Below, one piece after another: positions 1 through 64,000 of a stretch of 64,000 nucleotides of DNA. The stretch covers positions 6,595 to 70,594 of the forward strand of contig CAYYLF010000001.1 of the NCBI GenBank assembly GCA_964472425.1, written 5' to 3'. A program made the position numbers and the translations under genes. Within the stretch, counting starts at the first letter, position 1, and every line of letters starts with the position of its first letter. This stretch comes from an uncultured Muribaculaceae bacterium. GTDB taxonomy: Bacteria > Bacillota_I > Bacilli_A > RF39 > UBA660. The notes under the pieces were generated by a model. It worked only from the letters and a program-made list of their open reading frames with translations, searched no databases and was not told where the DNA came from.

Positions 1-578
1 TTTTCTTGCATCCGTTTCTCAAAATCAGTTTGGTCATATCGAAAGTTCGGTTCCGGTATGCCGAGGTTTTCGCTTTCGGCAAATGGAGAGAAGGGGTCGA
101 AGTCTTCGAGCATGGCTTGCCAGTAATCGAGTTCGTCATCCATGTTATTCCCAAGAGCGTCTTTTTCGAAATATTTGGCGAGGACTTTTAGAGTCGAGAT
201 GGCTATTTCTCTTTTCATCTGTTCTCGTTTGAAGGGTTCGAGGGCAAGAAATTGTTTCATCGTGATATCGTTTATCAAAAGGGTGTCTTCTAAATACTTA
301 GAATAGTCGACTTCTCGTTTGGCTCTCATAAGGTATGGACGTTCTTTTAGTTGGATACCAGTAAGGTAGTCGGGATGGACGTCTAGGTATTTGGCTATGC
401 TATCTATAAGGTCCGGCGGCATGATTCCCTTTTTGAGGTAGCGTCGAATGGTCTTTTCCGTTCTTCCTATGTCACCATAAGCATCGCCGAGTTTTCTGAT
501 ACTCGAGTTTTTGGATTTAATTACATGCAGAAAATGTTGCCGATTTACTGGTACAGTTTGTATAATCTTGTTAGCCAT
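1..578 (-). CDS. Hypothetical protein with an N-terminal HTH-like region (MANKIIQTVPVNRQHFLHVIKSKNSSIRKLGDAYGDIGRTEKTIRRYLKKG); the 3' end runs off the window
   Basis: Reading the reverse complement by hand, the frame stays open from the ATG at 578 to the window edge. An AGGAGG lies 8 nt upstream of that ATG. The ORF track omits it because no stop falls inside the window. Confidence 0.5.
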   Translation of the reverse strand, partial: MANKIIQTVPVNRQHFLHVIKSKNSSIRKLGDAYGDIGRTEKTIRRYLKKGIMPPDLIDSIAKYLDVHPDYLTGIQLKERPYLMRAKREVDYSKYLEDTLLINDITMKQFLALEPFKREQMKREIAISTLKVLAKYFEKDALGNNMDDELDYWQAMLEDFDPFSPFAESENLGIPEPNFRYDQTDFEKRMQE

Positions 579-600
579 AGTCATATCCTCCTTCTTAGTG

Positions 601-624
601 CGGACATTTTGGGCTAAAATGCCG
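601..624. promoter_or_regulatory. Imperfect palindrome CGGACATTTT-n5-AAAATGCCG; candidate operator between divergent genes
   Basis: Inverted repeat visible in the sequence. It shares the GCGGACATT half-site with a second palindrome at 694-705. Confidence 0.3.
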
Positions 625-646
625 CGCGAAATCGACCGCGTTCGTA

Positions 647-675
647 TTGACTTTGTCTATCGAAACGAATATAAT
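647..675 (+). promoter_or_regulatory. Sigma-A-type promoter: TTGACT, 17-nt spacer, TATAAT
   Basis: -35 at 647-652 and -10 at 670-675, about 60 nt upstream of the ATG at 735. Confidence 0.5.
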
Positions 676-693
676 TTAATTATATTAGATGCG

Positions 694-705
694 GACATTA
701 ATGTC
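694..705. promoter_or_regulatory. Perfect 12-bp palindrome GACATTAATGTC just downstream of the -10; candidate operator
   Basis: Preceded by GCG, the same GCGGACATT half-site as at 599-607. Confidence 0.3.
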
Positions 706-734
706 TATAAATAGCAACTATTTGGAGGAAGATT

Positions 735-1154
735 ATGAATAAGGAGAAAAGTTGGAAAGATTGGATGAGAAAGAATAAGACGATAATCTTTGCAGGCGTG
801 AGTGGTTTTGTGCTCGGGGCCGTCGGAGCAAGTCTATTCTTAAACAACAAGGAGGTTCTCTTAGAGGCATTCGGCATAGGTCGAGTTAAAGGTCTCGAGG
901 TTACGAAAGTTGCAGAATCAGTAATCGAGAGTAAGTCGGCTACTAGTGTATCTGAGACTTGCAGTGACACAGTGAAGGATTTGGAGGATAGTATCGATTT
1001 CGTTTTTACGGATGTTCGAGAATACATACGCAAATTGCCGATGGGGCAGAAAGCATCGGCTTTAAAGATTGAAAGTGCCCTGAGAAACGGACGTCCTTTA
1101 GAGGACGGACAGACTTTCGTGGGTGCGTATCGGCGTAGAGTGCCGTTGGCTTAA
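735..1154 (+). CDS. Hypothetical membrane protein (one N-terminal TM helix)
   Basis: GGAGGA RBS 6 nt upstream of the ATG. The N-terminal stretch IIFAGVSGFVLGAVGASLFL is hydrophobic. Confidence 0.55.
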   Translation: MNKEKSWKDWMRKNKTIIFAGVSGFVLGAVGASLFLNNKEVLLEAFGIGRVKGLEVTKVAESVIESKSATSVSETCSDTVKDLEDSIDFVFTDVREYIRKLPMGQKASALKIESALRNGRPLEDGQTFVGAYRRRVPLA

Positions 1155-1171
1155 AGGAGGGAAAGAGGAAT

Positions 1172-1459
1172 ATGAGTGCATTTAGCTTGTTCAAAAAGAA
1201 AAGTTGGGAAGAGAGGCACGCCTGGGATGGACGTGATTCGATGGTTTGTCCGAGATGTGGAGAGAATATGACGAAACGGTTCGACTTCTCGGCGTGGTGG
1301 TGTGAGAATTGCCACGATGGTCTTCCAGATGAAGAGTGCGAAGTCGAGAGCGATGAGGTCTTGAGCGTATACGACGCGGCGGTCATTTGGGCGTCTCACG
1401 GCAAGGATGAAGATTATATGTTCGGGTACTCGGAGGAAGAATTGGAAGATGCTTTGTAA
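1172..1459 (+). CDS. Small zinc-ribbon protein (CPRC...CENC) with an acidic C-terminus
   Basis: AAGGAGG RBS. Two CxxC pairs. A terminator follows. Confidence 0.55.
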   Translation: MSAFSLFKKKSWEERHAWDGRDSMVCPRCGENMTKRFDFSAWWCENCHDGLPDEECEVESDEVLSVYDAAVIWASHGKDEDYMFGYSEEELEDAL

Positions 1460-1465
1460 TTAAAA

Positions 1466-1496
1466 GGCCACATGTTCGGTTGTGGTCATTTTTTGT
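1466..1496. terminator. Bidirectional rho-independent terminator (GGCCACA...TGTGGTC followed by TTTTTTGT)
   Basis: Hairpin plus T-run lying between the convergent genes that end at 1459 and 1499. Confidence 0.5.
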
Positions 1497-1498
1497 GT

Positions 1499-2275
1499 TT
1501 AGAGTGTGGAAGTGAGGTCTAAAAAGACATCGAGGCCTAGTTCTTCGGCTCTATTCGTGAGGTCGAATCCGTGTCTTTTTAGGATGGTTTCTAATTTTAT
1601 TCTGTCGCGGCTTTTGAGATTGTTGCCAATCGTCTTGCGCTTAAATTGGAAGGAGTCTCTGAGGAGTCGTTTGAATTTTGGGTAATCTATTTCTTGCCGC
1701 TTTTTTGGGGTAAGTTTGAGGACAGCACTATCGACGTTGGGGGCAGGAATAAATTTTTCGCGGGTGACGTCGGTCACTTTTTGTATTTCGTAATGGTAAT
1801 TTAAGAGTACAGTCATGTATCCGTATTCGCGATGGCCCGGTGTAGCAAGAAATCGCTCGGCAACTTCTTTTTGAACCATTATGGTAAAGCCGTTGTGCTC
1901 TATTTCCGAGTCGATTATGTGTTCTATTATCGGGGTCGTAATGTAGTATGGCAGGTTTCCGACGATATAGAGATTTTCGTAGGAGTATTTTTGTAAAAAT
2001 TTGAAAATGTCGACTTCCAAAAAGTCGGAATAGACGATTTCGGTCTTTTCATCTTCGAGAGGAAGCAAATATTTTTTAGTGTCTTCGTCTATTTCGAAGG
2101 CGACGAGTTGAGCACGATAATTTTTGAGTTTTTTTGTGATGGCTCCCCCACCCGGGCCTATTTCGATAATCAAGTCATTTTCGGTCGGGTTTATCGAGCT
2201 CACAATTTTGTCTATAGTTTGGTCGTCACGTAGGAAGTTTTGCCCATATTTTTTTTTGAATTTGAATTTAGTCAT
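1499..2275 (-). CDS. rsmA: 16S rRNA (adenine1518/1519-N6)-dimethyltransferase RsmA/KsgA
   Basis: Motifs KYGQNFL, EIGPGGGAITKKL and NLPYYITTP. Start placed at the internal MTKFKF, which has a GAGGTG RBS; the ORF-track start would lack an RBS. Confidence 0.9.
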   Translation of the reverse strand: MTKFKFKKKYGQNFLRDDQTIDKIVSSINPTENDLIIEIGPGGGAITKKLKNYRAQLVAFEIDEDTKKYLLPLEDEKTEIVYSDFLEVDIFKFLQKYSYENLYIVGNLPYYITTPIIEHIIDSEIEHNGFTIMVQKEVAERFLATPGHREYGYMTVLLNYHYEIQKVTDVTREKFIPAPNVDSAVLKLTPKKRQEIDYPKFKRLLRDSFQFKRKTIGNNLKSRDRIKLETILKRHGFDLTNRAEELGLDVFLDLTSTL

Positions 2276-2324
2276 TTTTTTCACCTCTTCAATAGTATCA
2301 CATTTTGGAATAAATAAAAAGAAC

Positions 2325-2873
2325 TCACGAAAGCTCGCGAGTCCATCCAAAGCGAAGGATGTCGTAGTTTATCTTTTTGCTTCCGACTTTCGTGATAGCA
2401 GTATCGACCGAATCGACGAGTAAGTCGAGAGTCGTGCCGGTAACTCCACGGTCGAGGACTATGGCAGTTATTTCTCCCGTCGAAGAAAGGGTGTCGTTTT
2501 TAAATCTAACTATGGAACCACATGGCAAGCTAGTCGAAGAAGCAACTATGCGGACTGTCCCGTACTGTGAATCGTCGTAAGTCGTCGTACCATCGAGAAC
2601 GTTTTGTCTGTTGCAGCCAAGGAAACCGGAGCAAAGTGGACAGTCGGCTACATAGCCAGTTAAAGTACCATTGTAAGTGTCGAGAACCGTGTTTAAATCG
2701 GTGGCCCGGAAGTTTTGGATGACTTTAGCCATCGCATTGAGGTCGACGTTTTTGTTCAGATTGGTATTGGTCGATGAAGTTACGGTCGTGATACTGCTGT
2801 TTTGGAAACAGAGGATGACTCCGATTAAGAGGCTAGCGCATATCACTTTGTAGAGCGTCTTTACTTTTTTCAT
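2325..2873 (-). CDS. Secreted 3D-domain protein (YabE-like, MltA/RlpA-type double-psi barrel)
   Basis: Signal peptide MKKVKTLYKVICASLLIGVIL. C-terminal motif AIVLDRGVTGTTLDLLVDS resembles the 3D domain. Its position between tatD and rsmA matches B. subtilis yabE. Start at M17, which has an AAGGAG RBS. Confidence 0.65.
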   Translation of the reverse strand: MKKVKTLYKVICASLLIGVILCFQNSSITTVTSSTNTNLNKNVDLNAMAKVIQNFRATDLNTVLDTYNGTLTGYVADCPLCSGFLGCNRQNVLDGTTTYDDSQYGTVRIVASSTSLPCGSIVRFKNDTLSSTGEITAIVLDRGVTGTTLDLLVDSVDTAITKVGSKKINYDILRFGWTRELS

Positions 2874-2917
2874 CCATCTTCTACTCCTTACTGTGCAACA
2901 GTTTATCATAAAAGTGG

Positions 2918-3673
2918 TCAAATGTCAAAAAGGTCATGTACGTTCTTTTGGGTGATGGCGCTCACTTCTTCTAGAGTGAGATTTAGTTCACGATCGACGA
3001 AGGTGGCAATGTGTCGAATGTTGGCCGGTTCGTTGGTGGTTCCTCGGACTGGTTCGGGGGCGAGGTACGGCGAGTCGGTTTCTAAAAGGATGCTTTCTAC
3101 TGGAATGTTTGCTAGCACTTCTTTGAGTCTGGCATTTTTGAAAGTTAGGACCCCTCCGAATCCGAGTTTGTAACCCATCTTTATATATATGTTGGCTGTC
3201 TCTAGTGAACCGCTAAAACAATGGATGGAACCGGTAACTGATGGATATTTTTTGAGAATGGCGATGGTATCTTCGGTTGCGTCGCGAGAATGTACTATGA
3301 CCGGCTTATGATATTTTTCGGCGAGAGCGAGTTGACTTTCGAAGAGTTCCTTCTGTCTTTCTCGGTCACACGGTTCGTAATGGTAATCGAGGCCTATTTC
3401 TCCAATTGCCACTATCTCGTCGATGGCGTTTTCGATTATACTCAGCTGTCCTTTTTCGAAATTATCGATGTCTTCCGGATGAAACCCGAGGGCGGCATAT
3501 ATACTTTCATATTTTTGTGCGAGAGCGAGAACCTCGAGGTTCGATTCACGGTTGGAGCCATTTACTATCATTTTCGTTATGCCGGCAGCTTTAGCATTTT
3601 CGATTATCTTGTCGATGTCTTCGTAGTATTCTTTCAGTATATGACAGTGTGTATCTGTAAACATTTTAATCAC
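2918..3673 (-). CDS. tatD: TatD-family metal-dependent DNase
   Basis: N-terminal FTDTHCH metal-binding motif. Sits between metG and yabE-like, as in Bacillus. Confidence 0.9.
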   Translation of the reverse strand: MIKMFTDTHCHILKEYYEDIDKIIENAKAAGITKMIVNGSNRESNLEVLALAQKYESIYAALGFHPEDIDNFEKGQLSIIENAIDEIVAIGEIGLDYHYEPCDRERQKELFESQLALAEKYHKPVIVHSRDATEDTIAILKKYPSVTGSIHCFSGSLETANIYIKMGYKLGFGGVLTFKNARLKEVLANIPVESILLETDSPYLAPEPVRGTTNEPANIRHIATFVDRELNLTLEEVSAITQKNVHDLFDI

Positions 3674-3715
3674 CTAGAAAAAGTATAGTTAAAAGTCCGA
3701 AAAAAGTAAAGAATT

Positions 3716-3729
3716 ATTTCCCGGGAAAT
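3716..3729. promoter_or_regulatory. Perfect Noc-binding-site (NBS) palindrome ATTTCCCGGGAAAT in the metG-tatD intergenic region
   Basis: Exact 14-mer, identical to the copies in the 15.5-16.5 kb array. Confidence 0.55.
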
Positions 3730-3734
3730 AATTT

Positions 3735-3763
3735 TGGAAAAAAAGATGTCCATAAAACATCTT
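3735..3763 (-). terminator. metG rho-independent terminator (GATGTTTTATGGACATC followed by TTTTTTT)
   Basis: Hairpin and T-run immediately after the metG stop at 3768. Confidence 0.6.
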
Positions 3764-3767
3764 TCTT

Positions 3768-5300
3768 CTATTCAGTTGGGAGTTCCAACCTCCCAAAAAG
3801 TGGATGAGGTTCCATAGTGACGGTGTATGTGTCTCCACTTCTATAACTAGCCGTCTCGAAGTTCTCTTCTCGTTTACCTATTTGGGAAAGCGCGTCTTTT
3901 GAACTCGTTGGCATGAAGGGCTCTAAAAGAATGGCAGTCACGCGAATCGATTCTAGGAGATTGTATAGGACAGTTTGTAGTCTGTCTTTTTTCGACTCGT
4001 CTTTGGCGAGGACCCATGGGGCCGTGTCGTCGATGTACTTGTTCGAGAGTCTAAGTATGTCGAAAATTTCTTCCAAGACTTTGGACACTTGGAGATTGTC
4101 TATCTTTTCGTCGGTCGTGTGTTTGAGGTTATCGATTTTGGAAATCAATTCGTCGTCCAGAGGTTCTGTGACTTTAGTATCCTCGACGTGGCCTTGGAAA
4201 TATTTGTTAGCCATGCCTATCGTGCGGTTGACGAGATTGCCCCAGATATTCGCGAGGTCCGAATTCGTACGGTTGATGAGGGCTTCTTCCGAAAAGTTAC
4301 CGTCGTTTCCGAAAGGAATTTCTCTTAGAAGAAAGTAGCGAACGGCATCGACTCCGTATTTGGCTATGTAGTCGCGAGGGTCTTTGTAGTTGCCGAGGCT
4401 TTTAGAAATCTTGTTTCCTTCGATTATGAGCCAGCCGTGGCCGAATACTTTATGAGGCAACGGCAAATCTAGGGCCATGAGGATTATTGGCCAAATTATG
4501 GTGTGAAATCTGACTATTTCTTTTCCGACTATGTGGACATCCGCAGGCCAATATTTTTGGAATTTGGAGTCGTCGTCCGTCGAGTAACCGAGTGCGGTGA
4601 TGTAATTTGAGAGAGCGTCGAGCCAAACGTATACGACGTGTTTTTCGTCGAAGGTGACTGGTATTCCCCAATTGAAGCTCGTCCTAGATACACATAAGTC
4701 TTCGAGGCCCGGCTTGATGAAATTGTTGAGCATCTCGTTTTTGCGCGATTCTGGTTGAATGAAGTCGGGATGTGTCTCGATGTATTCTTCTAGTCTATTT
4801 TGATATTTGGACAGTTTTAAGAAATAAGCTTCTTCACTGACTTCGTGAACTGGACGACCACAGTCGGGACATAAGCCGTCTTTAGCTTGGGTTTCAGTCC
4901 AAAAGGATTCACATGGCGTGCAATAGAGGCCTTTGTATTCGCCTTTGTAGATGTCGTCTTGGTCGTAGAGTTTTGCAAATATCTTTTGAACGATGGCGAC
5001 GTGGTCTTCGTCGGTCGTGCGGATGAAGCGGTCGTAGGTGATGCCGAGGCTCTTCCAGAGGTCTTTGGCGTTTTCGACTATCTCGTCGACGTATTTTTGC
5101 GGAGTTACTCCGGCTTCTAAAGCTTTTTTCTCGATTTTCTGACCGTGTTCGTCACTTCCCGTCAAAAAGTAGGTATCGTATCCATCCAATCTTTTGTATC
5201 TCGCGATGGCATCCGCGATTATCGTACTGTAGCAATGTCCAATGTGGAAGTTGGCAGATGGATAATAGATTGGGGTCGTAATGTAGAATTTCTTTTCCAT
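3768..5300 (-). CDS. metG: Methionine--tRNA ligase
   Basis: HIGH-type motif (PIYYPSANFHIGH) and KMSKS (KISKSLGN). Start at MEKKFYITTP. Confidence 0.95.
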   Translation of the reverse strand: MEKKFYITTPIYYPSANFHIGHCYSTIIADAIARYKRLDGYDTYFLTGSDEHGQKIEKKALEAGVTPQKYVDEIVENAKDLWKSLGITYDRFIRTTDEDHVAIVQKIFAKLYDQDDIYKGEYKGLYCTPCESFWTETQAKDGLCPDCGRPVHEVSEEAYFLKLSKYQNRLEEYIETHPDFIQPESRKNEMLNNFIKPGLEDLCVSRTSFNWGIPVTFDEKHVVYVWLDALSNYITALGYSTDDDSKFQKYWPADVHIVGKEIVRFHTIIWPIILMALDLPLPHKVFGHGWLIIEGNKISKSLGNYKDPRDYIAKYGVDAVRYFLLREIPFGNDGNFSEEALINRTNSDLANIWGNLVNRTIGMANKYFQGHVEDTKVTEPLDDELISKIDNLKHTTDEKIDNLQVSKVLEEIFDILRLSNKYIDDTAPWVLAKDESKKDRLQTVLYNLLESIRVTAILLEPFMPTSSKDALSQIGKREENFETASYRSGDTYTVTMEPHPLFGRLELPTE

Positions 5301-5319
5301 TTTGTTTTCCTTCTTTCTA

Positions 5320-5545
5320 AATAAAAAAATCACGAATTTAAGGACGAGTTGGAGACCCGCGGTACCACCTTAATTCATGATAATCATGCACTTTATCCTT
5401 TAACGCAGGTATACGTTTGAACTCCAAAACCATGTTCGATTGCCCTATCCACTATTTTGCACCAACCAATAGTTCTCTTGGCGACTCGGGCTAATTTACT
5501 CTTTTCTTCTCAGTTCAATACGTCAATAATATCACAGAAGACCGG
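5320..5545 (-). ncRNA. T-box riboswitch leader regulating metG (tRNA-Met sensing)
   Basis: The minus-strand RNA contains AATTAAGGTGGTACCGCGGG at 5357-5376, which matches the T-box consensus AAnnAGGGTGGnACCGCG. This T-box forms the 5' arm of a terminator, UCAUGAAUUAAGG...CCUUAAAUUCGUGA followed by UUUUUUU, placed just upstream of the metG RBS. Confidence 0.8.
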
Positions 5546-5550
5546 TCAAA

Positions 5551-6075
5551 TCAATAGTTATTGAGTTGTTTTTCGATGAGAGTTGCAAAAATTTTGAGTG
5601 TATCTGCATTGTTTAATTCGCATTCGCGATTGTACTCGATGAGGAGTCCTGCGCGGTCACCATCGACTATGATGGGCAGAATATTCGCATATCCCATCAG
5701 AATGGAGTCTTCGAGCAGGTATTTTATCTGTTCGTTTTTGCATTCCGTACAAGTAGCGAGGAGATTTTTTAGGTCTTCTCCGAGAGTCTTGCCGACGTAT
5801 GCTTTGTCGGTAGAAGCGAGAACACTTTCCCTCGTAGTTAAAATATATTCGTTGGATGTGGTTCTAGAACCGACATCGAGAAGAAAGTTTGCATATTCGG
5901 CTATGTCCGGCAAGGCCGAGTATTTTTTGATGCGTATTTCGTCGTCTTCGATGTATATTTCTAGAGGTTCGCTGTCTTTTATGTGCAGTTTCTTGCGAAT
6001 GTCTTTCGGAATAACTATTCTTCCGAGTTCATCGATTCTTCTAATGTTACTATTTTGTGCCAAAGTTATCACCAA
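5551..6075 (-). CDS. spoVT: AbrB-type N-terminal domain plus GAF-like C-terminal domain; SpoVT-like regulator
   Basis: N-terminal IRRIDELGRIVIPKDIRKKL is a SpoVT/AbrB swapped-hairpin motif. 174 aa. Lies immediately downstream of mfd, as B. subtilis spoVT does. Confidence 0.7.
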   Translation of the reverse strand: MVITLAQNSNIRRIDELGRIVIPKDIRKKLHIKDSEPLEIYIEDDEIRIKKYSALPDIAEYANFLLDVGSRTTSNEYILTTRESVLASTDKAYVGKTLGEDLKNLLATCTECKNEQIKYLLEDSILMGYANILPIIVDGDRAGLLIEYNRECELNNADTLKIFATLIEKQLNNY

Positions 6076-6112
6076 CCAATATTATTTTAAATGAAATAAT
6101 CGATTTTATACT

Positions 6113-9100
6113 CTATTTTACTTGATTATTGATAGTATCCAAGAGTTCGTACAGATAGTAGATGTAGTTTTTATTGATGAGGTTAGTATTCAGAGAGATG
6201 CGAATTTCCTTGTTTTTGTAGCTTATCTCGAATTTTGGGCAGATGTTGTAGCTTTGCAGGAACAATTTTTCCCCGTCGATGCGGTTTGAGATGTCTTCCG
6301 GAAGTACTATCGTTATTTTCTTTTGCATTTGAATTATCGTCTTTATACCGAGGGTGCGAATCAAACCTTCTGTACAACGCTCGAGCATGTATATTTCCAT
6401 GGTCTCATCTATACGCCCAAAGCGGTCTTCGAGCTCGGATTTGACGGCTAAAAAATCGGTTTTAGTAGTAATCGTATTTATGAGTTTGTGTATCTCGATT
6501 TTGATGTTTTCGTCCGAGACATAATCATCTTCGATGTGCGTGGCCGTATTGAAGATGACGTTCGTTTCTTCAGGTTCTTCTTCGAATGTCCCTTCGAGTT
6601 TGCCTACTTCTTCGGTGACCATCTTAGTGTAGAGGTCGAGGCCGACGGCATCGATGAAGCCGGCTTGTTCACTTCCCAAAAGGTCGCCCGCCCCGCGAAT
6701 GGCGAGGTCGCGCATGGCTATTTTGTATCCACTTCCGAGCTCGGTGAATTCTTTAATCGATTCTAGTCGTTTGGTAGCAGTTTCCGTGAGCATATGAGCC
6801 GGCTTGTACATGAGGTAGGCATAGGCGATTTTGTCACTTCGGCCCACACGGCCTCTTATTTGGTAGAGTTGGCTAAGACCGAAGTTGTCGGAGTCTACGA
6901 TGATTATAGTGTTGACGTTCGGAATGTCGATTCCAGTTTCGATGATGGTCGTACATATCAAAATGTCGTATTCTCCTTCTATGAAGTTTTCCATAATCGA
7001 GCCGAGTTCTTCCGAGGACATTTGACCGTGACCACAGACTATTTTTGCTTCGGGGGTGAGTTTCTGTATTTTGGTTTTGTAAGTATTCAATTCGTCTATT
7101 TTGTTGATGAGGATGAACACTTGGCCCGAACGAGTCATCTCTTTGTAGATGGCATCTTTGATAATGAGATCGTTTTCTTCGATGACGTAGGTCTGTATCG
7201 GGTAGCGGTTCACAGGTGGCGTATCGAGGACGGATAAGCTTCTGAGTCCACTCATGGCCATTTTGAGTGTGCGCGGGATGGGCGTGGCCGAGAGGGTAAG
7301 GACGTTTACATCGTTCTTCATCTTCTTTATTTTTTCTTTGTGAGTTACTCCGAAGCGTTGCTCTTCGTCGATTACCAAGAGACCGAGGTTTTTGTACTCG
7401 ATTTTGTCGTTTAGAAGTTTGTGTGTTCCTATGACTATGTCTACTTTTCCAAGTTTGAGGTCTGTGAGAATGCGATTCACATTTTTGGTCGAGACGTATC
7501 TATTTAAGAGCTCGATGCGGACTGGAAAGTCGGAGAATCTCTCGAGAGCACTCGTGTATTGTTGTTTGGAGAGGATGGTCGTCGGACAAAGGTAGGCAAC
7601 TTGAAAACCGTTCATTATCGTTTTGAACATCGCTCGGAATGCTACTTCGGTTTTTCCGTATCCGACATCGCCACATAGAAGTCTATCCATAGGGGCCACT
7701 TGTTTGAGGTCGTAGTCTATTTCTTTGATGGTCTTTTCTTGGTCTTCTGTGAGAGTGTACGGGAAGTCGAGGGCGAATTTTATTTCGTCTTCGAAGTCTT
7801 TGTACGGCGTGCCGATTGCTCTTTGACGATTCGAATACAGTTTTAGAAGTTCACCAGATATATCCCTTATTCGGTTTCTCGTTTCGCTTTTCTTTTTGGC
7901 CCAGGCGGTCGAATTCAGTTTGTTTAGTTTAGGAGCTCGACCGAGGTTAGACGAGTATTTGTAGAGTCGGTTTATCTTGTCGACGGGAAGGTAGACTTTG
8001 TCGTTTCCCAAATATTCGAGTTCGATATAGTCTTTCATGAGTTCGCCGTTTTTAATCGTTTTGAGGCCACGGTATATTCCTATTCCGTGCAGCTCGTGAA
8101 CGACATAGTCGCCTATAGAGAGGTCCGTGTAGTTTTTGACTTTGCGACCGACTTTTATAGTATTTTTATATTTTATGTCTCCGCGCGTGGTGCGGTCTAT
8201 ATCGGACGGGGCAATCAGTACATAGTTATCGAAGATGAAACCATGGCCCGCGGTCGAGTCAATTATGTTTATCTTATTTGGGAAGATGTCGTTCGCATTC
8301 GTTATGAGGGCATCGGGGAATAGGTCCATAATCTCATTCTTTTGTTTGGAGTTTTCGAGCGCAAAGACAATCGTTTTGGTGGAAAGCTCTTTGAGGCAGA
8401 ATTTCTTTAGTTGTTCGAAGTTGCCACCAAAGTTTTCCATCTCTTTAGATGAGTAGACCAATGAGTCAGGACGGGAGATAGCATTTATAGTTTCGAGTTT
8501 GAACGATTTGGTGAATGCTATTTCTTCGAAACTGAACATATATTTCGTGTCGGCGGCAAGTTCTTTGCTCAAGTTGTATTCGAATCGTTCGGTTTCGAGG
8601 TTTTTGTAAGCGAGTTGAATTTGCGATTCGTCTATCAAAAAGCGAGTTTCGTTTTGGAGATAGTCCATGATACTGTTCGGCTCGGTGATGACTTCTTCAT
8701 TGAACCTTTTCAGTTCGGCAGACTCGATTGTGGATGTCGTCAATTGGGTGTTTTCGTCGAACTCTTTAATCGAATCGAGGTCGTCGCCGAAGAATTCTAG
8801 TCGGATCGGAGTGTCGCGGTCGACGGGAAATATATCTATGATAAAGCCCCGAACGGCATATTCACCTGTAGTCGTGACCAACGATTCGCGATGGTATCCG
8901 AATTCTTCGAGTTTTTGCAAAATTATTTCCCGGGAAATAATCGAGGGGGAAGGGTCGATGATTAAACTCTGTTGTTCATTTTTATTGGGTAGGTATTTTA
9001 GGTATCCCATGAGCGAAGTGACTACTATGTGTTTTTTCTTTTCGCGAGTCAACTTTTCTAGAGTTTCTAGACGTTTTATTTTTAGGTCTGGAGATACGGC

Positions 9101-9331
9101 CAAAGCGACGGAGGCTAGAAAGTCGTCCATCGGAAAAAACAGAACATCGCTCGTGTATGCCTGTAAAGATTTATAAAAGTTGTTCGCCTCGTAAAGGGTA
9201 CTCGTAAGAACTAAGACATTTTCTTCGTTGTTTGCAAAGTAGTTGGCTATGTAGAGGGCATCGAGTTCTTTCGTGAGACCGTATACGTAATAATCGGGAA
9301 CGTATTTAAATTTTTCGGTGATAAATTTCAT
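6113..9331 (-). CDS. mfd: Transcription-repair coupling factor Mfd
   Basis: 1072 aa. Contains the helicase motifs GDVGYGKTEVA and DEEQRFGV and a C-terminal TRG region. Overlaps pth, as is typical. Confidence 0.95.
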   Translation of the reverse strand: MKFITEKFKYVPDYYVYGLTKELDALYIANYFANNEENVLVLTSTLYEANNFYKSLQAYTSDVLFFPMDDFLASVALAVSPDLKIKRLETLEKLTREKKKHIVVTSLMGYLKYLPNKNEQQSLIIDPSPSIISREIILQKLEEFGYHRESLVTTTGEYAVRGFIIDIFPVDRDTPIRLEFFGDDLDSIKEFDENTQLTTSTIESAELKRFNEEVITEPNSIMDYLQNETRFLIDESQIQLAYKNLETERFEYNLSKELAADTKYMFSFEEIAFTKSFKLETINAISRPDSLVYSSKEMENFGGNFEQLKKFCLKELSTKTIVFALENSKQKNEIMDLFPDALITNANDIFPNKINIIDSTAGHGFIFDNYVLIAPSDIDRTTRGDIKYKNTIKVGRKVKNYTDLSIGDYVVHELHGIGIYRGLKTIKNGELMKDYIELEYLGNDKVYLPVDKINRLYKYSSNLGRAPKLNKLNSTAWAKKKSETRNRIRDISGELLKLYSNRQRAIGTPYKDFEDEIKFALDFPYTLTEDQEKTIKEIDYDLKQVAPMDRLLCGDVGYGKTEVAFRAMFKTIMNGFQVAYLCPTTILSKQQYTSALERFSDFPVRIELLNRYVSTKNVNRILTDLKLGKVDIVIGTHKLLNDKIEYKNLGLLVIDEEQRFGVTHKEKIKKMKNDVNVLTLSATPIPRTLKMAMSGLRSLSVLDTPPVNRYPIQTYVIEENDLIIKDAIYKEMTRSGQVFILINKIDELNTYKTKIQKLTPEAKIVCGHGQMSSEELGSIMENFIEGEYDILICTTIIETGIDIPNVNTIIIVDSDNFGLSQLYQIRGRVGRSDKIAYAYLMYKPAHMLTETATKRLESIKEFTELGSGYKIAMRDLAIRGAGDLLGSEQAGFIDAVGLDLYTKMVTEEVGKLEGTFEEEPEETNVIFNTATHIEDDYVSDENIKIEIHKLINTITTKTDFLAVKSELEDRFGRIDETMEIYMLERCTEGLIRTLGIKTIIQMQKKITIVLPEDISNRIDGEKLFLQSYNICPKFEISYKNKEIRISLNTNLINKNYIYYLYELLDTINNQVK
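8925..8938. promoter_or_regulatory. Perfect NBS palindrome ATTTCCCGGGAAAT embedded in-frame in mfd (encodes IISREII)
   Basis: Exact 14-mer; with its flanks, the 19-bp TTATTTCCCGGGAAATAAT also matches the intergenic copies. Confidence 0.5.
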
Positions 9332-9891
9332 TTTAGTTCTCCGTAGTCATAATCGACCGTATGAGAGATGTCTCCTTTGATGAACGACTCTATGATGTTT
9401 ACCGAATCTTCTATTAATGGGCCGAGCGTTTTTAATTCTTTGGAAGAAAATTTGCCAAGTACGTAGTCTTTGGTGTCGTGCGATGCGTCTTTGGAGATGC
9501 CAATTTTGTATTGAAAGAAAGCTTGCGAGCCGAGACGGTTTATGATGGATTTTATGCCGTTGTCTCCACCCGATGAACTATCGAATTTGATGCGAGCACG
9601 ACCCAAATTTAAGTCGAGGTCATCCCTAATTATGAGAACATCATGCAAGTCTATTCCATAATAGTCTACGAATGGTCTTACGACATCGCCAGATAAATTC
9701 ATATAACTTTGTGGTTTTAGAAAGATAACTTTTTCACCGAATAGTTTTTTTTCGACGTATAGGCCATTAAACTTGAGGGAAAATTTTTCGTCACTCAAAT
9801 AGTTGTCGATTATCATAAATCCGACATTGTGTCTCGTATTTGCATATTCTTTGCCGGGATTTCCCAGGCCACATATCAATTTCATAATCAA
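9328..9891 (-). CDS. pth: Peptidyl-tRNA hydrolase
   Basis: N-terminal GLGNPGKEYANTRHNVGF. Confidence 0.95.
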   Translation of the reverse strand: MIMKLICGLGNPGKEYANTRHNVGFMIIDNYLSDEKFSLKFNGLYVEKKLFGEKVIFLKPQSYMNLSGDVVRPFVDYYGIDLHDVLIIRDDLDLNLGRARIKFDSSSGGDNGIKSIINRLGSQAFFQYKIGISKDASHDTKDYVLGKFSSKELKTLGPLIEDSVNIIESFIKGDISHTVDYDYGELK

Positions 9892-10583
9892 ACCTCCTCA
9901 AATATTCCTTGGTAAGTAGTTCTTTCTTTGGTCGTTACACCGATTATTTTGGGGTCATTCTTTTTGTAAGTCGAAGCCTCAATTAGAAAGAATTCGGCTG
10001 GTGCATTTGTCTTGGTGAAGACGAAGGCAATTTTCCTAATGCCGAATTTGGCTTCTTCTAGAAGATGGAGAGTTTCTAGAAAGCGGTCAGTTCGGTGAAC
10101 CATGTAGAAAGTGCCCTTCTCTTTTAGATGCTTTTTGGCGATGGCAATGGTGTCTTTTAAGGTGATTGCTATTTCATGGCGAGCAAGTCTTTTAATCGGA
10201 TTCTCGTTTTTTAGGGAGCTCGAAGTCACTTCGAAATATGGTGGATTACACGTGACTATGTCGTATTTATCGTCACTTTGAAACTCTTTCGCATCGATGT
10301 GAAAGATGCGAATACGTTCATCGAGTCCATTCTTCTGTACACTGAGTGTAGCAAGGTTGTAAACTTCACTTTGCAGTTCCAATCCGTGTATTTCGAGAGT
10401 CTCGTCCGCGTTTGCGAGTATCAGAGGGATGGGAGCATTGCCTGTACAGATGTCTAGTATTCTGTCATGGTGACGCGCATTTACAAATTCGGCGAGCAGA
10501 ATGGAGTCTAAACTGAATTTGAAAAAATCACTGTCTTGATAGATTTTTAGTCCGTAATCGTAGAGGTCGTTCTCGACCGTCAA
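9888..10583 (-). CDS. SAM-dependent methyltransferase, YabB/TrmN6-like (tRNA adenine-N6)
   Basis: NPPY motif (VTCNPPYF) and a small Rossmann-fold methyltransferase fold. Same position as B. subtilis yabB. Confidence 0.7.
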   Translation of the reverse strand: MTVENDLYDYGLKIYQDSDFFKFSLDSILLAEFVNARHHDRILDICTGNAPIPLILANADETLEIHGLELQSEVYNLATLSVQKNGLDERIRIFHIDAKEFQSDDKYDIVTCNPPYFEVTSSSLKNENPIKRLARHEIAITLKDTIAIAKKHLKEKGTFYMVHRTDRFLETLHLLEEAKFGIRKIAFVFTKTNAPAEFFLIEASTYKKNDPKIIGVTTKERTTYQGIFEEV

Positions 10584-11350
10584 TCGACATTCACCTTTTC
10601 AAATGTATTTTCATTTATCTTGACAGTGTAAGTTTTCGTGAGGACTTCGACATCGACTACAGTGACTTCGTGACTTTTGTAAGAGACTTTTTCGCCTACT
10701 TTGGGCAATTCTTTTCTATTTTGTTCGTAAAGGTCATTTTCATAGGTAAAGCAACAGAGCAAACGACCACATGCACCATTTATTTTTGTCGGATTGAGAG
10801 CAATATTCTGATTTTTGACCATGTTTATGTTTACCGTGTTTACATTTTGAAGATGATTGGTGCAGCAAAGCGGCCTTCCGCAGAGCCCAACGCCTCCAAT
10901 TTCTTTAGCTTTGTCGCGAACTCCCACTTGGTGTAGCTCGATTCTCGTGTGGTATTTGGCTGCGAGTGCTCGTACCAGTTCTCTGAAGTCGACTCGTTCG
11001 TCCGAGACAAAGTTGAAGAGCAAGACCTTGCGGTCGAAGGTATAGGAAGCATCTATAAGGTTCATGTTGAGATTCATTTGTCTTATTTTTTCTTTCGTTT
11101 CGACTAGCGCTTTTTTGGCATCTTTGACGTTTTTCAAAAATCGGTCGTAGTCCGAGTCCGTCGCGACAGATTTTATTTCTTTAAGATTTTTGTTGCTCTT
11201 GTTTTGGTCATTTGTAATCGTTTCGACTACTCCAAGTTGAGTACCACGTTCGGTTTCGACGATTACTTTGGTACCTTTTTCGTATTCGGTTTCAGCAGAA
11301 AAGTTGTATACTTTTCCGCCTTCTTTGAATTTTACTCCCACTATAATCAT
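10580..11350 (-). CDS. ricT: RicT/YaaT, PSP1 C-terminal domain protein
   Basis: PSP1-type Cys-rich core (GLCGRPLCC...GACGRLLCC). Adjacent to holB. Confidence 0.8.
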   Translation of the reverse strand: MIIVGVKFKEGGKVYNFSAETEYEKGTKVIVETERGTQLGVVETITNDQNKSNKNLKEIKSVATDSDYDRFLKNVKDAKKALVETKEKIRQMNLNMNLIDASYTFDRKVLLFNFVSDERVDFRELVRALAAKYHTRIELHQVGVRDKAKEIGGVGLCGRPLCCTNHLQNVNTVNINMVKNQNIALNPTKINGACGRLLCCFTYENDLYEQNRKELPKVGEKVSYKSHEVTVVDVEVLTKTYTVKINENTFEKVNVD

Positions 11351-12169
11351 TTATTTCACTTCTTTCAGGTCGAAGAACATTTTCTCGAGTAGCAAATCGG
11401 CATTCATATTTTTGGTCAATTTGTTGAGCAAAGTATTGATATATTTAGCCTTTTTTATGAGGGTTGGAAAATCGTTGTTTTTCTTGATGTAATCTATCAA
11501 TTCGAAATCAGCGTTCTTCGGGTCTTTCAAATTACAGGCCATATTATAGTAGTTTTTTATCGAATTTTCAATCATTTGAGCATTTTCTTTTAACAGTTTG
11601 TCGCTCGATTTGGCTCGGTAAAAGGCGACATGATCTCGATTTTCGAGGGCAATTATGAGATTTTTGGTCAGTTCTCGTATTTCTTCTGGAATTTCTTGGT
11701 TCGATTGTGCATCGTAAATCATTGTTATTTTTTCACAACGAGATTTGATGGTCGGCAAAAGGAGGTCGGCATTGCACGTGACTAGGAAGCCAATTACGTT
11801 CTCGTTGGGTTCTTCGATGGTCTTCAATAGTTTGTTTGCAGAGTTTTCGGTCATTTCTTCAGCTGGCGAGATTATGTATACCACGTATTTTGAGAGTACA
11901 GGTTTAGTCTTTATGCGGTCTTGTAGTTCTAAGATGCGTTCATTTTTAATCGTCTTCCCATCACTGAGAATTATTATAAGCTCGAGGTACGTTTCGTTTA
12001 TTATTTGATGTCGAGTCGTTTCGTCGCCATTCGATAAAAGGTTGGCAATCAACTCTTTGAGGTCATCGAGACATTTTTCGGCATCGTTCGTTTCAACTAA
12101 AAAAACGTGGGAATTAACATTCTCATCGAACTCGTTTTTTATTTTCATCATTGCTTCGTTTGCTTTCAT
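11351..12169 (-). CDS. holB: DNA polymerase III delta' subunit
   Basis: Clamp-loader sensor region SANKLLKTIEEPNENVIGFLVTCNADLLLPTIKSRC, which includes the SRC motif. Confidence 0.75.
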   Translation of the reverse strand: MKANEAMMKIKNEFDENVNSHVFLVETNDAEKCLDDLKELIANLLSNGDETTRHQIINETYLELIIILSDGKTIKNERILELQDRIKTKPVLSKYVVYIISPAEEMTENSANKLLKTIEEPNENVIGFLVTCNADLLLPTIKSRCEKITMIYDAQSNQEIPEEIRELTKNLIIALENRDHVAFYRAKSSDKLLKENAQMIENSIKNYYNMACNLKDPKNADFELIDYIKKNNDFPTLIKKAKYINTLLNKLTKNMNADLLLEKMFFDLKEVK

Positions 12170-12183
12170 AGTTCCCTCTTATA

Positions 12184-12291
12184 TTATATCATAAGTAGCC
12201 CCACCAATATGAATAGACCTGGAAAGCCTAGAACTGCCACCGCGGATATCGTATAAATATTGAGCGGAATAAAGAGTTTTAGGCTTTCCAT
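12184..12291 (-). CDS. Possible 35-aa hydrophobic peptide (MESLKLFIPLNIYTISAVAVLGFPGLFILVGLLMI); weak call
   Basis: Open frame with no convincing RBS. Its start codon lies inside a 10-bp inverted repeat (12221-12230 and 12280-12289). Confidence 0.2.
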   Translation of the reverse strand: MESLKLFIPLNIYTISAVAVLGFPGLFILVGLLMI

Positions 12292-12397
12292 GATGATGTT
12301 AAATCCATATAATACGGCAAAGGCAAAAATTATTCGTTTTATCAGTTTCAGTATTATCTTCATATCTATCGGTAAATTATATGAAGACTTGGATAAA

Positions 12398-13000
12398 TTA
12401 TGCGACTTCTTTGCGGTCGTATAGTGCCCGTTCGAGTGTCAAAATGTCGAGATAGTCTATTTCGGCACCCATCGGAATACCATAGGATAATCTCGTTACT
12501 TTGATGTTTTGATTAGCCAGTATTTTTTTTAGATAGAGAGTGGTCGTGTCTCCTTCTATCGTCGGACGAAGGGCAATTATCACTTCGGCATTTTCGAGGT
12601 TTTTACATCTCGATATCAGTTTGGATATGTTCAAATCGTCGGGATTGACTCCGTCTATCGGAGAAATAAGCCCTCCTAAAACATGGTATACTCCTCGGTA
12701 TTTGCCCGTTTTTTCGAATACAAAGATGCTCTTGTAGTCTTCAACGACACATATGAGATTATGGTCACGATTCGAATCTTCACATATTTGACAGATTTTT
12801 TTGTCGGTCAAGTGGCCACATTCTTCACATGTCTTGAAAGTCGTATCTATACAATCGATGGAATGGGCAAAGTCTTTAAGGTCATCTTTTTCCATCTTTA
12901 TGAGAGCAAGTGCATATCTTTCAGCGGTTCTCTCCCCTATACCTGGCAACTTTTTGAAGTACTCTATCAAAGTTTCTAGTAGCTCGGGATAAATGTTCAT
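12398..13000 (-). CDS. recR: Recombination protein RecR
   Basis: HhH motif (LPGIGERTAERYA), C4 zinc finger and Toprim domain. Confidence 0.95.
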   Translation of the reverse strand: MNIYPELLETLIEYFKKLPGIGERTAERYALALIKMEKDDLKDFAHSIDCIDTTFKTCEECGHLTDKKICQICEDSNRDHNLICVVEDYKSIFVFEKTGKYRGVYHVLGGLISPIDGVNPDDLNISKLISRCKNLENAEVIIALRPTIEGDTTTLYLKKILANQNIKVTRLSYGIPMGAEIDYLDILTLERALYDRKEVA

Positions 13001-13296
13001 TACATCAGTCCACCGAGTTGTTTGCTATAAGCACCGAGTTTGTTCTCGATTTCTTTATCGATTTTTTTGAGACAGTCGTTCATCGCGATAGTAATCATAT
13101 CGGCTAGCATGTCTTTGTCTTCATTGAGGTCTCCCGTGTAGGTTATATCGACTCTCGTAATTTTTTTGTTTCCCGTCATAGTTATTTTGACCCATTCGGA
13201 TTCGCCTACAAAGGTCATTTTGTAGATTTCCTCTTGTTTTTTAGTTATTTCCTTTTGCATTCTTTGGGCTTGAGCCATTAAATTTTGCATGTTCAT
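13000..13296 (-). CDS. ebfC: Nucleoid-associated protein YbaB/EbfC
   Basis: 98 aa, MNMQNLMAQAQRMQKEI. Lies between dnaX and recR. Confidence 0.9.
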   Translation of the reverse strand: MNMQNLMAQAQRMQKEITKKQEEIYKMTFVGESEWVKITMTGNKKITRVDITYTGDLNEDKDMLADMITIAMNDCLKKIDKEIENKLGAYSKQLGGLM

Positions 13297-13311
13297 ATAT
13301 TTTTTCTCCTT

Positions 13312-14925
13312 CTATGAAACTTCTACTAAGTTTTCAGTAAATAGTTCTTCAGCTTCTTTTTTTAGTTCAGAGCTGTCTTCTTCGAATTCTGGTTCATCTA
13401 TATATTTATATTCTTTTTTGGATTTTAGGTTGTTTTTATATTTTTCTTTTTCTTTTTGCCAATCTTCCGCGGTAATAGCAATCGTCTTCGTCGTCAAGTC
13501 GTTTTGTTTGAGAGCTTTTTCTATTTCGTCTTTCTTTATGTTGAAGAGATTAGCTAGCGAATTTTCTTCTGCCGTAAATATAGCATAGTTCGGCGAGGCG
13601 GCTACGGGTTTGTAATCCCTGATGTCGAGCGATTTAATTTTTTCGGTGTCCAGTTCGGACCATTTTGTAGTTAACGTGTTGAGGGCTTCCTTGGATGGTT
13701 CGACAAAGCAGTTGTTTATTCTTATCTCGGTAAGTGTCAGTTTTTGGTCGAGTTTTTTGGTTGCTTCTTGGGCTGGGGCTTCGGCTTCGACGTCGTTTTT
13801 CGATTGTGTTTGTCTTTGCAGATTGGTTTCTTGTCGATTTTCGACCGATTTTTGTACAATCTCCGTGCTTTTTTGTGATTTTCGGTCAGTTTTTGTCGAA
13901 TTTGGCATCGCTTCTAAGAAGCACAGTTTTATAATAGTGAAAACATTCTCGTTTATGCGGGCATCGATATAGCATTTATTCAAGTTCGTTATCAAATTAG
14001 ATATGGTCGCGAAGGAAAATTCCTCGTTCTTCCCCATTTTTATTTCTATAGCAATTTTTTCTAAGTAATTTATCATTCTTTTTAGAAGTTTTTGAGCATT
14101 TATACCGGTATTTTCATAGTTTTCTATTTTGGTGATTATTCCGTCTACGTCTCCCGCCTTCATATCGGTCAGCAAATCGTTTATGGAGTTTTTAGAAATC
14201 ATATTATAATTCTTTAGGAGCGCGTCTAAGGTCATCTTTTTGGCCGATTTCGATGTCTGATCTAAGATACTCAACGCGTCTCGCAGGCAACCTTCACTCA
14301 ATTCGTATATTTCTTCTAGTACTCCATCTTCGTACTCGATGTGTTCTTCGTTACAGACGAATCGCAAGTGCTCTAGCATATCGACTTTTTCAATTTTTTT
14401 GAAGTCGTATCTTTGACATCTGGATAGAATAGTTATAGGCACTTTGTATACTTCTGTCGTTGCGAGAATAAATATCGCATGAGAAGGCGGTTCTTCTAAT
14501 GTTTTTAGTAAGGCATTGAATGCGCCGGAAGAAAGCATATGAACTTCATCTATTATATATATTTTGTACTTAGATGCGGTGGGAGCCAAAGTAATGTTAT
14601 TGCGCAATTCTCTTATTTCATCGACTCCATTGTTCGAAGCTGCGTCTATTTCTATTATGTCCGGCGATGTGGAAAAATTGCGGCATGAATCGCATTCTCC
14701 ACATGGTTCTCCTTCTTTAGCGTTAGTACACGTGAGGGCCTTAGCAAGTACTTTAGCTGTCGATGTTTTTCCCGTTCCTCGCGGGCCAGTAAATATGTAA
14801 GCGTGCGAAAATGTATTTTCTGTTACACTCTTTTGCAGGTTGTCGACAATGGCCTTTTGTCCAACTATATTTTTAAAAGTATTTGGTCTATATTTTCTGT
14901 ATAATACTTTGTACGACATATTCAA
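13312..14925 (-). CDS. dnaX: DNA polymerase III subunits tau/gamma
   Basis: Walker A GPRGTGKTS, a CxxC zinc module, and the SRC motif. Confidence 0.95.
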   Translation of the reverse strand: MNMSYKVLYRKYRPNTFKNIVGQKAIVDNLQKSVTENTFSHAYIFTGPRGTGKTSTAKVLAKALTCTNAKEGEPCGECDSCRNFSTSPDIIEIDAASNNGVDEIRELRNNITLAPTASKYKIYIIDEVHMLSSGAFNALLKTLEEPPSHAIFILATTEVYKVPITILSRCQRYDFKKIEKVDMLEHLRFVCNEEHIEYEDGVLEEIYELSEGCLRDALSILDQTSKSAKKMTLDALLKNYNMISKNSINDLLTDMKAGDVDGIITKIENYENTGINAQKLLKRMINYLEKIAIEIKMGKNEEFSFATISNLITNLNKCYIDARINENVFTIIKLCFLEAMPNSTKTDRKSQKSTEIVQKSVENRQETNLQRQTQSKNDVEAEAPAQEATKKLDQKLTLTEIRINNCFVEPSKEALNTLTTKWSELDTEKIKSLDIRDYKPVAASPNYAIFTAEENSLANLFNIKKDEIEKALKQNDLTTKTIAITAEDWQKEKEKYKNNLKSKKEYKYIDEPEFEEDSSELKKEAEELFTENLVEVS

Positions 14926-14965
14926 CCATCTCCAATATAATTATAGCAAATCCGCAATATTAAAT

Positions 14966-15385
14966 CTACCTTTTATCTTTAAAAAACGTGGTTATATTGT
15001 GTTTATATCGGTCTAGGTCGGCGTTTTCAACGTGCATATGTTCAAATATAGTACATTTGTACTGCTTTTTATAGTTTAGTCGAGGGACTAGATAATATAC
15101 ATGCCCTAATCTAGCCTCTTTGATTACACTTTTGCACATGTCACAGGGTTCCAAAGTCACAATCATACATTTGTTCTGTAAGTTCCAGTTACCAACTGTT
15201 TGATTAGCTTCTTCAATAGCAATGATTTCGGCATGATCCGTAGTTTTGTGTGTTTTGTTTCTTTTATTATATCCACAGCCCAAGATACCAGTTTCATCAT
15301 ACACAATTGCGCTAACTGGAAATTCGTCTTCTGCCAACGACTTTTCCACAAGGTCAAATAGTGTTTTCAACAATTCTTTTTTCAT
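14966..15385 (-). CDS. tadA: tRNA-specific adenosine deaminase
   Basis: HAE...PCxxC zinc-deaminase motifs (HAEIIAI, PCDMC). Start at MKKELL, which has a GGAGGA RBS. Confidence 0.85.
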   Translation of the reverse strand: MKKELLKTLFDLVEKSLAEDEFPVSAIVYDETGILGCGYNKRNKTHKTTDHAEIIAIEEANQTVGNWNLQNKCMIVTLEPCDMCKSVIKEARLGHVYYLVPRLNYKKQYKCTIFEHMHVENADLDRYKHNITTFFKDKR

Positions 15386-15402
15386 TATTCCTCCAAAAAA
15401 AA

Positions 15403-15476
15403 GCACACACGAATTCTTGTCTTATGGCTGCTATCTTCCGATTCTGACCAGGTTCGCCAATTATCCGTTGTGCTTC
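15403..15476 (-). ncRNA. ffs: Signal recognition particle RNA (short 4.5S-type)
   Basis: The minus-strand RNA reads GCACAACGG...ACCUGGUCAGAAUCGGAAGAUAGCAGCCAUAAGACAAGAAUUCGUGUGUGC and ends in a U-run. It matches the SRP domain IV core of E. coli 4.5S RNA (ACCAGGUCAGGUCCGGAAGGAAGCAGCCAAGGCAG...GCGUGUGCC). The two ends pair with each other. Confidence 0.65.
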
Positions 15477-15480
15477 TAAA

Positions 15481-15510
15481 TTTTATCATATATTATTGGT
15501 TATTGCAAAT
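15481..15510 (-). promoter_or_regulatory. Promoter for ffs-tadA-dnaX (TTGCAA, 17-nt spacer, TAAAAT); its -35 abuts parS-1
   Basis: Seen in the reverse complement, CATTTGCAATAACCAATAATATATGATAAAATTTAGAA. The predicted TSS coincides with the predicted 5' end of the SRP RNA. Confidence 0.45.
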
Positions 15511-15525
15511 GTTTCACGTGAAACT
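15510..15525. promoter_or_regulatory. parS-1 TGTTTCACGTGAAACT (15 of 16 vs consensus)
   Basis: Compared with the B. subtilis parS consensus TGTTCCACGTGAAACA. Confidence 0.7.
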
Positions 15526-15542
15526 TAGTGCAGCTACTAGTT

Positions 15543-15556
15543 ATTTCCCGGGAAAT
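15543..15556. promoter_or_regulatory. NBS-1 ATTTCCCGGGAAAT (perfect)
   Basis: Exact match to the published Noc-binding consensus. Confidence 0.7.
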
Positions 15557-15664
15557 AATTAGAGTGGATGGCTCAGCGATTTGCCAAAATTTAAAATTGC
15601 CAAATATTAAATTTGGTAATTTGGATATAGCTATAAAACTTTTGCGGAATCATTTCAAATCGCA

Positions 15665-15680
15665 TGTTTCACGTGGAACA
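15665..15680. promoter_or_regulatory. parS-2 TGTTTCACGTGGAACA (equals consensus read on the other strand), followed by TGTGAAAAC
   Basis: Exact match to the B. subtilis parS. Confidence 0.8.
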
Positions 15681-15730
15681 TGTGAAAACCAAGCTTTTAT
15701 TTTTGGCTCAGTTTATTAGAATCATTAATT

Positions 15731-15744
15731 ATTTCCCAGGAAAT
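15731..15744. promoter_or_regulatory. NBS-2 ATTTCCCAGGAAAT (one central mismatch)
   Basis: 13 of 14 match. Confidence 0.55.
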
Positions 15745-15772
15745 ATTTTTTATTAACCAGTTATCTAGTTAA

Positions 15773-15788
15773 TGTTCCACGTGAAACA
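15773..15788. promoter_or_regulatory. parS-3 TGTTCCACGTGAAACA (exact), followed by TGTGGAAAA at 15791-15799
   Basis: Exact parS with an abutting DnaA-box-like 9-mer. Confidence 0.8.
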
Positions 15789-15916
15789 TATGTGGAAAAG
15801 TGACAATTTATAAATTTATGAGATTATAGCGTATGAATAATCTAAATTGTAATAAATTCTCCAAAGTTGCTGCTCACACAATATATTAGAAAATGACTGC
15901 AAGTCAATTGTTAAAT

Positions 15917-15930
15917 ATTTCCCAGGAAAT
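15917..15930. promoter_or_regulatory. NBS-3 ATTTCCCAGGAAAT
   Basis: 13 of 14 match. Confidence 0.55.
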
Positions 15931-15953
15931 AGCAATATTTGTGTTACACTTAA

Positions 15954-15969
15954 TGTTCCACGTGGAACA
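15954..15969. promoter_or_regulatory. parS-4 TGTTCCACGTGGAACA (perfect palindrome), followed by TGTGGAAAA at 15972-15980
   Basis: Perfect 16-bp palindrome. Confidence 0.8.
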
Positions 15970-16102
15970 AGTGTGGAAAAGTGACGATAACCGGCACTTT
16001 ATGAAAAAGCAAAATATGAGAATCTAATTACTTTTAGGCTTATCACGTGCAATTTCTCATAACTTATTAAAAAATAGAAAACAGTAAATAAGTTAGTCGA
16101 AT

Positions 16103-16116
16103 ATTTCCCGGGAAAT
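16103..16116. promoter_or_regulatory. NBS-4 ATTTCCCGGGAAAT (perfect)
   Basis: Exact match. Confidence 0.7.
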
Positions 16117-16132
16117 AAGATAATTGAATTCA

Positions 16133-16148
16133 TGTTCCACGTGGAACA
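16133..16148. promoter_or_regulatory. parS-5 TGTTCCACGTGGAACA (perfect), overlapping TGTGGAAAA at 16149-16157
   Basis: Perfect palindrome. Confidence 0.8.
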
Positions 16149-16264
16149 TGTGGAAAACCCCAAGAAATCGGTAACTTTTATCAAAAAAAGTTTTAGAATG
16201 AAATTAGTAGTTATTCTACAATTGATTATTTGCACGGTCACTTAAGTTTAAATCGCTGACAAAT

Positions 16265-16278
16265 ATTTCCTGGGAAAT
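16265..16278. promoter_or_regulatory. NBS-5 ATTTCCTGGGAAAT
   Basis: 13 of 14 match. Confidence 0.55.
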
Positions 16279-16287
16279 AATTATTAA

Positions 16288-16303
16288 TGGTTCACGTGGA
16301 ACC
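16288..16303. promoter_or_regulatory. parS-6, degenerate: TGGTTCACGTGGAACC (13 of 16)
   Basis: CACGTG core with a degenerate left arm. Confidence 0.4.
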
Positions 16304-16387
16304 TGTAGAAAAGTAAGTTGGTTTACTATTACGTTCGGTTATTAAATATTAATTGGAAATATAAAATAGTAATCGCTATCTAGTCGA

Positions 16388-16403
16388 TGTTCCACGTGGA
16401 ACA
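16388..16403. promoter_or_regulatory. parS-7 TGTTCCACGTGGAACA (perfect), with TTTTCCACA at 16423-16431
   Basis: Perfect palindrome. Confidence 0.8.
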
Positions 16404-16510
16404 TCTAGTAGCTTCATTGGTGTTTTCCACACGTACTATGTTTTAGCTACTAAAAATCAAATTTGGCAAATTTGATTTTTGGCAAATTGATGCACTCCTC
16501 ACCCCTAATT

Positions 16511-16524
16511 ATTTCCCGGGAAAT
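16511..16524. promoter_or_regulatory. NBS-6 ATTTCCCGGGAAAT (perfect)
   Basis: Exact match. Confidence 0.7.
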
Positions 16525-16530
16525 AATATA

Positions 16531-16563
16531 ACAAAAAAAACTGAGTTTTCCACACTCAGTTTT
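16531..16563. terminator. gyrA terminator, bidirectional (CTGAGT-TTTCCAC-ACTCAG flanked by A8 and T4)
   Basis: 6-bp stem with a T-run on the minus strand right after the gyrA stop. The loop itself contains a TTTTCCACA DnaA-box-like motif. Confidence 0.6.
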
Positions 16564-16570
16564 AAAACAT

Positions 16571-19192
16571 CTATTCTTCTGTCTCCATTTTTTCATTTTC
16601 CACAGTTTCTTGCTCTGTTACTTCATTGGAGTTTTCCACAGTTGAATTTACTGGCACATTTTCTTCTTGCGCTTCAGTGATTTTTTCCACAACGGAAATC
16701 GATGAGACGGTTTGATTGTCTTTGAGATTAATCAGTCTAACGCCTTGGGCATTTCTACTCAATTGAGATATACTCGTAGAATCGAGTCTTATTACCATTC
16801 CAGAATCGGTAATGATTACGATATCCTTGTCATCATCTATAATATTAAATGATGCAATTCCTCCGTTCTTTTCCGTTATATTAAGGGCTTTTACTCCTTT
16901 GCTTCCACGACGAGTTTCTCTAAATTCACGAACAAATGTTCGCTTTCCATATCCTTTCTTGGTAACTATCAGAAGATTCGTGTCTATATCACAGACATCG
17001 GCACATATACATTCTCCATCAGGCATATTGATTCCTCGAACTCCTGCGGCTGTTCTTCCCATGATTCTTATCTCTGCTTCGTCGAAGAGAACGGTACGTC
17101 CGTTGGTAGAGCCTAGAAGTACTTTGTTTTCTCCAGTTGTCTTTTTGACTGCTATGAGTTCGTCGTCATCTTTCAAAGTGATACTTATTTTACCCGTTTG
17201 TCTGATGTTTTCGAAGTCTTCGATAGCTGTACGTTTGACTATTCCCTTTTTCGTTGCGAATAGTAAGTATTTAAGTTCTTCCTCTTCTTTGCTTATCTTG
17301 ATGATAGAGCTAATCGTTTCATCCTTTTCGATATGTAAAAGGTTGATAATAGGAAGGCCTTTCGATTGACGGTTAAATTCCGGTATTTCATAGCCCTTTA
17401 TACGATATACTTTACCTTTGTTTGTAAAGAACAAGATGTAGTCGTGTGTCGATACATTGACCATCAACTTGACATTGTCTTCTTCGTTCGTACTGATTCC
17501 TTTGACTCCTACGCCTCCACGATTTTGGGTTTTATATGTGTCCGCGGCGAGTCGTTTGATGTATCCCTTTTCTGTAAGGGTTATCATGCTATTTTCTTCT
17601 GGTATCAAAGATTCGTCTTCGATGTATTCGATAGCCGTCATATCTATCTTCGTACGGCGTTCATCGGCGTATTTGTCTTTGATTTCGGTAAGTTCTTTCT
17701 TGATAATATCGTTTACTTTTTGCTCAGAAGCTAGAATACTCTTGAGTTCTTCGATGAGAGCGAGTAAATTACGCAACTCTTCTTCGATTTTGGCTCTTTC
17801 TAAACCGGTCAATCGACGAAGTTTTAACTCGAGAATACTATCGGCTTGTATTTCAGAGAATCCGAATCTTTTTATCAACTTTTCTTTGGCTATCGAATCG
17901 CTTTCGGCCTCTTTTATTATTTTGATTACTTCGTCGATGTTGTCGAGAGCGAGTTTGTATCCTTCCAAGATGTGAACGCGTTTTTCAGCTTTATCTAGTT
18001 CGAATTTAGTACGGCGAACGATGACTTCTCTTTGGTGGTCGATATATTTACTGATTATACTCTTGAGACCTAGAGTCTTAGGAACGCCCATGTCGAGCAT
18101 CAAGAACATAATACTGTAGGTCGTTTGGAAGGCCGTGTGTTTGTACAGGTTATTGAGTACGACTTGTGGATTAGCATCTCTTTTGAGTGTAATCGTTATT
18201 TTTATGCCATTTTTCAAATCCGTGTGGTAGTCAGAGATACCGTCTATCGTCTTATTATGGACTAATTCTGCTACTTTATTTTTAAGTTCACGCGTATTGA
18301 TTCCATACGGAACTTCGTCGATGATGATGTAACTTTTGCCGTGTTTTTCTTCGATGATGGCTTTGCTTCTTATCGTTATGGTTCCGCGCCCCGTCTCGTA
18401 GGCTTGCCTGATACCACTGTTTCCGAGTATTATAGCGCCAGTCGGGAAGTCTGGTCCCTTAATGTATTGCATGAGGCCAAGTGTATCGATGTCGGGATTG
18501 TCTATATAGGCTATACAGCCATCTATCACTTCGCCCAAGTTATGAGGCGGGATGTTAGTGGCCATTCCGACGGCTATTCCGGTCGTACCGTTTACCAATA
18601 TGTTAGGGAAACGAGATGGAAGAACCGTGGGCTCTTTTTCAGATCCGTCAAAGTTGTCGTCGAAGTTAACCGTGTTTTTATTGATATCTCTCAGCAGTTC
18701 CAACGATATTTTAGATAACCTAGATTCCGTGTAACGCATGGCGGCGGCTCCATCACCTTCGATATTACCGAAGTTTCCGTGACCATCGACAAGCATATTT
18801 CTGAAACTGAAGTCTTGGGCCATACGGACCATAGCTTCATAGATAGATGAGTCGCCATGTGGATGGTATTTACCCATGACGTCTCCGACTATACGGGCAC
18901 TTTTCTTATGCGGCTTATCTGGAGTATAGCCAGATTCGTACATCGAATAGAGTATTCTTCGGTGAACAGGCTTCAGACCATCTCGCAAATCCGGTAGAGC
19001 ACGGGCCGTGATGACACTTAGAGAATATTCGATAAAGGAGTCTTCGATTTCTTTGACGATATCGTTGTGTTGTAGTTTATCGCGTTCCGGAAAATCGACG
19101 ACGACTTCTTCTTCAGTAGATTCGACTTCATCGGTCGATTCGGTCGTTTCCAATTCTATAGTAGATTCTAGTTCTTTGTTTTCTTCTTCCAT
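16571..19192 (-). CDS. gyrA: DNA gyrase subunit A
   Basis: Active-site region [20 protein letters not shown], the catalytic Tyr region and a GyrA-box. Start placed at MEEENKE, which has a GGAGG RBS; the ORF-track start has none. Both N- and C-terminal tails are acidic. Confidence 0.95.
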
Positions 19193-19202
19193 TTTAAACC
19201 TC

Positions 19203-22233
<3,031 letters not shown>

Positions 22234-22341
22234 CTTAATACTCCGAATAATAAATTTACTAGGTATGGACGTACTCCTGTACCTAGTAATAATTATACCA
22301 TATTATGGGGCTGTTTTAAATGTTTTTTGGCCTTTTGAGCA

Positions 22342-22812
22342 TCATTTTTTTCTTTTGGGAGCTTTTCGTTTGCGTATGACTGCTTCGAGCCTCGTCGCTC
22401 GCAAAACTTGGTTGTCGATTATCTTGTGAGAAACGGCAACTTGCAGCTGAAGATTGTTTTGAAATCTAATCAAACTGTCGTTGGCATAGGGCTGATACGA
22501 GACGATGTTTTTGAGCGATAACCAGGTACAATCATTTTGGCGGGGACTCGCCGTGGGGAAGAATATCAAGCTATGGGAGTCTTCTATTAATATGGGAGCT
22601 TTGTGAGTCACTCCTATCATTTCGAGGGTACCTTTTTTGCGACCGGCATAAGAACTTCCAAAGTATTCACAGTTATCGGCAATAATTCTGTTCGCGTTTT
22701 TACTTACGATGAAGACAGCACCGCTTTCGTAAATTTTGGCTTTTCGTTTGCTCAGTGGGATGATAGCTAGTGTGTCGTCGTTTATCAAATAGTTTTCTTT
22801 CATCTTTTTCAC
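22342..22812 (-). CDS. comK: Competence transcription factor ComK homolog
   Basis: Ours reads CEYFGSSYAGRKKGTLEMIGVTHKAPILIEDSHSLIFFPTASPRQNDCTWLS. B. subtilis ComK reads CRFFGSSYAGRKAGTYEVTKISHKPPIMVDPSNQIFLFPTLSSTRPQCGWIS (aligned from memory). Confidence 0.7.
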   Translation of the reverse strand: MKKMKENYLINDDTLAIIPLSKRKAKIYESGAVFIVSKNANRIIADNCEYFGSSYAGRKKGTLEMIGVTHKAPILIEDSHSLIFFPTASPRQNDCTWLSLKNIVSYQPYANDSLIRFQNNLQLQVAVSHKIIDNQVLRATRLEAVIRKRKAPKRKK

Positions 22813-22957
22813 CTCCTCGGGTGTCTCTTATACACCAAAGGACTGTCGAAATTTGCCACAATTTGTCAGAAGAGGCCAATTTTTTTCAAAAGATGTGGAA
22901 AAATGACTATTTTTCCACTTTGTCGTTTTGAAAATATGCAATTTTGTCAAGTTTCGA

Positions 22958-22988
22958 ATATTCAAAAAAGACACTTTTCAAAAATGTC
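22958..22988 (-). terminator. dnaN terminator (AAGACATTTTTGAAAAGTGTCTT followed by T-run)
   Basis: Hairpin and T-run directly after the dnaN stop. Confidence 0.5.
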
Positions 22989-22989
22989 T

Positions 22990-24108
22990 TTAGTAGGTCT
23001 TTATAGGTAGAATCAGTTGAACTAAAGTTTCGTCCTTGGCCGACTTGATGACTATCGGTTTGATTTCGCTGTTTAGGAGGACGACAAGTTCGGTATCGTC
23101 TATCGTCTTTAGAGCATCCATCATGTATTTGGCACTGAAGGAAATGGCGACGTTGGCTCCTTCGTTTTTCTCGATGGTAATCGTCTCTTCCGTTCTTCCA
23201 ATTTCCGAAGAGAAAGAGGTAATGTAGAGTTCATTGTCGTGAGTCTCCATCTTGACGATGTTTTGTTCTTTTCCTTGAGTGAGGAGAGATGCACGATCGA
23301 TAGCACTCATGAAGTCGACGTAGTTTGTACTCAATATAATCTCGAAATTGTCCGGAATCAAGTTGTTCGTGTTGGGATAAGAACCGGAAAGGAGATTGGA
23401 TTGGAAGGTGATATTCTTATATATAAAGAGAATCTTATTCGTGAAGATGTGCATTTCGACCGGTTCATCATCGTTGATTATCTTATCCAATTCGTTGATG
23501 TTGCCACCCGGAATGGTGATGTTTATCTCTTCTTTGATGAATTCGTCGAGGGTTATCGTCTTTTTGGCGAGACGGTAAGAGTCCGTCGCGGTCACTTCCA
23601 TGATGTTTCCTTGCAATTTGAAGTTGAGACCGGTTAGAAGAGGTCTAGATTCTTGGTTACTTATCGCAAATACGGTTTGTTTTATAATAGTTTTGAAGAG
23701 TCCTCCCTTAATTTTGATAGGGTCTTTCTGATAGTCTATCTTTATCTGTGGATAATCCTCGACTTTTAAACAGTTCAAACTGAACTGACTGGTCTTGGCT
23801 GTGATGACGACTTTGAGTCCGTCGACTACTTCGATGTCGACCGTGTCGTCTGGGAGTTTTCTTATTATATCGTTTATATATTTACTTTGAATGACTATGC
23901 TTCCCTCGACATCCACGCGTTTGATATTTTCTCTTTTGATGAACGATTTGATGGTGAGGTCTGTATCACTCGCGGTCAAGTATAGTCCTTCCATATTTAG
24001 TTCCATCTTTATACCGTTTAAAACCGGTATGACATTTTTTATGGAAATGGCTTTCGTTACATTGTTCAAGTTTTCTAAGAGTATGTTTTTTTCGATTGTG
24101 AATTTCAT
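22990..24108 (-). CDS. dnaN: DNA polymerase III beta sliding clamp
   Basis: About 372 aa with a three-domain clamp. Start at MKFTIEKN, which has a GAAGGA RBS. Confidence 0.95.
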   Translation of the reverse strand: MKFTIEKNILLENLNNVTKAISIKNVIPVLNGIKMELNMEGLYLTASDTDLTIKSFIKRENIKRVDVEGSIVIQSKYINDIIRKLPDDTVDIEVVDGLKVVITAKTSQFSLNCLKVEDYPQIKIDYQKDPIKIKGGLFKTIIKQTVFAISNQESRPLLTGLNFKLQGNIMEVTATDSYRLAKKTITLDEFIKEEINITIPGGNINELDKIINDDEPVEMHIFTNKILFIYKNITFQSNLLSGSYPNTNNLIPDNFEIILSTNYVDFMSAIDRASLLTQGKEQNIVKMETHDNELYITSFSSEIGRTEETITIEKNEGANVAISFSAKYMMDALKTIDDTELVVLLNSEIKPIVIKSAKDETLVQLILPIKTY

Positions 24109-24249
24109 TTTTTTTCCTTCTTTCTTATTTAATATTATATTATTATTCATATATTCTGTGGAATTTGTGGAAAAGTGCTTTTTTATCCACGGACAAGTGG
24201 GTTTGAGTCCTGTCGAAATGTTGTGGAAAAGTAAACACTTATCGACAGT
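24109..24249. other. oriC DnaA-box cluster II (dnaA-dnaN spacer)
   Basis: TGTGGAATT at 24147, TGTGGAAAA at 24157, TTATCCACG at 24173 and TGTGGAAAA at 24212. Confidence 0.8.
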
Positions 24250-25674
24250 TTACCCAATGTTATTTTTTATCTCTCGGATTATTTCTTTGAGTTGATTGTT
24301 GACCTTGAGGTCGGCTTCTATTTTATCACAAGCGTACATGATAGTCGAGTGGTCACGGTTTCCGAATTCGAGTCCTATCTTGGGGAACGATTCGTCCGTG
24401 TAGTTTCTACAAAGATAGATAGCTATTTGCCGCGGGTAATTGATATTTGCCGTTCGCTTTTTGCTCTTCAAATCTTCGACAGTTATTTTGTAGTAGTCGG
24501 CGACCGCTTTTTGAATTTTGGCTATATTCGAATCCATATAAACCGAACTTTTGAGGTAATCTCGTAAGGCTTCGTTCGCGAACTCGAGGTCGATTTTGTG
24601 CGGGCCCATCATGGCCGCATAGGCGTAGAGTCTCGTTATCGCGCCTTCGATATGTCGTACGTCGTTTTCACTGTTGTTGGCGATGTATTCGACGACTTCC
24701 TCTTCGACGAGGTTGGCGACCGCATGGCCAGCCATCTTGTTGCGAACTATCCGCTTTTTGAGGTCGATGTCCGGAGGATAGATGTTGACGGTCAGTCCCC
24801 AGCTGAATCTCGTAATGAGCCTTTCTTCTAGGAGCTTTAAATCGTCGGGACTGCGGTCCGAACTGATAATAATTTGTTTGTTCATATCATATAATGTATT
24901 GAAGGTATGAAAGAATTCTTGTTGAGTCTTCTCGGCCTTCTCGAGAAATTGGATATCATCTATCATGAGGACGTCGATGCCTCTATATTTTTCTTTGAAC
25001 ATTTGAATGCTCTTCGAATCTCTATTCATATTGATGGTCGTGAATTCCGATTTGAATGTCTCGCTCGTCACATAGAGAACGCGTTTGTTCGAATGAGCTG
25101 TGATATAGTTTCCTATCGCATGCATCAGGTGAGTTTTTCCTAATCCACTCTTGCCGTGAATGAAAAACGGATTGAAAAGCTTGCCTGGCTGCTCGGCCAC
25201 ATGGCGCGCGCCTTCGAAAGCGAGTCTGTTGGAATTTTCTCCGACTATGAAGTTTTCGAAAGTGTATTTTCCCGAAAGATTCGACTCGAAAGGTTGTGTA
25301 TAAGTGTGTGTGTTTTGCACAGGTGGTGCGGCTTGCCTAGTAGATGGAGGTTCATTGGTGGGTGGCGTCTCGTCTTTGGCCGTGGCCAATTCTTCTTCCA
25401 AAATAAATTCGATATTACAATTTTTGCCGAGAATCGATTCCATCAATTCTTCGATGGTGTCGAGGTAACGCTTTATGAGGGAGTCTTTTATATATTGGGA
25501 ACTGGTCATAATCGTGATAACTTTGATAGATTTGTTGTTTTGAACTGCATCGTCGATTTTGTAAATTTCGCAATGTTTGAACCACGAGTTTATCGATACG
25601 ACAGAGACTCTTTTCTCAAGCAATCCAAGAAAATTTTTCCAAATCAAACTGTTCTCTTCATTCATGAACCTCAC
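24250..25674 (-). CDS. dnaA: Chromosomal replication initiator DnaA
   Basis: AAA+ Walker A GKSGLGKTHL, and C-terminal DnaA signature in the helix-turn-helix region. Confidence 0.95.
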   Translation of the reverse strand: MRFMNEENSLIWKNFLGLLEKRVSVVSINSWFKHCEIYKIDDAVQNNKSIKVITIMTSSQYIKDSLIKRYLDTIEELMESILGKNCNIEFILEEELATAKDETPPTNEPPSTRQAAPPVQNTHTYTQPFESNLSGKYTFENFIVGENSNRLAFEGARHVAEQPGKLFNPFFIHGKSGLGKTHLMHAIGNYITAHSNKRVLYVTSETFKSEFTTINMNRDSKSIQMFKEKYRGIDVLMIDDIQFLEKAEKTQQEFFHTFNTLYDMNKQIIISSDRSPDDLKLLEERLITRFSWGLTVNIYPPDIDLKKRIVRNKMAGHAVANLVEEEVVEYIANNSENDVRHIEGAITRLYAYAAMMGPHKIDLEFANEALRDYLKSSVYMDSNIAKIQKAVADYYKITVEDLKSKKRTANINYPRQIAIYLCRNYTDESFPKIGLEFGNRDHSTIMYACDKIEADLKVNNQLKEIIREIKNNIG

Positions 25675-25989
25675 CCCGGTTTCCTGTTAATTTCATTTTA
25701 ACGTAAAACAAAAAAAAGGTAAAGATGCAAATTGCCAAAAAAGAAATTTACAACATTTTTCGACAAATTTTGTGGAAAACTTGTGCTTGTCATTTCCTGT
25801 AAATAAAAGGAAAATTCAAATTATCCACAATTTCCACAAAATTGGTGCGTCCACAGTGTGGATAAGTTATCAACATACTGTGGAAACGATGTTGAAAAAT
25901 TTGTTGAAAACAATCGACCTAATTGACTTGACTTTTGTTGGGATGGTATAATATAATACATGTGAATTTTAGATGTGGAGGTGCAGAAA
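25675..25989. other. oriC DnaA-box cluster I with AT-rich region and rpmH promoter
   Basis: TGTGGAAAA at 25771, TTATCCACA at 25821, ATTTCCACA at 25830, TGTGGATAA at 25857 and TGTGGAAAC at 25879. Promoter TTGACT, 18-nt spacer, TGGTATAAT at 25923-25952. Confidence 0.85.
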
Positions 25990-26112
25990 ATGAAGAGAAC
26001 TTATCAACCAAATAATCGTAAAAAGAGTAAGAAGCACGGTTTCTTTGCTAGAAAAGAAAGCAATATTTTAAAATCTAGAAGAAAAAAAGGCCGTAAAGTG
26101 CTTTGCAAGTAA
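25990..26112 (+). CDS. rpmH: 50S ribosomal protein L34
   Basis: [21 protein letters not shown]... Not in the ORF track because it is shorter than 60 aa. Confidence 0.9.
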
Positions 26113-26137
26113 AACCACTAACCGAAGTGGTTTTTAT
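26113..26137 (+). terminator. Attenuator or terminator after rpmH (AAACCACT...AGTGGTTT followed by TTTAT)
   Basis: Hairpin followed by T-run. Confidence 0.45.
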
Positions 26138-26155
26138 ACTATAAAGGAGGTGCGT

Positions 26156-26485
26156 ATGAAGCGATATGAAATGATAAAGGATAAGGAGCGATTCAACTAT
26201 ATTATAAGGAAGGGACATTATAATAAGGATAAGTATTACGTCGTTTATCATGTGCCGGCGTCAGAAGATAGAGGAAGTCGGTTCGGAATTGCGGTCAAGA
26301 AGAGTCTCGGATGTGCAGTCGAACGAAATAGAGTCAAGCGGCAGACTCGCAGTATAGTCGATAATAACAAAAATCTATTTAAAAAAAATCGAGATTATAT
26401 TATAATGATAAGGAACGAATGTGTCGGTGGAAAATTCTCGGATATGAGTGAGTCGCTCGTCACATTGTTGAAAGGAATAAAATAG
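26156..26485 (+). CDS. rnpA: RNase P protein component
   Basis: Basic RnpA fold motifs. ATG at 26156 has an AAGGAGG RBS; the track's GTG start at 26150 lies inside that RBS. Confidence 0.9.
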   Translation: MKRYEMIKDKERFNYIIRKGHYNKDKYYVVYHVPASEDRGSRFGIAVKKSLGCAVERNRVKRQTRSIVDNNKNLFKKNRDYIIMIRNECVGGKFSDMSESLVTLLKGIK

Positions 26486-27481
26486 ATGAAGAAAAACAAA
26501 AAGTTAGTGGTCATCCTTTTGGTGATGCTCACAGTCGTGACTGGTTGTACGAAGTATTTAGAGGGTGACGACAAGAAGAAAATCGTCAACGAGGTGACGG
26601 GGCAAGCTCTCACATCGAACATCTTGTGTTTGCCGGAAGATGAAGATTTGCTCGAAATATACGAGGAGAACTCGGGTAAGGTAGACGATTACGAATCTTT
26701 GAATCCGTGTGCCGATTACAAGCCATCGGATTTGAAGTACAATGGGTTATGGGAAACATTGTTCGTGAAGCCTTTGGCATACGTCATCATAAAACTCGGA
26801 TTGTTCGTAAAGAATTACGGTTTGGCGGTCATCATTTTGGGCATACTAATAAGGTTGATATTGATGCCATTTACCCGCAAGTCGATGATGCAGTCGGAAA
26901 ATATGAAGAAGGCTCAGCCGGAGTTGCAAGCTATCCAAAAGAGATACGGACAAGCGCAAGACCAAGCGACGGCCATGCAGATGAGTCAGGAGCTCATGAT
27001 GGTGTACAAGAAGTACAACATCAATCCGGCGAGCGGATGTCTGGTCGGATTCGTACAGCTTCCAATTCTGTTCGCTTTCTTGGAGGCGATAAACCGCGTG
27101 CCGGCCATCTTCGAGGGACATTTTGCAACTTTGCAGTTGGGTACGTCTCCGTTCGTAGGTATCAAGGATGGCAATCTTCTGTACATAGTCTTAATCGTAC
27201 TAATCGTTCTCACGACGTATTTCTCCTTGAAGAATTCGATGAGCAGTACGGCGACCGGCAATCCGGAGCAGGACAAGCAGATGGAGATGACCATGAAATT
27301 CATGATAGTATTTATCTCCATCGCATCTTTGAGTTTGCCGACTGCGTTGGCTCTTTACTGGGTCGTATCGAACGGATTCGTAATCGTACAAAATGCGATT
27401 TTCAAGGGAATTTCAAAGGGAAACGTTGCAAAGGATACGAGCAAGAAGGCAAAGTACAAATCTTCTAAGAAAGGAAAGTAG
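26486..27481 (+). CDS. yidC: Membrane protein insertase YidC/SpoIIIJ (lipoprotein)
   Basis: Lipobox LTVVTGC, the YidC 60-kDa core and a basic C-terminal tail. Confidence 0.9.
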   Translation: MKKNKKLVVILLVMLTVVTGCTKYLEGDDKKKIVNEVTGQALTSNILCLPEDEDLLEIYEENSGKVDDYESLNPCADYKPSDLKYNGLWETLFVKPLAYVIIKLGLFVKNYGLAVIILGILIRLILMPFTRKSMMQSENMKKAQPELQAIQKRYGQAQDQATAMQMSQELMMVYKKYNINPASGCLVGFVQLPILFAFLEAINRVPAIFEGHFATLQLGTSPFVGIKDGNLLYIVLIVLIVLTTYFSLKNSMSSTATGNPEQDKQMEMTMKFMIVFISIASLSLPTALALYWVVSNGFVIVQNAIFKGISKGNVAKDTSKKAKYKSSKKGK

Positions 27482-27486
27482 TATAT

Positions 27487-28098
27487 ATGGTAGTAAATAA
27501 GTTCGTTGGAAAAGATTACGACGAGGTCGTGCGCGAGGGATTGACCAACTTAGGTTTAGAAGAGAAGGACGTCATAATCTCGTCCGAAGAGAAAAAGGCC
27601 GGTTTGTTTAAGGGTACGCAGGTCGAAGTTACCATCACACCTCTTACCGAAGTGTTGGAGTTCGTGAAGGAGTATTTGGGAGAGCTTCTTTCGACGATGG
27701 GAATGGATGTCAGTTTCGAGACTCAGATTCGCGAGGATCAGTTGAAAATCAAAATGTATTCGGACGACAATCCTCTTCTAATCGGTCATGCCGGAAAGAA
27801 TTTGGCCGCTTTGCAGACTATCGTGCGAAGCGTAGTGAAGACGAAGATAGGGAAGACGCCATATATTTCGTTGGATGTCGAGAATTATAAGGACAAGCAA
27901 CTCATGTATTTGGAGAAGACCGCCAAGAGAATAGCTAAAGAAGTGAGCGAGACTCGAATTGCAGTCGAGCTCGACAACATGAATGCGTACGAGAGACTGG
28001 TCGTCCACAATGCAGTTTCGGAGTTTCAAGATGTGTACACGGAAAGTGTAGGCGACGAACCGAATAGACACGTGGTCATCAAACCAAAAGAAGACTAA
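27487..28098 (+). CDS. jag: Jag/KhpB RNA-binding protein (KH plus R3H domains)
   Basis: 203 aa. Position and domain pattern match. Confidence 0.85.
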   Translation: MVVNKFVGKDYDEVVREGLTNLGLEEKDVIISSEEKKAGLFKGTQVEVTITPLTEVLEFVKEYLGELLSTMGMDVSFETQIREDQLKIKMYSDDNPLLIGHAGKNLAALQTIVRSVVKTKIGKTPYISLDVENYKDKQLMYLEKTAKRIAKEVSETRIAVELDNMNAYERLVVHNAVSEFQDVYTESVGDEPNRHVVIKPKED

Positions 28099-28167
28099 AG
28101 TGTCTTTTTTCTTTACAAATTCGTTCGTTTGGTGTATATTAATAGGCATTCGAAGGGGGATTTTAGT

Positions 28168-28908
28168 ATGAAAGATTTGAAGAAGTACGAACAATACAGG
28201 GTGTACGACGGGAGCGATTTGCTAAATATAATTTTTGGTCAATACGACATGTTAGAGAGTCAGAAGGCTTACGTGTTCTCAAAAGAAAAAGGAGATTATT
28301 ATATTCAGACTTTACAGACTTTCGGTTGGGACCATATTTCTCTCGTAGTACGGACGTATTACAATGGCAAGCGGGTCGAGAGAATACCCGGGACTAGCGA
28401 ACTCGAAGAGGTATGTGAGATGTTTTTCGGAGAAGACGAACCCGTCGTCGAAGTTCATCCGAGACGCGAGGATTATGTAAATATCAATCCGTATACGTTG
28501 CATCTATGGAGACCTATAAACGAAGAGTTGCCTTTGCCACCAGTCGTCACGGAGTTTTCGGAAAGCGACATAATCGAGCTAGGTTCTTCCGGTTTATCTT
28601 TGAGAGCCCTGACTGCTAGAAGTGAAGACGGATGGGAATGTTACGAGGTTCACGTCATGAAGGATGGTAAAACGGTACGTCGTCGTCCTACTTGGGATGA
28701 GATGTGCGTCGCGAAGAAGGCGATATGTGGTGAGGAAGAATTTGCCTTACAGTATCATCTCAAGGGTGATGGATGTTCGGCTTATGGAACTAGATTGTGG
28801 CTTCCGCCTAAGAATCTCGATTTCCCATTACCAGAGCCATTTATGGTCGGAATCAGAAACGAAGAGGATAGGAAAAGACTCGAGTTTTGTTCGAGATTTG
28901 ATTTATAA
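28168..28908 (+). CDS. Uncharacterized 246-aa cytoplasmic protein inserted between jag and mnmE
   Basis: Start at MKDLKKYEQ, which has a GGGGGA RBS. I see no recognisable motif. Confidence 0.6.
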   Translation: MKDLKKYEQYRVYDGSDLLNIIFGQYDMLESQKAYVFSKEKGDYYIQTLQTFGWDHISLVVRTYYNGKRVERIPGTSELEEVCEMFFGEDEPVVEVHPRREDYVNINPYTLHLWRPINEELPLPPVVTEFSESDIIELGSSGLSLRALTARSEDGWECYEVHVMKDGKTVRRRPTWDEMCVAKKAICGEEEFALQYHLKGDGCSAYGTRLWLPPKNLDFPLPEPFMVGIRNEEDRKRLEFCSRFDL

Positions 28909-28995
28909 TCTAGCAAAGGAGGGCTAAACGGTTAGGCCCTTTAATTATCGCGATTTTTTTGATATAATGGGAGAGCGAAAAGAGGAGGTGCTTTT

Positions 28996-30342
28996 ATGGA
29001 TGAGACCATTTGTGCGATAAGTACAGCTTTGGGAGTCGGCGGGATTTCGATTATCAGAGTGAGCGGGAACGAGGCCGTGAGCATCGTAAACGGCGTATTC
29101 GATGGGACCGATTTGACGGCCGTCGATAGTCATACGATACATTATGGTCATATCGTCTTAGAAGGACAAGTCATCGATGAAGTTTTGGTGTCGGTCATGA
29201 AGGCACCGAGGACTTATACGACCGAAGATGTGGTCGAGGTGAATTGTCACGGTGGGATTGCGACGACGAACAAGGTCTTGGAGATTCTATTGCGGTCCGG
29301 GTGTCGATTGGCCGAACCTGGAGAGTTTACCAAAAGAGCTTTTTTGAACGGTCGAATCGACTTGGTCGAGGCCGAAGCAGTAGGAGAGGTCATTCGTGCA
29401 GAGAACGAGAATGCTCGTGAGTTGTCGGTAAACCAACTTACCGGGAAATTGTCCAATATAATAAGGAGAATGAAAGAGAAGATAGTTTCTTTAGAGGCAA
29501 ACATCGAAGTCAATATCGATTATCCAGAGTACGAGGACATCGAGGATATGACTTCAGAAAAAGTACTGTGTGCTCTCGAAGAATTAGAGGCCGAGGTCAC
29601 GAGAATGCTTGCGGAGAGTAAGACTGGGAAAATCATCAAGGATGGCATAGATGTCGCCATTGTCGGTCGGCCGAACGTCGGAAAGAGCAGCATTTTGAAT
29701 GCTCTACTCGAAGAAGAGAAGGCTATCGTCACAGATATAGAGGGTACGACCCGAGATTCGGTCGAAGGACAAATGATGCTCGGAGGAATAAAAGTCAATT
29801 TTATCGATACGGCAGGAATACGCAAGACGGACGATGTGGTGGAGAAAATCGGAGTCGATAAAGCAACTTCTTGGCTCGAGAAGGCCGATGTAGTCGTCTT
29901 GGTTTTGAACAATGCCGATGTTGCGAGTGCTCAGGAGAAGGAGTTGCTCGCGAGTCTCGAAGGTCGACCACACGTCGTATTCGTAAATAAAAACGATTTG
30001 GATGGCAAGTTAGATGTTTCATTGGAAAAAGCCGTGTACGGGAATACGGTCGAGCCTGACGGCTTGGATGGCCTCAAAAAGGCCCTTCTTAGCTTGACGC
30101 ATGCGGACGAAATTCCAAAAAAGGATTTTACTTATATTTCGAATGCGAGACAGGAGGCCACCATGAGAAAAGTCGGGGAAGCTATTAGTAAAGCCATCGA
30201 AGGGTCGAAAAACGGATTGCCAGTCGACGTAGTGGCGATAGATTTGGAAGAAGCGAGAATTCATTTGGGCGAGTTGCTCGGAGAGGTTTACGACGAGGAG
30301 CTCATCGACGAGTTGTTTTCTCGGTTCTGTTTGGGGAAGTGA
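28996..30342 (+). CDS. mnmE: tRNA modification GTPase MnmE
   Basis: G-domain motifs GRPNVGKSS and DTAG, with C-terminal CxGK. Note the C-terminus here is CLGK. Confidence 0.95.
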   Translation: MDETICAISTALGVGGISIIRVSGNEAVSIVNGVFDGTDLTAVDSHTIHYGHIVLEGQVIDEVLVSVMKAPRTYTTEDVVEVNCHGGIATTNKVLEILLRSGCRLAEPGEFTKRAFLNGRIDLVEAEAVGEVIRAENENARELSVNQLTGKLSNIIRRMKEKIVSLEANIEVNIDYPEYEDIEDMTSEKVLCALEELEAEVTRMLAESKTGKIIKDGIDVAIVGRPNVGKSSILNALLEEEKAIVTDIEGTTRDSVEGQMMLGGIKVNFIDTAGIRKTDDVVEKIGVDKATSWLEKADVVVLVLNNADVASAQEKELLASLEGRPHVVFVNKNDLDGKLDVSLEKAVYGNTVEPDGLDGLKKALLSLTHADEIPKKDFTYISNARQEATMRKVGEAISKAIEGSKNGLPVDVVAIDLEEARIHLGELLGEVYDEELIDELFSRFCLGK

Positions 30343-30347
30343 TTTAG

Positions 30348-32213
30348 ATGAAGTACGAGGTAATCGTAGTAGGAGGCGGACATGCCGGCATAGAGGCCGC
30401 GTATGCGACAGCAAGGATAGGGCACGAGACTTTGCTCATCACGGGCAACATAAAGAATATAGGCGACATGCCTTGTAATCCTTCGATAGGAGGTACTTCG
30501 AAGGGCGTCATAGTTCGCGAGGTAGATGCCTTAGGTGGAATCATGGGCAAGGTCGCGGACAAGTCTTTGTTGCAGATGAAGATGTTGAATGGCAGCAAGG
30601 GACCAGCAGTTCGTTGTTTGAGAGCTCAAGCCGATAAGGAGTTATATCCCGAGAATATGCAGGATATTCTTTTGCATACTCCACATTTGACCGTGAGGGA
30701 AGGAATAGTCGAGGGTCTTTTGACCGATGGGGCTCGAGTTACGGGCGTAACGCTCGAAGACGGGACGAGCATTTTTAGTAATGCAGTCATACTTACGACG
30801 GGAACTTATCTCAAGAGCGAGATTTTGCGAGGAAGCGAGAAAACTCCGGAGGGCCCTCACGGCGAGAAACGTTCGAATCATTTATCCGACAATTTGAAGA
30901 GTTTAGGGTTCGAGATTATCAGACTGAAAACGGGAACTCCTCCTAGGTTGGATGCGAATACGATAGATTATTCTAAGATGAAGGAGGAACTCGGAGACGA
31001 GGAGCATTGGTCTTTTTCATTCGATGGAGAGAGCGATTACGATGTAACTAAGCAGGAGAAATGTTATCTCATATACACGAATGCGAGAACTCACGAGATA
31101 ATTCGCGAGAATATTGCGAAGTCGGCCATGTACGGAGGGTACGTGACGGGTGTAGGACCTCGATATTGTCCCAGTATAGAAGACAAAATAGTGAAGTTCG
31201 CGGACAAGGAGAAGCACATTTTGTTCTTGGAGCCTCAAAGTATGGTAAAGGGAAGTCATTATTACGATGCGCTATATTTGCAAGGTTTTTCGACTTCAAT
31301 GCCAAAAGATGTGCAGGAAGAGATGGTGCACAGCTTGGCGGGACTCGAGAACGTCAAGATTTTGGAATATGCTTATGCGATAGAGTACGATGCCCTGAAT
31401 CCTTTGCAGATTAAGCCGTCGCTAGAATCGAAGATTTTGGAAGGCCTCTTTACAGCGGGGCAAATCAACGGAACGAGCGGATACGAGGAGGCAGCTGGGC
31501 AAGGCATAATAGCGGGAATAAACGCTTCGGCAAAGTTGAAAGGTCGCGAGCCTTTGATTTTGAAGAGGAACGAAGCGTACATAGGTGTACTCATCGACGA
31601 TTTGGTGACGAAAGGAACTATCGAACCTTACAGGATGCTCACTTCGCGTGCCGAGTTCAGACTCATCTTGAGGCACGATAATGCGGATGTGAGATTGCGA
31701 GGATACGGGTACGAGTATGGGACGATAGACGAGAGTCAAAAGGCAAGATTGGACGCGAAAGTTTCTTCTATCGACGAGGCGAAAGACTATGTAAGAAGGA
31801 CGAAAGTCAAACGGGAAGATTTGGAAGGAAAGGTCGCGAATGCTCGAACGATGAGCGTGTACGAATTATTGAAAAGACCGGAAGTAGATAGAGATATCAT
31901 TTTGGAGCTGGTGCCAGAGATGGCGAAGTACGACAAGGATGTCTTGGACGAGGTCATAATAGATGTGAAGTACGAAGGGTACATCGCAAAAACTTATAAG
32001 GATGCCGAAAAACTAGTCAAGTTGGAGAGCAAACAGATACCAGTAGATATCGATTATGCGAAAGTGTCCAACTTGGCTAGTGAAGCTAGGCAAAAACTCG
32101 AGGCCGTGAGACCGGCGACTATCGCGCAGGCTAGCCGAATAAGCGGAGTAAATCCGGCGGATATAGCCGTGTTATCGGTGTATTTGAGAAAGGAATATGG
32201 TAAGAATGAGTGA
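30348..32213 (+). CDS. mnmG: tRNA uridine 5-carboxymethylaminomethyl modification enzyme MnmG
   Basis: FAD-binding N-terminus VIVVGGGHAGIEAA. Confidence 0.95.
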   Translation: MKYEVIVVGGGHAGIEAAYATARIGHETLLITGNIKNIGDMPCNPSIGGTSKGVIVREVDALGGIMGKVADKSLLQMKMLNGSKGPAVRCLRAQADKELYPENMQDILLHTPHLTVREGIVEGLLTDGARVTGVTLEDGTSIFSNAVILTTGTYLKSEILRGSEKTPEGPHGEKRSNHLSDNLKSLGFEIIRLKTGTPPRLDANTIDYSKMKEELGDEEHWSFSFDGESDYDVTKQEKCYLIYTNARTHEIIRENIAKSAMYGGYVTGVGPRYCPSIEDKIVKFADKEKHILFLEPQSMVKGSHYYDALYLQGFSTSMPKDVQEEMVHSLAGLENVKILEYAYAIEYDALNPLQIKPSLESKILEGLFTAGQINGTSGYEEAAGQGIIAGINASAKLKGREPLILKRNEAYIGVLIDDLVTKGTIEPYRMLTSRAEFRLILRHDNADVRLRGYGYEYGTIDESQKARLDAKVSSIDEAKDYVRRTKVKREDLEGKVANARTMSVYELLKRPEVDRDIILELVPEMAKYDKDVLDEVIIDVKYEGYIAKTYKDAEKLVKLESKQIPVDIDYAKVSNLASEARQKLEAVRPATIAQASRISGVNPADIAVLSVYLRKEYGKNE

Positions 32214-32913
32214 AAAGGAATTTGTAAGTGCTCTTGCCGAATTGGGTATAGAGATTACGAAGGAACAAAAGAAGTTGTTCAAGAAGTATGCGGAATTTTT
32301 GTTAGAGTACAATACGCATACGAATTTGACGGCCATTCGAACTATCGAAGATGTGTATTTGACCCATTTTTACGATTCTTTGCTCGTGACGAAGTATTAC
32401 GATGTGAAGGGACGCGTCTTAGATATAGGAACGGGCGCCGGGTTTCCGGGAGTGCCTTTGAAAATTTGTTTTCCGGATATCGATTTGGTCGTTTTAGATT
32501 CGAACGGGAAGAAGACGAAGTTCTTGGAAGAGCTGAAGGGAGTTCTAGATATCAAATATACTGTCATAAACGAGAGAGCCGAAAAATATAATTCGATAGA
32601 GAGAGAGTCGTTCGATTTGGTCGTCTCGCGGGCCGTGACTTCGATGCCCGTCTTGGCCGAGTTGTGTATTCCGTTTGTGAAAGTAGAAGGCATGTTCGTG
32701 CCTTACAAGGGTCTTTTGGACGCGTCTTTGGAGAATGGAATCTATGCGATAAAAACTTTGGGAGGAGATGTGACTCGTGTGGTCGAGACAATTCTTCCCG
32801 TCAAGAATGCGACGAGGTCGTTCGTATTTATCTGTAAAAAGTGTAAAACACCCGACGGTTTTCCACGGGCATTTGATAAAATATCTAAAAAACCGTTGCA
32901 AAAAAAGGAATAA
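32197..32913 (+). CDS. rsmG: 16S rRNA (guanine527-N7)-methyltransferase RsmG
   Basis: GidB family with motif DIGTGAGFPG. Confidence 0.9.
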   Translation: MVRMSEKEFVSALAELGIEITKEQKKLFKKYAEFLLEYNTHTNLTAIRTIEDVYLTHFYDSLLVTKYYDVKGRVLDIGTGAGFPGVPLKICFPDIDLVVLDSNGKKTKFLEELKGVLDIKYTVINERAEKYNSIERESFDLVVSRAVTSMPVLAELCIPFVKVEGMFVPYKGLLDASLENGIYAIKTLGGDVTRVVETILPVKNATRSFVFICKKCKTPDGFPRAFDKISKKPLQKKE

Positions 32914-32965
32914 TAAAGTAAACTAGTTATAAGTAGAAGAATAAAAAGTAAAGGGGCAGACGCGT

Positions 32966-34117
32966 GTGAATAATGAACAAGTTCAAGAGATATTTGTCGA
33001 AGATATCATACCTAATAGATTTCAACCTAGGCTCACTTTCGATGAGAAGGCATTACAGGAACTGTCCGACTCGATAAAAGTCCACGGGGTCATTCAGCCC
33101 TTGGTGTTGAGGAAAGTCGGGAACAAGTACGAGATAATTGCCGGGGAGCGTAGGTACAAAGCATCATGTATGGCGGGATTAAAGAAGGTACCCGCGATTG
33201 TGCGCGAGCTAACGGACAACGAGAGTGCGGAAATCGCTTTAATCGAGAATATTCAAAGGAAAAATTTATCCAGTATAGAAGAGGCTCAGAGTTACAAGAA
33301 TCTCTTGGAAAGAGGTTATTTGACTCAGGATGAGTTGGCGAAGAAGTTGGGAGTGTCTCAACCTACTATTGCGAATAAATTGCGGCTTTTGAATCTTTGT
33401 GACGAGGTGCAGAATGCCCTTTTGAACGAACAGATTAGTGAGCGGCATGCGCGGAGTTTACTCCAAATTACTAATCCGGATGAACAGAAGAAGATGCTCA
33501 ATCGCATAGTGAAGGAGCGTCTGACGGTCAAACAGTTGGATAACGAAATCAAGAAGTTGTCGCAAGCAGATAGCGAAGCGGCTGGACAGGCTTCGGGAGA
33601 TAATTCTGGAGGAGGAATGGTTATGGAACCAAATGGACAGAATGTAGAAACGGGTATGAATGGCGTTCAGGAGCCACCAAAGCCTACGAAGAATATCTTC
33701 GGTTTTGCGATGGAGCCTCCTACGGATTTGGAGACTAGTGCACCGAATTTGACGGTAGGTGAGGAAGAGTTCGTTCCACCAATCAGTTTCAATCCGTTTG
33801 GGGGCGATACACAGAACAGTGTCCAACCCAACGAGACGGTTCTTCCACCGGTCAGTGAGCCGGAAACTATCGAAACGTTCGATATGTTTGGAGATGTCAT
33901 GAAGCCAGAGGAGCCAGCACCTAGTGCACCGTTCAGTTTCGATGCAGGAGTCAATCCTCAAGGTGCGCCGGTGGCAAGTGCTCCGCGCAGTGTCGGGGAC
34001 GAGATAAACAGCATCAGAGAAGCCGTCCGCGGAGCCGAGGCCGATGGTTTCCGAGTAGAATTAGAAGAGTACGATTTCGAAGATATGTATCAAATCGTGA
34101 TAAAACTCAAGAAGTAA
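32966..34117 (+). CDS. noc: ParB-family CTPase with Noc-type DNA-recognition residues (Noc-like); long disordered C-terminal linker and Spo0J-like terminal dimerisation helix
   Basis: ParB N-domain and GERRY CTP-binding motif at 60-64. HTH region VSQPTIANKLRLLNL...ISERHARSL is closer to B. subtilis Noc (GQSTIANKLRLLKL...ITERHARAL) than to Spo0J (SRPHIANHLRLLTL...LSMGHGRTL). It directly follows rsmG, as noc does. GTG start with an AAAGGGG RBS. Confidence 0.75.
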   Translation: MNNEQVQEIFVEDIIPNRFQPRLTFDEKALQELSDSIKVHGVIQPLVLRKVGNKYEIIAGERRYKASCMAGLKKVPAIVRELTDNESAEIALIENIQRKNLSSIEEAQSYKNLLERGYLTQDELAKKLGVSQPTIANKLRLLNLCDEVQNALLNEQISERHARSLLQITNPDEQKKMLNRIVKERLTVKQLDNEIKKLSQADSEAAGQASGDNSGGGMVMEPNGQNVETGMNGVQEPPKPTKNIFGFAMEPPTDLETSAPNLTVGEEEFVPPISFNPFGGDTQNSVQPNETVLPPVSEPETIETFDMFGDVMKPEEPAPSAPFSFDAGVNPQGAPVASAPRSVGDEINSIREAVRGAEADGFRVELEEYDFEDMYQIVIKLKK

Positions 34118-34162
34118 GTATTCCGATATTTACTTTTTTTGTTGTTTGAGTTAAGGTATGAT

Positions 34163-34693
34163 ATGAGTATGAAGAAAATTTTATTTGTGGATATCGATGG
34201 AGTTTTCAACAGCAGACAGACTCTCATAAAAAATAATGCCGATAGATTGTTTTATGGAAGGTTGTCTAAGTTGAGTACGGAGTTATTGGTGAAATGGCAT
34301 CTCTCTTATATGGATTTTGAGAAAATCGCGTTGATGAAGCGAATATGTGAGCTTACCGGGGCCGAACTCGTCATCATATCAGCGTGGAAGGATTTGGATG
34401 AATGGAGTCTAATCGAGGGTGAACTAATAAGGATAGGATTGCCCATCGTCGGAGTGACGAGCAGTGAGCATAGCCGCGGGGTCGGCATTCTCGATTACGT
34501 CGTAAAGAACGACGTAGAAAATTACTTCGTTTTAGATGACGATTATTTTCCCGATTACGATTCGACAATAGGTGACCACTTGATAAAGTGCGATTATTAC
34601 AACGATGGATTGTCTGAGGAATTGGCCGAAGAAGTTATAAAAATGTTTTTAAATTTGGATGAAAAAAGAAAGATACTCGAACACAAAGTTTGA
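34163..34693 (+). CDS. HAD-like hydrolase family protein (ILFVDIDGVFN motif)
   Basis: DxDG-type motif I close to the N-terminus. Confidence 0.5.
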   Translation: MSMKKILFVDIDGVFNSRQTLIKNNADRLFYGRLSKLSTELLVKWHLSYMDFEKIALMKRICELTGAELVIISAWKDLDEWSLIEGELIRIGLPIVGVTSSEHSRGVGILDYVVKNDVENYFVLDDDYFPDYDSTIGDHLIKCDYYNDGLSEELAEEVIKMFLNLDEKRKILEHKV

Positions 34694-34752
34694 TTGTTCG
34701 AGTATCTTTAGACAAGTTAGCCTCAGTTTAGATAAAGTAATACTTATGTCGA

Positions 34753-35500
34753 TTAAGCAATCAGTATAGTGTTTTTTAATTTATTGAGCCGTTCTAATGA
34801 AATGCCTGTGATGCCCATGATATCTTCTAAAGTGTACTTCTTTTGAAGCATCTTTTGGGCATCTTCTTCTTTGACAGTAGCAAGACCTTGTTCGATTCCT
34901 TGTTCCAGCCCTTGTTCCAGCCCTTTTTCGAGACGGTTGTACTTCTTTTCGATGTTCGGCAAGTATACATCTATGAAGATTATCTTGACTCTCATTCGTT
35001 TGCCGTCCGAGGCGTATGAAATTTTAATCGTATCCGTCTCACCTTTGAAGACGAAGTTGTTCATGTTCAGTTGAAAGACCGGCACATATATCGTTTCGAC
35101 TTCTTCTTGCAAGTCTTTGGAACTTGCAAACTCAGAGTACAGTTTGTTAACGTATTCGACATTTCTCTCTAGAGTGTTCGTGTTGTTCATCTCGAACGAG
35201 AGAAGAATGTTACCGAAGCGAGCGACAAAATCACCAGTGCGTTCACGAGATGTGAGTTTTTCTTTGCTGAAGACATTCTTGTAGAGCTGCATTTCTCTTT
35301 TAAGTTGTTCGAAGCTCACGTTTAGAAACTTCGAAAAGAGGTAGCAAGCGAATTCTCACGTCTTCTCAGTTTGAAACATCATCTTGAACGGTCCATCGGC
35401 TAGAGTGTTCACCATTTTACAGTTTTCTTCTAGTCTTATGCTACTCTTGTAGATAGGTGTACGGTCGAGAGATGTACTCTTGAGTAGGTACACCCAAAAT
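34753..35500 (-). pseudogene. Degraded Rpn/YhgA-like PD-(D/E)XK nuclease and putative transposase. An N-terminal fragment (MVNTLADGPFKMMFQTEKT*) and a C-terminal 188-aa fragment are separated by stops
   Basis: The C-terminal EKGLEQGLEQGIEQG repeat and the MGITGISLERL helix are typical of the Rpn family. The upstream in-frame stops and the N-terminal fragment were read by hand. Confidence 0.45.
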
Positions 35501-35939
35501 CAATTTTTCGAAATTCATTAGCCTCCTTTCTAGTTCACGAAAGTAGAGGTAAAGTATTTCCTAATCAAGATTATAAAATACTTTACTTCACAAGTGAACG
35601 ATTTTGTTCAAATTTTTTTGACAAAAGATTGTCAATGCGAGCCAACTTTATGAGTGGCGTCAAATAAAACGGGGCAAATGTCAAAAAAATAGAACATTGG
35701 TTCGTTTATTGCAGAAACTCCATTTTTGCTGAAACCCAGATGTAGAAAGAGTTTAAGGTCGAAAATGGGGTCAAAAAGCTGCAAAAATTAAAAATTGGCA
35801 AAAAGAGAGGTTTTCAGTGAATATTTGTATATTGAATTATAGAATATTTGAGTGTTCTATAAAGGAATATTTAGTTGTGGAACAAATTTCGTATAAGTGT
35901 AGAAAAAAAGATTGAACAAAAAAATAGCAAAACCTTTGC

Positions 35940-36176
35940 ATGTTTGCGAACTTTAAATATATAAAAGGTGTCGCGGAGCCTTCTCGAGCAAAGTTGTCTT
36001 TGATTGCTGATGCTTTGAATGTGAACGAATCTTGGTTGTTGGGGTACGATGCCGAGAACGGTTCTTCGGTTGTCAGTTTGGAACAATATAAATCACTCTT
36101 ATATAAAGATAAAAATCTTACGGATGATGAGATAAAGTACATATTCGATTATTTGAGAGAAAAGCACGGAAAATGA
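35940..36176 (+). pseudogene. N-terminally truncated XRE-family HTH remnant (…SLIADALNVNESWLLGYD)
   Basis: Only helix 3 onward of a Cro/CI-type HTH is present. An in-frame TAG sits 4 codons upstream of the ATG. Confidence 0.3.
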
Positions 36177-36275
36177 ACTTTCCCTCGAAAAATGCAAATA
36201 GTTAGTGAGTAGATTCCGAAAATACGGACATATTTAGGTATATTTACAAGCATTGAAAAAAAACTCAAGCAGAGT

Positions 36276-38213
36276 TTATTTTGAGACGTCCAAATAGATT
36301 TGTGGTTCGGTCCCTTTGACGAAGTAGAACATGGTACTTCGTCCTTTTTTTCCGTATTCGCCAGTCACGGGGTTGAGCGGGATGCCGATGACGTTTTTCG
36401 GAGTTTCATACCAAGAGGCCGGGGTGTCTTTGAGAGTTGTTTCCATCGTGTCGGCCCAGATATTTTTGACGACGGTTGCATAACCTTCGACGGCAAGGCC
36501 ATTGTCTTTGCCGGTCCAAATCATCAAAAGGGCGTCGGGGTTGTAACCGACTATCCAGTTGTCGGAGTCGGTCGTACCCGTTTTGATGGCGTAGTCTCTA
36601 GATAGACGGCCACGCATGTTGATGACGGTAGGAGTGTTGAATTCGATGAAGTCCGGATTGTAGGTGTTCGTGAGCATTTGGTTTAAGATGTAAACGTAGT
36701 TGTAGTTGAGGATAAGTTCGTCCGCGTTTTTCCGTTCGTAGATGAGGTTTCCATTCATGTCTTCGACTCGTCTTATCATGTGGATGTCGCGAGAGTAGCC
36801 TCCACTCGCAAGGGTGGTATATGCTTCGGCAAAGTCGAGCATGCCGAGTTCGATGGTGCCCAGTGGAAGCGACGGAATGGCCGGAAGGTCCTGTTTAAGA
36901 CCGATGGTTTTCATGGTGTTCGGTAGAACATCTTCTCCTAAAAAGATATGGGTTTTGACCGCGTATACGTTGTCGGAGTAGGATAGAGCCGCGGCCATCG
37001 TGATATTTTTGTTGCCGTAGAGATTGTTGAAGTTGGCAGGACTGTAGGTGGTGTTGTTCGCGAGGTTGAAGGTCGTGGCTTCGCTTCGGAAGGTGGAGGA
37101 CATCGTAAGACCATTGGCAAGTGCTGAATAGTAGAGAAACGGTTTCATAGTCGAGCCGACTTGTCTTTTGGATTGGGTGGCTCGATTGAATTGACTCGTA
37201 CTGTAGTTGCGGCCTCCGACGAGAGCTTTTAGAGCTCCGGTTTTGGGGTCTATATAGACGGAAGCTATTTGGGTGTCGTCGTCTAGCATGTTTTCTTTCA
37301 TCGCATTTTCGAGAGTGGTTTGGGTTTGAAGGTCGAGGGTCGTATAGATTTTGAGGCCGCCCGATTCGATTATGGATGAGGGAATGTTAGATAAAGATGT
37401 GAGTTCGGCGAGTACGGCGTCTTGGTAGTACATGAGGGTGGAGAGGTTGTTCTTGTCGCGTTTGCCGTATATTTCGATAGGTTTTTGGAAGAGATTTTGT
37501 CTTTCTTCTTCGGTGATGTAGCCGTTGGTGACCATGGTGTCGGCGACCAGTTTGGCTCGACTAATCGAAAGGTCGTAGTCCGAGACGGGGTTGTAGTAAC
37601 CTGGGCTTTTGGGAATGGCCGCGAGAATGCAGGCTTCTTCCAAAGTGAGGTTGCTCGCCGATTTGTCGAAGTAGTATAGCGAGGCATCTTGGATTCCATA
37701 GTTACCTTGACCGAAGTTGATGGTGTTCAAATAGCCTTCGAGTATCTCTTCTTTGGAGTAATGGACTTCCAGTTCGAGGGTGAGAAGGGCTTCTTCTATT
37801 TTACGAGCCCAAGTTTTCTCGAAAGTGAGGTACATATTTTTGACGTATTGCATACTGATGGTCGAGGCACCTTCTTGTCTAGAGTGGGTTCTTATGTTGT
37901 TGAGCATGGCTTTGGCGATTCGAAGGTAATCGAAACCTTGGTGTTTGTAGAAGTTTTTGTCTTCGATGGAGACTATAGCATTTTTGAGGTTTTGTGAGAT
38001 GTCGTCGTATCCTACCCACTCCGAAGACGACGAACCTTGGTAGACCAGTTCGTTGTTTTCATCATATATATAGAATTTGCCGTTCGTCTTGATGGCTATC
38101 TTGGGCGAGAGGAAGGCATAAAGGTAGAGGCCTCCTAAGGTGAGGATGCCCGTGATTACGAGAATGACGAATACTTTGGCGGTCGTTTTTAGAAATTTTT
38201 TGATAATAAACAC
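36276..38213 (-). CDS. Class A penicillin-binding protein (bifunctional glycosyltransferase and transpeptidase)
   Basis: N-terminal TM helix. GT51 motifs EDKNFYKHQGFD and GASTISMQYVKN. C-terminal transpeptidase motifs STMKP and KTGT. Confidence 0.9.
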   Translation of the reverse strand: MFIIKKFLKTTAKVFVILVITGILTLGGLYLYAFLSPKIAIKTNGKFYIYDENNELVYQGSSSSEWVGYDDISQNLKNAIVSIEDKNFYKHQGFDYLRIAKAMLNNIRTHSRQEGASTISMQYVKNMYLTFEKTWARKIEEALLTLELEVHYSKEEILEGYLNTINFGQGNYGIQDASLYYFDKSASNLTLEEACILAAIPKSPGYYNPVSDYDLSISRAKLVADTMVTNGYITEEERQNLFQKPIEIYGKRDKNNLSTLMYYQDAVLAELTSLSNIPSSIIESGGLKIYTTLDLQTQTTLENAMKENMLDDDTQIASVYIDPKTGALKALVGGRNYSTSQFNRATQSKRQVGSTMKPFLYYSALANGLTMSSTFRSEATTFNLANNTTYSPANFNNLYGNKNITMAAALSYSDNVYAVKTHIFLGEDVLPNTMKTIGLKQDLPAIPSLPLGTIELGMLDFAEAYTTLASGGYSRDIHMIRRVEDMNGNLIYERKNADELILNYNYVYILNQMLTNTYNPDFIEFNTPTVINMRGRLSRDYAIKTGTTDSDNWIVGYNPDALLMIWTGKDNGLAVEGYATVVKNIWADTMETTLKDTPASWYETPKNVIGIPLNPVTGEYGKKGRSTMFYFVKGTEPQIYLDVSK

Positions 38214-38267
38214 TCTCCTAACTGTCTTTAGTATGCTATAATAGGGGCAGTTTTATGAGGTGATTTT

Positions 38268-38612
38268 ATGAAAAAGTTACATTTTGTGTTCATGAACGGT
38301 GTGGAAAAGTCTTTCGATTTCCACAGTTCGTATACGGAGAAAGATGGGTTCGTGTGTTTTTCTTACGAAGGTGTCGATTATAAGGTGAAGCTCGATGGCG
38401 GAGTCGAATTTCAGAGAACGACGGCAGGGGAGAGATTCGTTTTGCGTGGGGATAAGACGAGCGACGTGACTCTTCTAGACTTGGATAAGACTTTCGAGAT
38501 TGGCGTGACGTCTTTCGAGTACGTAGAGAGGGGAGACGAACACGTCATAAAGTACGAGTTGGAGAGCGACTTGGGAAGCGAGAAGACCATTATTTTAACT
38601 TTCGACGTTTAA
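38268..38612 (+). CDS. Hypothetical protein, possibly DUF1934/YwiB-like beta-barrel
   Basis: 114-aa ORF. Family assignment is from memory only. Confidence 0.45.
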   Translation: MKKLHFVFMNGVEKSFDFHSSYTEKDGFVCFSYEGVDYKVKLDGGVEFQRTTAGERFVLRGDKTSDVTLLDLDKTFEIGVTSFEYVERGDEHVIKYELESDLGSEKTIILTFDV

Positions 38613-38724
38613 GATATTGACATAGAAGTGATTATATGTAATAATTTGGTACGAGTTATTTTGATGTACATATCAAATGTGACAAAGTAGCATATAATAG
38701 TAGGCGAGAAAGAGGAATGGCATT

Positions 38725-39159
38725 ATGAAGAAAATTAATTTGAGTCTAGAAGAAGCGGAGTTGATGAATTATAACGACATCGCTCACATTATTCTCGAAG
38801 AAAATGGCAAAAAGATGAAGATAAATACGTTGTTCGCAGAGGTCGGAAAGATTCTCGAGATGGAGGAAGATGAGTATGCTTCTTATATCGCAGATTTCTT
38901 CCAATTGTTAAGTACGGACAAGAGATTCATCATGCTCGAGGACGGTTATTGGGATTTGAGAATCAAACACAATAAAGGTATGGAAACTTTCGACGACGAG
39001 GATGACGACGAGGACATCATTTTGGAAGAGGAAGAAATGTCCGGTGAGGATGACATCTTCGATGAGGACGATGTCAAGTCTGAGGATGACGACGTGGACG
39101 ACGACGATTTGTCAGATTTGGTGATAGTCGACGATTTAGACGACGAGTCAAATATGTAA
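38725..39159 (+). CDS. rpoE: DNA-directed RNA polymerase delta subunit
   Basis: N-terminal HARE-HTH-like domain followed by a poly-acidic tail, aligning with B. subtilis RpoE (ELLNEIA...DGRFLALSDQTWGLR compared with TLFAEVG...DKRFIMLEDGYWDLR). Confidence 0.85.
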   Translation: MKKINLSLEEAELMNYNDIAHIILEENGKKMKINTLFAEVGKILEMEEDEYASYIADFFQLLSTDKRFIMLEDGYWDLRIKHNKGMETFDDEDDDEDIILEEEEMSGEDDIFDEDDVKSEDDDVDDDDLSDLVIVDDLDDESNM

Positions 39160-39165
39160 GAAAGG

Positions 39166-40236
39166 ATGAGACGAACGATGGATGAAAGGCTTAAAATAAT
39201 CAAAGAGAAGTATGTCGAGTTGGAACGCGAGCTTGCCAACCCGGATGTTTTAAGTGACTTTCAGAAATTGAAGAGTCTTTCTAAACAGAAGAGCGACTTG
39301 GAAGAGACGGTCGACAAGTACGATGAGTACAAGAAGTGTTCGGACGACTTGGAAGAACTATATAAGATGAAGAACGACCCCGAGATGGCCGAGATGATTA
39401 AAGATGAAATAGAGGCTTTGGAAAAGAAGAAGGAGTCTTGCACTCGCGAGTTGGAAATTTTGTTGATTCCGAAGGACGAGAATGACGGGAAGAACATCAT
39501 CATGGAGATACGCGGGGCGGCCGGCGGAGATGAAGCGAATATCTTCGCAGGAGACTTGTTCCGGATGTATTCGTATTATGCCGACAAGCAGGGATGGAAA
39601 ATCGAAGTTATCCATGCGGTCGAAGGAGCGAGTGGCGGTTATTCTCAGATGGAATGTATGATAAAGGGAGAAGGAGTCTATTCGAAATTGAAGTACGAGA
39701 GTGGTTCTCACCGAGTACAGAGGATTCCGTCGACCGAGACGCAGGGACGGGTACACACTTCGACGGCGACCGTGCTCGTCATGCCGGAGGTCGAAGAAGC
39801 GTCTATAGAAATAAACGAGGCAGATATAAAGATGGATGTGTATCATTCGAGTGGTGCTGGAGGTCAGTCGGTCAATACGTCCAATTCGGCCGTTCGTTTG
39901 ACGCACATTCCGACAGGGGCTGTGGTTACTTGCCAGACGGAGAGAAGTCAGGTTCAGAATAGAGAGCAGGCCATGCGCCTTTTGAAAATAAAAATTCAAG
40001 ATGAGATTACGCGCAAGCAAGAGGCTGAGATGGGCCGCGAACGCAAGAGCAAGATTGGAACGGGCGATAGGTCCGAGAAAATCAGGACTTACAATTATCC
40101 TCAAAATCGCGTGACGGATCATCGCATCAATTTTTCGGTCATGGATTTGGATGCCGTCATGGATGGCAAGTTGGACCAAATCATCGAAGCTCTCATCACC
40201 GAGGACCAGAGATTGAAATTGGAAGGTCAGAAGTGA
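39166..40236 (+). CDS. prfA: Peptide chain release factor 1
   Basis: GGQ motif (SGAGGQSVNTS) and a PxT-type tripeptide (PST). Confidence 0.95.
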   Translation: MRRTMDERLKIIKEKYVELERELANPDVLSDFQKLKSLSKQKSDLEETVDKYDEYKKCSDDLEELYKMKNDPEMAEMIKDEIEALEKKKESCTRELEILLIPKDENDGKNIIMEIRGAAGGDEANIFAGDLFRMYSYYADKQGWKIEVIHAVEGASGGYSQMECMIKGEGVYSKLKYESGSHRVQRIPSTETQGRVHTSTATVLVMPEVEEASIEINEADIKMDVYHSSGAGGQSVNTSNSAVRLTHIPTGAVVTCQTERSQVQNREQAMRLLKIKIQDEITRKQEAEMGRERKSKIGTGDRSEKIRTYNYPQNRVTDHRINFSVMDLDAVMDGKLDQIIEALITEDQRLKLEGQK

Positions 40237-40985
40237 AAAAGTTTAACGAAGAAAAGATGACTATGCTCGATTATAATCTTTTGAAGGAACGGTATTCCGA
40301 AAGTGAACTCGAGCAGGTTTTAGCTAAAATCGACGAGGATTATCCGGTGCAATATGCGATAGGAAACGTCGACTTTTTAGGTTGCGAGATAGATGTCGAC
40401 GAGAGAGTTTTGATTCCGAGGTTCGAGACGGAGTTGTTGGTACAAGAGTTAATCGACTACATGAGTAAATACGGTTTCGAGAAGGTGAGAATAGTCGATG
40501 CGTGCACGGGAAGTGGATGTATCGCCATCGCTTTGGCTAAGCATTTTGAGAATGCAGAAGTATGGGGAATCGATAAGAGCGAAGATGCTCTCGATGTCGC
40601 TCGAGCGAATGCGGCGAAAAACGGAGTCGAGATAACGTTCTTGAACGAGGATGTGCTCGAAGGCATAAAATTTCCTTGTAAGTGCGACGTGTTGGTTTCA
40701 AACCCGCCTTACGTTCGGAGGGACGAGAAGGTGAGTGCAAATACGAGATTCGAACCATCGATGGCTTTGTATCCGGTTGGGGATGAGCTAATCTTTTATA
40801 GGCGGATTTTGGAAGACGCTTCCGATAAACTTGTGGCTCGGAGTATAATCGCTTTCGAAATAGGAAGCGAGCAAGGATTACGAGTTTGCGAATTGGTCCG
40901 AAAGTTTTTTCCGGATGCAGATGTTCGGCTCGAACAGGATTATGCCGGACTTGACAGATTCGTTTTCGTTTTCAATAGAATTTGA
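40233..40985 (+). CDS. prmC: Release factor glutamine N5-methyltransferase PrmC/HemK
   Basis: NPPY motif (VSNPPYV) and a SAM-binding site DACTGSGCIA. Confidence 0.9.
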   Translation: MKKFNEEKMTMLDYNLLKERYSESELEQVLAKIDEDYPVQYAIGNVDFLGCEIDVDERVLIPRFETELLVQELIDYMSKYGFEKVRIVDACTGSGCIAIALAKHFENAEVWGIDKSEDALDVARANAAKNGVEITFLNEDVLEGIKFPCKCDVLVSNPPYVRRDEKVSANTRFEPSMALYPVGDELIFYRRILEDASDKLVARSIIAFEIGSEQGLRVCELVRKFFPDADVRLEQDYAGLDRFVFVFNRI

Positions 40986-41034
40986 ATAAGTAATACATAT
41001 TTTCTCCATTACTTTAATGTAAGGAGATTTTTAA

Positions 41035-41550
41035 ATGAAACAGTTAGTCATTTTAATCATAATAGCAGTGGGCGTCGTCTTATTGGGTAGAGGTACTGAG
41101 TATGTCGAGATTCCCTCGTCTTCTATAAGAATGAGGGTCATCGCGGCAAGCGATTCGGATGTCGATCAGGCCGAGAAGCGAGTCGTGAAGTCGTTCGTCG
41201 AGGAGAAATTGTACGAGCTCATCGAAGGAGTTGATGACGAAGGCGAAGTCGAAAGGATAATTTCAGAAGCGAAGGACGAAATCGACGAAGAAGTGTCGAC
41301 GAAGATGGAAAAGGCCAATTTGAAGGTGTCTTACAGTTCCAATTTCGGGTACAATTATTTTCCCGAGAAGGAGTTCAAGGGCTTGACGTACAAAGCCGGG
41401 AATTATAAGTCGTTCGTCGTCACTTTGGGAGAAGGCGAAGGCGAGAATTGGTGGTGCGTGTTGTATCCGCCTTTGTGTCTCATCGATGAGAATAAAAGTG
41501 AATATGAGTATCATTCTTTAATAAAAGACACCATCTTAAAATATAATTAG
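41035..41550 (+). CDS. spoIIR: Stage II sporulation protein R-like (SpoIIR family)
   Basis: Signal or TM segment. Conserved NWWCVLYPPLC motif. Lies next to prfA-prmC, as in B. subtilis. Confidence 0.6.
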   Translation: MKQLVILIIIAVGVVLLGRGTEYVEIPSSSIRMRVIAASDSDVDQAEKRVVKSFVEEKLYELIEGVDDEGEVERIISEAKDEIDEEVSTKMEKANLKVSYSSNFGYNYFPEKEFKGLTYKAGNYKSFVVTLGEGEGENWWCVLYPPLCLIDENKSEYEYHSLIKDTILKYN

Positions 41551-42102
41551 ATGGTGATTTTTTTGAACTACTTTGTCATCGTGGCAATCGCCATTTCGCT
41601 TTCGATGGATGCCTTTTCTATGGCCATGTCAATCGGGACTTTGAGATTATCTCGCAAAATCAATTTAATGCTTTCCGTATTGGTCGGGGCATTTCATTTC
41701 TTCATGCCCATGCTCGGAACGGCGTGTGGGAACATATTTTTTAGAAGTCTACACGTCGACATGCACATTTTATCGGGAGCAATATTCTTCTATATAGCGA
41801 CCATGATGTTTAAAGATTTCAAGAAGGAAGAAGAGACTTTCAAATTGTCCATCGTCGGGGCTGTGATGTTCGCTTTAGGTGTCAGTCTCGATAGTTTTGG
41901 GGTAGGTTTTGCTCTTCAATTGACGTTGGGAGAATGCATTCGAAGTTTTGCAATTTTCACTTGTTGCAGTGCGACCTTCACTTACGTAGGATTAGAACTA
42001 GGAAGATTTTTATCTTCTTTAGTCGGAGATTATTCGGTGTTGGTGGGAGCTGTGATTATGGTTTTGCTCGGAATATTCAATTTTTGCCACGTTTTGTTTT
42101 AG
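41551..42102 (+). CDS. MntP/YtaF-family (DUF204) membrane protein, putative Mn2+ efflux
   Basis: Six TM helices and the SMDAF motif. Confidence 0.65.
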   Translation: MVIFLNYFVIVAIAISLSMDAFSMAMSIGTLRLSRKINLMLSVLVGAFHFFMPMLGTACGNIFFRSLHVDMHILSGAIFFYIATMMFKDFKKEEETFKLSIVGAVMFALGVSLDSFGVGFALQLTLGECIRSFAIFTCCSATFTYVGLELGRFLSSLVGDYSVLVGAVIMVLLGIFNFCHVLF

Positions 42103-42207
42103 TTGTCGGTATAGGGATAATTTTTTCACAAAAATTTACGAACTTTTGTCAAATTTTTGGCTCTTTTTTGTGGCTATTCCTCGTTTCGTGTTTTATACTG
42201 AATTTAG

Positions 42208-43072
42208 ATGGTGAAGGTACTCACATGTCTTTCGCGTCGCAGGGCGGTGATGAAGTTGAACAAAGAAAATAAGACAGTCGTACAGGCGAAGTTTTTGCAC
42301 AATTTCTTCGTCACTAAACTGTTGAGAGACGAGAGTTTGAAAGATTATCTTCAATTTGATTCTACACAAAGCGACTGGTGTAGCTCTCGAGAAAATAAAG
42401 AAGGACTTCAGACTTCTCGACATAAAGATAAGCAAGGCTAGTGGCATCAAAGACGAAGAAGTAGACTTGATTGCCAAGTGCGACGAGTATATCTTCAACA
42501 TAGAGGCCAATCGTTTGAACAGAAAATACATAATAAAGAAGAATACCTCCTACATTTGCAATCTAATCATGAGACAAACCGAAAACGGAATTAAGACGAA
42601 TTATCAGAATATAAAGGGAGTATATCAAGTGTGTTTGAATCTTTATGACCATTTCAGAGTAGGAAAGTTCGTATATAATTCTACTATTATGGAAAAAGAC
42701 TTACGACTTTCTAGAACGGACCTGGCAAACATTACAGATATAGACATAGATAAATTATCTAAAATAGATTATAATACTATCAAAGAGAAGAAAGACTCGC
42801 TCGAGTACTTGCTGTACATATTCGCGAACAGTAATCACGAAGAATTAGACGAAATATACGAAGGAAGTGAAATTATGAAAAGAGTAAAAGAGAAAGCGTA
42901 CAACTTAGAAAAGAATGCCGACAGATACCTGATATACAGTCACGACGACATGATGAAGGCCATCGGTGAAGAAGAAGGAGAAGAAAGAGGCCAAGAAAGA
43001 GAAAAAATAGCAAGTGCCCGCAAGATGCTCATGAGAAAATTTGAAATAGAAGACATAATGGACATCACTTGA
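42208..43072 (+). pseudogene. Frameshifted Rpn/YhgA-like PD-(D/E)XK nuclease and putative transposase (77-aa N-terminal ORF plus 238-aa ORF in the +1 frame)
   Basis: The two overlapping ORFs are in different frames (42208-42441 and 42356-43072). The C-terminus EGEERGQEREKIASARKMLMRKFEIEDIMDIT has the Rpn-family tail. Confidence 0.45.
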
Positions 43073-43401
43073 CTACCCTTAGAAAAGATAAACGAGATAA
43101 AGAAAAGTATACTCGAATTTCCAGAATAAAAAAGTCTATGCGTATGTGATGGTGAGAAATTGACTGGTTTAGAGACCGATAAAGGTTGAGAGTGGAATTA
43201 CAATAATGTGTTTGCCATAATTTAGTATCGAAGATACAGAAGTTTTGGGTGGTGGTAGAACCTTTCGTATCTTATTCCAATTTATTTATTCGATAAGACC
43301 GATGTATCGCTTTTATTTTTGCTCGATATGCGAATTGCTTGACCCTTTTTGTAGAAAAAGATATACTTATATTGATTTATTTTAAGAGAGGAAATAGTAA
43401 T

Positions 43402-45693
43402 GTGAATGAAGTATGCAAAAAAATATTTGCTTTTTTAAAAGAAAAAGGAATCATAATCGTATCTATCATATCGATATTGCTTATCTGTTATGTTCATTCT
43501 GTGAGGGCATCTTATTCGGTCGATTTTATACCCATTAATGGAACGTTTCAGAATTTTAATGTCGTAAGAAGGTTATTAGATGGGCAGGTACCCTTTAAAG
43601 ATTTTTCGATATATTTAGGATTAGGGCACTTGTTTTTGGGAAGTTTTTTTACCAGTTTTTTCGGAGGAAGTTTTTCTAGTAGTTTGGTGGCTTTTTCTTT
43701 TCTAGCCAAATTGGCTTTATGCGCACTTTCTCTAATCGTAGGTAAATGTGTATTGGGCAAAGACAGTCGAGTACCTTATACGATAACAACGGTAGTTTTA
43801 ATCGTTACGATATTACTAGAAGATGCGGAATTATACGAAGTGCCCATCATAAAAGATTTTATAGTTTCTTTGACGGCGGGATTGAGTACAGGCAATTCGG
43901 CGAGATTTTTGAGAGGTATGATTTTGCCTTTGGTAATCGGATTAACTTACTTTGCGTCATGGTTAATCGATGTGTTAGCAAAAAAGAAAGAATGGAAAAA
44001 TAAGACGGTCGATAATTTAAAATTAATTATTGCTTCTGTTATTGCGGGGGTTTCGTTTCTCTGGAGTAACGATTACGGCATAGCCTGTTTCGTCTGTTAT
44101 GTCATTATGCTCTTAGTATTGACTTTTTTCCGAACGAGAAGTTTATCGAGAACGGCAATAACTTTTGCAAAAAGCATGTCCATTAGTGTGCTCGCCGTGT
44201 TCGTCGTCGTATTTATAATTACGCGCGGCAACGTCGGGTCTTGGTTACTCAATATGCTCGGGACAGGTGGTACACAGGCATGGTATTACGGGGTTAGAAA
44301 GGTCGAGAAGTCGTTTTATTTGTATGATATAAACTTCGACTTTTTGGCAAGTCTCGTCGGGATTATGTGTCTATATTATTTTTTTGAATTACTCAAATCA
44401 TCTCTTAAAGGCGATGGGAAAATAGATTATAGGTCTTCGATACTTTGTTATATGACCATGACTTCTTATGCGGCAATCAATGAGTATAAGTTGTTGAGCG
44501 GAGGGTCTCTTACCGAGGTCGCTTATTCAGTTTTGTTTTTTATATTAATATACGAAGTTTTAGGTTGGTTAATAAAGATATCGAAAACGAAAAAATGGGA
44601 AAGTTTTCTGCTCGTCGGTGGTTCGATTTTCGGTTTCGGATTTCTCGTGTATGGTGTATACGATACATGTAATCTCTTTAAGATACACGATAAATGCGCG
44701 TACGTCGATGAGTTGGGAGGATATTTGTACAAGTATCGAAATAGTTTGAAGGATGCCCAGGAATTGCTAGGTGAAGAAAAGGTGTTTTCGACTTATGCTT
44801 CGGCATTGGAGACTGTTACGAGTCAGTTTCAACCGTCGGGAATAGACTACATTATACATGCCTTGGGCGACCAAAAAAGGGATGCGTATATGGATACGTT
44901 TAGAAAAGGCGACTTTAGGTATGTCACGACCATAAGAGAATGTGTATCCGACTATGCATATTGGATTAAGAATGCCAATTGGTTCTTTTATAGGGAATTG
45001 TACGACAATTATGTTCCAGTTTATAGTAACGAATACGAAATATTTTGGGAGAAAAGTGACGAGGTCGGCAAGATAGAAAATGACGATATAGATGTCAAAA
45101 TAGAGAAGATAGATGAATCGAATGCGATTATCAAAGTTAAAACCGACGAATCGGTGAGCGGCATAGCAGATGTAAAACTTCGTTATGCCATCAGGCGAAC
45201 CGATAATTTATCGGCAAAATTGGTCATGAACAAATTTTTGTTTTTAGATGATGTGAATGAACATTATTTGCAAACGTATATGGATTTTAGTAGATGGTTC
45301 TTACCATCCGAAAGTGAAGAGTATGTTCCAATTACAATCATCGATGGTGAAGGCGAACTTCTTCTGTCGAGTTTACCTTCAAAGGATACAGTTTTAGAAG
45401 TAGAGTCGGTCTCTTGTGATACGATATATACTACGTATTTCGATTTTGCTCAACTAGAGAAAAATTTTCATGTCGACCAAAAAGAAGGAGCTGTAACGGT
45501 GTTAGTCGAAAATGAAAAGCGAATACGGTATGTTTTGGAAGGTGCAGAAAAAGCAATAATCGGCAGTAAGCAATTCAAAATTTTGAATATAAATTCGAAT
45601 CAGGATATGTACACGATAACTCTCGATTACGAAGGTAAAGACGATTTTGCGGATGTTCTCGATGGGACAAATATTTTATTCGTCAAGAATTGA
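43402..45693 (+). CDS. Large polytopic membrane protein (about 12 TM helices plus a roughly 330-aa C-terminal extracytoplasmic domain); putative GT-C-type glycosyltransferase
   Basis: GTG start with a GAGAGGAAA RBS; the ORF-track 5' extension has no Met. Function inferred only from context. Confidence 0.55.
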   Translation: MNEVCKKIFAFLKEKGIIIVSIISILLICYVHSVRASYSVDFIPINGTFQNFNVVRRLLDGQVPFKDFSIYLGLGHLFLGSFFTSFFGGSFSSSLVAFSFLAKLALCALSLIVGKCVLGKDSRVPYTITTVVLIVTILLEDAELYEVPIIKDFIVSLTAGLSTGNSARFLRGMILPLVIGLTYFASWLIDVLAKKKEWKNKTVDNLKLIIASVIAGVSFLWSNDYGIACFVCYVIMLLVLTFFRTRSLSRTAITFAKSMSISVLAVFVVVFIITRGNVGSWLLNMLGTGGTQAWYYGVRKVEKSFYLYDINFDFLASLVGIMCLYYFFELLKSSLKGDGKIDYRSSILCYMTMTSYAAINEYKLLSGGSLTEVAYSVLFFILIYEVLGWLIKISKTKKWESFLLVGGSIFGFGFLVYGVYDTCNLFKIHDKCAYVDELGGYLYKYRNSLKDAQELLGEEKVFSTYASALETVTSQFQPSGIDYIIHALGDQKRDAYMDTFRKGDFRYVTTIRECVSDYAYWIKNANWFFYRELYDNYVPVYSNEYEIFWEKSDEVGKIENDDIDVKIEKIDESNAIIKVKTDESVSGIADVKLRYAIRRTDNLSAKLVMNKFLFLDDVNEHYLQTYMDFSRWFLPSESEEYVPITIIDGEGELLLSSLPSKDTVLEVESVSCDTIYTTYFDFAQLEKNFHVDQKEGAVTVLVENEKRIRYVLEGAEKAIIGSKQFKILNINSNQDMYTITLDYEGKDDFADVLDGTNILFVKN

Positions 45694-45702
45694 TATAAAA
45701 AA

Positions 45703-45740
45703 ATTCGAAAACTTTGGGACACAAGTTTCGAATTTTTCTT
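45703..45740 (+). terminator. Rho-independent terminator (ATTCGAAAACTT...AAGTTTCGAAT followed by TTTTTC)
   Basis: 11-bp stem followed by T-run. Confidence 0.6.
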
Positions 45741-45762
45741 TTAACATTAATTTTCGTTTTCC

Positions 45763-45791
45763 TTGACCTAATCAGTTAAAAAAGTTATACT
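45763..45791 (+). promoter_or_regulatory. Promoter TTGACC, 17-nt spacer, TATACT for the glycosylation operon
   Basis: Read directly in the sequence. Confidence 0.45.
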
Positions 45792-45827
45792 AAATTTGTG
45801 AGATGATAAGGAAGGATGTAGTGTTTT

Positions 45828-46760
45828 GTGAAGAAAGTGCTCGTTGGATATACGGGGTTCGTCGGATCAAATATTTGTGAGCAAACGAATTTCGATTTTT
45901 TATATAATAGCAGCAATATAAAAGAAGCATACGGCACTAGACCGGATTTGCTCGTTTACAGTGGGGTTCCTGCCCAAAAATTTTTGGCCAACAAAAATCC
46001 AGAGAAAGATTCTTCTTCGATAGATGACGCGATTGAAAATATACGTCTCATAGACCCAAAAAAGGTTATTTTGATATCGACTATCGATGTCTACAAGAAT
46101 CCTGTAGGAGTAGATGAGAATTCGAAAATAGAAAAGGTCGGTTTGGAAGCTTACGGCAGAAATCGCCTTCGTTTAGAGGAGTGGGTCAGAGCCAATTACG
46201 AGGATGCTCTCATCGTACATCTTCCAGCTTTGTACGGGAAAAATTTGAAGAAGAACTTTTTATATGATATGATTCATATAATTCCGAGCATGATTATAGA
46301 AGATAAGTTTTTAGAACTAGCGAAGAGCGATGCGAGTTTGCTAACTCACTATACGAAGGACGAGAACGGTTTTTATAGGTACGATAAAATTCCCTATCGC
46401 GAAGAGGAAAAGAAGATGAAAGAATTTTTTCAAAAAAGCAATTTTACAGCTTTGAATTTTACCGACAGTCGAGCGTCTTATCAATTTTATAATTTAAAGT
46501 ATTTGTGGAAACACATCGAAATCGCTTTAGAAAACGACATAAGAGTTTTAAACTTGGCGACCGAGCCTATAAAGGCGAGCGAGGTTTATTCTTATGTAGA
46601 AGGAAAAGATTTCAAAAACGAAGTGGCGGCGAGTCCTATTAGATACGATTTTAAAACCGTATACGACGAGGTGTACGGTGGAAAAGATGGATACATCTTC
46701 GATAAGGATTTTTTGCTTCGCGATATCGCGGAGTTTATAGGGAGCGAAAGAGATGCGTAA
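45828..46760 (+). CDS. NAD(P)-dependent sugar epimerase or reductase (Rossmann fold GYTGFVG)
   Basis: N-terminal GxxGxxG motif. Sits in a sugar-modification operon. Confidence 0.55.
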   Translation: MKKVLVGYTGFVGSNICEQTNFDFLYNSSNIKEAYGTRPDLLVYSGVPAQKFLANKNPEKDSSSIDDAIENIRLIDPKKVILISTIDVYKNPVGVDENSKIEKVGLEAYGRNRLRLEEWVRANYEDALIVHLPALYGKNLKKNFLYDMIHIIPSMIIEDKFLELAKSDASLLTHYTKDENGFYRYDKIPYREEEKKMKEFFQKSNFTALNFTDSRASYQFYNLKYLWKHIEIALENDIRVLNLATEPIKASEVYSYVEGKDFKNEVAASPIRYDFKTVYDEVYGGKDGYIFDKDFLLRDIAEFIGSERDA

Positions 46761-47547
46761 GTTCAAGTATGCTATTTCCAATATAGGTTGGGATAGAGAA
46801 TTCGATGAAGAGATGTACGTTTTCTTAAAAGAGGCTGGATTTGTGGGACTAGAAATCGCTCCGACGAGAATATTTGAAGAGAGTCCTTATGAAAAATTGG
46901 ACGAAGCGCGTGCATTCAAAGAAAATATCGCTTATAGATACGGATTAGAAGTGTGTTCTATGCAGTCGATTTGGTTTGGAAAAATGCAGAATATATTTGC
47001 AAATAAAGAACAGAGAGACGAGTTAATCGAATACACGAAGAAAGCCATCGATTTTGCCGAAGCAATCGGATGTCCAAATTTAGTTTTCGGTTGTCCACGC
47101 AATCGCAAGATGGAATCAATCGACGAGAAAAATTTGCAAGTCGCGAACGATTTCTTTAACGAAATCGGAGATTACGCTTCCAATAAAAACGTCGTCATAG
47201 CGCTCGAACCGAATCCGGCTATATATGACACGAATTTTTTGAATACGACGAGCGAGGCTATAGAGTTCGTAAGGAGTCTCAACAACGATGCGATTAAAAT
47301 AAATTGTGATTTAGGGGCAGTCATATACAACGAGGAGAATATCGATATCATTTTGGAGAACATCGACATTGTAAATCACATACACATCAGTGAGCCGAAT
47401 TTAGTTTCCATCGTTCGTCGAGAAATGCACAGAAAATTGTTCGATGCATTAGAAGTAGTCGGATACGGCAAATACGTCTCGATAGAGATGAGAAAGAGCG
47501 AGATAGAGGTAGTCGAAGAGGTAATAGAATATGTCGGGAATATCTAG
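46753..47547 (+). CDS. Sugar phosphate isomerase/epimerase (xylose-isomerase-like TIM barrel)
   Basis: Family pattern recalled from memory; moderate confidence. Confidence 0.5.
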   Translation: MRKFKYAISNIGWDREFDEEMYVFLKEAGFVGLEIAPTRIFEESPYEKLDEARAFKENIAYRYGLEVCSMQSIWFGKMQNIFANKEQRDELIEYTKKAIDFAEAIGCPNLVFGCPRNRKMESIDEKNLQVANDFFNEIGDYASNKNVVIALEPNPAIYDTNFLNTTSEAIEFVRSLNNDAIKINCDLGAVIYNEENIDIILENIDIVNHIHISEPNLVSIVRREMHRKLFDALEVVGYGKYVSIEMRKSEIEVVEEVIEYVGNI

Positions 47548-48358
47548 AAAAGAAGTGAAGATTATGTATAAGAATATCGCAGGTGTACCAAATTTTGAAT
47601 GTCACGAGTTTGCTAAAAAGAAAAGAGATTATTGTCTTTGCATTCCCATCATCAACGAAGGTGAACGCATAAAAAAAGAGTTGGAAAGAGCGTTAGAAAG
47701 CGGTGTGAAAAATTGGGTGGATATCATCATATGCGATGGCGATTCGACGGACGGGTGCACAGAAGAGAATTTGCTTAAATCGTTAGGTGTCAATACTCTG
47801 CTCGTCAAGAAGGACGAAGGTAAGCAGGGTGCTCAACTACGAATGGGATTTTGGTGGGCTTTGGAAAGAGGCTACAAGGGAATAGTCACCATCGACGGGA
47901 ACAACAAAGACAGTATCGAAGATGTTTCCGCGTTCGTCGAGAAGTTGGAAGAAGGATACGATTTTGTGCAGGGTTCTCGATTTATCGTAGGTGGCGAGGC
48001 CATCAACACGCCTCTTATTAGAACGTTATCCGTCAGGCTCATCCATGCTCCCGTCATATCTTTGACAGCCGGTAAACGGTATACGGATACGACGAATGCT
48101 TACAGAGCTTATTCGAGAGCATATTTGAATCACGAGGCGGTAAGACCGTTTAGAGATATTTTCATGACATACGAGTTACTAGCATATTTGTCAGTTCGAG
48201 CAGATCAACTCGGGATGAAGACTTGCGAAATACCGGTTAGAAGAGAGTATCCGAAGGATGAGAAAACTCCGACGAAGATAAGTTTTTTCAAAGGGAATTA
48301 TCAGCTTTTAAAGATACTTTTCTGCAATATGTTCGGAAAGTATAAACCTAAGGATTGA
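47531..48358 (+). CDS. Family-2 glycosyltransferase (polyprenyl-phosphate sugar synthase-like)
   Basis: GT-A motifs CIPIINEGERI and DGDSTDG and a QGSRF segment. Confidence 0.6.
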   Translation: MSGISRKEVKIMYKNIAGVPNFECHEFAKKKRDYCLCIPIINEGERIKKELERALESGVKNWVDIIICDGDSTDGCTEENLLKSLGVNTLLVKKDEGKQGAQLRMGFWWALERGYKGIVTIDGNNKDSIEDVSAFVEKLEEGYDFVQGSRFIVGGEAINTPLIRTLSVRLIHAPVISLTAGKRYTDTTNAYRAYSRAYLNHEAVRPFRDIFMTYELLAYLSVRADQLGMKTCEIPVRREYPKDEKTPTKISFFKGNYQLLKILFCNMFGKYKPKD

Positions 48359-48364
48359 TGGATT

Positions 48365-49486
48365 ATGAAGTACGATAAAATAATTATAGGCGCGGGTATA
48401 TACGGTTTGTATGCAGCTTCGTTTTGTGGCAAAAAAGGGGAAAGGGTATTGGTTCTAGAAAAAGAGAGTGAGGCTTTCAATCGAGCAACTTACATCAATC
48501 AGGCGCGGGTGCACATGGGGTATCATTATCCCAGGAGTTATTCGACGGCAATCAAGTCGGCTAACTATTTTGAACGATTCAATGAGGATTACGATTTTTC
48601 AATTTTGAAAGAGTTCGACCAGGTGTATGCGACATCTTCTAATTTCTCATGGACGAGTGCCGACGAATTTGAAAAGTTTTGTCGTAATGCAAATATCGTC
48701 TGTGAGAAAATAGCGACGAGCAAATATTTTAACGAAGGGGTGTGCGATGGGGCTTTTTTGACGAAAGAGTACACTTACGACGCCCGTATATTGAGGGACT
48801 ACTTTTTAGAGGAGATAGCTAAGTTCGACAATGTCGACATAAAATACGATTCCAAAGTAATTGCCATCGAAAAGCACGAGAGGACTTACGAGGTCATCTT
48901 GGAAAATGGCAATTCGTTCGAGACGGGGTATTTGCTCAATGCGACGTATGCAGGAGTGAATCAGATTCTTTCGATGCTCGACTTGGAGCACTTTAAAATA
49001 AAGTACGAACTTTGCGAGATAATCTTGTGTAAGGTAACAGAAAAATTTAAAGATGTCGGTATAACAGTTATGGATGGTCCTTTTTTCTCGATTATGCCAT
49101 TCGGCAAGACGGGATATCATTCCTTGACCGCCGTGACGTTCACTCCTCACAAGACATGCTACGAGACTTTGCCGGAGTTTGAATGTCAAAATAGGAGCAA
49201 GGGATATTGTACAAAATACGATTTGGGAAATTGTGATAAGTGCATCGCCAAGCCACAAAGTGCTTGGCCATATATGTCCAATTTGGCTAGGAAGTATTTG
49301 AAAGAAGAGTACGGGTTCGAGTATGTGAAGTCGCTTTATTCGATGAAACCGATTTTGAAGGCTTCCGAAATAGATGATTCGCGGCCGACGATCATCAAAG
49401 TATTCACGACTAATCCAACTTTCGTAAGTGTTCTATCAGGAAAAATCAATACAGTATACGATTTAGACGAGGTGTTAGAGTTATGA
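48365..49486 (+). CDS. FAD-dependent oxidoreductase (Glf/DprE1-like, with a Cys-rich insert)
   Basis: N-terminal dinucleotide-binding motif IIIGAGIYGLYAA. Confidence 0.55.
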   Translation: MKYDKIIIGAGIYGLYAASFCGKKGERVLVLEKESEAFNRATYINQARVHMGYHYPRSYSTAIKSANYFERFNEDYDFSILKEFDQVYATSSNFSWTSADEFEKFCRNANIVCEKIATSKYFNEGVCDGAFLTKEYTYDARILRDYFLEEIAKFDNVDIKYDSKVIAIEKHERTYEVILENGNSFETGYLLNATYAGVNQILSMLDLEHFKIKYELCEIILCKVTEKFKDVGITVMDGPFFSIMPFGKTGYHSLTAVTFTPHKTCYETLPEFECQNRSKGYCTKYDLGNCDKCIAKPQSAWPYMSNLARKYLKEEYGFEYVKSLYSMKPILKASEIDDSRPTIIKVFTTNPTFVSVLSGKINTVYDLDEVLEL

Positions 49487-50418
49487 AGTATAAAGAAAAG
49501 AATTTCGTGTCGGTCGTCGCTTATGTCCACGATGCCGAAAAGACGGTGGGTAAATTTATCGCGAGCATCGATGAGGTTTTGAGAGAAAAATTCTTGCATT
49601 ACGAAATAATATTGGCAAACGACGCGTCTTGTGACGACTCGGTCAAGGTGATAAAGGAAGTCGCGGCAACGTGTACTAATGCATGTATAAGCATTTTGAA
49701 TATGAGCCATTTTCAGGGGAAAGAGCTGACCATGAATGCCGGACAAGATTTGGCAATCGGCGATTTTGTCTACGAATTCGACACGACCGTCATCGATTAC
49801 GACGTGAGTATAGTGTTCGACGTTTATAAAAAGTCGTTAGAGGGGTACGATGTCGTCAATGTCTCTTCGAATAGGAAGAGGAAGATATCTTCGAAGATGT
49901 TTTACAAAGTTTTCAATAAGTTTTCCAATTATCAGTATAAGCTGGATACCGAGACATTCAGAATATTATCTAGAAGGGCTATTAATAGGGTCAATCAAAT
50001 AAACAAGACCGTTCCGTATCGAAAGGCCGTTTTGGCCAACTGCGGCTTGAAGCTCACTCGTGTCGAGTACGAGTCGATTGCCGATGTGACTACCGAAAAA
50101 AACGAGATGATGAAAGAGGAGAGAGAGAAGAATGCTTTCGATGCGCTCATCTTATTTACGAATGTCAGTTACAAGATAGCAACGGCCTTGATATTCGCTT
50201 TCATCTTCATCACTTTGTGTGTACTCGGATATACGGTGTACATATTCGTGAGTAGTGAGCCAATCGAAGGCTGGACGACGACCATGTTGTTCTTATCGTT
50301 CGGCTTTTTAGGTATGTTCAGCGTCTTGGCAATAATAATCAAATATTTGTCTGTGATAGTCGGGTTAGTATTTAAAAAGACCGATTATTTGATCGAATCT
50401 ATCGAAAAGCTGAATTAG
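49483..50418 (+). CDS. GtrB-like family-2 glycosyltransferase with two C-terminal TM helices
   Basis: GT-A fold (ILANDASCDDS) plus C-terminal TM helices, typical of polyprenyl-phosphate glycosyltransferases. Confidence 0.6.
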   Translation: MKYKEKNFVSVVAYVHDAEKTVGKFIASIDEVLREKFLHYEIILANDASCDDSVKVIKEVAATCTNACISILNMSHFQGKELTMNAGQDLAIGDFVYEFDTTVIDYDVSIVFDVYKKSLEGYDVVNVSSNRKRKISSKMFYKVFNKFSNYQYKLDTETFRILSRRAINRVNQINKTVPYRKAVLANCGLKLTRVEYESIADVTTEKNEMMKEEREKNAFDALILFTNVSYKIATALIFAFIFITLCVLGYTVYIFVSSEPIEGWTTTMLFLSFGFLGMFSVLAIIIKYLSVIVGLVFKKTDYLIESIEKLN

Positions 50419-50430
50419 AGGATTTCCATT

Positions 50431-52431
50431 ATGAATGAGATTAAAACTATTTTTAAAAAGGGCCAGTGGATGTACGGCTTTTCGGCTCTGGTTGCCATCT
50501 ATTTTTCTTATCTATTCGTAAGAACCGGGATATTCGAAATTAGAAGTGCAATCATAATCTCTGGTGTGGCTGTGGGCTTGGCCGAATTGGTCACTAGGCA
50601 TTTTTTAAATCGAAGCCTCAGTTTTCGTGTCGACGATAGGCGGGTAAGAACAAAGTTCTTTGTCGGGGTGTTGGCGATTGCTATAGTAATTACTTGGTGT
50701 GGAAGGGTCTTTTTGAGTTACACTTATACCGATTGCGAGGTACATATCGAGTCTAGTCGGAGCGGAGAAATAAGTTTAAACGACATCGACACGATTATCG
50801 TAGGGAACGTCGTCTATAAAAATGACGGGACTAATTTTGTAAGCGAGTACGATGCGTCGGTCGGCCAAAATGACGGATGGGTGAAAAGTATAGTCGGTGA
50901 GGATGAGATAGTAGTACAGGTAAAGAAGAGTTCGTCCGTCAAGATAATGTTTAGCAGTACGCACGAAGATTTGGTCGTGACGGACGGGGAGAAGGTCACG
51001 GATATCGTAGTGAGCAACCGAAAGGATATATACGTCGTCAGTTCGAATAAACGGACCGACATTTATTCGATAGTGCGCGCAGTTTTATCACTCGCATCGG
51101 TCTATTATGTCTTCATGATTGTCTCTATATTCATCGTGAATGCACGCGATAAAAGGGAGAAATATTTAATATTGACTGGCTTAATCGCATGCGGAATAGG
51201 ACTATTTTATCTTTTGGATTCGTACATTCTTTTGACGCCCGATTCGTACGAATACATCGATTTCGATTTTGGCAATATTTTAAGATTTCGTCCCAACGAG
51301 CGAGTTTTGTTATATCCGCTAGTGATATCGATTATGAAAGTTTTATTTTCCAATCGTTTTTTGGAGTTCACGGTTTTATTCCAATATGCAGTATGGCTAA
51401 TAAGTATAGTATATTTATATAAAACTATCGAGTTGTTGACAAGGAAGCCGATGCTTTCGATGGTAGGCTCCATCGTCTATGCTATCGCACCTTTTGCGGT
51501 CGTCTGGAACGGATGCATTTTGACGGAGTCTCTCGCTCTTTCGATGACTAACATTTTCATATATTATATGCTCGCGTACGTGAAGAACAATCGAACTATC
51601 TACGGTATAGTGAGCATCATCTTGTCTTTGGTAATGACGTTTATAAGACCGACTTCACTCATATTTTTGCTTGGAATATTGGCGTTCTTTATCTTGCGGT
51701 TCATTTTCGACGGGCGAAGGAAAAGTGATATGACGTGTATCAAATTTAATGGATGTGCCTTAATTTTGGTCGGTCTATATGCGATTTGTTTCAACAACGT
51801 ATACGGGTTTTATTCGATAAGTTCCGTGATGCCGAGGCAGCAATTGATGGTGGTCATGCGGGAAGGCTTTTATAAAAAGAGCAGTGATGAAGAGTTTATC
51901 ACCAACGTAGAAGAAGCTTATGAAAGTACTCCGGGTTCGGAAATTAAATATAGCGATTTCGAATGGAGTGCGATGAAAAAAGTATTAGAGAAGTATTCTT
52001 TGGTCGAAGTTCGGGAGCGAACTCGCGAGTGTTTCAAGAAAAATAGAAAAGAGTATATATCTTATTTGGTGGGATTAATTTTGTCCTACAGTACTACAAA
52101 TTTCTTCGGTTATGGAGGAGAAAGCATGAATCCCGCGACATCGTTTATACGCGATACTGTCCTCAATTCTTTTGCTTTACTGACGTTTATGCACGTCTAT
52201 ATTCTAATATGTGTTCAAATATTTATGACGATTGTCGAATGGGTTAAGACTAGGAAGATACCTTGGATACATTGCGGATTGTTCGTTTTTCCTATGGTCA
52301 TAGTTTTATCGTCGTTCATGGGGACTTGCGCCGAATTTATGAGGACGGCCGCGTGTTGTGTGCCGTTTGCGTATTTGATATTTATTGCGACTATGAGTAA
52401 ATTGTTCAATGGAGGTAAAGAGAATCTATGA
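50431..52431 (+). CDS. Large polytopic membrane protein, putative GT-C-type glycosyltransferase (ArnT/PMT-like topology)
   Basis: More than 12 TM helices, with an extracytoplasmic loop at residues 100-200. Confidence 0.5.
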   Translation: MNEIKTIFKKGQWMYGFSALVAIYFSYLFVRTGIFEIRSAIIISGVAVGLAELVTRHFLNRSLSFRVDDRRVRTKFFVGVLAIAIVITWCGRVFLSYTYTDCEVHIESSRSGEISLNDIDTIIVGNVVYKNDGTNFVSEYDASVGQNDGWVKSIVGEDEIVVQVKKSSSVKIMFSSTHEDLVVTDGEKVTDIVVSNRKDIYVVSSNKRTDIYSIVRAVLSLASVYYVFMIVSIFIVNARDKREKYLILTGLIACGIGLFYLLDSYILLTPDSYEYIDFDFGNILRFRPNERVLLYPLVISIMKVLFSNRFLEFTVLFQYAVWLISIVYLYKTIELLTRKPMLSMVGSIVYAIAPFAVVWNGCILTESLALSMTNIFIYYMLAYVKNNRTIYGIVSIILSLVMTFIRPTSLIFLLGILAFFILRFIFDGRRKSDMTCIKFNGCALILVGLYAICFNNVYGFYSISSVMPRQQLMVVMREGFYKKSSDEEFITNVEEAYESTPGSEIKYSDFEWSAMKKVLEKYSLVEVRERTRECFKKNRKEYISYLVGLILSYSTTNFFGYGGESMNPATSFIRDTVLNSFALLTFMHVYILICVQIFMTIVEWVKTRKIPWIHCGLFVFPMVIVLSSFMGTCAEFMRTAACCVPFAYLIFIATMSKLFNGGKENL

Positions 52432-52763
52432 AGGAATCGATAAAAAAGAACAAAAAGGGGATATCGCTCATGCTCCTTTCTTCTTTGTTCGTCTGTGTGG
52501 GACAGCTATTTTGGAAGTTGTCGAGTGAAAATGTGTTTTATCTATTCGGAGGATTCGGTCTCTACGGTATAGGTGCTTTCGTGATGTTGTACGCCTATAA
52601 GTTTGGCAGTTTATCGGTCTTACAACCGATGCTCAGTGCCAACTACGTATTTACTATAGTGCTCGCGACAATCGTTTTGAAAGAGGAGATGACCGTTTTG
52701 AAAGTGTTGGGTGTACTAGTCATCATCTTAGGAGTCGTCTTCATAGGGGGAGGGGACGAATGA
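52428..52763 (+). CDS. Small 4-TM EamA/SMR-like protein (ArnE-like flippase subunit)
   Basis: 111 aa with four TM helices. Its stop overlaps the start of a paralog. Confidence 0.55.
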   Translation: MKESIKKNKKGISLMLLSSLFVCVGQLFWKLSSENVFYLFGGFGLYGIGAFVMLYAYKFGSLSVLQPMLSANYVFTIVLATIVLKEEMTVLKVLGVLVIILGVVFIGGGDE

Positions 52764-53086
52764 AGTATTTTGTGATGTTACTTGCCATGACTTTAATCGG
52801 GTCGGTTGCATCTTTCTTTTTAAAGAAGGCTTCTAGGAGTGAAACGATAGTAGATTTGGTGAAAAATAAACACATATACATCGGCGGTTTTTTGTATTTG
52901 ACGTCGGCGGTCATCAACATAATCGTTTTGAGATATTTAGATTATTCGGTCGTCTTGCCACTTACGGCTGTCACGTACATATGGACTCTTTGTATTTCGC
53001 AGGTTTTTTTGGGCGAGAAAATCACTTTCAAGAAGGTCCTCGGAATCGTCTTCATCTTAGTGGGAGCTGTTTTTATTGCTTGGTAA
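52760..53086 (+). CDS. Small 4-TM EamA/SMR-like protein (ArnF-like flippase subunit)
   Basis: 108 aa, adjacent paralog of the preceding ORF. Confidence 0.55.
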   Translation: MKYFVMLLAMTLIGSVASFFLKKASRSETIVDLVKNKHIYIGGFLYLTSAVINIIVLRYLDYSVVLPLTAVTYIWTLCISQVFLGEKITFKKVLGIVFILVGAVFIAW

Positions 53087-53166
53087 AATGCTAGGTAGGT
53101 CGATAATTTTGTCGTTTAATTCATTTTGAATTGACTTTGTGACTTAGATATCATATAGTTAGAGTA

Positions 53167-54429
53167 GTGATGGATATGAAGAAAATTGTTATTAATGGGA
53201 ACAGGCCTCTTTCGGGAACAATCAACATAAGTGGAGCGAAGAATAGTGTAGTAGCCTTGATTCCGGCGGCCATTTTGACCGAGGAAACGGTCGAGATACT
53301 CAATACGCCCGAACTCACGGATACGGATAATCTCAGGAAGATAATCGAAATTTTGGGTGGGAAGATAGAGTTTGGCAAGGGACAGATGAAGATAGACGGC
53401 AAGAACGTCGTTTCTAATCCAATTCCAGCCGAATTGTCCGATAAACTCAGGGCTTCTTATTATTTCATGGGTGCTTTGCTCGGGAGGTTTAAGCGCGTCG
53501 TCATCAATTTTCCGGGCGGGTGCAAGATAGGCAAAAGACCGATAGATTTGCACTTGAAGGCTTTTAGAAAGATGGGTGCGATTATAGTTCGCGATGGGGA
53601 TAGGTATACTCTTACTGCCGAAGATTTGCATGGAGCCAACATTTTACTCGATTTTCCGAGTGTAGGTGCGACTATCAACATTTTGATGGCAGCTACTTTA
53701 GCTAATGGGGTGACCGTCATAGAGAATGCGGCTATGGAACCAGAAATAATCAACATCATCTCTTTGCTCAACAACATGGGAGCAAAAATCGTCGGAGGTG
53801 GAACTCATACCATCAGAATCGAAGGGGTCGCTAGACTCAGTGGAGCGGTAGTCGAAGTTATTCCCGATAGAATCGAGGCCGGGACTTATATGATGGTCGG
53901 GGCTTTGATGGGAGAAAATTTGCGAATTGCGAATGTCATTCCGAAACACGTCGAGATACTTCTTTCGAAAATGCGGGATATGGGTGTCGATTTTACGGTC
54001 GAGGACGATGCGGTCATTTTCAATAGAGTGGCTCGTCTGGAAGCAATCGACATCAAGACCTTGGTTTATCCCGGATTTCCGACAGATTTAGGTCAACCGA
54101 TGGCCGTGTTGCTCGCCGCGGCGGATGGTGAGTCGCGATTCCTGGAGACCATTTACGAGAGTCGGGGCGGTCATTATCCCGAGTTGGTAAAGATGGGAGC
54201 AAATATCGAGTATACTCCAGCAAGTGCGATAATCAAAGGACCGTGTAAGCTCGTCGGGGCCGAGGTTTCGGCTAGCGATTTGCGAGCGGGTGCGGCTCTC
54301 ATGATTGCAGGATTGGTCGCGGAAGGTACGACAAAAATTTCGAACATAGAATACATACTGCGCGGGTACGAGGATTTAGTCGATAAGTTGTCCGCGGTCG
54401 GGGCCGATATACGCATCGTGGACGAATAA
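53167..54429 (+). CDS. murA: UDP-N-acetylglucosamine 1-carboxyvinyltransferase
   Basis: EPSP-synthase fold, about 420 aa, with LSGTINISGAKNS. Confidence 0.9.
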   Translation: MMDMKKIVINGNRPLSGTINISGAKNSVVALIPAAILTEETVEILNTPELTDTDNLRKIIEILGGKIEFGKGQMKIDGKNVVSNPIPAELSDKLRASYYFMGALLGRFKRVVINFPGGCKIGKRPIDLHLKAFRKMGAIIVRDGDRYTLTAEDLHGANILLDFPSVGATINILMAATLANGVTVIENAAMEPEIINIISLLNNMGAKIVGGGTHTIRIEGVARLSGAVVEVIPDRIEAGTYMMVGALMGENLRIANVIPKHVEILLSKMRDMGVDFTVEDDAVIFNRVARLEAIDIKTLVYPGFPTDLGQPMAVLLAAADGESRFLETIYESRGGHYPELVKMGANIEYTPASAIIKGPCKLVGAEVSASDLRAGAALMIAGLVAEGTTKISNIEYILRGYEDLVDKLSAVGADIRIVDE

Positions 54430-54477
54430 AATAGCATGGTCCATACACCTATCGAAGGCAAAGAATAATTTCAGGGG

Positions 54478-54505
54478 TTGACTTTTGTAAAAAAATCAGT
54501 ATAAT
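54478..54505 (+). promoter_or_regulatory. Promoter TTGACT, 16-nt spacer, TATAAT
   Basis: Its -10 overlaps the ATG at 54506 listed in the ORF track, so the true start is 54536. Confidence 0.5.
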
Positions 54506-54535
54506 ATGCTTTGTTTCGAAAGGGGATTTTTAATA

Positions 54536-56086
54536 ATGGCAAATAAGAGACAAAAGAAGAAGCAAGCCCGAAGATTAGAGGCTGCTAAGTTAGAACAATT
54601 GAGAATAGATAGTGAGAATCTATCAAAAGAGACTTCACTTTGGGTAGAAGATGACAATTTAGTTGGACAAATCGAAGACGACAAGGATTCATCTTCAATT
54701 GAGGAAGAAGTCGAAAAAATTGAAGAAGAAGAGGAGAACGAAAAAGGGTTCGGTTTCTGGTTTAAAAGAAACAAGGTCAAAGTTTGCGCGGCAGCGGCAG
54801 CTTTCCTCTTGGTCGGGGGCGTAAGTATTTATGCATTCGGACCATTTGGTAAGAACAAAAACAAAGATAATAATAAGGACCCTAAGGAGTCCGAGACGAC
54901 ATTCGTAGATCCAACTATGGAGCCAACTAGTGAACCTAGTTATGCCGTGCCTAATCCTAGCGAATGGATTACTCTCGACCCCGAACCTAGTGAGTCATTA
55001 GAAATCGTAGATCCAGAGCCAACCGTTTCTATACCGGCTGGGGTGGTGACTTGGAGACCAAATGGTAAACCTGTATTACCTTCATTGAATCCAATCAATT
55101 CAGAAGAAGTACATACTTTTGGAGAATGGGCTTACTTCGATAAGGATAACGAGTCTAGGACTTGTGCGGATTGTGGTGTAGTCGAATACAGACCACACTT
55201 ATTTACGCACAATAAAACGTTTACTCAACTCGGAAACAATGGTAAGCACGCTGTAAAAGATGTAGTTCATTGTGAGAGTTGTGGGTTCGATACAGTTTTG
55301 AGTTATGAGGAGTCTTGTAATCTCGAAGTTACTACTTACGATTCTAAGTACGAATATTTGGTATGTTCCGATTGTGGGGTGAAGCTAAAAAGGGAGCATA
55401 AACTCGACAAAGGGACGGATTACGGAAGTGGAATCACTTACAAATGTACTAACAAGGGATGTAATTATACGAAGGCAATAGACTACGATCCAGTTCATTC
55501 GGATGACGATTTCGGGCATACAAACGAACCAAGTTATTCGGATGACCCGGTCATCACGAGTAGACCTACACCTCCTCCATCAGCTGCACCTAGTGCTGCA
55601 CCATCTGCGGAGCCTTCGGCTGAACCTTCGGCAGAGCCTAGTGCTGAACCTTCGGCAGCACCTTCAGATCCTACCCATGGCGGTTTGAATCCAGATGTCG
55701 TCGTGACAGATGCACCACCATCTGAGTCGGATGAGTGGGGCAAAGGTGACGTCGAGGTTCCAGGCCAAAGCCCAGATCCAGTCGAATCAGACGAATGGGG
55801 AACAGGCGATGTAGAAATGCCTAGTAAGCAACCTGAACAAAACAATAATCAAAACGATAACAACAATAATCTCGGTAGTGATGACGAGGACGAGTTTGGA
55901 ATGCCAGACGATATGGAGACACCTATTAAAAAGGCTAGTGACCCAGAACCGGCTCCAGCACCACAGCCTACTCCTGTAGCAGCTTTACAAGGAAAAATAG
56001 ACTTTTTGAAGAGTCTAAAAGACAATTTGATGGCTTGGATGCCTAATGCAAATATGGACGACTCAAAGAAGGGTCCTAGACTCTAA
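54536..56086 (+). CDS. Membrane-anchored extracytoplasmic protein with four CxxC Cys-rich modules and an (EPSA)n/PSAA linker
   Basis: Basic N-terminus, TM helix VCAAAAAFLLVGGVSIYAF. Cys-rich modules CADCG, CESCG, CSDCG and CTNKGC. Repeat EPSAEPSAEPSAEPSAAPS. Confidence 0.6.
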   Translation: MANKRQKKKQARRLEAAKLEQLRIDSENLSKETSLWVEDDNLVGQIEDDKDSSSIEEEVEKIEEEEENEKGFGFWFKRNKVKVCAAAAAFLLVGGVSIYAFGPFGKNKNKDNNKDPKESETTFVDPTMEPTSEPSYAVPNPSEWITLDPEPSESLEIVDPEPTVSIPAGVVTWRPNGKPVLPSLNPINSEEVHTFGEWAYFDKDNESRTCADCGVVEYRPHLFTHNKTFTQLGNNGKHAVKDVVHCESCGFDTVLSYEESCNLEVTTYDSKYEYLVCSDCGVKLKREHKLDKGTDYGSGITYKCTNKGCNYTKAIDYDPVHSDDDFGHTNEPSYSDDPVITSRPTPPPSAAPSAAPSAEPSAEPSAEPSAEPSAAPSDPTHGGLNPDVVVTDAPPSESDEWGKGDVEVPGQSPDPVESDEWGTGDVEMPSKQPEQNNNQNDNNNNLGSDDEDEFGMPDDMETPIKKASDPEPAPAPQPTPVAALQGKIDFLKSLKDNLMAWMPNANMDDSKKGPRL

Positions 56087-56105
56087 AAAATGATAAATTT
56101 TTAAG

Positions 56106-56127
56106 AAGCCCGAAAAAGGGCTTTTTG
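56106..56127 (+). terminator. Terminator AGCCCGAAAAAGGGCT followed by TTTTTG
   Basis: Hairpin plus T-run. Confidence 0.55.
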
Positions 56128-56141
56128 CATGCAAAAAACAC

Positions 56142-56169
56142 TTGACTTTTGAAAAAAATGTAGTAGAAT
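56142..56169 (+). promoter_or_regulatory. Promoter TTGACT, 16-nt spacer, TAGAAT
   Basis: Read directly in the sequence. Confidence 0.45.
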
Positions 56170-56202
56170 ATCTGTAATCAATTTAAGGGGGAAAATATCT
56201 TT

Positions 56203-56802
56203 ATGAGAAAAAGGGGTATCATAGCGACCGTAATATTCGTCACCGTATTGGTGTCAGCAATACCAGTCGTTAGCAACTTATTCGATATTTATAACGAACC
56301 GTTAGATTTAGATTCACCTCTCGTCTTCAACGACCGAGAGAGTGCACCAGATGAAGAAAGCGAATCGTCGAAGAACGAACAGGACGAGGAGCCACTAGAA
56401 GATGATAGTTTGGAAGCGACAGAGATAGCAGATTATCAAGTAATCTTGAGTGACGAGAAACTGACGGGAGTACAAGTAGTTCAAAGTGACTTTTCTGTAA
56501 CGGTCACGGGAACTTTATTTAGAAACAGTGTCAGTCCTCGAGGACAATTATCTTTTGACTTCTATGCACCAAAAGAATTACCAGAAGAAACATTGAAGAA
56601 TTTGAGTGTGGTTTTGCCGAGTGAAGGCAATAAAACATACACTCAAAAGAAAGACAAAATTTTAGAAAGGAATAAAAAGGGGGATTTATATTTTACTTTA
56701 GCATTGAATGCGAATTCTAGAAAATCTGTGCCGGTCGAAGTCGATTGGGGAGACGGATTTATAATCACTTATTTGATAGTATTCAACTTGTCGATAAGAT
56801 AG
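56203..56802 (+). CDS. Secreted or membrane-anchored hypothetical protein
   Basis: Signal-anchor segment IIATVIFVTVLVSAIPVV. Confidence 0.5.
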   Translation: MRKRGIIATVIFVTVLVSAIPVVSNLFDIYNEPLDLDSPLVFNDRESAPDEESESSKNEQDEEPLEDDSLEATEIADYQVILSDEKLTGVQVVQSDFSVTVTGTLFRNSVSPRGQLSFDFYAPKELPEETLKNLSVVLPSEGNKTYTQKKDKILERNKKGDLYFTLALNANSRKSVPVEVDWGDGFIITYLIVFNLSIR

Positions 56803-56825
56803 TTCAAAAAATGATTAATAGTACT

Positions 56826-56854
56826 TTGACATTCATAGTGTTAAATGATAGAAT
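56826..56854 (+). promoter_or_regulatory. Promoter TTGACA, 17-nt spacer, TGaTAGAAT (extended -10)
   Basis: Read directly in the sequence. Confidence 0.5.
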
Positions 56855-56886
56855 ATAGTTTGCAATTTATTTTAGGAGGTTTATTT

Positions 56887-59800
56887 ATGGCAACTAATAA
56901 TAAAAAAGTTAAGAATGTAGCATTGGGAGTTACTGCGGTTACGGCTGCAGTTGCCAGTGCATATACAATTACAAATTTGATGTTTAAGGAAAGGGATTAT
57001 AGCGATGTTTTGGTCGAGTCTGCGAAGAAGTACGTAGAGAACAACAACTTGACTATCGATTCTAAGTTGGTAGTAGGCGTACCTGAGCTTCGCGAGTCTG
57101 GAAGTTTAGTCAAAGATTTGGGCGGAAACTTCGACGACGACAGTTGTGCGGTCGGTAACGACGACGGAAGTCTCACGGCGCATGAAGCATGTCCTGTCCC
57201 ACTCGCAGATGAAAATGAGGAAGTTGCAGAGTTAGCTTATAATTTGAGTTCTACGTTCCAGAAAGGTACTATTTCGGGAGTCGATTATAAGAGATTAGCA
57301 GTCAGCGTAGTTTTCAATAAACCAGTTAGTGTCCAAGGCGGTATCGATTGGACTGTTTCCAGTGATGGAAGAACTGCTACCAAGTATTACTATGCGCAAG
57401 AAAGCGAGTCTTTGGTGTTCAGTACGCTCGATGGAGAAGAAACAGTATCTATCAATATAGAAGCTACTGGTGATTTCAATCCAAAGAACGTCAATACTTC
57501 ACCTAATATCAAGGTGAACGGAGCAACTTTGCCTATCATCTCAAATACGATAAATACCAAGTTGGACGGCAAAACTAAACGTGGTATCAAGTTCTTCGAT
57601 GGTGTTGCGCTCGATTACGACGCGGCCGTATTGGAATTTACTTCCGGTAAGGATAGTGCAGGTAAGACGAGTCCTACGACAGCAATTCTTTATAAATACA
57701 ATGAAGATGGTACACTCGGTGTAGGTATCCAAAAGGGTAACAAGTCCGAGGTCGCAGGAGAAGGAAGATATAGACTCGTAGTCAGCAGCGAGGCTGGTGA
57801 AGTCATTCGCGATTTCTCTATAGATAATACTGCTCCAGAAGTAAGAGTTTATGTCGTCGACGAAAACGGCAATAAGGGTGCCGAATTGACCAACAGTTCG
57901 GTCGAGGCCGTTCGCGTGACTAACAAAGACGTAATGGTCGAGTTTAGTGATAAGTATTCTAACGTTACGGCCGAGTTGACTGGTAGAGTTCTAGAAGTTT
58001 CTATGGGCGAAGTATTCAGCAACGAACAGGAATACGAGATTACGGCTACAGATGCAGCTGGACATACAGCTACGGCCAAGTTTAGAATCAACAAAGCTGT
58101 TCCTACAATCGAAGGTGTCGAATCTGGTGCTCATTATAAGGAAGCTAAGTCTATAAGTTTCGACAAAGAGAACGTAAAGGTCACTTTGGATACTATAGAC
58201 GGTGAAGAAGTCGACGCCGAGAATAATAATTTCGGTGAGGGAACTCATACTATCGTCGTAAGTGACAGAAATAATGCAGATAACAATGTAACTATCACGT
58301 TCGTAGTGGACTTACATGCTCCTACATTCAACGGTTTTGCCGAAGGCGAAGATACTATCAAGACACCTGACGATTTCGTAGTCAGAGCAAACGACGATTA
58401 TCTCGCATCTACAGTCGTCAAAAAGGGAGACACCGTCTTAGAAAATGTCACCACTTTGGACGAAGAGGGTACTTATACTCTAGTTGCTACAGATAAGGCC
58501 GGAAACGAGACAGTCAAGACGGTCGTAGTCGACAAGAACGCTCCTAAGGTAACTTTGGCTGGTGTCGAGTATCAAAGCGAGGACAACGAACCTATAACAA
58601 TCGATGTACCTTTCGAAGGTGAAGAGGGTGTGACGTTCGACGTATCCGATACTATCGATGAGAACCCTACATATACTTTGGTCAACTCTAAGGGCCAAAC
58701 TATCGAAGGTAAGACCGTCACAGCAAATGGAACTTATACTTTGACCGCGGAGGATGAAGTTGGTCACAAGACTATCGTCAACTTCATAATCGCAAGAGGC
58801 GTTCCTACAGTCACTTTGAATGGTACGACTATCGAGGACGATACTGCTCGTTATTATAAGGAAAACGTCGAAATCGAAATTGGTGGAGAGATGGAAATCA
58901 CCGGTGCCGTATTGGAGAAGAAAGTCGGAGAAACTTACGAAAAAGTGGTCGATTTGACCGATACTTACGAGGTCGCGACGGACGATGAGACTCACAACGA
59001 GTACAGAATCGCCGTATCTTACGTCGGAAGCGACGAGGCATTCGTAGTCAACTTTGTAATAGATAAGAAGATGCCTACTGTCGATGTAGCAAGTGGTACT
59101 TATGGTACCGATAAGGAAATTTCTTTCGACGACGAAAGCGGCATAAAGAGTGCATCTATCATCGAAAATGGTGTGGAACGTGCTCTCACAGCAAGCGAAT
59201 TGGCTTCTAAGAAGGTTTCTTTGGAAGAGGATGGCACTTATACTTTGAAACTCGAGGATATGGCCGAAAACGGTAAGTCTTTCGATTATACTATAGATAC
59301 GACTCCTGCAAGCGTAGTTTTCAGTGTTCCTGGTAAGGATGCCGAAGGCAACGACATCATGGTTACCGTTCCTAAGACGGAAGAGGAAATGAAGAGTACT
59401 ATGTACTTCAACAAGAATGTCACTTTGGCATTCGAGGACGCACTTTCCGTCATAAAGGTTACCGTAGATGGTACGGAAGTTCAGTCTATAAGTGCCGACT
59501 TAGGCGGTTCTAAGACTTATACTACTACTTTGACGGAAGGACCTCACAAGGTCGTCGTCGAAGATTTAGCTGGCAACAAACGCGAGTTAGATATAGTAGT
59601 CGATACCGTTTTACCTGGTGGTTCTCTATCTACGACGAATATTTACGACGAGAAAGACCCTAAAAAGGTAATCGGCGTGAGAGTCACTTTGGCTACCGAC
59701 GAAGAATATACGAGAGAAAGCGCCGATACGTGGACTCCAGTCGAGGGTGAAACGAACAAGTATTACTTAGACGTAATGGTCGAGAGTAAGGAAGTTAGTG

Positions 59801-62800
59801 TCACTTTGAGAGACTTGGCTCTAAACGAGTTAGTCTTGACTAAGACTGTCACAGTCGATTTGACGCCTGCTACGGCGAGAGTCGAGTACGACAATGTCGA
59901 TAAGACTAACGGGGATGTCATCATCAGACTTTATACGAACAAGCACGTCACATTCGAGGATGCGAATGGTTTGAAGTGGACTGGTGGTAACTTGATTACT
60001 ACCGGTGTAAATGCCGGTTGGTACAAGTACAATGTGACCGTGACTCAAAATGTCGAGAACGACAACTTAGTTCTTACGACAGACAACGGTTATACTAGTA
60101 CGACTTCTTACAAGGTATCCAATATCGACAAGACTGTCGACGTTAAGAGTGTCGAATATTCTAACGTCCAAGTCGTCGTGGATGAAGAAGGAAACAAGAC
60201 GGAGGTAGTTACCAAGACTAACCAAAATGTAACAGTCACTATCACGGCCGGCGAACAGTTACAGTTCCCTGGCAATGAATCTATCGAAGAGAGCGAGTTG
60301 AAACTCGCGAACGGGGATTACATCTATACTATAGAGGTAGAGGACAATGCTGAGGTCACTTTGGATGTCAGAGATGCCATCGGCAACACTTCTACAGTAA
60401 CTTACAAAGTTCGCGGTATAGACAGAAAAGGTCCAGATATCGGCGGCCTCGACGAGAGCAAGTTGGTGGATGCAGCTACTAAGTCTTACTTGTACAACAC
60501 CACTGTCGTGCCTACGTTTACAGAGGGAAGCTTGGAAGACGGAACTATCAAATTAGAGAAGAGAGTTACCGGTTCAGCCGAATACGATGTGGATACAGAG
60601 TATCGCGGAAGTGGCACAGTTTTAGGTGAAGATGGCAAAGACATCGAATACAGATTGACTGTAAGCGATGGTCTCAATCCTACCGTAGTCAACATAAGAG
60701 TCGACATGAAGACTCCTACGGCGACTTACACAGCTACCAAGTACGTACTTACCGAAGACAATAAACCAGTTCTAGATGGTACTCCTATCGCGACTGGCAT
60801 GAAGGTCAACACGGACGTTTTGGTCAAGGTTCAATTTAGCGAACCAGTCAAGTTGACTAGTGCAGACGGATACGAATTCGTCGACGACGGGGACGATTCC
60901 GAGTACAAATCTACTTACTATGTAAGAGTTCAAACTAACGATACAAATGTTTCTCTCGACGTAGAGGATGAAGCAGGAAATCCGACTACAAGTACTACTT
61001 ATACGGTCGATTTCATAGATAAAGTCGTGCCTACTATAAGTGGACTCACCGATGGAGAGACTTACAATAAAGCAGAAATGGAGTCATTGGAGATATCTTT
61101 CAGTGACAACAGTACATACGAGGTCTTCATAACGGGTGGAAGTTACAATAAAACTCCATACGACCCAGCTACTACTCCTATAACGGCGGATGGCGAATAT
61201 ACGATAGAGGTCATAGATGCAGCTACCAACAGAACTGCAGTCACTTTCACAGTGGATATGACTCCTCCTACTATAACGTTCGACCGCGAAGGCGTCCTCG
61301 ATGACGACGGAGAAACGTTGTTGTTCGCCGGACAAGTGACACCTACTTTTAGGGATGGAACCGGTGTTCTATCTAAGAAGACGGTAGACTCAGAGACCGG
61401 TGAGAGTAAGTACGAGGTCGTAGATAACAACTTCGTAAGTGGCACAGTAATCGACAACGAAGGCGAAGAAGCCGAAGTCGAGTATCTCTTGGTAACGAGC
61501 GATGCGGCTGGAAACGGAGACTCAAAGAAGTTCGTAGTAGACAGCCTCAAACCTAGTGCCGATATAACGAACAACTTGAACGGCAAAAAGTACATCAATG
61601 TCGATGCAATCGTCACGATAACTTTGGACGACGACGTTACGATGCTCACAGGTGCAACGACAAACTTCGTTCCAGTGGAGGGTACTAACGGTAGACAGTG
61701 GAAACTCACGATGGCTACCAACGGTTCCTTCGCCATCCAATTCAAGGATAAGGCTGGAAATGTAACGGATGAGACTATAACGGTCAATTTCATAGATAAA
61801 GTCGACCCTACTGTAAGAGGTGTGACGGAAGGTGCCGTTTACAATGCAAATAATTTACCAGTTATCACATATAGCGACAATATCTCCGCCAAGGGTTATC
61901 TCACAGGTGGAGGTTACAATAACAAGTATTTGGGAAGTCCAATTTCTATAACTAAGGATATGGGCGATGGCGAGTATACTTTGGTAGTAAAAGACTTAGC
62001 CGATAACACTTTGACTTACAATTTCAGAGTGGATACGACCCCGCCAGTTATCACTCTTCCAAATACCGATAAGGAAACTTCAGAAGGTTTACCTCTATAT
62101 AGGGTAACTACCAATGAAGAAGGCGAAAAGGTAGGTATCGTTCCTAATTTCGAAGAAGGCGCAACTCCAGTTCTTACGAAGAAGGGTTCTACTACGGCTA
62201 TCGAGTACGCTAGAGGCGACATGATCGTCGAGGATGGCGAGTATACTTTGACCGTAAGCGATGCGGCCGGAAACGAGGATACAGTAACTTTCGTCTTAGA
62301 TGGTACGGTTCCTACGCTCGTATCTAGTAAGCCCGAATTGCCTCAAGGTGTAGAGTTCACTAACGAGACGAGTACAGTATTGTTCACATTCGACGAGACA
62401 GTCGAGAAGAACATGACTAACGAGAATATCGTTCCTGTCGATGGAACCGATGGTAAGCAATGGAGACTCACCGTTTACAATGCCGAGCCTGTAACACTCA
62501 AGTTCACGGATTTGGCCGGAAACGAGTTCGAAGAGACTTATACTCCATCGTTCATGGACAAGACTGTTCCTGTCATCACTTTGAATGAGGAAGTTAAACA
62601 AGACGAGAACGACGTATACATTTATGCCGGAGATGTCACAGTTACCATAAATGAAGCTAACTTGGATTATCTCTTAGTCGACGGAGAAATCAAACGCGAT
62701 TTCGTAGTCGATTCCGATAATGCGTCTATCTCAACTAGATTATTTACAGATGGCAAACACACCGTTAAGGCTTTCGATAAGGCCGGAAACGAGTCTTTGG

Positions 62801-64000
62801 AATATACTTTCGAGATTTACGATAAGGCTCCTTCATTCGATGCGAACGGAACTTATACATTCGTCACTATCAAGGGTATGGCCGATTTCTCTATTCCAGA
62901 AATAAAGGCGACGGATGCTCGCGGTGGAGAGTTAACTGCTGCTACTACGAATACGTTCGACGTGAATGAGCCTGGTACTTATACTTTGACTTATACGGCA
63001 AAGGATAATGCAGATAGAACAAGTGAACAAACCGTAACAGTCATCGTTTTGGATATCGATGAGTTCACTGATATCAAGAATCAGATGAAGACTTGGGCCG
63101 ACAATGCCGACCCAGCAGTCGACGTACTCGACAGAGTAGAAATAAACAAAGACGATTATACTCCAAAGTCTTGGAAGGCAAGACAAGATTTAATCGACGA
63201 GTTAGATAGAACTTTGACTGCACCTATCGCGTCAACTGTAGACCAAGATTATGTCGCCGGAATGGTCGATGAAATCAAAGCCAACGCTTTAAAAGAGAAG
63301 ACTCCAATCGTCACGACTAAATACGACGCGTTAGTCGAAGAATTCGAGGCACTTCCTGCCGAGGATTACGATGAGGACGCGTATGCAGAAGTCGAGGCTT
63401 GGATTGAAGCTAACGAGACGAACGGTTTAGGCGACATCGTATTGCAAAGCCAGTTCAACAAGTTGCGTACTAAGGTTTTGAGCGAAAAACTCGAAGATTT
63501 GAAGAAGGCTACGGTCGCATTCGATAAGGATGCAGCTTTGGCGAAAATCGCAGAGATGGAAGGCAGATATACGGCCGGAGATTATACCGGATACGATACT
63601 TATGCTGCCGACTTGGCAACTTTGAAGACTAACGTAAACGACGGGACTGTCAACAAGAACAGTACGTTCAATAAAGAGGTCGAGAGAATTGCCGGTGAAA
63701 TCGGCACTAAGGTACAAATCGCGACTGGACTCGCAATTTACGACGAATTCGTCACAATCGAGAACGAGTTTGCAAAGATGGCAGAATCCGATTATACCGA
63801 TACTTACGGTACTTTGAAGAACGCTATCGAGGCGGCACGCAATTACGTTACGAATTCTTATAAAGAAGTGCCAACGGAAGACGGTTTGGTAAGTGAGTTC
63901 ACACCACTTGCAAATGCGGTCAAGACAGCACGCGAGGCCTTGAAGGCTCGCCCTACGATAGATACTCCAGTAGTACTAAAAGTAGGTGAGAGAACTAATG
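56887..64000 (+). CDS. Giant cell-surface protein built from more than 20 tandem Ig-like repeats of roughly 95-100 aa (consensus ...DGEYTLxVxDxAGNxxxxxFxVDxTxPxI...). The 3' end runs off the window
   Basis: AGGAGG RBS. N-terminal signal anchor VALGVTAVTAAVASAYTI. The frame stays open from 56887 to the window end (translated by hand). Absent from the ORF track because it has no stop in the window. Confidence 0.8.
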   Translation, partial: MATNNKKVKNVALGVTAVTAAVASAYTITNLMFKERDYSDVLVESAKKYVENNNLTIDSKLVVGVPELRESGSLVKDLGGNFDDDSCAVGNDDGSLTAHEACPVPLADENEEVAELAYNLSSTFQKGTISGVDYKRLAVSVVFNKPVSVQGGIDWTVSSDGRTATKYYYAQESESLVFSTLDGEETVSINIEATGDFNPKNVNTSPNIKVNGATLPIISNTINTKLDGKTKRGIKFFDGVALDYDAAVLEFTSGKDSAGKTSPTTAILYKYNEDGTLGVGIQKGNKSEVAGEGRYRLVVSSEAGEVIRDFSIDNTAPEVRVYVVDENGNKGAELTNSSVEAVRVTNKDVMVEFSDKYSNVTAELTGRVLEVSMGEVFSNEQEYEITATDAAGHTATAKFRINKAVPTIEGVESGAHYKEAKSISFDKENVKVTLDTIDGEEVDAENNNFGEGTHTIVVSDRNNADNNVTITFVVDLHAPTFNGFAEGEDTIKTPDDFVVRANDDYLASTVVKKGDTVLENVTTLDEEGTYTLVATDKAGNETVKTVVVDKNAPKVTLAGVEYQSEDNEPITIDVPFEGEEGVTFDVSDTIDENPTYTLVNSKGQTIEGKTVTANGTYTLTAEDEVGHKTIVNFIIARGVPTVTLNGTTIEDDTARYYKENVEIEIGGEMEITGAVLEKKVGETYEKVVDLTDTYEVATDDETHNEYRIAVSYVGSDEAFVVNFVIDKKMPTVDVASGTYGTDKEISFDDESGIKSASIIENGVERALTASELASKKVSLEEDGTYTLKLEDMAENGKSFDYTIDTTPASVVFSVPGKDAEGNDIMVTVPKTEEEMKSTMYFNKNVTLAFEDALSVIKVTVDGTEVQSISADLGGSKTYTTTLTEGPHKVVVEDLAGNKRELDIVVDTVLPGGSLSTTNIYDEKDPKKVIGVRVTLATDEEYTRESADTWTPVEGETNKYYLDVMVESKEVSVTLRDLALNELVLTKTVTVDLTPATARVEYDNVDKTNGDVIIRLYTNKHVTFEDANGLKWTGGNLITTGVNAGWYKYNVTVTQNVENDNLVLTTDNGYTSTTSYKVSNIDKTVDVKSVEYSNVQVVVDEEGNKTEVVTKTNQNVTVTITAGEQLQFPGNESIEESELKLANGDYIYTIEVEDNAEVTLDVRDAIGNTSTVTYKVRGIDRKGPDIGGLDESKLVDAATKSYLYNTTVVPTFTEGSLEDGTIKLEKRVTGSAEYDVDTEYRGSGTVLGEDGKDIEYRLTVSDGLNPTVVNIRVDMKTPTATYTATKYVLTEDNKPVLDGTPIATGMKVNTDVLVKVQFSEPVKLTSADGYEFVDDGDDSEYKSTYYVRVQTNDTNVSLDVEDEAGNPTTSTTYTVDFIDKVVPTISGLTDGETYNKAEMESLEISFSDNSTYEVFITGGSYNKTPYDPATTPITADGEYTIEVIDAATNRTAVTFTVDMTPPTITFDREGVLDDDGETLLFAGQVTPTFRDGTGVLSKKTVDSETGESKYEVVDNNFVSGTVIDNEGEEAEVEYLLVTSDAAGNGDSKKFVVDSLKPSADITNNLNGKKYINVDAIVTITLDDDVTMLTGATTNFVPVEGTNGRQWKLTMATNGSFAIQFKDKAGNVTDETITVNFIDKVDPTVRGVTEGAVYNANNLPVITYSDNISAKGYLTGGGYNNKYLGSPISITKDMGDGEYTLVVKDLADNTLTYNFRVDTTPPVITLPNTDKETSEGLPLYRVTTNEEGEKVGIVPNFEEGATPVLTKKGSTTAIEYARGDMIVEDGEYTLTVSDAAGNEDTVTFVLDGTVPTLVSSKPELPQGVEFTNETSTVLFTFDETVEKNMTNENIVPVDGTDGKQWRLTVYNAEPVTLKFTDLAGNEFEETYTPSFMDKTVPVITLNEEVKQDENDVYIYAGDVTVTINEANLDYLLVDGEIKRDFVVDSDNASISTRLFTDGKHTVKAFDKAGNESLEYTFEIYDKAPSFDANGTYTFVTIKGMADFSIPEIKATDARGGELTAATTNTFDVNEPGTYTLTYTAKDNADRTSEQTVTVIVLDIDEFTDIKNQMKTWADNADPAVDVLDRVEINKDDYTPKSWKARQDLIDELDRTLTAPIASTVDQDYVAGMVDEIKANALKEKTPIVTTKYDALVEEFEALPAEDYDEDAYAEVEAWIEANETNGLGDIVLQSQFNKLRTKVLSEKLEDLKKATVAFDKDAALAKIAEMEGRYTAGDYTGYDTYAADLATLKTNVNDGTVNKNSTFNKEVERIAGEIGTKVQIATGLAIYDEFVTIENEFAKMAESDYTDTYGTLKNAIEAARNYVTNSYKEVPTEDGLVSEFTPLANAVKTAREALKARPTIDTPVVLKVGERTN

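Follow-up and report, generated by a model that had tools for sequence, protein, structure and literature searches.

A compact array of interleaved parS and Noc-binding sites beside gyrA, a putative chromosomal centromere in an uncultured lineage of gut Bacilli

Results

parS and NBS sites in the gyrA-ffs spacer

In the present study, we analyzed a 64-kb stretch of DNA (the window, meaning this stretch at its full length) from an uncultured lineage of gut Bacilli, and found by motif counts that about 1 kb of non-coding DNA between gyrA and ffs contained seven parS-like and six NBS-like (Noc-binding site) palindromes in alternation. The observation is real, and chance is excluded for the numbers of parS, NBS and the DnaA-box variant TGTGGAAAA. 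The parS array recurred in nearly all relatives, which indicates a real and unusually compact chromosomal centromere. On the whole, the sequences suggest that this is the chromosomal centromere of the lineage, a compact array of ParB sites beside gyrA on which two types of clamp would be loaded, and we estimate the probability of this reading at roughly 0.7. The sites and their neighbors are listed below (palindromes carry no strand; L001 is the closest relative).

15394..15479, minus strand: ffs (small SRP RNA)
15480..15508, minus strand: ffs promoter-like sequence TTGCAA-17-TAAAAT, TG-extended; -10 block kept in L001
15510..15525: parS-1, TGTTTCACGTGAAACT, 1 mismatch; immediately upstream of the -35-like hexamer of ffs
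15542..15557 (14-mer from 15543): NBS-1, TATTTCCCGGGAAATA, perfect 16-mer; ffs-side border; kept in L001
15665..15680: parS-2, TGTTTCACGTGGAACA, exact; reverse complement of TGTTCCACGTGAAACA
15730..15745 (14-mer from 15731): NBS-2, TATTTCCCAGGAAATA, 1 mismatch
15773..15788: parS-3, TGTTCCACGTGAAACA, exact
15916..15931 (14-mer from 15917): NBS-3, TATTTCCCAGGAAATA, 1 mismatch
15954..15969: parS-4, TGTTCCACGTGGAACA, exact
16039..16054: decayed parS remnant, CTTATCACGTGCAATT, in the place of the second parS of unit 3, as judged from the sequence and the unit alignment
16102..16117 (14-mer from 16103): NBS-4, perfect
16133..16148: parS-5, TGTTCCACGTGGAACA, exact; kept with its flanks in L001
16264..16279 (14-mer from 16265): NBS-5, TATTTCCTGGGAAATA, 1 mismatch
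16288..16303: parS-6, TGGTTCACGTGGAACC, 2 mismatches, at outer positions
16388..16403: parS-7, TGTTCCACGTGGAACA, exact
16510..16525 (14-mer from 16511): NBS-6, perfect; gyrA-side border, immediately beyond the terminator of gyrA
16537..16563, minus strand: intrinsic-terminator-like hairpin of gyrA
16571..19210, minus strand: gyrA; the array begins just past its 3' end

First, the parS motif TGTTNCACGTGNAACA was observed seven times, compared with 0.17 occurrences expected in the whole window from shuffled sequences, and a motif scan detected no parS elsewhere in the 64-kb window. Five sites were exact and two near-exact (one and two mismatches, respectively); the preliminary description of this DNA had listed seven parS, five of them identical to one of its two spellings, and both its counts and its coordinates held. 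Its distance of about 9 kb from dnaA was appropriate for the box cluster upstream of dnaA (approximately 9.2 kb from the array), whereas dnaA itself is only 7.7 kb away. Second, the NBS motif ATTTCCCGGGAAAT was present eight times in the window versus 0.01 expected, and perfect copies were also located at 3716 and 8925, outside the array. The six copies in the array, three of them perfect as described before, all possessed the T/A flanks of the 16-bp NBS (6/6) and followed each other at regular distances of 188, 186, 186, 162 and 246 bp.

Despite this regular NBS spacing (162-246 bp), the previously proposed 185-bp tandem unit was not confirmed. TRF found no tandem repeat in the window, and alignment of the units revealed that only the sites and a few flanking bases were common to them, the spacers being unrelated. 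Thus, no 185-bp repeat is detectable in this genome, and the candidate was ruled out on both grounds. The array grows by tandem duplication, and in related genomes tandem repeats of 110-408 bp were still present in 23 of 68 arrays, including blocks of parS plus NBS whose duplication as composite units is visible in L038, L037 and L068. Paired ATTTGCCAAA repeats that bracket the array were also considered as a conserved motif and rejected, being unique to this genome, and a 9-mer enrichment analysis for further conserved array motifs returned the ffs sequence only.

Conservation of the array in related genomes

Comparison of the same intergenic region among relatives, a check suggested earlier, revealed that the parS array recurred with diverged spacers. 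In 53 of 55 relatives, at least two parS followed gyrA within 3 kb (range 2-18, median 5), a count which, like all those across relatives given here, ignores kinship and is not phylogenetically independent. A total of 362 parS were located in the relatives' arrays, compared with a single one in 1.19 Mb outside, and the maximum was 18 parS in 1.8 kb of one non-coding spacer; the median spacing was 126 bp. The array is thus conserved across the clade in its sites and not in its spacers, and in the alignment of the window with L001 the sites appeared as conserved islands in a diverged spacer. A logo of the 362 sites showed an extra A/T pair, which extends parS to an 18-bp palindrome ATGTTYCACGTGRAACAT. 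The same layout, gyrA-[P P N P (P) P P]-ffs, was present on a long-read contig of 1.03 Mb (ERZ28751742 contig_12937) whose GyrA is 85% identical. Both the relatives and this long-read assembly therefore bear out the centromere-like array of the preliminary description.

A quite different explanation would be that the spacer contains no binding-site array but the remnant of a mobile element, a MITE-like repeat or a misassembly. The contigs of 25 of 80 relatives end within 1.5 kb after gyrA, which implies that the region is repetitive and might favor such an explanation. However, the same locus with the same two palindromes was found in 53 independent assemblies and one long-read contig, and the palindromes alone were kept between unrelated spacers. 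In addition, BLAST revealed no similarity of the array to plasmids or phages, and no transposase gene was present within it. A mobile-element or plasmid origin was rejected on the zero BLAST matches, and the explanation as a whole is effectively refuted by the conservation pattern.

Interleaving of NBS with parS

Analysis of NBS in relatives showed a density of 0.65 per kb in the arrays versus 0.04 per kb outside, a 16-fold enrichment, and the array copies were mostly perfect; scattered NBS occurred near the origin at 0.02-0.04 per kb. The start-to-start distance between NBS and the nearest parS had a peak at 20-40 bp. In 27 of 53 arrays (11.6 expected), the site next to gyrA was an NBS, at a median of 83 bp past the gene, and the last site on the far side was parS in 46 of 53. 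Both ends were occupied by NBS in the window, L001, L006 and L054, and NBS-6 was kept with its flanks in L001. The interleaving reported before is thus real and non-random, as judged from NBS enrichment, proximity to parS and the frequent gyrA-side border. It is not obligatory, since 14 of 55 relatives, including the one with the largest array (L060, 18 parS), had no NBS in their arrays.

One may argue that the centromere serves ParB only, the NBS being a genome-wide set that was copied along or derived from parS (two changes per half-site) and the DnaA boxes being incidental, with no joint function. The NBS-free arrays, the NBS found elsewhere at low density and the duplication of parS and NBS as one block in three relatives are all consistent with such a centromere. 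However, the 16-fold enrichment of mostly perfect NBS in arrays, their presence at the gyrA border far above their share of sites, and the recurrence of the 20-40 bp pairing across arrays with unrelated spacers argue against it. The same is true of the NBS at both ends, which the window and L001 share although the surrounding DNA is not shared. We consider such a ParB-only centromere without joint function unlikely.

Another possibility is that the NBS form a boundary, at which bound Noc-like clamps would act as roadblocks and keep sliding ParB off gyrA and the ffs-tadA-dnaX promoter; in the same way, Noc-like clamps could be hemmed in by the ParB complex. The outermost position of NBS on the gyrA side in the window, L001 and half of the arrays (27/53), as well as the four genomes with NBS at both ends, might be explained in this way. 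The ffs promoter-like hexamers indeed abut parS-1, as had been noted, and in L001 the promoter-proximal site is NBS rather than parS. This supports a boundary and leaves the previously suggested silencing of ffs-tadA-dnaX by ParB spreading as speculation. On the other hand, parS as the last far-side site in most arrays (46/53) and the many arrays without NBS do not fit a boundary, and spreading of chromosomal ParB in B. subtilis is not known to affect transcription strongly, which also counts against it. We regard a boundary role as rather unlikely.

Noc-like protein and parS-type ParB

A candidate reader for NBS was found in the window.

32966..34117, plus strand: Noc-like ParB paralogue, 383 aa, downstream of rsmG; predicted NBS reader

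This gene is 16 kb from the array. When aligned to B. subtilis Noc, its product showed Q-K-N-R at Q158/K164/K169/R186, a pattern (Q-K-x-R) shared by 82 of 83 family members, and both the GERRxRA and ENxQR boxes were intact. It has been reported that Q173 and R201 together with one permissive K (179 or 184) lead to NBS specificity, and that, in a deep mutational scan, R173 was present in every parS binder and T or S was the usual residue at 201 of dual-specific variants (Jalal 2020, PMC7383237); the exact Q-K-N-R variant was absent from the supplement of that study. Based on these residues, the protein is predicted to read NBS, which agrees with the Noc-like partner assumed in the preliminary description.

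With regard to the function of this protein, an N-terminal amphipathic membrane-targeting helix was absent. The protein starts at Noc residue 25-26, and the ORF could not be extended upstream because only 52 bp separate it from rsmG. The membrane-targeting helix defines the known mechanism of Noc; thus, nucleoid occlusion in the B. subtilis sense, a role proposed for the array earlier, is not established for a protein that does not have it. The remaining part comprises a disordered linker of approximately 135 residues, in which F-rich motifs are conserved, and a small C-terminal domain; the conserved tail motifs are NIFGF, FNPF and FDMFGD. The NCBIfam model TIGR04285 (Noc) matched residues 5-204 only, with 293.8 bits versus a cut-off of 315.

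The presumed ParB of the parS type, with residues of the R173/G201 class, was not found in the window, in which the sole ParB-family protein carries residues of the Noc type. Scans with Pfam and NCBIfam models, which covered essentially all ORFs of the window, detected neither parS-type ParB nor ParA, a tblastn search with Spo0J of the window and of 80 gyrA loci returned the Noc-like gene only, and no parAB was observed in the neighborhoods of Noc-like homologues within the clade. Exact look-ups of the window proteins gave no matching record. A single ParB-family gene was present at the rsmG locus in 79 of 83 related loci, and in a metagenome scan parAB adjoined noc in just 4 of 83 more distant loci. 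R-x-x-G paralogues with Soj adjoin the Noc-like gene in L134 and L148, and use of the L148 ParB as a seed identified whiA-parA-parB-ychF blocks in low-GC gut Bacilli contigs. We infer that the gene for the parS-reading ParB lies beyond the window, its most likely place being a whiA-parA-parB-ychF block like those of related MAGs.

It might also be proposed that canonical ParB was lost and that the Q-K-N-R protein reads both parS and NBS. This would be in line with its being the only ParB-family gene in the window and, in nearly all related loci, at rsmG, and with the finding that no ParB could be tied to the clade. However, a dual-specific dimer should accept mixed half-sites, yet none of 462 sites was a parS/NBS hybrid (315 pure parS and 145 pure NBS), which implies two separate readers. 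Moreover, the residues at 173 and 201 differ from those of parS binders and most dual-specific variants (PMC7383237), and a separate R-x-x-G ParB was kept in related lineages. A single reader for both sites thus appears very improbable.

DnaA boxes

The boxes of the array and of oriC are as follows.

15791..16157, plus strand: three TGTGGAAAA DnaA-box variants (15791, 15972 and 16149), each 0-2 nt after a parS
16423..16691, minus strand (opposite orientation): five TGTGGAAAA boxes (16423, 16546, 16596, 16632 and 16683)
24166..25875, no strand: oriC DnaA-box clusters on both sides of dnaA, with TGTGGAAAA at 24166, 24222 and 25771 plus consensus boxes

The TGTGGAAAA boxes are within one mismatch of TTATCCACA, and several of them are clustered in under 2 kb outside oriC. 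They occurred 15 times in the window versus 0.62 expected; ten were located within approximately 2 kb (14668-16691) and four flanked dnaA, and the variant is indeed the one used at oriC, as had been claimed (24166, 24222 and 25771). The earlier statement that most parS are followed by this box was not supported: an exact box followed only three of seven parS, and two of these three are carried by one duplicated block of 39 nt. Of the five minus-strand boxes, the array contains one and the loop of the gyrA terminator another, and the remaining three fall in codons of the gyrA tail, where they encode V-V-E-K once and T-V-E-N twice. Hence, three of the copies previously assigned to T-V-E-N codons are coding, one of them reading V-V-E-K, and the fourth belongs to the terminator.

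Of 38 relatives, only four had at least three boxes, chiefly L001, the closest relative (five boxes). Only this genome and L001 carry the cluster, which is not a lineage feature, so the boxes could not be kept as a general component of the array. Their rarity in most relatives also fits a centromere that serves ParB only. A DnaA box flanking parS was rejected as a lineage-wide feature, since the logo of 362 sites displays the A/T pair only. In addition, the box resembles a parS half-site (TGTGGAA versus CGTGGAA) and could therefore be a by-product of partial duplication.

Discussion

We propose that each parS would load a CTP-bound ParB clamp, and that many such sites in about 1 kb would allow ParB to be loaded at a high rate and the partition complex to be dense. 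ParA is not encoded at the origin, and this complex would therefore probably mainly load SMC and organize and separate origins, as is the case in S. aureus and S. pneumoniae. The interleaved NBS would load a second, paralogous clamp, the rsmG-adjacent Noc-like Q-K-N-R protein, so that one kilobase could nucleate two different ParB-family complexes, with NBS commonly at the border that faces gyrA. In this genome and its closest relative, the cluster of oriC-type boxes overlapping the array and the gyrA tail probably binds DnaA. A stronger version is that ParB at parS and the helix-less Noc-like clamp at NBS are purposely placed side by side, with DnaA joining in the sub-clade. The F-rich disordered tail would then recruit division, replication or SMC factors to the origin, and might replace part of the role of ParA or of membrane-bound Noc in other Firmicutes. 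We regard this stronger version as speculative and rather unlikely.

parS clusters are known in Corynebacterium, Myxococcus and Caulobacter, and known clusters spread over approximately 10-200 kb, partly inside genes. Up to 20-23 sites near the origin have been described in Streptomyces coelicolor and Listeria innocua, and why parS cluster and what sets their number is explicitly an open question in the field (PMC7333895). The array is similar to these origin-proximal clusters in its canonical 16-bp palindrome, its multiple sites and its likely part in loading ParB, recruiting SMC and segregating origins. In contrast with them, seven sites fall within 0.9 kb here (up to 18 in 1.8 kb in relatives) of one non-coding spacer, the surrounding 20-60 kb contain no further parS, and sites for a second ParB-family protein are interleaved. 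This lineage thus represents a natural extreme, in which all parS seen in the origin region are in one intergenic kilobase, vary from 2 to 18 between species and are visibly still being duplicated.

The sopC centromere of plasmid F consists of 12 tandem 43-bp repeats, and centromeres of this type share with the array closely spaced, non-coding and tandem-duplicated ParB-family sites. However, the array is chromosomal, contains canonical parS and two kinds of site, has units that diverged except for the sites, and shows no plasmid similarity. DnaA-box clusters outside oriC, such as the DBCs of B. subtilis and datA of E. coli, are also comparable, in that ten oriC-type boxes lie in 2 kb near oriC, which is compatible with DnaA titration or regulation. 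In contrast with them, the box cluster overlaps a centromere and the coding tail of gyrA and is restricted to this genome and L001, and accessory sites, for example for IHF, were not evident.

Compared with the Noc-NBS systems of B. subtilis and S. aureus, the array uses an identical site (tATTTCCCGGGAAATa), the protein is rsmG-adjacent with Noc-type residues, and additional NBS are dispersed. ParA is missing at the origin, as it is in S. aureus, in which Noc restrains DnaA-dependent initiation (PMC5540599). The differences are the lack of a membrane helix, the long disordered linker, the TIGR04285 score below cut-off, and the concentration of NBS inside the centromere rather than scattered sites only. 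The helix-less protein with its motif-bearing tail suggests a second, non-membrane mode of Noc action.

A compact centromere of mixed kind, containing parS with NBS and DnaA boxes, has not been described before, and it is the first case found in which ParB and Noc loading sites are systematically placed next to each other. Since both proteins are CTP-gated sliding clamps and their sites are nearly identical, the array is a test bed for roadblocking between clamps, for co-condensation and, given the absence of hybrid sites, for the upkeep of site discrimination. Finally, the array accounts for the breaking of short-read MAG contigs of these organisms after gyrA.

Site composition and origin neighborhood of the array

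The array lies in a non-coding spacer (15505-16530) with gyrA on one side and ffs on the other. The features needed here are as follows.

15394-15479, minus strand: ffs (Rfam)
about 16039-16054: decayed parS, from sequence reading and unit alignment
16571-19210, minus strand: gyrA
24250-25674: dnaA

Beyond ffs lie tadA, dnaX, ybaB and recR, and on the gyrA side gyrB, recF, a comK-like ORF, dnaN and dnaA, followed by a divergent rpmH-rnpA-yidC-jag-mnmE-mnmG-rsmG block. DnaA boxes on both flanks of dnaA, together with a switch of gene orientation at about 25.7-26 kb of the window, place the array at a distance of 7.7 kb from dnaA itself, with the box cluster upstream of that gene about 9.2 kb away; the preliminary description, which gave 9 kb from dnaA, fits the box cluster and not the gene. 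Several other features of this region were observed. The ComK-family ORF between dnaN and recF (22342-22812, minus strand; Pfam E = 4e-41) is placed the same way within the origin gene cluster of relatives L081 and L180. Across the dnaA/rpmH divergence, GC skew of the plus strand keeps its sign; the flip is in AT skew alone, at about 24-28 kb. A T-box leader (5337-5520, minus strand; Rfam, 101.6 bits) precedes the methionyl-tRNA synthetase gene.

With up to two mismatches to TGTTNCACGTGNAACA, parS (the ParB loading site, P) was found seven times in the spacer, five times exactly, compared with 0.17 expected, and the motif scan found no other copy in the 64-kb window. The Noc-binding site (NBS, N), ATTTCCCGGGAAAT, occurs six times in the spacer (three perfect) and eight times in the whole window, compared with 0.01 expected; the T/A flanks of the 16-bp NBS are present on 6/6 array copies. 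The order from the gyrA side is N P (P) N P N P N P N P N P, which bears out the seven parS and six NBS initially reported to alternate, and this alternation is among the most regular of all related arrays. The two perfect NBS outside the array (3716-3729 and 8925-8938; one in the tatD-metG spacer, one within mfd) are consistent with a dispersed NBS set additional to it. On the other hand, the proposed 185-bp tandem unit was not recovered by TRF, and the five NBS-to-NBS units share just the sites and a few flanking bases. The decayed parS suggests that each unit formerly held two parS.

A TG-extended TTGCAA-17-TAAAAT match resembling an ffs promoter stops one base short of parS-1, as expected if the promoter abuts this site. 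In L001, the closest relative of the window, the promoter-adjacent site is an NBS and parS-1 is absent. Regulation of ffs-tadA-dnaX through spreading is speculative. In addition, the array is framed by ATTTGCCAAA / AATTGCCAAA repeats that come in pairs 16 bp apart, one pair inverted relative to the other (15579-15604, plus strand; 16461-16487, minus strand), with one further copy at 25730 in the oriC region upstream of dnaA (16 matches compared with 5.8 expected); no such pair was found in any relative.

Conservation of the array in related genomes

All GyrA relatives, taken from one-genome-per-species contigs, were uncultured gut 'Bacilli' MAGs, including Clostridium sp. CAG:710, CAG:433 and CAG:451, Candidatus Ventrenecus, Mycoplasma sp. 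CAG:611 and UMGS 'Tenericutes'. SpoIIR is present. GC content is 41.8% in the window and about 27% in most relatives (median of their gyrA loci, 27%). We searched the 55 relatives with at least 1.5 kb after gyrA for parS with at most one mismatch within 3 kb, and found two or more sites in 53 of them (median 5, maximum 18), the exceptions being L053 and the Paenibacillus outgroup. L053 (CALWAL010000002.1) is the sole in-group relative that has 10 kb after gyrA yet zero parS or NBS, its centromere being either lost or relocated. In total, 362 parS lie in arrays versus one in the other 1.19 Mb, and none was found near the Noc-like gene (described below) in 1.1 Mb from 83 further loci. At least one NBS is present in 41 of the 55 arrays and at least two in 25; since NBS are missing from the remaining 14, interleaving of the two sites is common, not obligatory. 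Three features of NBS placement suggest that these sites did not simply hitch-hike: they are enriched 16-fold in arrays (0.65 per kb versus 0.04 per kb outside), the nearest NBS-parS distance peaks at 20-40 bp start-to-start (41/99), and the first site after gyrA is an NBS in 27/53 arrays versus 11.6 expected (permutation p < 1e-4), counts that are not phylogenetically independent.

The array holds its neighborhood, not its exact slot. It occupies the gyrA-ffs spacer in 26 relatives and lies just after ffs in about 19 (L013, L014, L019, L008, L018 and about 14 others), where ffs directly follows gyrA. Between the window and L001 (GyrA 86% identical), an otherwise unalignable AT-rich spacer is interrupted by conserved islands: the NBS at both borders, two of the parS, the -10 region of ffs and the ffs gene. 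The logo of the 362 parS extends to A-TGTTYCACGTGRAACA-T with no further conserved flank. Tandem repeats of 110-408 bp (77-98% identity) remain in 23/68 arrays, some with parS+NBS composite units, such as a 136-bp unit present four times in L038; thus, arrays grow by duplication and afterwards keep the sites alone. Contigs end within 1.5 kb after gyrA in 25/80 cases. An assembly artefact is ruled out by the same layout in a long-read 1.03-Mb contig (GyrA 85% identical), which within 750 bp reads gyrA-[P P N P (P) P P]-ffs. The array showed no similarity to plasmids or phages.

Predicted readers of the two site classes

The only ParB-family gene in the window (32966-34117, plus strand; 383 aa) directly follows rsmG, the same place as noc in B. 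subtilis. Its product, the Noc-like protein, contains ParB_N and HTH_ParB domains, scores 293.8 bits on the Noc model (below the cut-off of 315), and carries Q-K-N-R at the positions of B. subtilis Noc Q158, K164, K169 and R186. Specificity for NBS has been traced to Q173 plus R201 when position 179 or 184 carries a permissive lysine, and R173 is invariably kept in parS-specific variants (Jalal et al. 2020, PMC7383237). Thus, the Noc-like protein is predicted to read NBS, not parS; Q-K-x-R was found in all 38 fetched homologues and in 82/83 genes of related loci. Its start aligns to Noc residue 25-26 with no upstream extension possible, so it lacks the membrane-targeting helix that Noc has. 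AlphaFold predicted a ParB N-terminal and HTH body (1-205), a disordered linker (206-340) and a small, confident helix-plus-hairpin C-terminal domain, ...EEYDFEDMYQIVIKIKK. The linker, of roughly 135 residues, contains F-rich and other family-conserved motifs (NIFGF, PPTDLE.SAPNL, FNPF, ETFDMFGD). Just past this gene, gene order no longer follows B. subtilis, and soj-spo0J is absent; Rpn / PD-(D/E)XK transposase-like ORFs (34753-35319, minus strand; 42356-43072, plus strand) flank this region and may mark the rearrangement.

Neither ParA nor a second ParB is encoded in the 64-kb window, and the rsmG loci of clade members yielded none either. One protein might in principle read both sites. In a scan of 81 sequences (window and 80 gyrA loci) that allowed either base at the two discriminating positions, we found 315 pure parS, 145 pure NBS, two single-base variants and zero hybrids; since one dual-specificity dimer should accept mixed half-sites, this argues for two homodimeric readers, not one. 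In more distant lineages that share this Noc-like family, a second paralogue of the parS type (R-x-x-G), plus Soj, lies directly after the Noc-like gene (L134 and L148) or nearby (L159 and L163). Starting from R-x-x-G ParB, we also found many low-GC gut Bacilli contigs (L164-L179) with a whiA-parA-parB-DUF951-...-ychF-rpsF-ssb-rpsR-rplI-dnaB block, in which parA-parB is detached from noc. The ancestral Firmicutes origin cluster, which included parA, parB and noc (PMC8136486), is dislocated in this arrangement. None of these contigs could be linked to the clade of the window. Because canonical parS is strictly conserved, a parS-type ParB is very probably present in this genome. As for the block contigs themselves, the protein P0166 from one of them occurs in 892 blocks of the collection, so its species is very common, and in L167 (2024-3423) a reverse transcriptase and a bAvd-like gene, resembling a diversity-generating retroelement, adjoin whiA-parA-parB.

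Proposed mechanism

The sequences show the anatomy of the array and how it is conserved, two discrete classes of site, and a protein of the NBS type. From established ParB/Noc biology (PMC7333895, PMC7053999, PMC8429893), every parS would load CTP-bound ParB clamps, and many parS in 1 kb would make the DNA beside oriC a high-flux loading zone that carries a compact partition complex. As the origin encodes no ParA, the complex would probably serve chiefly for SMC loading and origin organization. For a genome with Noc and ParB but without ParA, S. aureus is a precedent (PMC5540599). NBS would load the Noc-like clamp on the same DNA. One possible role for them is to confine sliding ParB, as a boundary or roadblock; alternatively, they could bring proteins that bind the Noc-like tail to the origin, and the evidence favors neither role. 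Clusters of parS, NBS and DnaA-box clusters are already known singly, and a full-text literature search found no published description of such an arrangement. What is new is a chromosomal centromere compacted to one intergenic kilobase and kept throughout an entire uncultured lineage, parS and NBS systematically set side by side, and a predicted Noc-like reader without the membrane helix.

DnaA boxes in the window

The DnaA-box variant TGTGGAAAA occurs 15 times in the window compared with 0.62 expected, with 10 copies in 14668-16691 and four around dnaA. The ten-box cluster thus consists of the oriC variant within 2 kb, in two groups of opposed orientation. A box had been reported right after most parS; an exact box follows just three of them, and two of these boxes fall within one duplicated 39-nt block. 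Similarly, three boxes do lie in gyrA-tail codons, where the described T-V-E-N motif is encoded twice and VVEK once, and the gyrA terminator carries the fourth gyrA-end box as its loop. The box resembles a parS half-site. L001 shares the cluster, with five boxes, among them ones right next to parS and within the gyrA tail, and L005 also has boxes beside parS. Over 38 relatives, box density is 0.54 per kb in the array zone versus a background of 0.11, and only 4/38 reach three or more boxes; the box cluster does not belong to the conserved design. In our reading, the cluster is specific to a sub-clade and consists of origin-proximal DnaA boxes superimposed on the centromere; this overlap, seen in the present genome, is likewise new. 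Titration of DnaA is a plausible role, as is coupling of DnaA to the ParB and Noc-like complexes; in S. aureus, Noc restrains DnaA-dependent initiation (PMC5540599).

Follow-up and report, generated by a model that had tools for sequence, protein, structure and literature searches.

The window, by which we mean the whole stretch of 64,000 nucleotides that was analysed, carries between dnaN and recF a gene whose product belongs to ComK, a family of DNA-binding transcription factors, and is short, consisting of the ComK domain only. Vertical inheritance has kept this comK in the dnaN-recF slot across a large uncultured clade of Bacilli, one sublineage of which has moved it to a place between ligA and gatCAB. 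It is preceded by a predicted promoter of the extended -10 type, which has no properly spaced -35 element and which bears, from about -24 to -50, up to three TTCGACAAAW repeats placed one helical turn apart. We give about even chances to the reading in which the short ComK is gated by phosphorylated Spo0A or by a similar factor. The features of the locus are the following:

24250-25674, minus strand: dnaA (from gene order).
22990..24150, minus strand: dnaN, the upstream neighbour of comK (from gene order and tblastn synteny).
22964..22991, minus strand: dnaN terminator, overlapping the dnaN stop codon and made of the hairpin AAAGACA...TGTCTTT with a T run after it.
22895..22918, minus strand: perfect palindrome GTGGAAAAAT-agtc-ATTTTTCCAC (10+10 nt), most likely a second hairpin resembling a terminator.
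22842..22871, minus strand: three boxes phased by 10 bp, TTCTGACAAA, TTGTGGCAAA and TTTCGACAGT, direct repeats of the Spo0A type.
22827..22834, minus strand: extended -10 element TG-TATAAG, placed 11 nt after box 3.
22812..22816, minus strand: ribosome-binding site GGAGG of comK (from the sequence).
22342..22803, minus strand: short-form comK, ATG at 22801-22803, TGA stop at 22342-22344, 153 aa.
22292..22320, minus strand: recF promoter TTTAAA, 17 nt, TGgTATAAT (from the sequence).
22257..22288, minus strand: conserved recF leader hairpin TACTAGGTAcAGGAGTACgtccaTACCTAGTA (from the RNA fold).
21127..22224, minus strand: recF, the downstream neighbour of comK (open reading frame 21127-22233, likely start ATG 22224).
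19203-21134, minus strand: gyrB (from gene order).
16571-19210, minus strand: gyrA (from gene order).

The genes flanking comK have the order and orientation of the Bacillus cluster dnaA-dnaN-yaaA-recF-remB-gyrB-gyrA, from which the window differs in that comK replaces the S4-like yaaA and remB is missing. There is no S4-like yaaA reading frame between dnaN and recF, and the 8-nt overlap of recF with gyrB leaves no place for remB. Both the replacement of yaaA by comK and the loss of remB (yaaB) had been noticed in the initial annotation, and both are borne out by the gene order on the minus strand and by this overlap. The window contains no rRNA or tRNA, and a search of the comK flanks against Rfam gave no known RNA family, either at the gathering threshold or when E values up to 10 were allowed.

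The longest open reading frame at this place (22342-22812, minus strand) has 156 aa, the length first proposed for the protein, and begins at GTG 22812. This GTG falls within the ribosome-binding site GGAGGTG, and an identical 153-aa protein (P0001) exists at NCBI; ATG 22803 is therefore the likely start, and the figure of 156 aa holds for the reading frame, the product having probably 153 aa. That the product is a ComK homolog survives a proper profile search: it matches the Pfam family ComK (PF06338) with an E value of 4.1e-41 and a score of 140.7 bits (cut-off 22.3), residues 5-149 being aligned with positions 1-150 of the 152 positions of the model, and this domain is the only one in the protein. 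The columns G52, S53, G57, R58, F85, P86 and T87 of a 34-sequence alignment are invariant, which confirms the conservation claimed for the FGSSYAGRK and FFPT cores; the motifs FGSSYxGR, FFPT and NQVxR are invariant in this alignment and are aligned with the same motifs in the sequence which we take to be B. subtilis ComK. The AF2 model of the protein (pLDDT 93.9) has its nearest folds among LytTR domains, for example those of AgrA and ComE (Foldseek probability 0.98-0.99), and no solved ComK structure was found by sequence search.

The arrangement is old. Among the 94 loci examined, 74 have dnaN directly upstream of comK, and most of them also have recF and gyrB downstream, while the identities among syntenic loci fall to about 46% for DnaA, 46% for DnaN and 35% for RecF. 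This means that the unusual placement of comK pointed out in the initial annotation is a property of the clade and not a recent insertion. The loci come from metagenomes of uncultured "Bacilli bacterium" in gut, rumen, termite and digester samples. All 74 unique proteins of the clade are 145-158 aa long. In a neighbour-joining tree the copies of the sublineage which has comK between ligA and gatCAB are nested within those of the dnaN type. A recent insertion or a mobile element was rejected at the window locus, as conjugation genes stand beside comK only in three loci (L002-L004), all of the ligA/gatCAB location. Text searches of the literature did not bring up ComK between dnaN and recF.

As read from the sequence, comK is a transcription unit of its own, which one or two hairpin terminators divide from dnaN. 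The fold of the dnaN terminator has an energy of -8.5 kcal/mol (z -2.5), and a hairpin with a T run follows dnaN in most relatives. To describe comK as embedded in the replication-initiation operon was hence too strong, since in most loci a terminator lies between the two genes. The initial annotation had also considered that a promoter might be lacking; a conserved, autonomous promoter precedes the gene, and its architecture is visible both in the raw upstream sequences and in an alignment anchored on the -10 element. No -35 hexamer stands 16-18 bp from the -10 element of comK. Across the clade the repeats have the consensus TTCGACAAAA TTnGACAAAT TTCGACAAAa, and the loci L001 and L014 have consensus versions of the promoter. 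Of the three boxes in the window, only box 3 contains the heptamer without mismatch (TTCGACA, 22844-22850), which reads on the opposite strand as TGTCGAA, the Spo0A box; boxes 1 and 2 are degenerate, with 2 and 3 mismatches. The exact TTCGACA occurs in the upstream regions of the clade 41 times on the strand of the gene and once on the other strand, for 0.4 expected; the boxes are 10 bp apart in 27 cases and 20 bp apart in 14, and the gap between the last box and the -10 element is 11 nt in 21 loci. The density of the repeats is 3.92/kb upstream of comK against 0.086/kb elsewhere in the loci, and tandem pairs of boxes number 27 upstream of comK against a single one in the 337 kb of other locus sequence. 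Among the 69 dereplicated upstream regions, 17 have no box at all with one mismatch or less; lineages that have lost the boxes are, for example, those of L005, L036, L042 and L056. The ligA-type copies are preceded by a degenerate form of the same promoter, and hence the element belongs to comK and not to oriC. Nowhere in the window do two boxes, each with one mismatch or less, stand in tandem, and the repeat array has no other copy there, so that no regulon can be inferred.

The reading that we prefer takes these repeats as predicted binding sites of phosphorylated Spo0A. The Spo0A box is TGTCGAA with A/T flanks, and it is recognised alike by the Spo0A proteins of Bacillus and Clostridioides (PMC3485338). 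Spo0A footprints two boxes 3 bp apart, hence a phasing of 10 bp (PMC2731898), and in B. subtilis five such boxes occur in the comK promoter, one of which covers the -35 element (PMC3297582). The promoter described here has the boxes expected of a promoter of the Spo0A regulon, namely the exact heptamer at 22844-22850 and the three-box consensus of the clade. Only four exact heptamers are intergenic in the window, and three of them lie at the comK promoter and at the two DnaA-box clusters of oriC; in B. subtilis also, the oriC DnaA-box clusters bear Spo0A boxes (PMC5295017). The window encodes SpoIIR (E 1.5e-35), and the equal size of the longest contigs suggests that homologues of SpoIIR and ComK share a contig in at least five cases. 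No spo0A was found within the 64-kb window and the short flanks of the clade loci. One can notice that the boxes reach down to -24, where sites for activation by Spo0A are not usually placed. Spo0A would gate the transcription of comK as an activator or as a repressor, much as it acts directly at the comK promoter of B. subtilis, and the short ComK would then bind DNA and regulate genes of DNA uptake and recombination (competence or K-state genes). Transcripts of comK could run on into recF-gyrB-gyrA, because there is no intrinsic terminator between comK and recF. The gene recF also has its own promoter and a conserved leader: TGnTATAAT is kept in nearly all syntenic loci, the leader hairpin (-15.1 kcal/mol, z -4.3; no match in Rfam) has GTATAGGAGTA(C) and the flanking stem kept in most relatives, and its outer pairs covary. 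The position near the origin may add a coupling to replication through gene dosage.

The same repeats could be bound by the short ComK itself, in a positive feedback in which Spo0A takes no part; we hold this to be unlikely. B. subtilis ComK does activate its own promoter (PMC3297582). The repeats accompany comK to the ligA-gatCAB location, and they have no other tandem pair in the window, which is itself without competence genes. The LytTR-like fold predicted for the protein is also in favour of it, as LytTR regulators bind direct repeats near -35. The motif, however, differs from the B. subtilis ComK box. Canonical ComK boxes were rejected as sites of autoregulation of comK: no perfect box (paired AAAA-N5-TTTT) exists in the 64-kb window, the region upstream of comK here has none even with up to two mismatches, and the matches with up to two mismatches found in 10 of the 69 relatives are scattered, mostly within terminators, and conserved in position nowhere in the clade. 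Moreover, the heptamer with its A/T flanks is exactly a Spo0A box (PMC3485338), and the protein ends where, in the assumed B. subtilis sequence, the activation tail starts (PMC3128618).

This last point bears on what the short ComK may do, whether or not Spo0A gates it. The protein is aligned, with 33% identity, to residues 10-167 of the 192-aa sequence which we take to be B. subtilis ComK, and then ends at the equivalent of residue 167, so that the tail of the last 25 residues or so has no counterpart. In B. subtilis these last 25 residues include FMLYPK, the motif for targeting by MecA, and ComK needs its tail for targeting by MecA/ClpCP. According to the account given in PMC3128618 (citing Susanna 2006), B. 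subtilis ComK deprived of them no longer activates transcription and still binds DNA. As the protein ends where the presumed activation tail begins, the short ComK may be a modulator or a repressor, or may activate by another route. Homology alone points to a role in competence, and none of comG, comE, comF and the other late competence genes was found within the 64-kb window.

One may thus ask whether the short ComK has been recruited to the biology of the chromosome or of replication and repair, for instance in tuning recF-gyrBA or in acting near the origin, a reading that we consider quite unlikely. It agrees with the fact that both conserved locations adjoin genes of DNA metabolism (dnaN and recF, or ligA), with the absence of a terminator between comK and recF and of competence genes in the window, with the missing equivalent of the activation region (as judged from the assumed B. 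subtilis sequence), and with the behaviour of ComK2 proteins shortened at the C terminus, which differs from that of the master regulator (PMC3128618, PMC12491500). However, such is the stability of the dnaA-gyrA cluster in Firmicutes that any gene fixed there early would persist without functional coupling, the comK promoter appears insulated and separately regulated, and canonical ComK shares the DNA-binding core, which is strongly conserved.

Finally, it is very improbable that comK is wired into the replication-initiation operon through DnaA acting at the inverted TGTGGAAAA and TTTTCCAC motifs, as the initial annotation had thought possible. These motifs are real, being the arms of the palindrome, with the correction that TGTGGAAAA stands at 22894-22902 and not at 22895. 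At 22894-22902 lies TTTTCCACA, a DnaA box with one mismatch, while the second motif, TTTTCCACT, has two. In favour of DnaA, TTTTCCACA is the commonest variant of the DnaA box in the window and is present in both oriC clusters, the same inverted arrangement exists in one relative (L010), and the dnaN-comK spacers hold 11 boxes with at most one mismatch against 2.3 expected. But a true oriC cluster has four boxes, and the window contains 34 one-mismatch boxes (14.5 expected), or about 0.04-0.09 expected per spacer of 177 bp; the single one found in such a spacer is unremarkable by itself. The palindrome folds into a stable hairpin (-10.9 kcal/mol, z -3.1), aligns with the dnaN terminator of relatives, and stands over 60 nt before the -10 element, farther upstream than the conserved repeats. 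The inverted motif is shared with L010 only, and the closest relative (L001) keeps the hairpin with the DnaA-box sequence degenerate or lost. Boxes with at most one mismatch occur in only 10 of 57 dereplicated upstream regions, at varying positions, and are missing from the other 47; several of those counted are sequences in the loop of a 5'-UTR hairpin, found also in ligA-type loci far from oriC. Conserved and positioned TTATCCACA boxes with at most one mismatch, as a promoter regulated by DnaA would have, were not found. We take the motif for the stem of a hairpin resembling a terminator and not for a conserved DnaA operator; DnaA was rejected as the main mechanism, the element common to the clade being the TTCGACA repeats. 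Nor can these repeats be taken as weak DnaA boxes: the consensus of the DnaA box has an invariant CACA core, where they have GACA, and they show 2-4 mismatches to TTATCCACA. The somewhat enriched boxes may reflect a minor input of DnaA in some lineages.

To our knowledge, nearly all work on ComK has dealt with cultured Bacillus, Staphylococcus and Listeria. We describe here, in a large uncultured branch of Bacilli from guts and digesters, a minimal, domain-only ComK which is fixed inside the dnaA-gyrA cluster and preceded by a simple, conserved promoter with Spo0A-like repeats. Should Spo0A indeed gate comK here, the connection of sporulation signalling with competence known from B. subtilis would be ancient, and it would be present here in a stripped-down and easily testable form. 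The conserved promoter and protein are handles with which one could predict, and perhaps induce, transformability in uncultured gut Bacilli.

The comK gene of B. subtilis lies far from the origin, whereas here about 3 kb separate oriC from comK in its slot between dnaN and recF. The two proteins belong to the same Pfam family and have the FGSSYAGRK, FFPT and NQV-R motifs in common, and Spo0A-type repeats are found in both promoters (one box being over -35 in B. subtilis; PMC3297582). They differ in that the last 25 residues, needed for activation in B. subtilis (PMC3128618), have no counterpart here when compared to the assumed sequence, in that B. subtilis ComK regulates itself through ComK boxes, of which there is none upstream here, and in the promoter, where three phased boxes are here packed closely together in front of an extended -10 element. 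Like the short form, B. cereus ComK2 has a ComK domain without the C-terminal activation region; it decreases the expression of comG (PMC3128618), and the ComK2 of S. aureus represses the development of competence (PMC12491500). These paralogues, however, are second copies beside ComK1, and none is reported in the dnaN-recF slot, whereas the short form is the only ComK seen within loci of about 6-12 kb.

Among promoters bound by Spo0A, that of spoIIG has an over-long spacing between -35 and -10, with boxes over -35. Tandem TGTCGAA boxes 3 bp apart, as at comK here, are found at abrB, at spoIIG and at the A2c promoter of phages phi29 and Nf (PMC2731898, PMC3485338). Unlike these, comK has up to three boxes, reaching -24, and Spo0A is here only presumed.

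The comCDE operon of S. pneumoniae, which encodes an early competence regulator, lies next to the origin, its dosage is raised by replication stress (PMC5034851), and it is repressed by ParB spreading from a nearby parS (PMC4488948). Here comK is similarly near the origin, and a dense array of seven parS and six Noc-binding sites, 1 kb long and at 15.5-16.5 kb of the window, is found about 6 kb away from it; effects of dosage or of ParB on comK might be supposed by pure inference. There is a small chance that the expression of ComK is decided by a wiring that is physically part of the origin region, the output of comK integrating the status of replication (dosage, spreading of ParB and Noc) with Spo0A~P and perhaps driving read-through into recF-gyrBA. 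The regulators are of different families, ComE being a response regulator of the LytTR type that works with ComX. If true, this would be a parallel to the pneumococcal comCDE-oriC-parS wiring, built independently from unrelated parts, and the origin-proximal comK would be a second, independent case of a competence regulator near oriC sensing replication stress.

The window is an origin region of the Firmicute type, in which a ComK-family ORF lies between dnaN and recF. Its features are the following (positions, strand where relevant, nature).

16571-19210, minus strand, gyrA
19203-21134, minus strand, gyrB
21127-22233, minus strand, recF
22342-22812, minus strand, 156-codon ORF (comK)
22827-22832, -10 element TATAAG
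22842-22871, three boxes, TTCTGACAAA, TTGTGGCAAA and TTTCGACAGT
22964-22991, dnaN terminator, 3' of dnaN
22990-24150, minus strand, dnaN
24166-24247, cluster of four DnaA boxes between dnaA and dnaN
24250-25674, minus strand, dnaA
25771-25875, cluster of four DnaA boxes upstream of dnaA

At about 26 kb both the AT skew and the direction of the genes reverse, and from there rnpA, yidC, jag, mnmE and further genes lie on the plus strand. As the initial annotation had it, yaaA is absent from the dnaN-recF slot and so is remB (RemB being a RemA paralogue) from its place after recF, since recF and gyrB overlap. The stretch 56800-64000 has a low coding density, with only short ORFs (72-216 aa) and gaps of 230-1190 bp; the sole ORF scanned from it (61143-61793) has no Pfam match, and an Rfam search of the stretch gave no matches.

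The 156-aa ORF had been read as a ComK homologue. The PF06338 profile bears out this identity over the full length (E 4.1e-41; 140.7 bits for a cut-off of 22.3; model positions 1-150 of 152), but the start has to be moved: GTG 22812 falls within the ribosome-binding site GGAGGTG and the identical NCBI protein also has 153 aa, hence the likely start is ATG 22803, giving 153 aa. Compared with a provisional B. subtilis ComK sequence, this short ComK is 33% identical to residues 10-167 and then ends, without a counterpart of the last 25 residues. Losing these residues abolishes activation by B. subtilis ComK, not DNA binding, and the naturally C-terminally shortened ComK2 of B. cereus decreases comG expression (PMC3128618); S. 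aureus ComK2 is a repressor of competence (PMC12491500). The short form here may act as an activator, a repressor or a modulator. No late competence genes were found within the 64-kb window. The AF2 model of the domain is of high confidence (pLDDT 93.9), and among solved structures the LytTR DNA-binding domains of AgrA, ComE and a B. cereus LytTR protein come closest to it (Foldseek probability 0.98-0.99, E 0.02-0.1, TM 0.45-0.60 on target); a PDB sequence search found no ComK structure. The resemblance is known, as a 2026 preprint already groups ComK, LytTR, RemA and SwrD by fold (PMC13232269). Through RemA, the missing RemB would therefore join this group.

In an uncultured clade, this domain-only ComK has become a fixed member of the gene cluster at the origin. 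Of 94 loci, among them the window and 80 from metagenomes (43-59% identity), 74 have dnaN directly upstream of comK, and most have recF and gyrB downstream. The order dnaA-dnaN-comK-recF-gyrB-gyrA is kept in a related genome locus whose ComK is 72% identical and, by context, around the homologues P0075, P0061, P0028 and P0080 (50-64% identity); P0101 (50%) is located outside the slot. Synteny persists at about 46% identity to the window proteins for DnaA and for DnaN, and 35-40% for RecF. The remaining comK copies sit between ligA and gatCAB (ligA-type) and form, in a neighbour-joining tree, a single group nested within those with dnaN upstream; hence the dnaN-recF slot is ancestral, with one later move. 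The placement is thus ancient, and synteny in relatives argues against a recent insertion. All 74 distinct clade proteins have 145-158 aa, and in the full profile search, which yields about 1,700 ComK-family clusters (50% identity level), the top ranks belong to the short form, the canonical 185-205-aa form standing lower. The relatives are MAGs labelled only 'Bacilli bacterium', 'Tenericutes bacterium' or 'bacterium', and a literature search found no report of ComK in the dnaN-recF slot. In loci L002-L004, of one human-gut lineage, the ligA-type comK-like gene has conjugation or type IV secretion genes (TraG/VirD4-like, DUF87 ATPase; positions 1-5756) as its immediate upstream neighbours, which suggests that an integrated conjugative element adjoins it.

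The comK of this clade carries a compact, conserved promoter of Spo0A type. Raw and -10-anchored upstream sequences follow a common plan: a hairpin and T run 3' of dnaN, two or three direct repeats (consensus TTCGACAAAA / TTnGACAAAT / TTCGACAAAa), an 11-nt gap (21 loci), TG(n)TATAAG and, in many lineages, a 5'-UTR hairpin preceding the ribosome-binding site. Over 57 dereplicated syntenic upstream regions, the gene strand has 41 exact copies of TTCGACA and the opposite strand a single one (expected 0.4), box starts being 10 bp apart in 27 cases and 20 bp in 14. The density of TTCGACA is 3.92/kb upstream of comK against 0.086/kb in the remaining 337 kb of the same loci, where one tandem pair is found against 27 upstream of comK. 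In the window's promoter, only the third box, TTTCGACAGT, has the exact heptamer. The ligA-type copies, too, are preceded by this plan, in degenerate form; the promoter element therefore belongs to the gene, not to the origin. The hairpin between -10 and ribosome-binding site is found in many comK-like genes, the window's excepted (L023, L032, L034, L046, L064, L082, L084; ligA-type, L024, L027, L035, L039, L076). Its arms vary by locus, e.g. ATTGTTTTCT...AGAAAATAAT and AATTATAATT...AATTATAATT, and its loop is often TTGTGGAGAAA, which suggests an RNA element.

Judging from sequence, Spo0A~P is the best candidate for binding the repeats, because of the box match, published parallels, SpoIIR and the locations of intergenic heptamers. 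Read on the other strand, TTCGACA is TGTCGAA, the Spo0A box, a site with A/T flanks that the Spo0A proteins of Bacillus and Clostridioides both recognise (PMC3485338). Spo0A footprints two boxes 3 bp apart (PMC2731898), and the B. subtilis comK promoter, where Spo0A~P gates competence, has five Spo0A boxes, one over -35 (PMC3297582). Only four of the window's 21 exact heptamers are intergenic, and three of these lie in the comK promoter and both oriC box clusters. The window encodes SpoIIR (41035-41550; Pfam E 1.5e-35) after prfA-prmC, as in B. subtilis. In relatives, the longest contigs of SpoIIR and ComK homologues are equal in size in at least five cases (81928, 21588, 56253, 33326 and 48572 bp), suggesting that both are on the same contigs; hence the near clade looks spore-forming. 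Together with spoIIR and the relatives' labels, a class A penicillin-binding protein encoded at 36276-38213 points to a walled, probably spore-forming lineage.

The main rival is autoregulation, the repeats being bound by the short ComK itself. LytTR regulators bind direct repeats, and LytTR domains, for example those of AgrA and ComE, are the closest to the predicted ComK fold; however, the repeat motif differs from the B. subtilis ComK box, and a search for boxes of that type found none in the window and no positionally conserved one in the clade. Control by DnaA, proposed from inverted motifs upstream of comK, is unsupported, as DnaA boxes (at most one mismatch) occur in 10 of the 57 regions (11 boxes against 2.3 expected) at varying positions and the conserved element is another motif. 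Several of these boxes are the 5'-UTR hairpin loop, also found in ligA-type loci, which accounts for some apparent 'DnaA boxes'. The inverted motifs do exist, as a perfect 10+10-nt palindrome (22895-22918) common to the window and locus L010, one arm of which, TTTTCCACA, is a DnaA box with one mismatch. Its reading as a DnaA site is unlikely: it folds at -10.9 kcal/mol (z -3.1) and aligns with the relatives' dnaN terminator, and L001, the closest relative, keeps hairpin and T run and has lost the box.

This palindrome may be a second terminator. The comK-recF spacer has no terminator, hence comK transcripts could extend into recF-gyrBA; recF has its own promoter, TTTAAA-17-TGgTATAAT, and a conserved leader hairpin. 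The leader is strongly conserved in the window (22257-22300) and, among the syntenic loci examined (L001-L093), in most of the spacers between comK and recF: TGnTATAAT, 4-6 nt, then the hairpin (A)TAGGTA-TAGGAGTAC-...-TACCTA(T), with GTATAGGAGTA(C) nearly invariant and a covarying outer stem (CTAGG/CCTAG, ATAGG/CCTAT, GTAGG/CCTAC, ATAGTG/CACTAT). The window's copy has a folding energy of -15.1 kcal/mol (z -4.3), and Rfam holds no match to it. Possible functions are stabilisation of the 5' end, with a loop that resembles a Shine-Dalgarno sequence, or regulation of recF-gyrBA as a leader.

Between the SRP RNA and gyrA, a non-coding stretch of about 1 kb (15500-16560) holds two interleaved palindrome sets with a periodicity of about 155-190 bp, namely seven parS palindromes (A)TGTTCCACGTGGAACA(T) and six copies of TATTTCCCGGGAAATA, which we take to be the 16-bp Noc-binding site (NBS). 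Several parS copies are directly followed by TGTGGAAAA, and TTTGGCAAAT-rich inverted repeats flank the array. An alternating parS/NBS array of this density seems uncommon. In the set of ORFs run against Pfam there is a single ParB-family gene (32966-34117, 383 aa) and no ParA.

Each oriC cluster has one exact Spo0A-type heptamer beside DnaA boxes, TTTTTCGACAAATTTTGTGGAAAA upstream of dnaA (25750-25780) and CATTTCGACAGG between dnaA and dnaN (24205-24247). The clusters thereby mirror B. subtilis oriC, in which Spo0A boxes adjoin and overlap DnaA boxes (PMC5295017). By its position near the origin, comK may also be likened to pneumococcal comCDE, for which gene dosage (PMC5034851) and ParB spreading (PMC4488948) matter.

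Follow-up and report, generated by a model that had tools for sequence, protein, structure and literature searches.

Mycobacterial DprE1/DprE2, the decaprenyl-phospho-ribose 2'-epimerase, combines flavin-dependent oxidation to a keto sugar with a separate NAD(P)H-dependent reduction, and its genes are linked to those for a flippase and for GT-C transferases, which use the lipid-linked product on the outer side of the membrane; its donor comes via a UbiA-type PRPP transferase. In the pentofuranose systems (Kelly et al. 2024, PMC11127046), auxiliary enzymes, either the SDR ORF13 or DprE1/E2 homologues, epimerise an Und-P-linked donor before flipping and GT-C transfer, and both DprE1/DprE2 and ORF13 act on polyprenyl-phosphate pentofuranoses (PMC11127046). 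These systems make their donor from PRPP via a UbiA-like synthase with a phosphatase domain, and have a MATE flippase and a GT136 transferase. The Arn pathway (ArnC, ArnD, ArnE/F and ArnT) comprises a GT2 Und-P-sugar synthase, a lipid-stage modification of the sugar (a deformylation), a heterodimeric flippase of two small 4-TM proteins and a PMT_2/ArnT-like GT-C transferase. Three-component systems such as GtrA/B/C, CsbB–GtcA–YfhO, GtrB/PgtC2 and S. mutans PgfS/M1/E/M2 make their sugar at the nucleotide level (PgfE is of the UDP-sugar 4-epimerase type) and transfer it unmodified; Pgf encodes a single GtrB-like GT2 and a pair of large polytopic proteins in addition to its epimerising function (PMC5856776, PMC12041528). 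Finally, the catabolic E. coli YcjS/YcjR/YcjQ pathway acts on soluble glycosides, with oxidation to a 3-keto glycoside, epimerisation of the adjacent carbon by an AP_endonuc_2 TIM barrel and then reduction. YcjR converts D-gulosides and D-glucosides into one another by way of 3-keto intermediates, as cited in PMC11543891 (its reference 23).

The locus described here lies in the window, the whole stretch of 64,000 nucleotides that was analysed, which comes from a Clostridia-like bacterium that forms spores. It resembles DprE1/DprE2 in its oxidation and reduction logic and in its coupling to flippase-type and GT-C-type genes, but it adds a third enzyme, a TIM-barrel epimerase, and its donor would be made by GT2s from a nucleotide sugar. 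It has none of the donor-making, flipping and transferring proteins of the pentofuranose systems, whose epimerising enzymes are unrelated to those of this locus. Like the three-component systems, it joins a GtrB-like GT2 to small proteins of flippase type and to polytopic transferases that vary between loci (YfhO and GtrII among them in related ones), and the window also has the Pgf combination of a single GtrB-like GT2, a pair of large polytopic proteins and a putative epimerising function, whereas the flavoenzyme, the TIM-barrel epimerase and the second soluble GT2, all present here, are missing from the Gtr, CsbB, PgtC2 and Pgf systems. The overall plan is also that of Arn, but the modification proposed here is a redox epimerisation, and the ArnC, ArnE and ArnF models match this locus weakly, far below their equivalog cut-offs. 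The proposed trio of activities corresponds to that of Ycj, although the Ycj dehydrogenases are NAD-dependent and are neither DAO flavoenzymes nor RmlD-like SDRs.

Organization of the locus

Nine ORFs, all on the + strand, have translations that exactly match the gene calls in a public collection, where all nine fall on a single NCBI contig of 81,928 bp. Eight of them run in the order SDR310, TIM264, GT2a275, FAD373, GT2b311, GTC666, Eam111 and Eam108; a second polytopic protein, whose start agrees with the public gene call, is encoded upstream.

43339–43367, + strand: promoter-like site TTGACC-17-TATACT, 5' of the 763-aa protein; consensus match only
43402–45693, + strand: 763-aa polytopic protein of the 'memA784' family, candidate GT-C-type transferase
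45763–45791, + strand: promoter-like site TTGACC-17-TATACT, 5' of the eight-gene operon; consensus match only
45828–46760, + strand: SDR310, RmlD-like extended SDR, putative NAD(P)H-dependent keto-sugar reductase
46753–47547, + strand: TIM264, xylose-isomerase-like TIM barrel, putative metal-dependent keto-sugar epimerase
47531–48358, + strand: GT2a275, soluble GT2 of the DPM1/AglJ/PpgS/ArnC kind with atypical motifs
48365–49486, + strand: FAD373, flavoenzyme of DAO/GlpD fold, putative oxidase (sugar hydroxyl to ketone)
49184–49243, + strand: Cys4 insert of FAD373, probable metal site; translation confirmed
49483–50418, + strand: GT2b311, GtrB-type polyprenyl-phosphate glycosyltransferase with two C-terminal TM helices
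50431–52431, + strand: GTC666, 666-aa polytopic protein, probable PMT_2/ArnT-like GT-C transferase
52428–52763, + strand: Eam111, 4-TM half-size EamA protein, putative flippase subunit
52760–53086, + strand: Eam108, 4-TM half-size EamA protein, putative second flippase subunit

Because all seven junctions in the eight-gene run overlap or nearly abut (five overlap by 4–17 nt, including the 4 nt shared by the GTC666 stop and the Eam111 start codon, and the remaining two leave 6 and 12 nt between the genes), we regard the run as one operon. The promoter-like sites were found by a consensus scan, in which the one at 43339–43367 scored 10 of 12 matches; both have identical hexamers and spacing, and the regions 5' of the 763-aa gene and of the operon can be aligned around these sites. 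The sequence-only reading of this DNA had the gene content right, but the gene order given in its prose was wrong, as the true order starts SDR, TIM, GT2a, FAD, GT2b.

A putative oxidase, epimerase and reductase that probably act as a unit

The flavoenzyme and the reductase had been likened to DprE1/DprE2. This resemblance is one of logic, a split between oxidase and reductase, and not of homology. FAD373 matched Pfam DAO (4.6e-13), and the top Foldseek match of its AF2 model (pLDDT 83) was E. coli GlpD, with a TM-score of 0.75 on the query, followed by sarcosine oxidase, D-arginine dehydrogenase, L-2-hydroxyglutarate dehydrogenase and GlpO. By contrast, DprE1 has a VAO-type FAD_binding_4 fold, and DprE2 is a classical SDR, whereas SDR310 is an RmlD-like extended SDR. 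Nor is FAD373 a plain UDP-galactopyranose mutase, as its fold is of the GlpD/sarcosine-oxidase type and the Glf model, at 18.6 bits with a cut-off of 303.75, matches no more than the Rossmann stretch at the N terminus. Orthologues of FAD373 occur in 60 genome loci and are mostly 57–76% identical, and its wider relatives number 417 representatives (50% clustering level) at E <= 1e-30.

The Cys-rich insert noted earlier in this enzyme is a real, conserved Cys4 module. The peptide CQNRSKGYCTKYDLGNCDKC is encoded within FAD373 at the coordinates listed for the insert, whose residues C274, C282, C290 and C293 are all invariant among 59 orthologues; the region is modelled at pLDDT 85–88. In an alignment of 111 representatives plus the query, the cysteines behaved as an all-or-none set, with all four present in 50 of the 112 sequences (down to 29% identity) and none in 57. 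The module is probably a metal site and may be involved in flavin re-oxidation, the route of which we infer; the cassette encodes no electron acceptor for the flavin, and this counts against the explanation favoured below.

TIM264 matched AP_endonuc_2 at 2.6e-21. Its best NCBIfam matches were IolO 5-keto-L-gluconate epimerase and psicose 3-epimerase, and its PDB matches were ketose 3-epimerases and 6wn6, the '3-keto-D-glucoside 4-epimerase' YcjR. Residues E152, D186, H211 and E245 are invariant among 49 orthologues and, when aligned with the epimerases, fall on their E/D/H/E residues, a metal tetrad common to the family. For SDR310, Pfam RmlD_sub_bind and Epimerase were both sub-threshold, and a profile of 14 orthologues matched dTDP-4-dehydrorhamnose reductases best (8g22, 1.9e-6). 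Its G7-x-T-G-F-V-G13 motif is conserved, with G7 invariant, and S84, Y109 and R113 are invariant, such that Y-x-x-x-R replaces Y-x-x-x-K. None of the three enzymes has TM helices, and all are soluble.

Gene fusions argue that the trio is one functional unit: SDR–TIM fusion ORFs were present in 11 loci, distant relatives have several TIM–FAD fusions, supported by hhalign at a probability of 92.9% and E 3.6e-7, there is one GFO_IDH_MocA–FAD fusion, and a distant FAD–SDR–TIM trio occurs on a viral contig (IMG/VR). TIM264, earlier called a 'sugar isomerase', is no side-line but an integral third member of the trio, as the fusions of the TIM barrel to both partners and its Glu/Asp/His/Glu tetrad indicate.

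Glycosyltransferases and membrane proteins

GT2b311 aligned full-length to Synechocystis GtrB sll0501 (5eke/5ekp; 7e-21) and matched the PgfS model at 1.3e-20, with the motif variants E98-F-D100 and E157-x-F-R. GT2a275 scored 30.5 bits against the Pfam Glycos_transf_2 cut-off of 23.3; its best NCBIfam matches (AglJ, PpgS, Dol-P-hexose transferase and ArnC) were all far below cut-offs, and its PDB matches were DPMS (5mlz) and ArnC. Its D122-G-N124, which is invariant, replaces the D-A-D of GtrB, and N189 takes the place of the Asp in GtrB 'GDFR'. The presence of two conserved GT2s fits poorly with a simple linear pathway, and this, like the Asn at two GtrB Asp positions, counts against the explanation that we favour below.

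The 763-aa protein has approximately 13–14 TM helices and a beta-rich C-terminal outer domain. It had no sequence match in Pfam, NCBIfam or the PDB, and every one of its 142 homologues is unannotated. The top three Foldseek PDB matches of its AF2 model (pLDDT 92.3) were GT-C enzymes, namely AglB 7e9s (6.5e-5) and ArnT 5f15/5ezm (2e-3 and 6e-3), although the TM-scores were low at 0.26–0.44; the protein is a candidate GT-C-type transferase. Members of its family are located inside the cassette in some other loci (L059, L061 and L062/L063). GTC666, which showed no relation to the 763-aa protein by profile comparison and had no PDB sequence match, reached PMT_2 at 2.2e-5 with 25.2 bits, 0.9 bits short of the cut-off of 26.1. 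PMT_2 was matched by three of eight members of its family and is carried by two in precomputed Pfam annotation, and the family occupies the same slot after GT2b at 9 loci. GTC666 is probably a PMT_2/ArnT-like GT-C transferase. GT-C status has at most moderate support for either large protein, and the PMT_2 score under the cut-off and the low TM-scores count against the explanation favoured below.

Eam111 and Eam108 scored 37.8 and 37.4 bits against the EamA cut-off of 28.2 and matched the ArnE/ArnF models weakly (for Eam111, approximately 24 bits against cut-offs of 92–99). In the HMM classification as a whole, AP_endonuc_2, Glycos_transf_2 (both GT2s), DAO and EamA (both small proteins) were above cut-off and PMT_2 was just under. 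The parts expected of extracytoplasmic glycosylation on a lipid carrier are in place, namely a GT2 resembling GtrB, small proteins of flippase type and polytopic candidates for the transferase, in agreement with the sequence-only reading.

A conserved five-gene core with exchangeable partners

Gene neighbourhoods are also conserved. Of 40 fully sampled loci, drawn from several phyla, 33 carried the entire core of SDR, TIM, GT2a, FAD and GT2b, and this argues that the gene combination is not due to chance. Its hosts include Clostridia, 'Bacilli' MAGs, Bacteroidales, Treponemataceae, Sphaerochaeta and Hungatella hathewayi DSM 13479. We found no published description of this core in the literature. 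It occurs as two conserved blocks, [FAD–GT2b] and [SDR–TIM–GT2a], in two gene orders; in nearly all loci with downstream sequence GT2b lies directly 3' of the FAD gene, usually with overlapping frames.

The partners of the core are interchangeable between loci. The flippase-type partner is either the EamA pair, which adjoins the core in 9 of 40 complete loci, or, elsewhere, a GtrA_DPMS_TM protein directly after GT2b. The polytopic partner may be PMT_2-like, YfhO, GtrII, DUF6020, DUF6311, DUF2142 or a member of the family of the 763-aa protein. Approximately one-quarter of the 40 complete loci had no polytopic protein of at least 8 TM helices within 3.5 kb. This figure and that for the EamA pair, both of which count against the explanation favoured below, come from a crude TM count that underestimates, and other membrane proteins were seen there. 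The cassette often lies within polysaccharide clusters carrying Bac_transf, Wzx or Ugd.

Proposed function

The observed gene content, folds and families, conserved catalytic motifs, fusions and conserved neighbourhood lead us to propose that the locus is a three-component-type extracytoplasmic glycosylation system with built-in remodelling of the lipid-linked donor via a keto intermediate, a reading to which we assign a probability of roughly 0.55. The substrate of the trio would be a lipid-linked sugar, although a nucleotide sugar or another glycoside is also compatible with the sequences. The solubility of the trio counts against the lipid stage, as does the distant IMG/VR trio, which lies among Leloir glycosyltransferases, GDP-mannose dehydratase and UDP-glucose dehydrogenase on a contig where no polyprenyl-phosphate GT2 was seen. 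One could instead suppose that the trio works in the cytoplasm on a soluble precursor, which would be a free glycoside or nucleotide sugar, that one GT2, perhaps GT2a, loads the finished rare sugar and that the rest is an ordinary three-component system. The closest solved relatives of SDR310 (RmlD) use nucleotide sugars, and the conservation of GT2a275 (60–78% identity between loci) would suit specificity for an unusual donor. We nevertheless consider this rather unlikely. Nucleotide-sugar epimerisation is normally carried out by a single SDR or cupin with bound NAD, and we know of no nucleotide-sugar enzyme in the AP_endonuc_2 TIM or DAO flavoenzyme families. The closest characterised relatives of TIM264 use glycosides or free ketoses, the near-constant neighbour of the FAD gene is the membrane-anchored GT2b, no nucleotidyltransferase accompanies the core and the split FAD-oxidase/NAD(P)H-reductase design is that of DprE1/DprE2, which is used on lipid-linked sugars.

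Another explanation, which we judge improbable, is that the locus combines two unrelated functions. GT2b, the EamA pair and GTC666 would form a plain Gtr/Arn-like system for an unmodified sugar. The other four, GT2a, FAD373, TIM264 and SDR310, would either produce a soluble glycoside or apply oxidation, isomerisation and reduction of the GlpD/Hyi kind to a moiety without a ring, such as a glycerol phosphate, a glycerate or a polyol. Consistent with this idea, the closest folds to FAD373 oxidise glycerol-3-phosphate, 2-hydroxyglutarate and amino acids, not sugars, its best NCBIfam match is type 2 glycerol-3-phosphate oxidase (1e-11), TIM264 also matches the NCBIfam hydroxypyruvate isomerase model (2.3e-8) and some loci have an additional canonical GtrB-like GT2 (for example, L043). 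Independence is hard to square, however, with the FAD–GT2b adjacency and with the joint occurrence of both blocks in either order; moreover, the best TIM264 matches are sugar epimerases and not Hyi, SDR310 resembles keto-sugar reductases and the surrounding genes belong to glycan loci. It is highly implausible that the locus serves the breakdown or salvage of glycosides via 3-keto intermediates (YcjQRS-like or 3-keto-glycoside pathways) and just happens to adjoin glycosylation genes: TIM264 does resemble YcjR and ketose 3-epimerases, and the E. coli ycj cluster follows the same oxidase/epimerase/reductase logic, but the core contains two GT2s and no sugar transporter, glycoside hydrolase, phosphorylase or kinase, and it travels with flippase-type and GT-C-type genes in polysaccharide biosynthesis loci.

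In the favoured reading, remodelling on the lipid carrier, we infer the stage at which the trio acts, the order of steps, the sugar and the acceptor. At the cytoplasmic face, a GT2, of which GT2b is the canonical GtrB-type enzyme, would form a polyprenyl-phosphate sugar from a nucleotide sugar. FAD373 would oxidise one ring hydroxyl to a ketone, the metal-dependent TIM264 would invert the carbon adjoining it, as ketose 3-epimerases and the 3-keto-glucoside 4-epimerase YcjR do, and SDR310 would reduce the ketone with NAD(P)H to yield a stereochemically different, probably rare, lipid-linked sugar. The two EamA half-transporters would then flip this lipid-linked sugar outwards, and GTC666, probably together with the 763-aa protein, would attach the sugar to a polymer or protein of the cell envelope. 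Teichoic acid, an S-layer and the giant protein encoded downstream, the acceptors put forward in the sequence-only reading, may be considered candidates at most. Gut anaerobes widely carry the five-gene core, and in other genomes the cassette occupies varied polysaccharide loci.

Gene organization and genomic setting

The 43.4–53.1 kb region of the window consists of nine co-directional genes on the plus strand, whose translations exactly match public gene calls on a single NCBI contig of 81,928 bp. The gene inventory of the sequence-only reading was upheld when ORFs and translations were checked; its prose had the gene order wrong, the actual order being SDR310-TIM264-GT2a-FAD373-GT2b-GTC666-EamA pair. 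The features are as follows.

Genes of the glycosylation region (window coordinates, strand, description)
43402–45693, +, 763-aa polytopic membrane protein
45828–46760, +, SDR310, a 310-aa Rossmann protein (134-nt gap before its start)
46753–47547, +, TIM264, a 264-aa TIM barrel
47531–48358, +, GT2a, a 275-aa soluble GT2
48365–49486, +, FAD373, a 373-aa flavoenzyme
49483–50418, +, GT2b, a 311-aa GT2 with two C-terminal TM helices
50431–52431, +, GTC666, a 666-aa polytopic protein
52428–52763 and 52760–53086, +, EamA pair, two 4-TM proteins of ~110 aa
from 53167, murA, the next gene after the EamA pair

Within 45828–53086, neighbouring genes overlap by 4–17 nt or leave gaps of 6–12 nt, and because these junctions overlap or nearly abut, we regard this stretch as one operon. 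A promoter-like element matching the consensus (TTGACC-17-TATACT) precedes both the 763-aa protein gene and the operon, which hints that the two are co-regulated. The upstream regions, 43280–43410 and 45700–45835, align around the same promoter-like hexamers and spacing, with a mean column identity of 77% over the whole alignment. Antisense ORFs within the operon (48806–49258, 49336–49746 and others) overlie well-supported genes and were set aside as chance frames.

The window is chromosomal and spans the replication origin region (16571–34117), with dnaA (24250–25674), dnaN, recF, gyrB and gyrA on the minus strand to one side, and yidC, mnmE, mnmG and parB on the plus strand to the other, together with prfA, prmC and spoIIR. 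AT skew changes sign near 26 kb. The origin-region genes plus spoIIR indicate that the host is a spore-forming Firmicute. The glycosylation cluster is somewhat AT-richer than its surroundings (GC 0.35–0.41 versus 0.42–0.46 in the flanks). Just upstream of the glycosylation genes, a gene for a PD-(D/E)XK_2 'transposase'-family nuclease (42356–43072) coincides with the onset of lower GC (0.35–0.37 at 42–46 kb, ~0.44 in the flanks), and this may mark the edge of horizontally acquired DNA. Between 42 and 57 kb, Rfam returned no RNA element, and searches for repeats and island boundaries gave nothing meaningful.

A DAO-family flavoenzyme with a Cys4 insert

The sequence-only reading had likened the FAD oxidoreductase and NAD(P) reductase of the operon to the DprE1/DprE2 pair. 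DprE1 has a VAO fold of the FAD_binding_4 type. By contrast, we found that FAD373 belongs to the DAO family (Pfam, 4.6e-13); its Pfam matches are to the DAO, NAD_binding_8 and Pyr_redox families, with FAD_binding_4 not among them. Its AF2 model (pLDDT 83) superposed best on E. coli GlpD in Foldseek, followed by sarcosine oxidase, D-arginine dehydrogenase, L-2-hydroxyglutarate dehydrogenase and GlpO. FAD373 thus has a DAO/GlpD-type fold instead of the VAO-type domain expected of a DprE1-like enzyme. Searches against PDB sequences, profile searches included, matched nothing past the Rossmann stretch. Nor is FAD373 a plain UDP-galactopyranose mutase (UGM), the identity against which the sequence-only reading had been staked: the Glf model TIGR00031 covers residues 2–35 only, at 18.6 bits versus a cut-off of 303.75, the GLF Pfam domain is absent, and there is no UGM among the 50 Foldseek matches listed.

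Relatives of FAD373 number in the thousands, with 417 representatives (50% clustering level) at E ≤ 1e-30. The Cys-rich insert previously pointed out in this enzyme is real. Four cysteines (C274, C282, C290 and C293) are kept without exception in 59 orthologues, and across the family the set is wholly present or wholly absent: in 112 aligned sequences (111 representatives and the query), 50 have all four, 57 have none and 5 are intermediate. The full Cys4 motif persists down to 29% identity in this alignment and lies in a segment modelled at pLDDT 85–88, and five additional cysteines are kept among close orthologues only. The all-or-none occurrence of the motif is consistent with a discrete metal site, which we predict to bind Zn or Fe-S and which may relay electrons from the flavin.

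A putative epimerase and a putative reductase encoded with the flavoenzyme

TIM264 is an AP_endonuc_2 barrel (Pfam, 2.6e-21). Its best named relatives in NCBIfam are IolO 5-keto-L-gluconate epimerase and psicose 3-epimerase, and it matches the solved structures of TM0416, D-tagatose/D-allulose 3-epimerases and a '3-keto-D-glucoside 4-epimerase' (6wn6). None of E152, D186, H211 and E245 varies among 49 orthologues, and the four line up with the Glu/Asp/His/Glu metal or catalytic positions of TM0416 and D-tagatose 3-epimerase. By its barrel and this tetrad, TIM264 is a putative epimerase of the ketose 3-epimerase/YcjR type.

SDR310 falls below threshold in Pfam, with weak matches to RmlD_sub_bind and Epimerase only, and a profile of 14 orthologues best matched dTDP-4-dehydrorhamnose reductases (1.9e-6). 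Orthologues conserve the G-x-T-G-F-V-G motif, and S84 and the Y109-G-x-N-R113 motif do not vary. The proposed likeness to DprE2 therefore fails here as well: there is no adh_short match, and the protein is RmlD-like with Y-x-x-x-R rather than Y-x-x-x-K.

Fusions and distant neighbourhoods argue that the trio of FAD373, TIM264 and SDR310 forms one sugar-related functional unit. SDR and TIM form a single ORF of 572–597 aa in eleven loci, and TIM-FAD fusions occur in distant relatives; the fused TIM barrel is divergent but aligned with the TIM264 family in hhalign (probability 92.9%, E 3.6e-7), with the E/D/H motifs lining up. In one further relative, a GFO_IDH_MocA domain is fused to the flavoenzyme. 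A distant FAD-SDR-TIM trio with 27%, 26% and 23% identity, and without the Cys4 insert, lies at 10004–12483 in locus L064, on a 151,746-bp contig (IMGVR_UViG_3300033073_001516), where it neighbours Fringe-like, GT92-like and GT1-like glycosyltransferases, a GDP-mannose dehydratase and a UDP-glucose dehydrogenase. This contig is a large viral one, and the trio may therefore also serve virus-encoded glycan synthesis. A TIM-FAD fusion relative in L066 (ODVC01000004.1, 8001–9770) adjoins an SNF2-type helicase and a thymidylate synthase homologue; it has no SDR neighbour, and its context is unlike that of the glycan loci.

Glycosyltransferases and membrane partners

Both GT2 proteins of the sequence-only reading were confirmed by HMM, with Glycos_transf_2 above its cut-off in each case. 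GT2b has two predicted TM helices, aligns over residues 9–305 to residues 28–327 of Synechocystis GtrB sll0501 (5eke/5ekp; 7e-21) and matches the PgfS model end to end (1.3e-20). This architecture and end-to-end alignment identify it as a probable GtrB-type polyprenyl-phosphate glycosyltransferase. At the positions of the GtrB D-x-D and 'GDFR' motifs, the Asp of the latter being D157 of GtrB, GT2b has F-D-T and E-T-F-R, the motifs being shifted to E98-F-D100 and E157-x-F-R. Among 55 orthologues, E98 is kept in 48, D100 in all 55, and E or D at 157 in 51. We dropped the idea that GT2b is an inactive pseudo-enzyme, as these conserved acidic residues lie 1–2 positions from the canonical ones.

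GT2a scored 30.5 bits for Glycos_transf_2 (cut-off 23.3). Its best NCBIfam matches, AglJ (1.1e-12), PpgS (1.4e-9) and a Dol-P-hexose transferase, are all far below equivalog cut-offs, and its PDB matches are DPMS and ArnC. We therefore describe it as a putative soluble polyprenyl-phosphate GT2 of the DPM1/AglJ/PpgS type and claim no specific orthology. GT2a lacks a D-x-D motif; D122-G-N124, invariant in 46 orthologues, aligns to D-A-D of GtrB, and N189 occupies the 'GDFR' Asp position.

The two polytopic proteins are candidate GT-C transferases. GTC666 scored just under the PMT_2 cut-off (25.2 versus 26.1 bits, E 2.2e-5); three of eight members of its family match PMT_2, and precomputed Pfam annotation assigns it to two. 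The 763-aa protein belongs to a family of 142 proteins, all unannotated, and its AF2 model (pLDDT 92.3) has 13–14 helices and, after them, a beta-rich domain at the C terminus. Neither protein matched a PDB sequence, even by profile, and hhalign detected no relation between them. The two EamA proteins, encoded by adjacent, overlapping genes, each have four TM helices and exceed the Pfam EamA cut-off. Their suggested resemblance to ArnE/F holds for this paired 4-TM architecture but not at the equivalog level (~23–24 bits against the ArnE and ArnF models, cut-offs 92–99), and we refer to them as a putative flippase.

A conserved core with interchangeable partners

We recovered 60 genome loci with FAD373 orthologues, from Clostridia, 'Bacilli' MAGs, Lachnospiraceae, Oscillospiraceae, Bacteroidales, Treponemataceae, Sphaerochaeta and Hungatella hathewayi DSM 13479, and counted completeness in the 40 whose cassette is well clear of the contig ends. 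In H. hathewayi DSM 13479 the cassette falls within 900,559–917,677 of NZ_CP102274.1. Gene-neighbourhood conservation, which the sequence-only reading had put forward as a check, was borne out: 33 of these 40 loci have all five core genes (SDR310, TIM264, GT2a, FAD373 and GT2b). The core takes two arrangements, each built from the constant blocks SDR-TIM-GT2a and FAD-GT2b.

The membrane partners vary. An EamA pair is found in 9 of the 40 loci, and a GtrA_DPMS_TM protein is the small membrane component in L067. The polytopic partner is GTC666-like in nine loci and of the 763-aa family in five; elsewhere it is YfhO, GtrII (PF14264), DUF6020, DUF6311 or DUF2142, of which YfhO and GtrII are known to use Und-P-sugars. 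In L059, L061 and L062/L063, the gene for the 763-aa family lies inside the cassette, between TIM and GT2a, indicating that this family belongs functionally with it. Many loci are embedded in polysaccharide clusters with Bac_transf, Wzx, Ugd, Glf or further glycosyltransferases.

A scan of IMG/VR for phage carriage, as in Gtr-like serotype conversion, returned the distant trio only and no cassette. In L061 (Logan ERR14657509, 824–14243), genes for a holin, an endolysin-like glucosaminidase and a resolvase immediately precede the cassette, whose SDR gene is apparently broken in two (202 + 93 aa); an Acyl_transf_3 gene has been inserted. This copy may be prophage-linked or decaying.

A proposed donor-editing pathway

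The gene content, with candidates for a GT2 synthase, a small flippase-type component and a polytopic transferase in one operon, is best explained by a three-component system for extracytoplasmic glycosylation to which a donor-editing module has been added. In the pathway we propose, a GT2 would make a polyprenyl-phosphate sugar, FAD373 would oxidize a ring hydroxyl, TIM264 would epimerize the carbon next to the ketone of the keto sugar, and SDR310 would reduce the ketone; the product would then be flipped by the EamA pair and transferred by the polytopic proteins. There is precedent at the lipid stage, as DprE1/DprE2 and the SDR ORF13 work on Und-P or decaprenyl-P pentofuranoses (PMC11127046). 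YcjR-type epimerization of 3-keto glycosides (reference 23 of PMC11543891) is a second precedent. By analogy, the chemical logic of the trio would combine the two.

We infer that the trio acts at the lipid-linked stage, since the FAD–GT2b adjacency is constant, the core has no nucleotide-sugar genes, and we know of no nucleotide-sugar enzyme in the AP_endonuc_2 TIM or DAO flavoenzyme families. The main alternative, that the trio modifies a soluble precursor before lipid loading, draws its best support from the distant trio set amid Leloir glycosyltransferases in L064; weighed against the constant adjacency and the composition of the core, we consider it unlikely. A bolder reading goes further, at a probability of about 0.4: a widespread, undescribed pathway of gut anaerobes may convert a common polyprenyl-phosphate sugar into a rare epimer on its carrier by means of a trio unrelated to DprE1/DprE2. 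The relay would consist of a GlpD-fold flavoenzyme with an optional Cys4 module, a ketose-3-epimerase-like TIM barrel and an RmlD-like Y-x-x-x-R reductase; GT2a, with its D-G-N motif, would be a specialized synthase or a lipid-sugar adaptor; and the relay would act as a portable 'donor-editing' cassette, able to combine with many different flippase/GT-C pairs and so diversify surface glycans.

Two proteins encoded downstream are candidate acceptors by proximity only. A membrane-anchored protein of 526 aa (54506–56086) has no Pfam match, several CxxC-type cysteine pairs and a (P-S-A-E/A) repeat tract, and could be an O-glycosylation acceptor; a search of neighbouring surface proteins for Ser/Thr-rich acceptors found the PSAEPS-type repeat in this protein only and nothing decisive. 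The second candidate, the 'giant adhesin' of the sequence-only reading, is a surface protein of >2,371 aa (56887–63999, running off the window end) whose features include Ig-like surface domains and, at the N terminus, a TM/signal anchor; no Ser/Thr-rich tract in it exceeds 33%.

The locus appears to operate like Gtr/CsbB-YfhO/Arn/Pgf-type systems and like DprE1/DprE2, whereas its proteins lie outside the DprE1, DprE2, Glf, ArnE/F and ArnC families. Literature searches that combined the names of its components turned up no account of the cassette, and we class it as a widespread, uncharacterized, putative donor-remodelling set with convergent, non-homologous enzymology. To our knowledge, DprE1/DprE2, which is among the foremost drug targets in tuberculosis, and its homologues supply essentially all known cases of redox epimerization of a sugar linked to a lipid carrier; ORF13 is a recently described single-SDR lipid-stage epimerase. 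If our reading is correct, unrelated enzymes carry out analogous and probably more extensive stereochemical editing, which would represent convergent evolution of the DprE1/DprE2 strategy by an enzyme set spread over gut Clostridia, Bacteroidales and spirochaetes. The flavoenzyme family, with the Cys4 module in half of the closer relatives examined, is itself a sizeable unannotated target for enzymology. The pathway would also imply that abundant commensals display rare sugars at their surface, with a bearing on immune recognition, phage receptors and glycoengineering.
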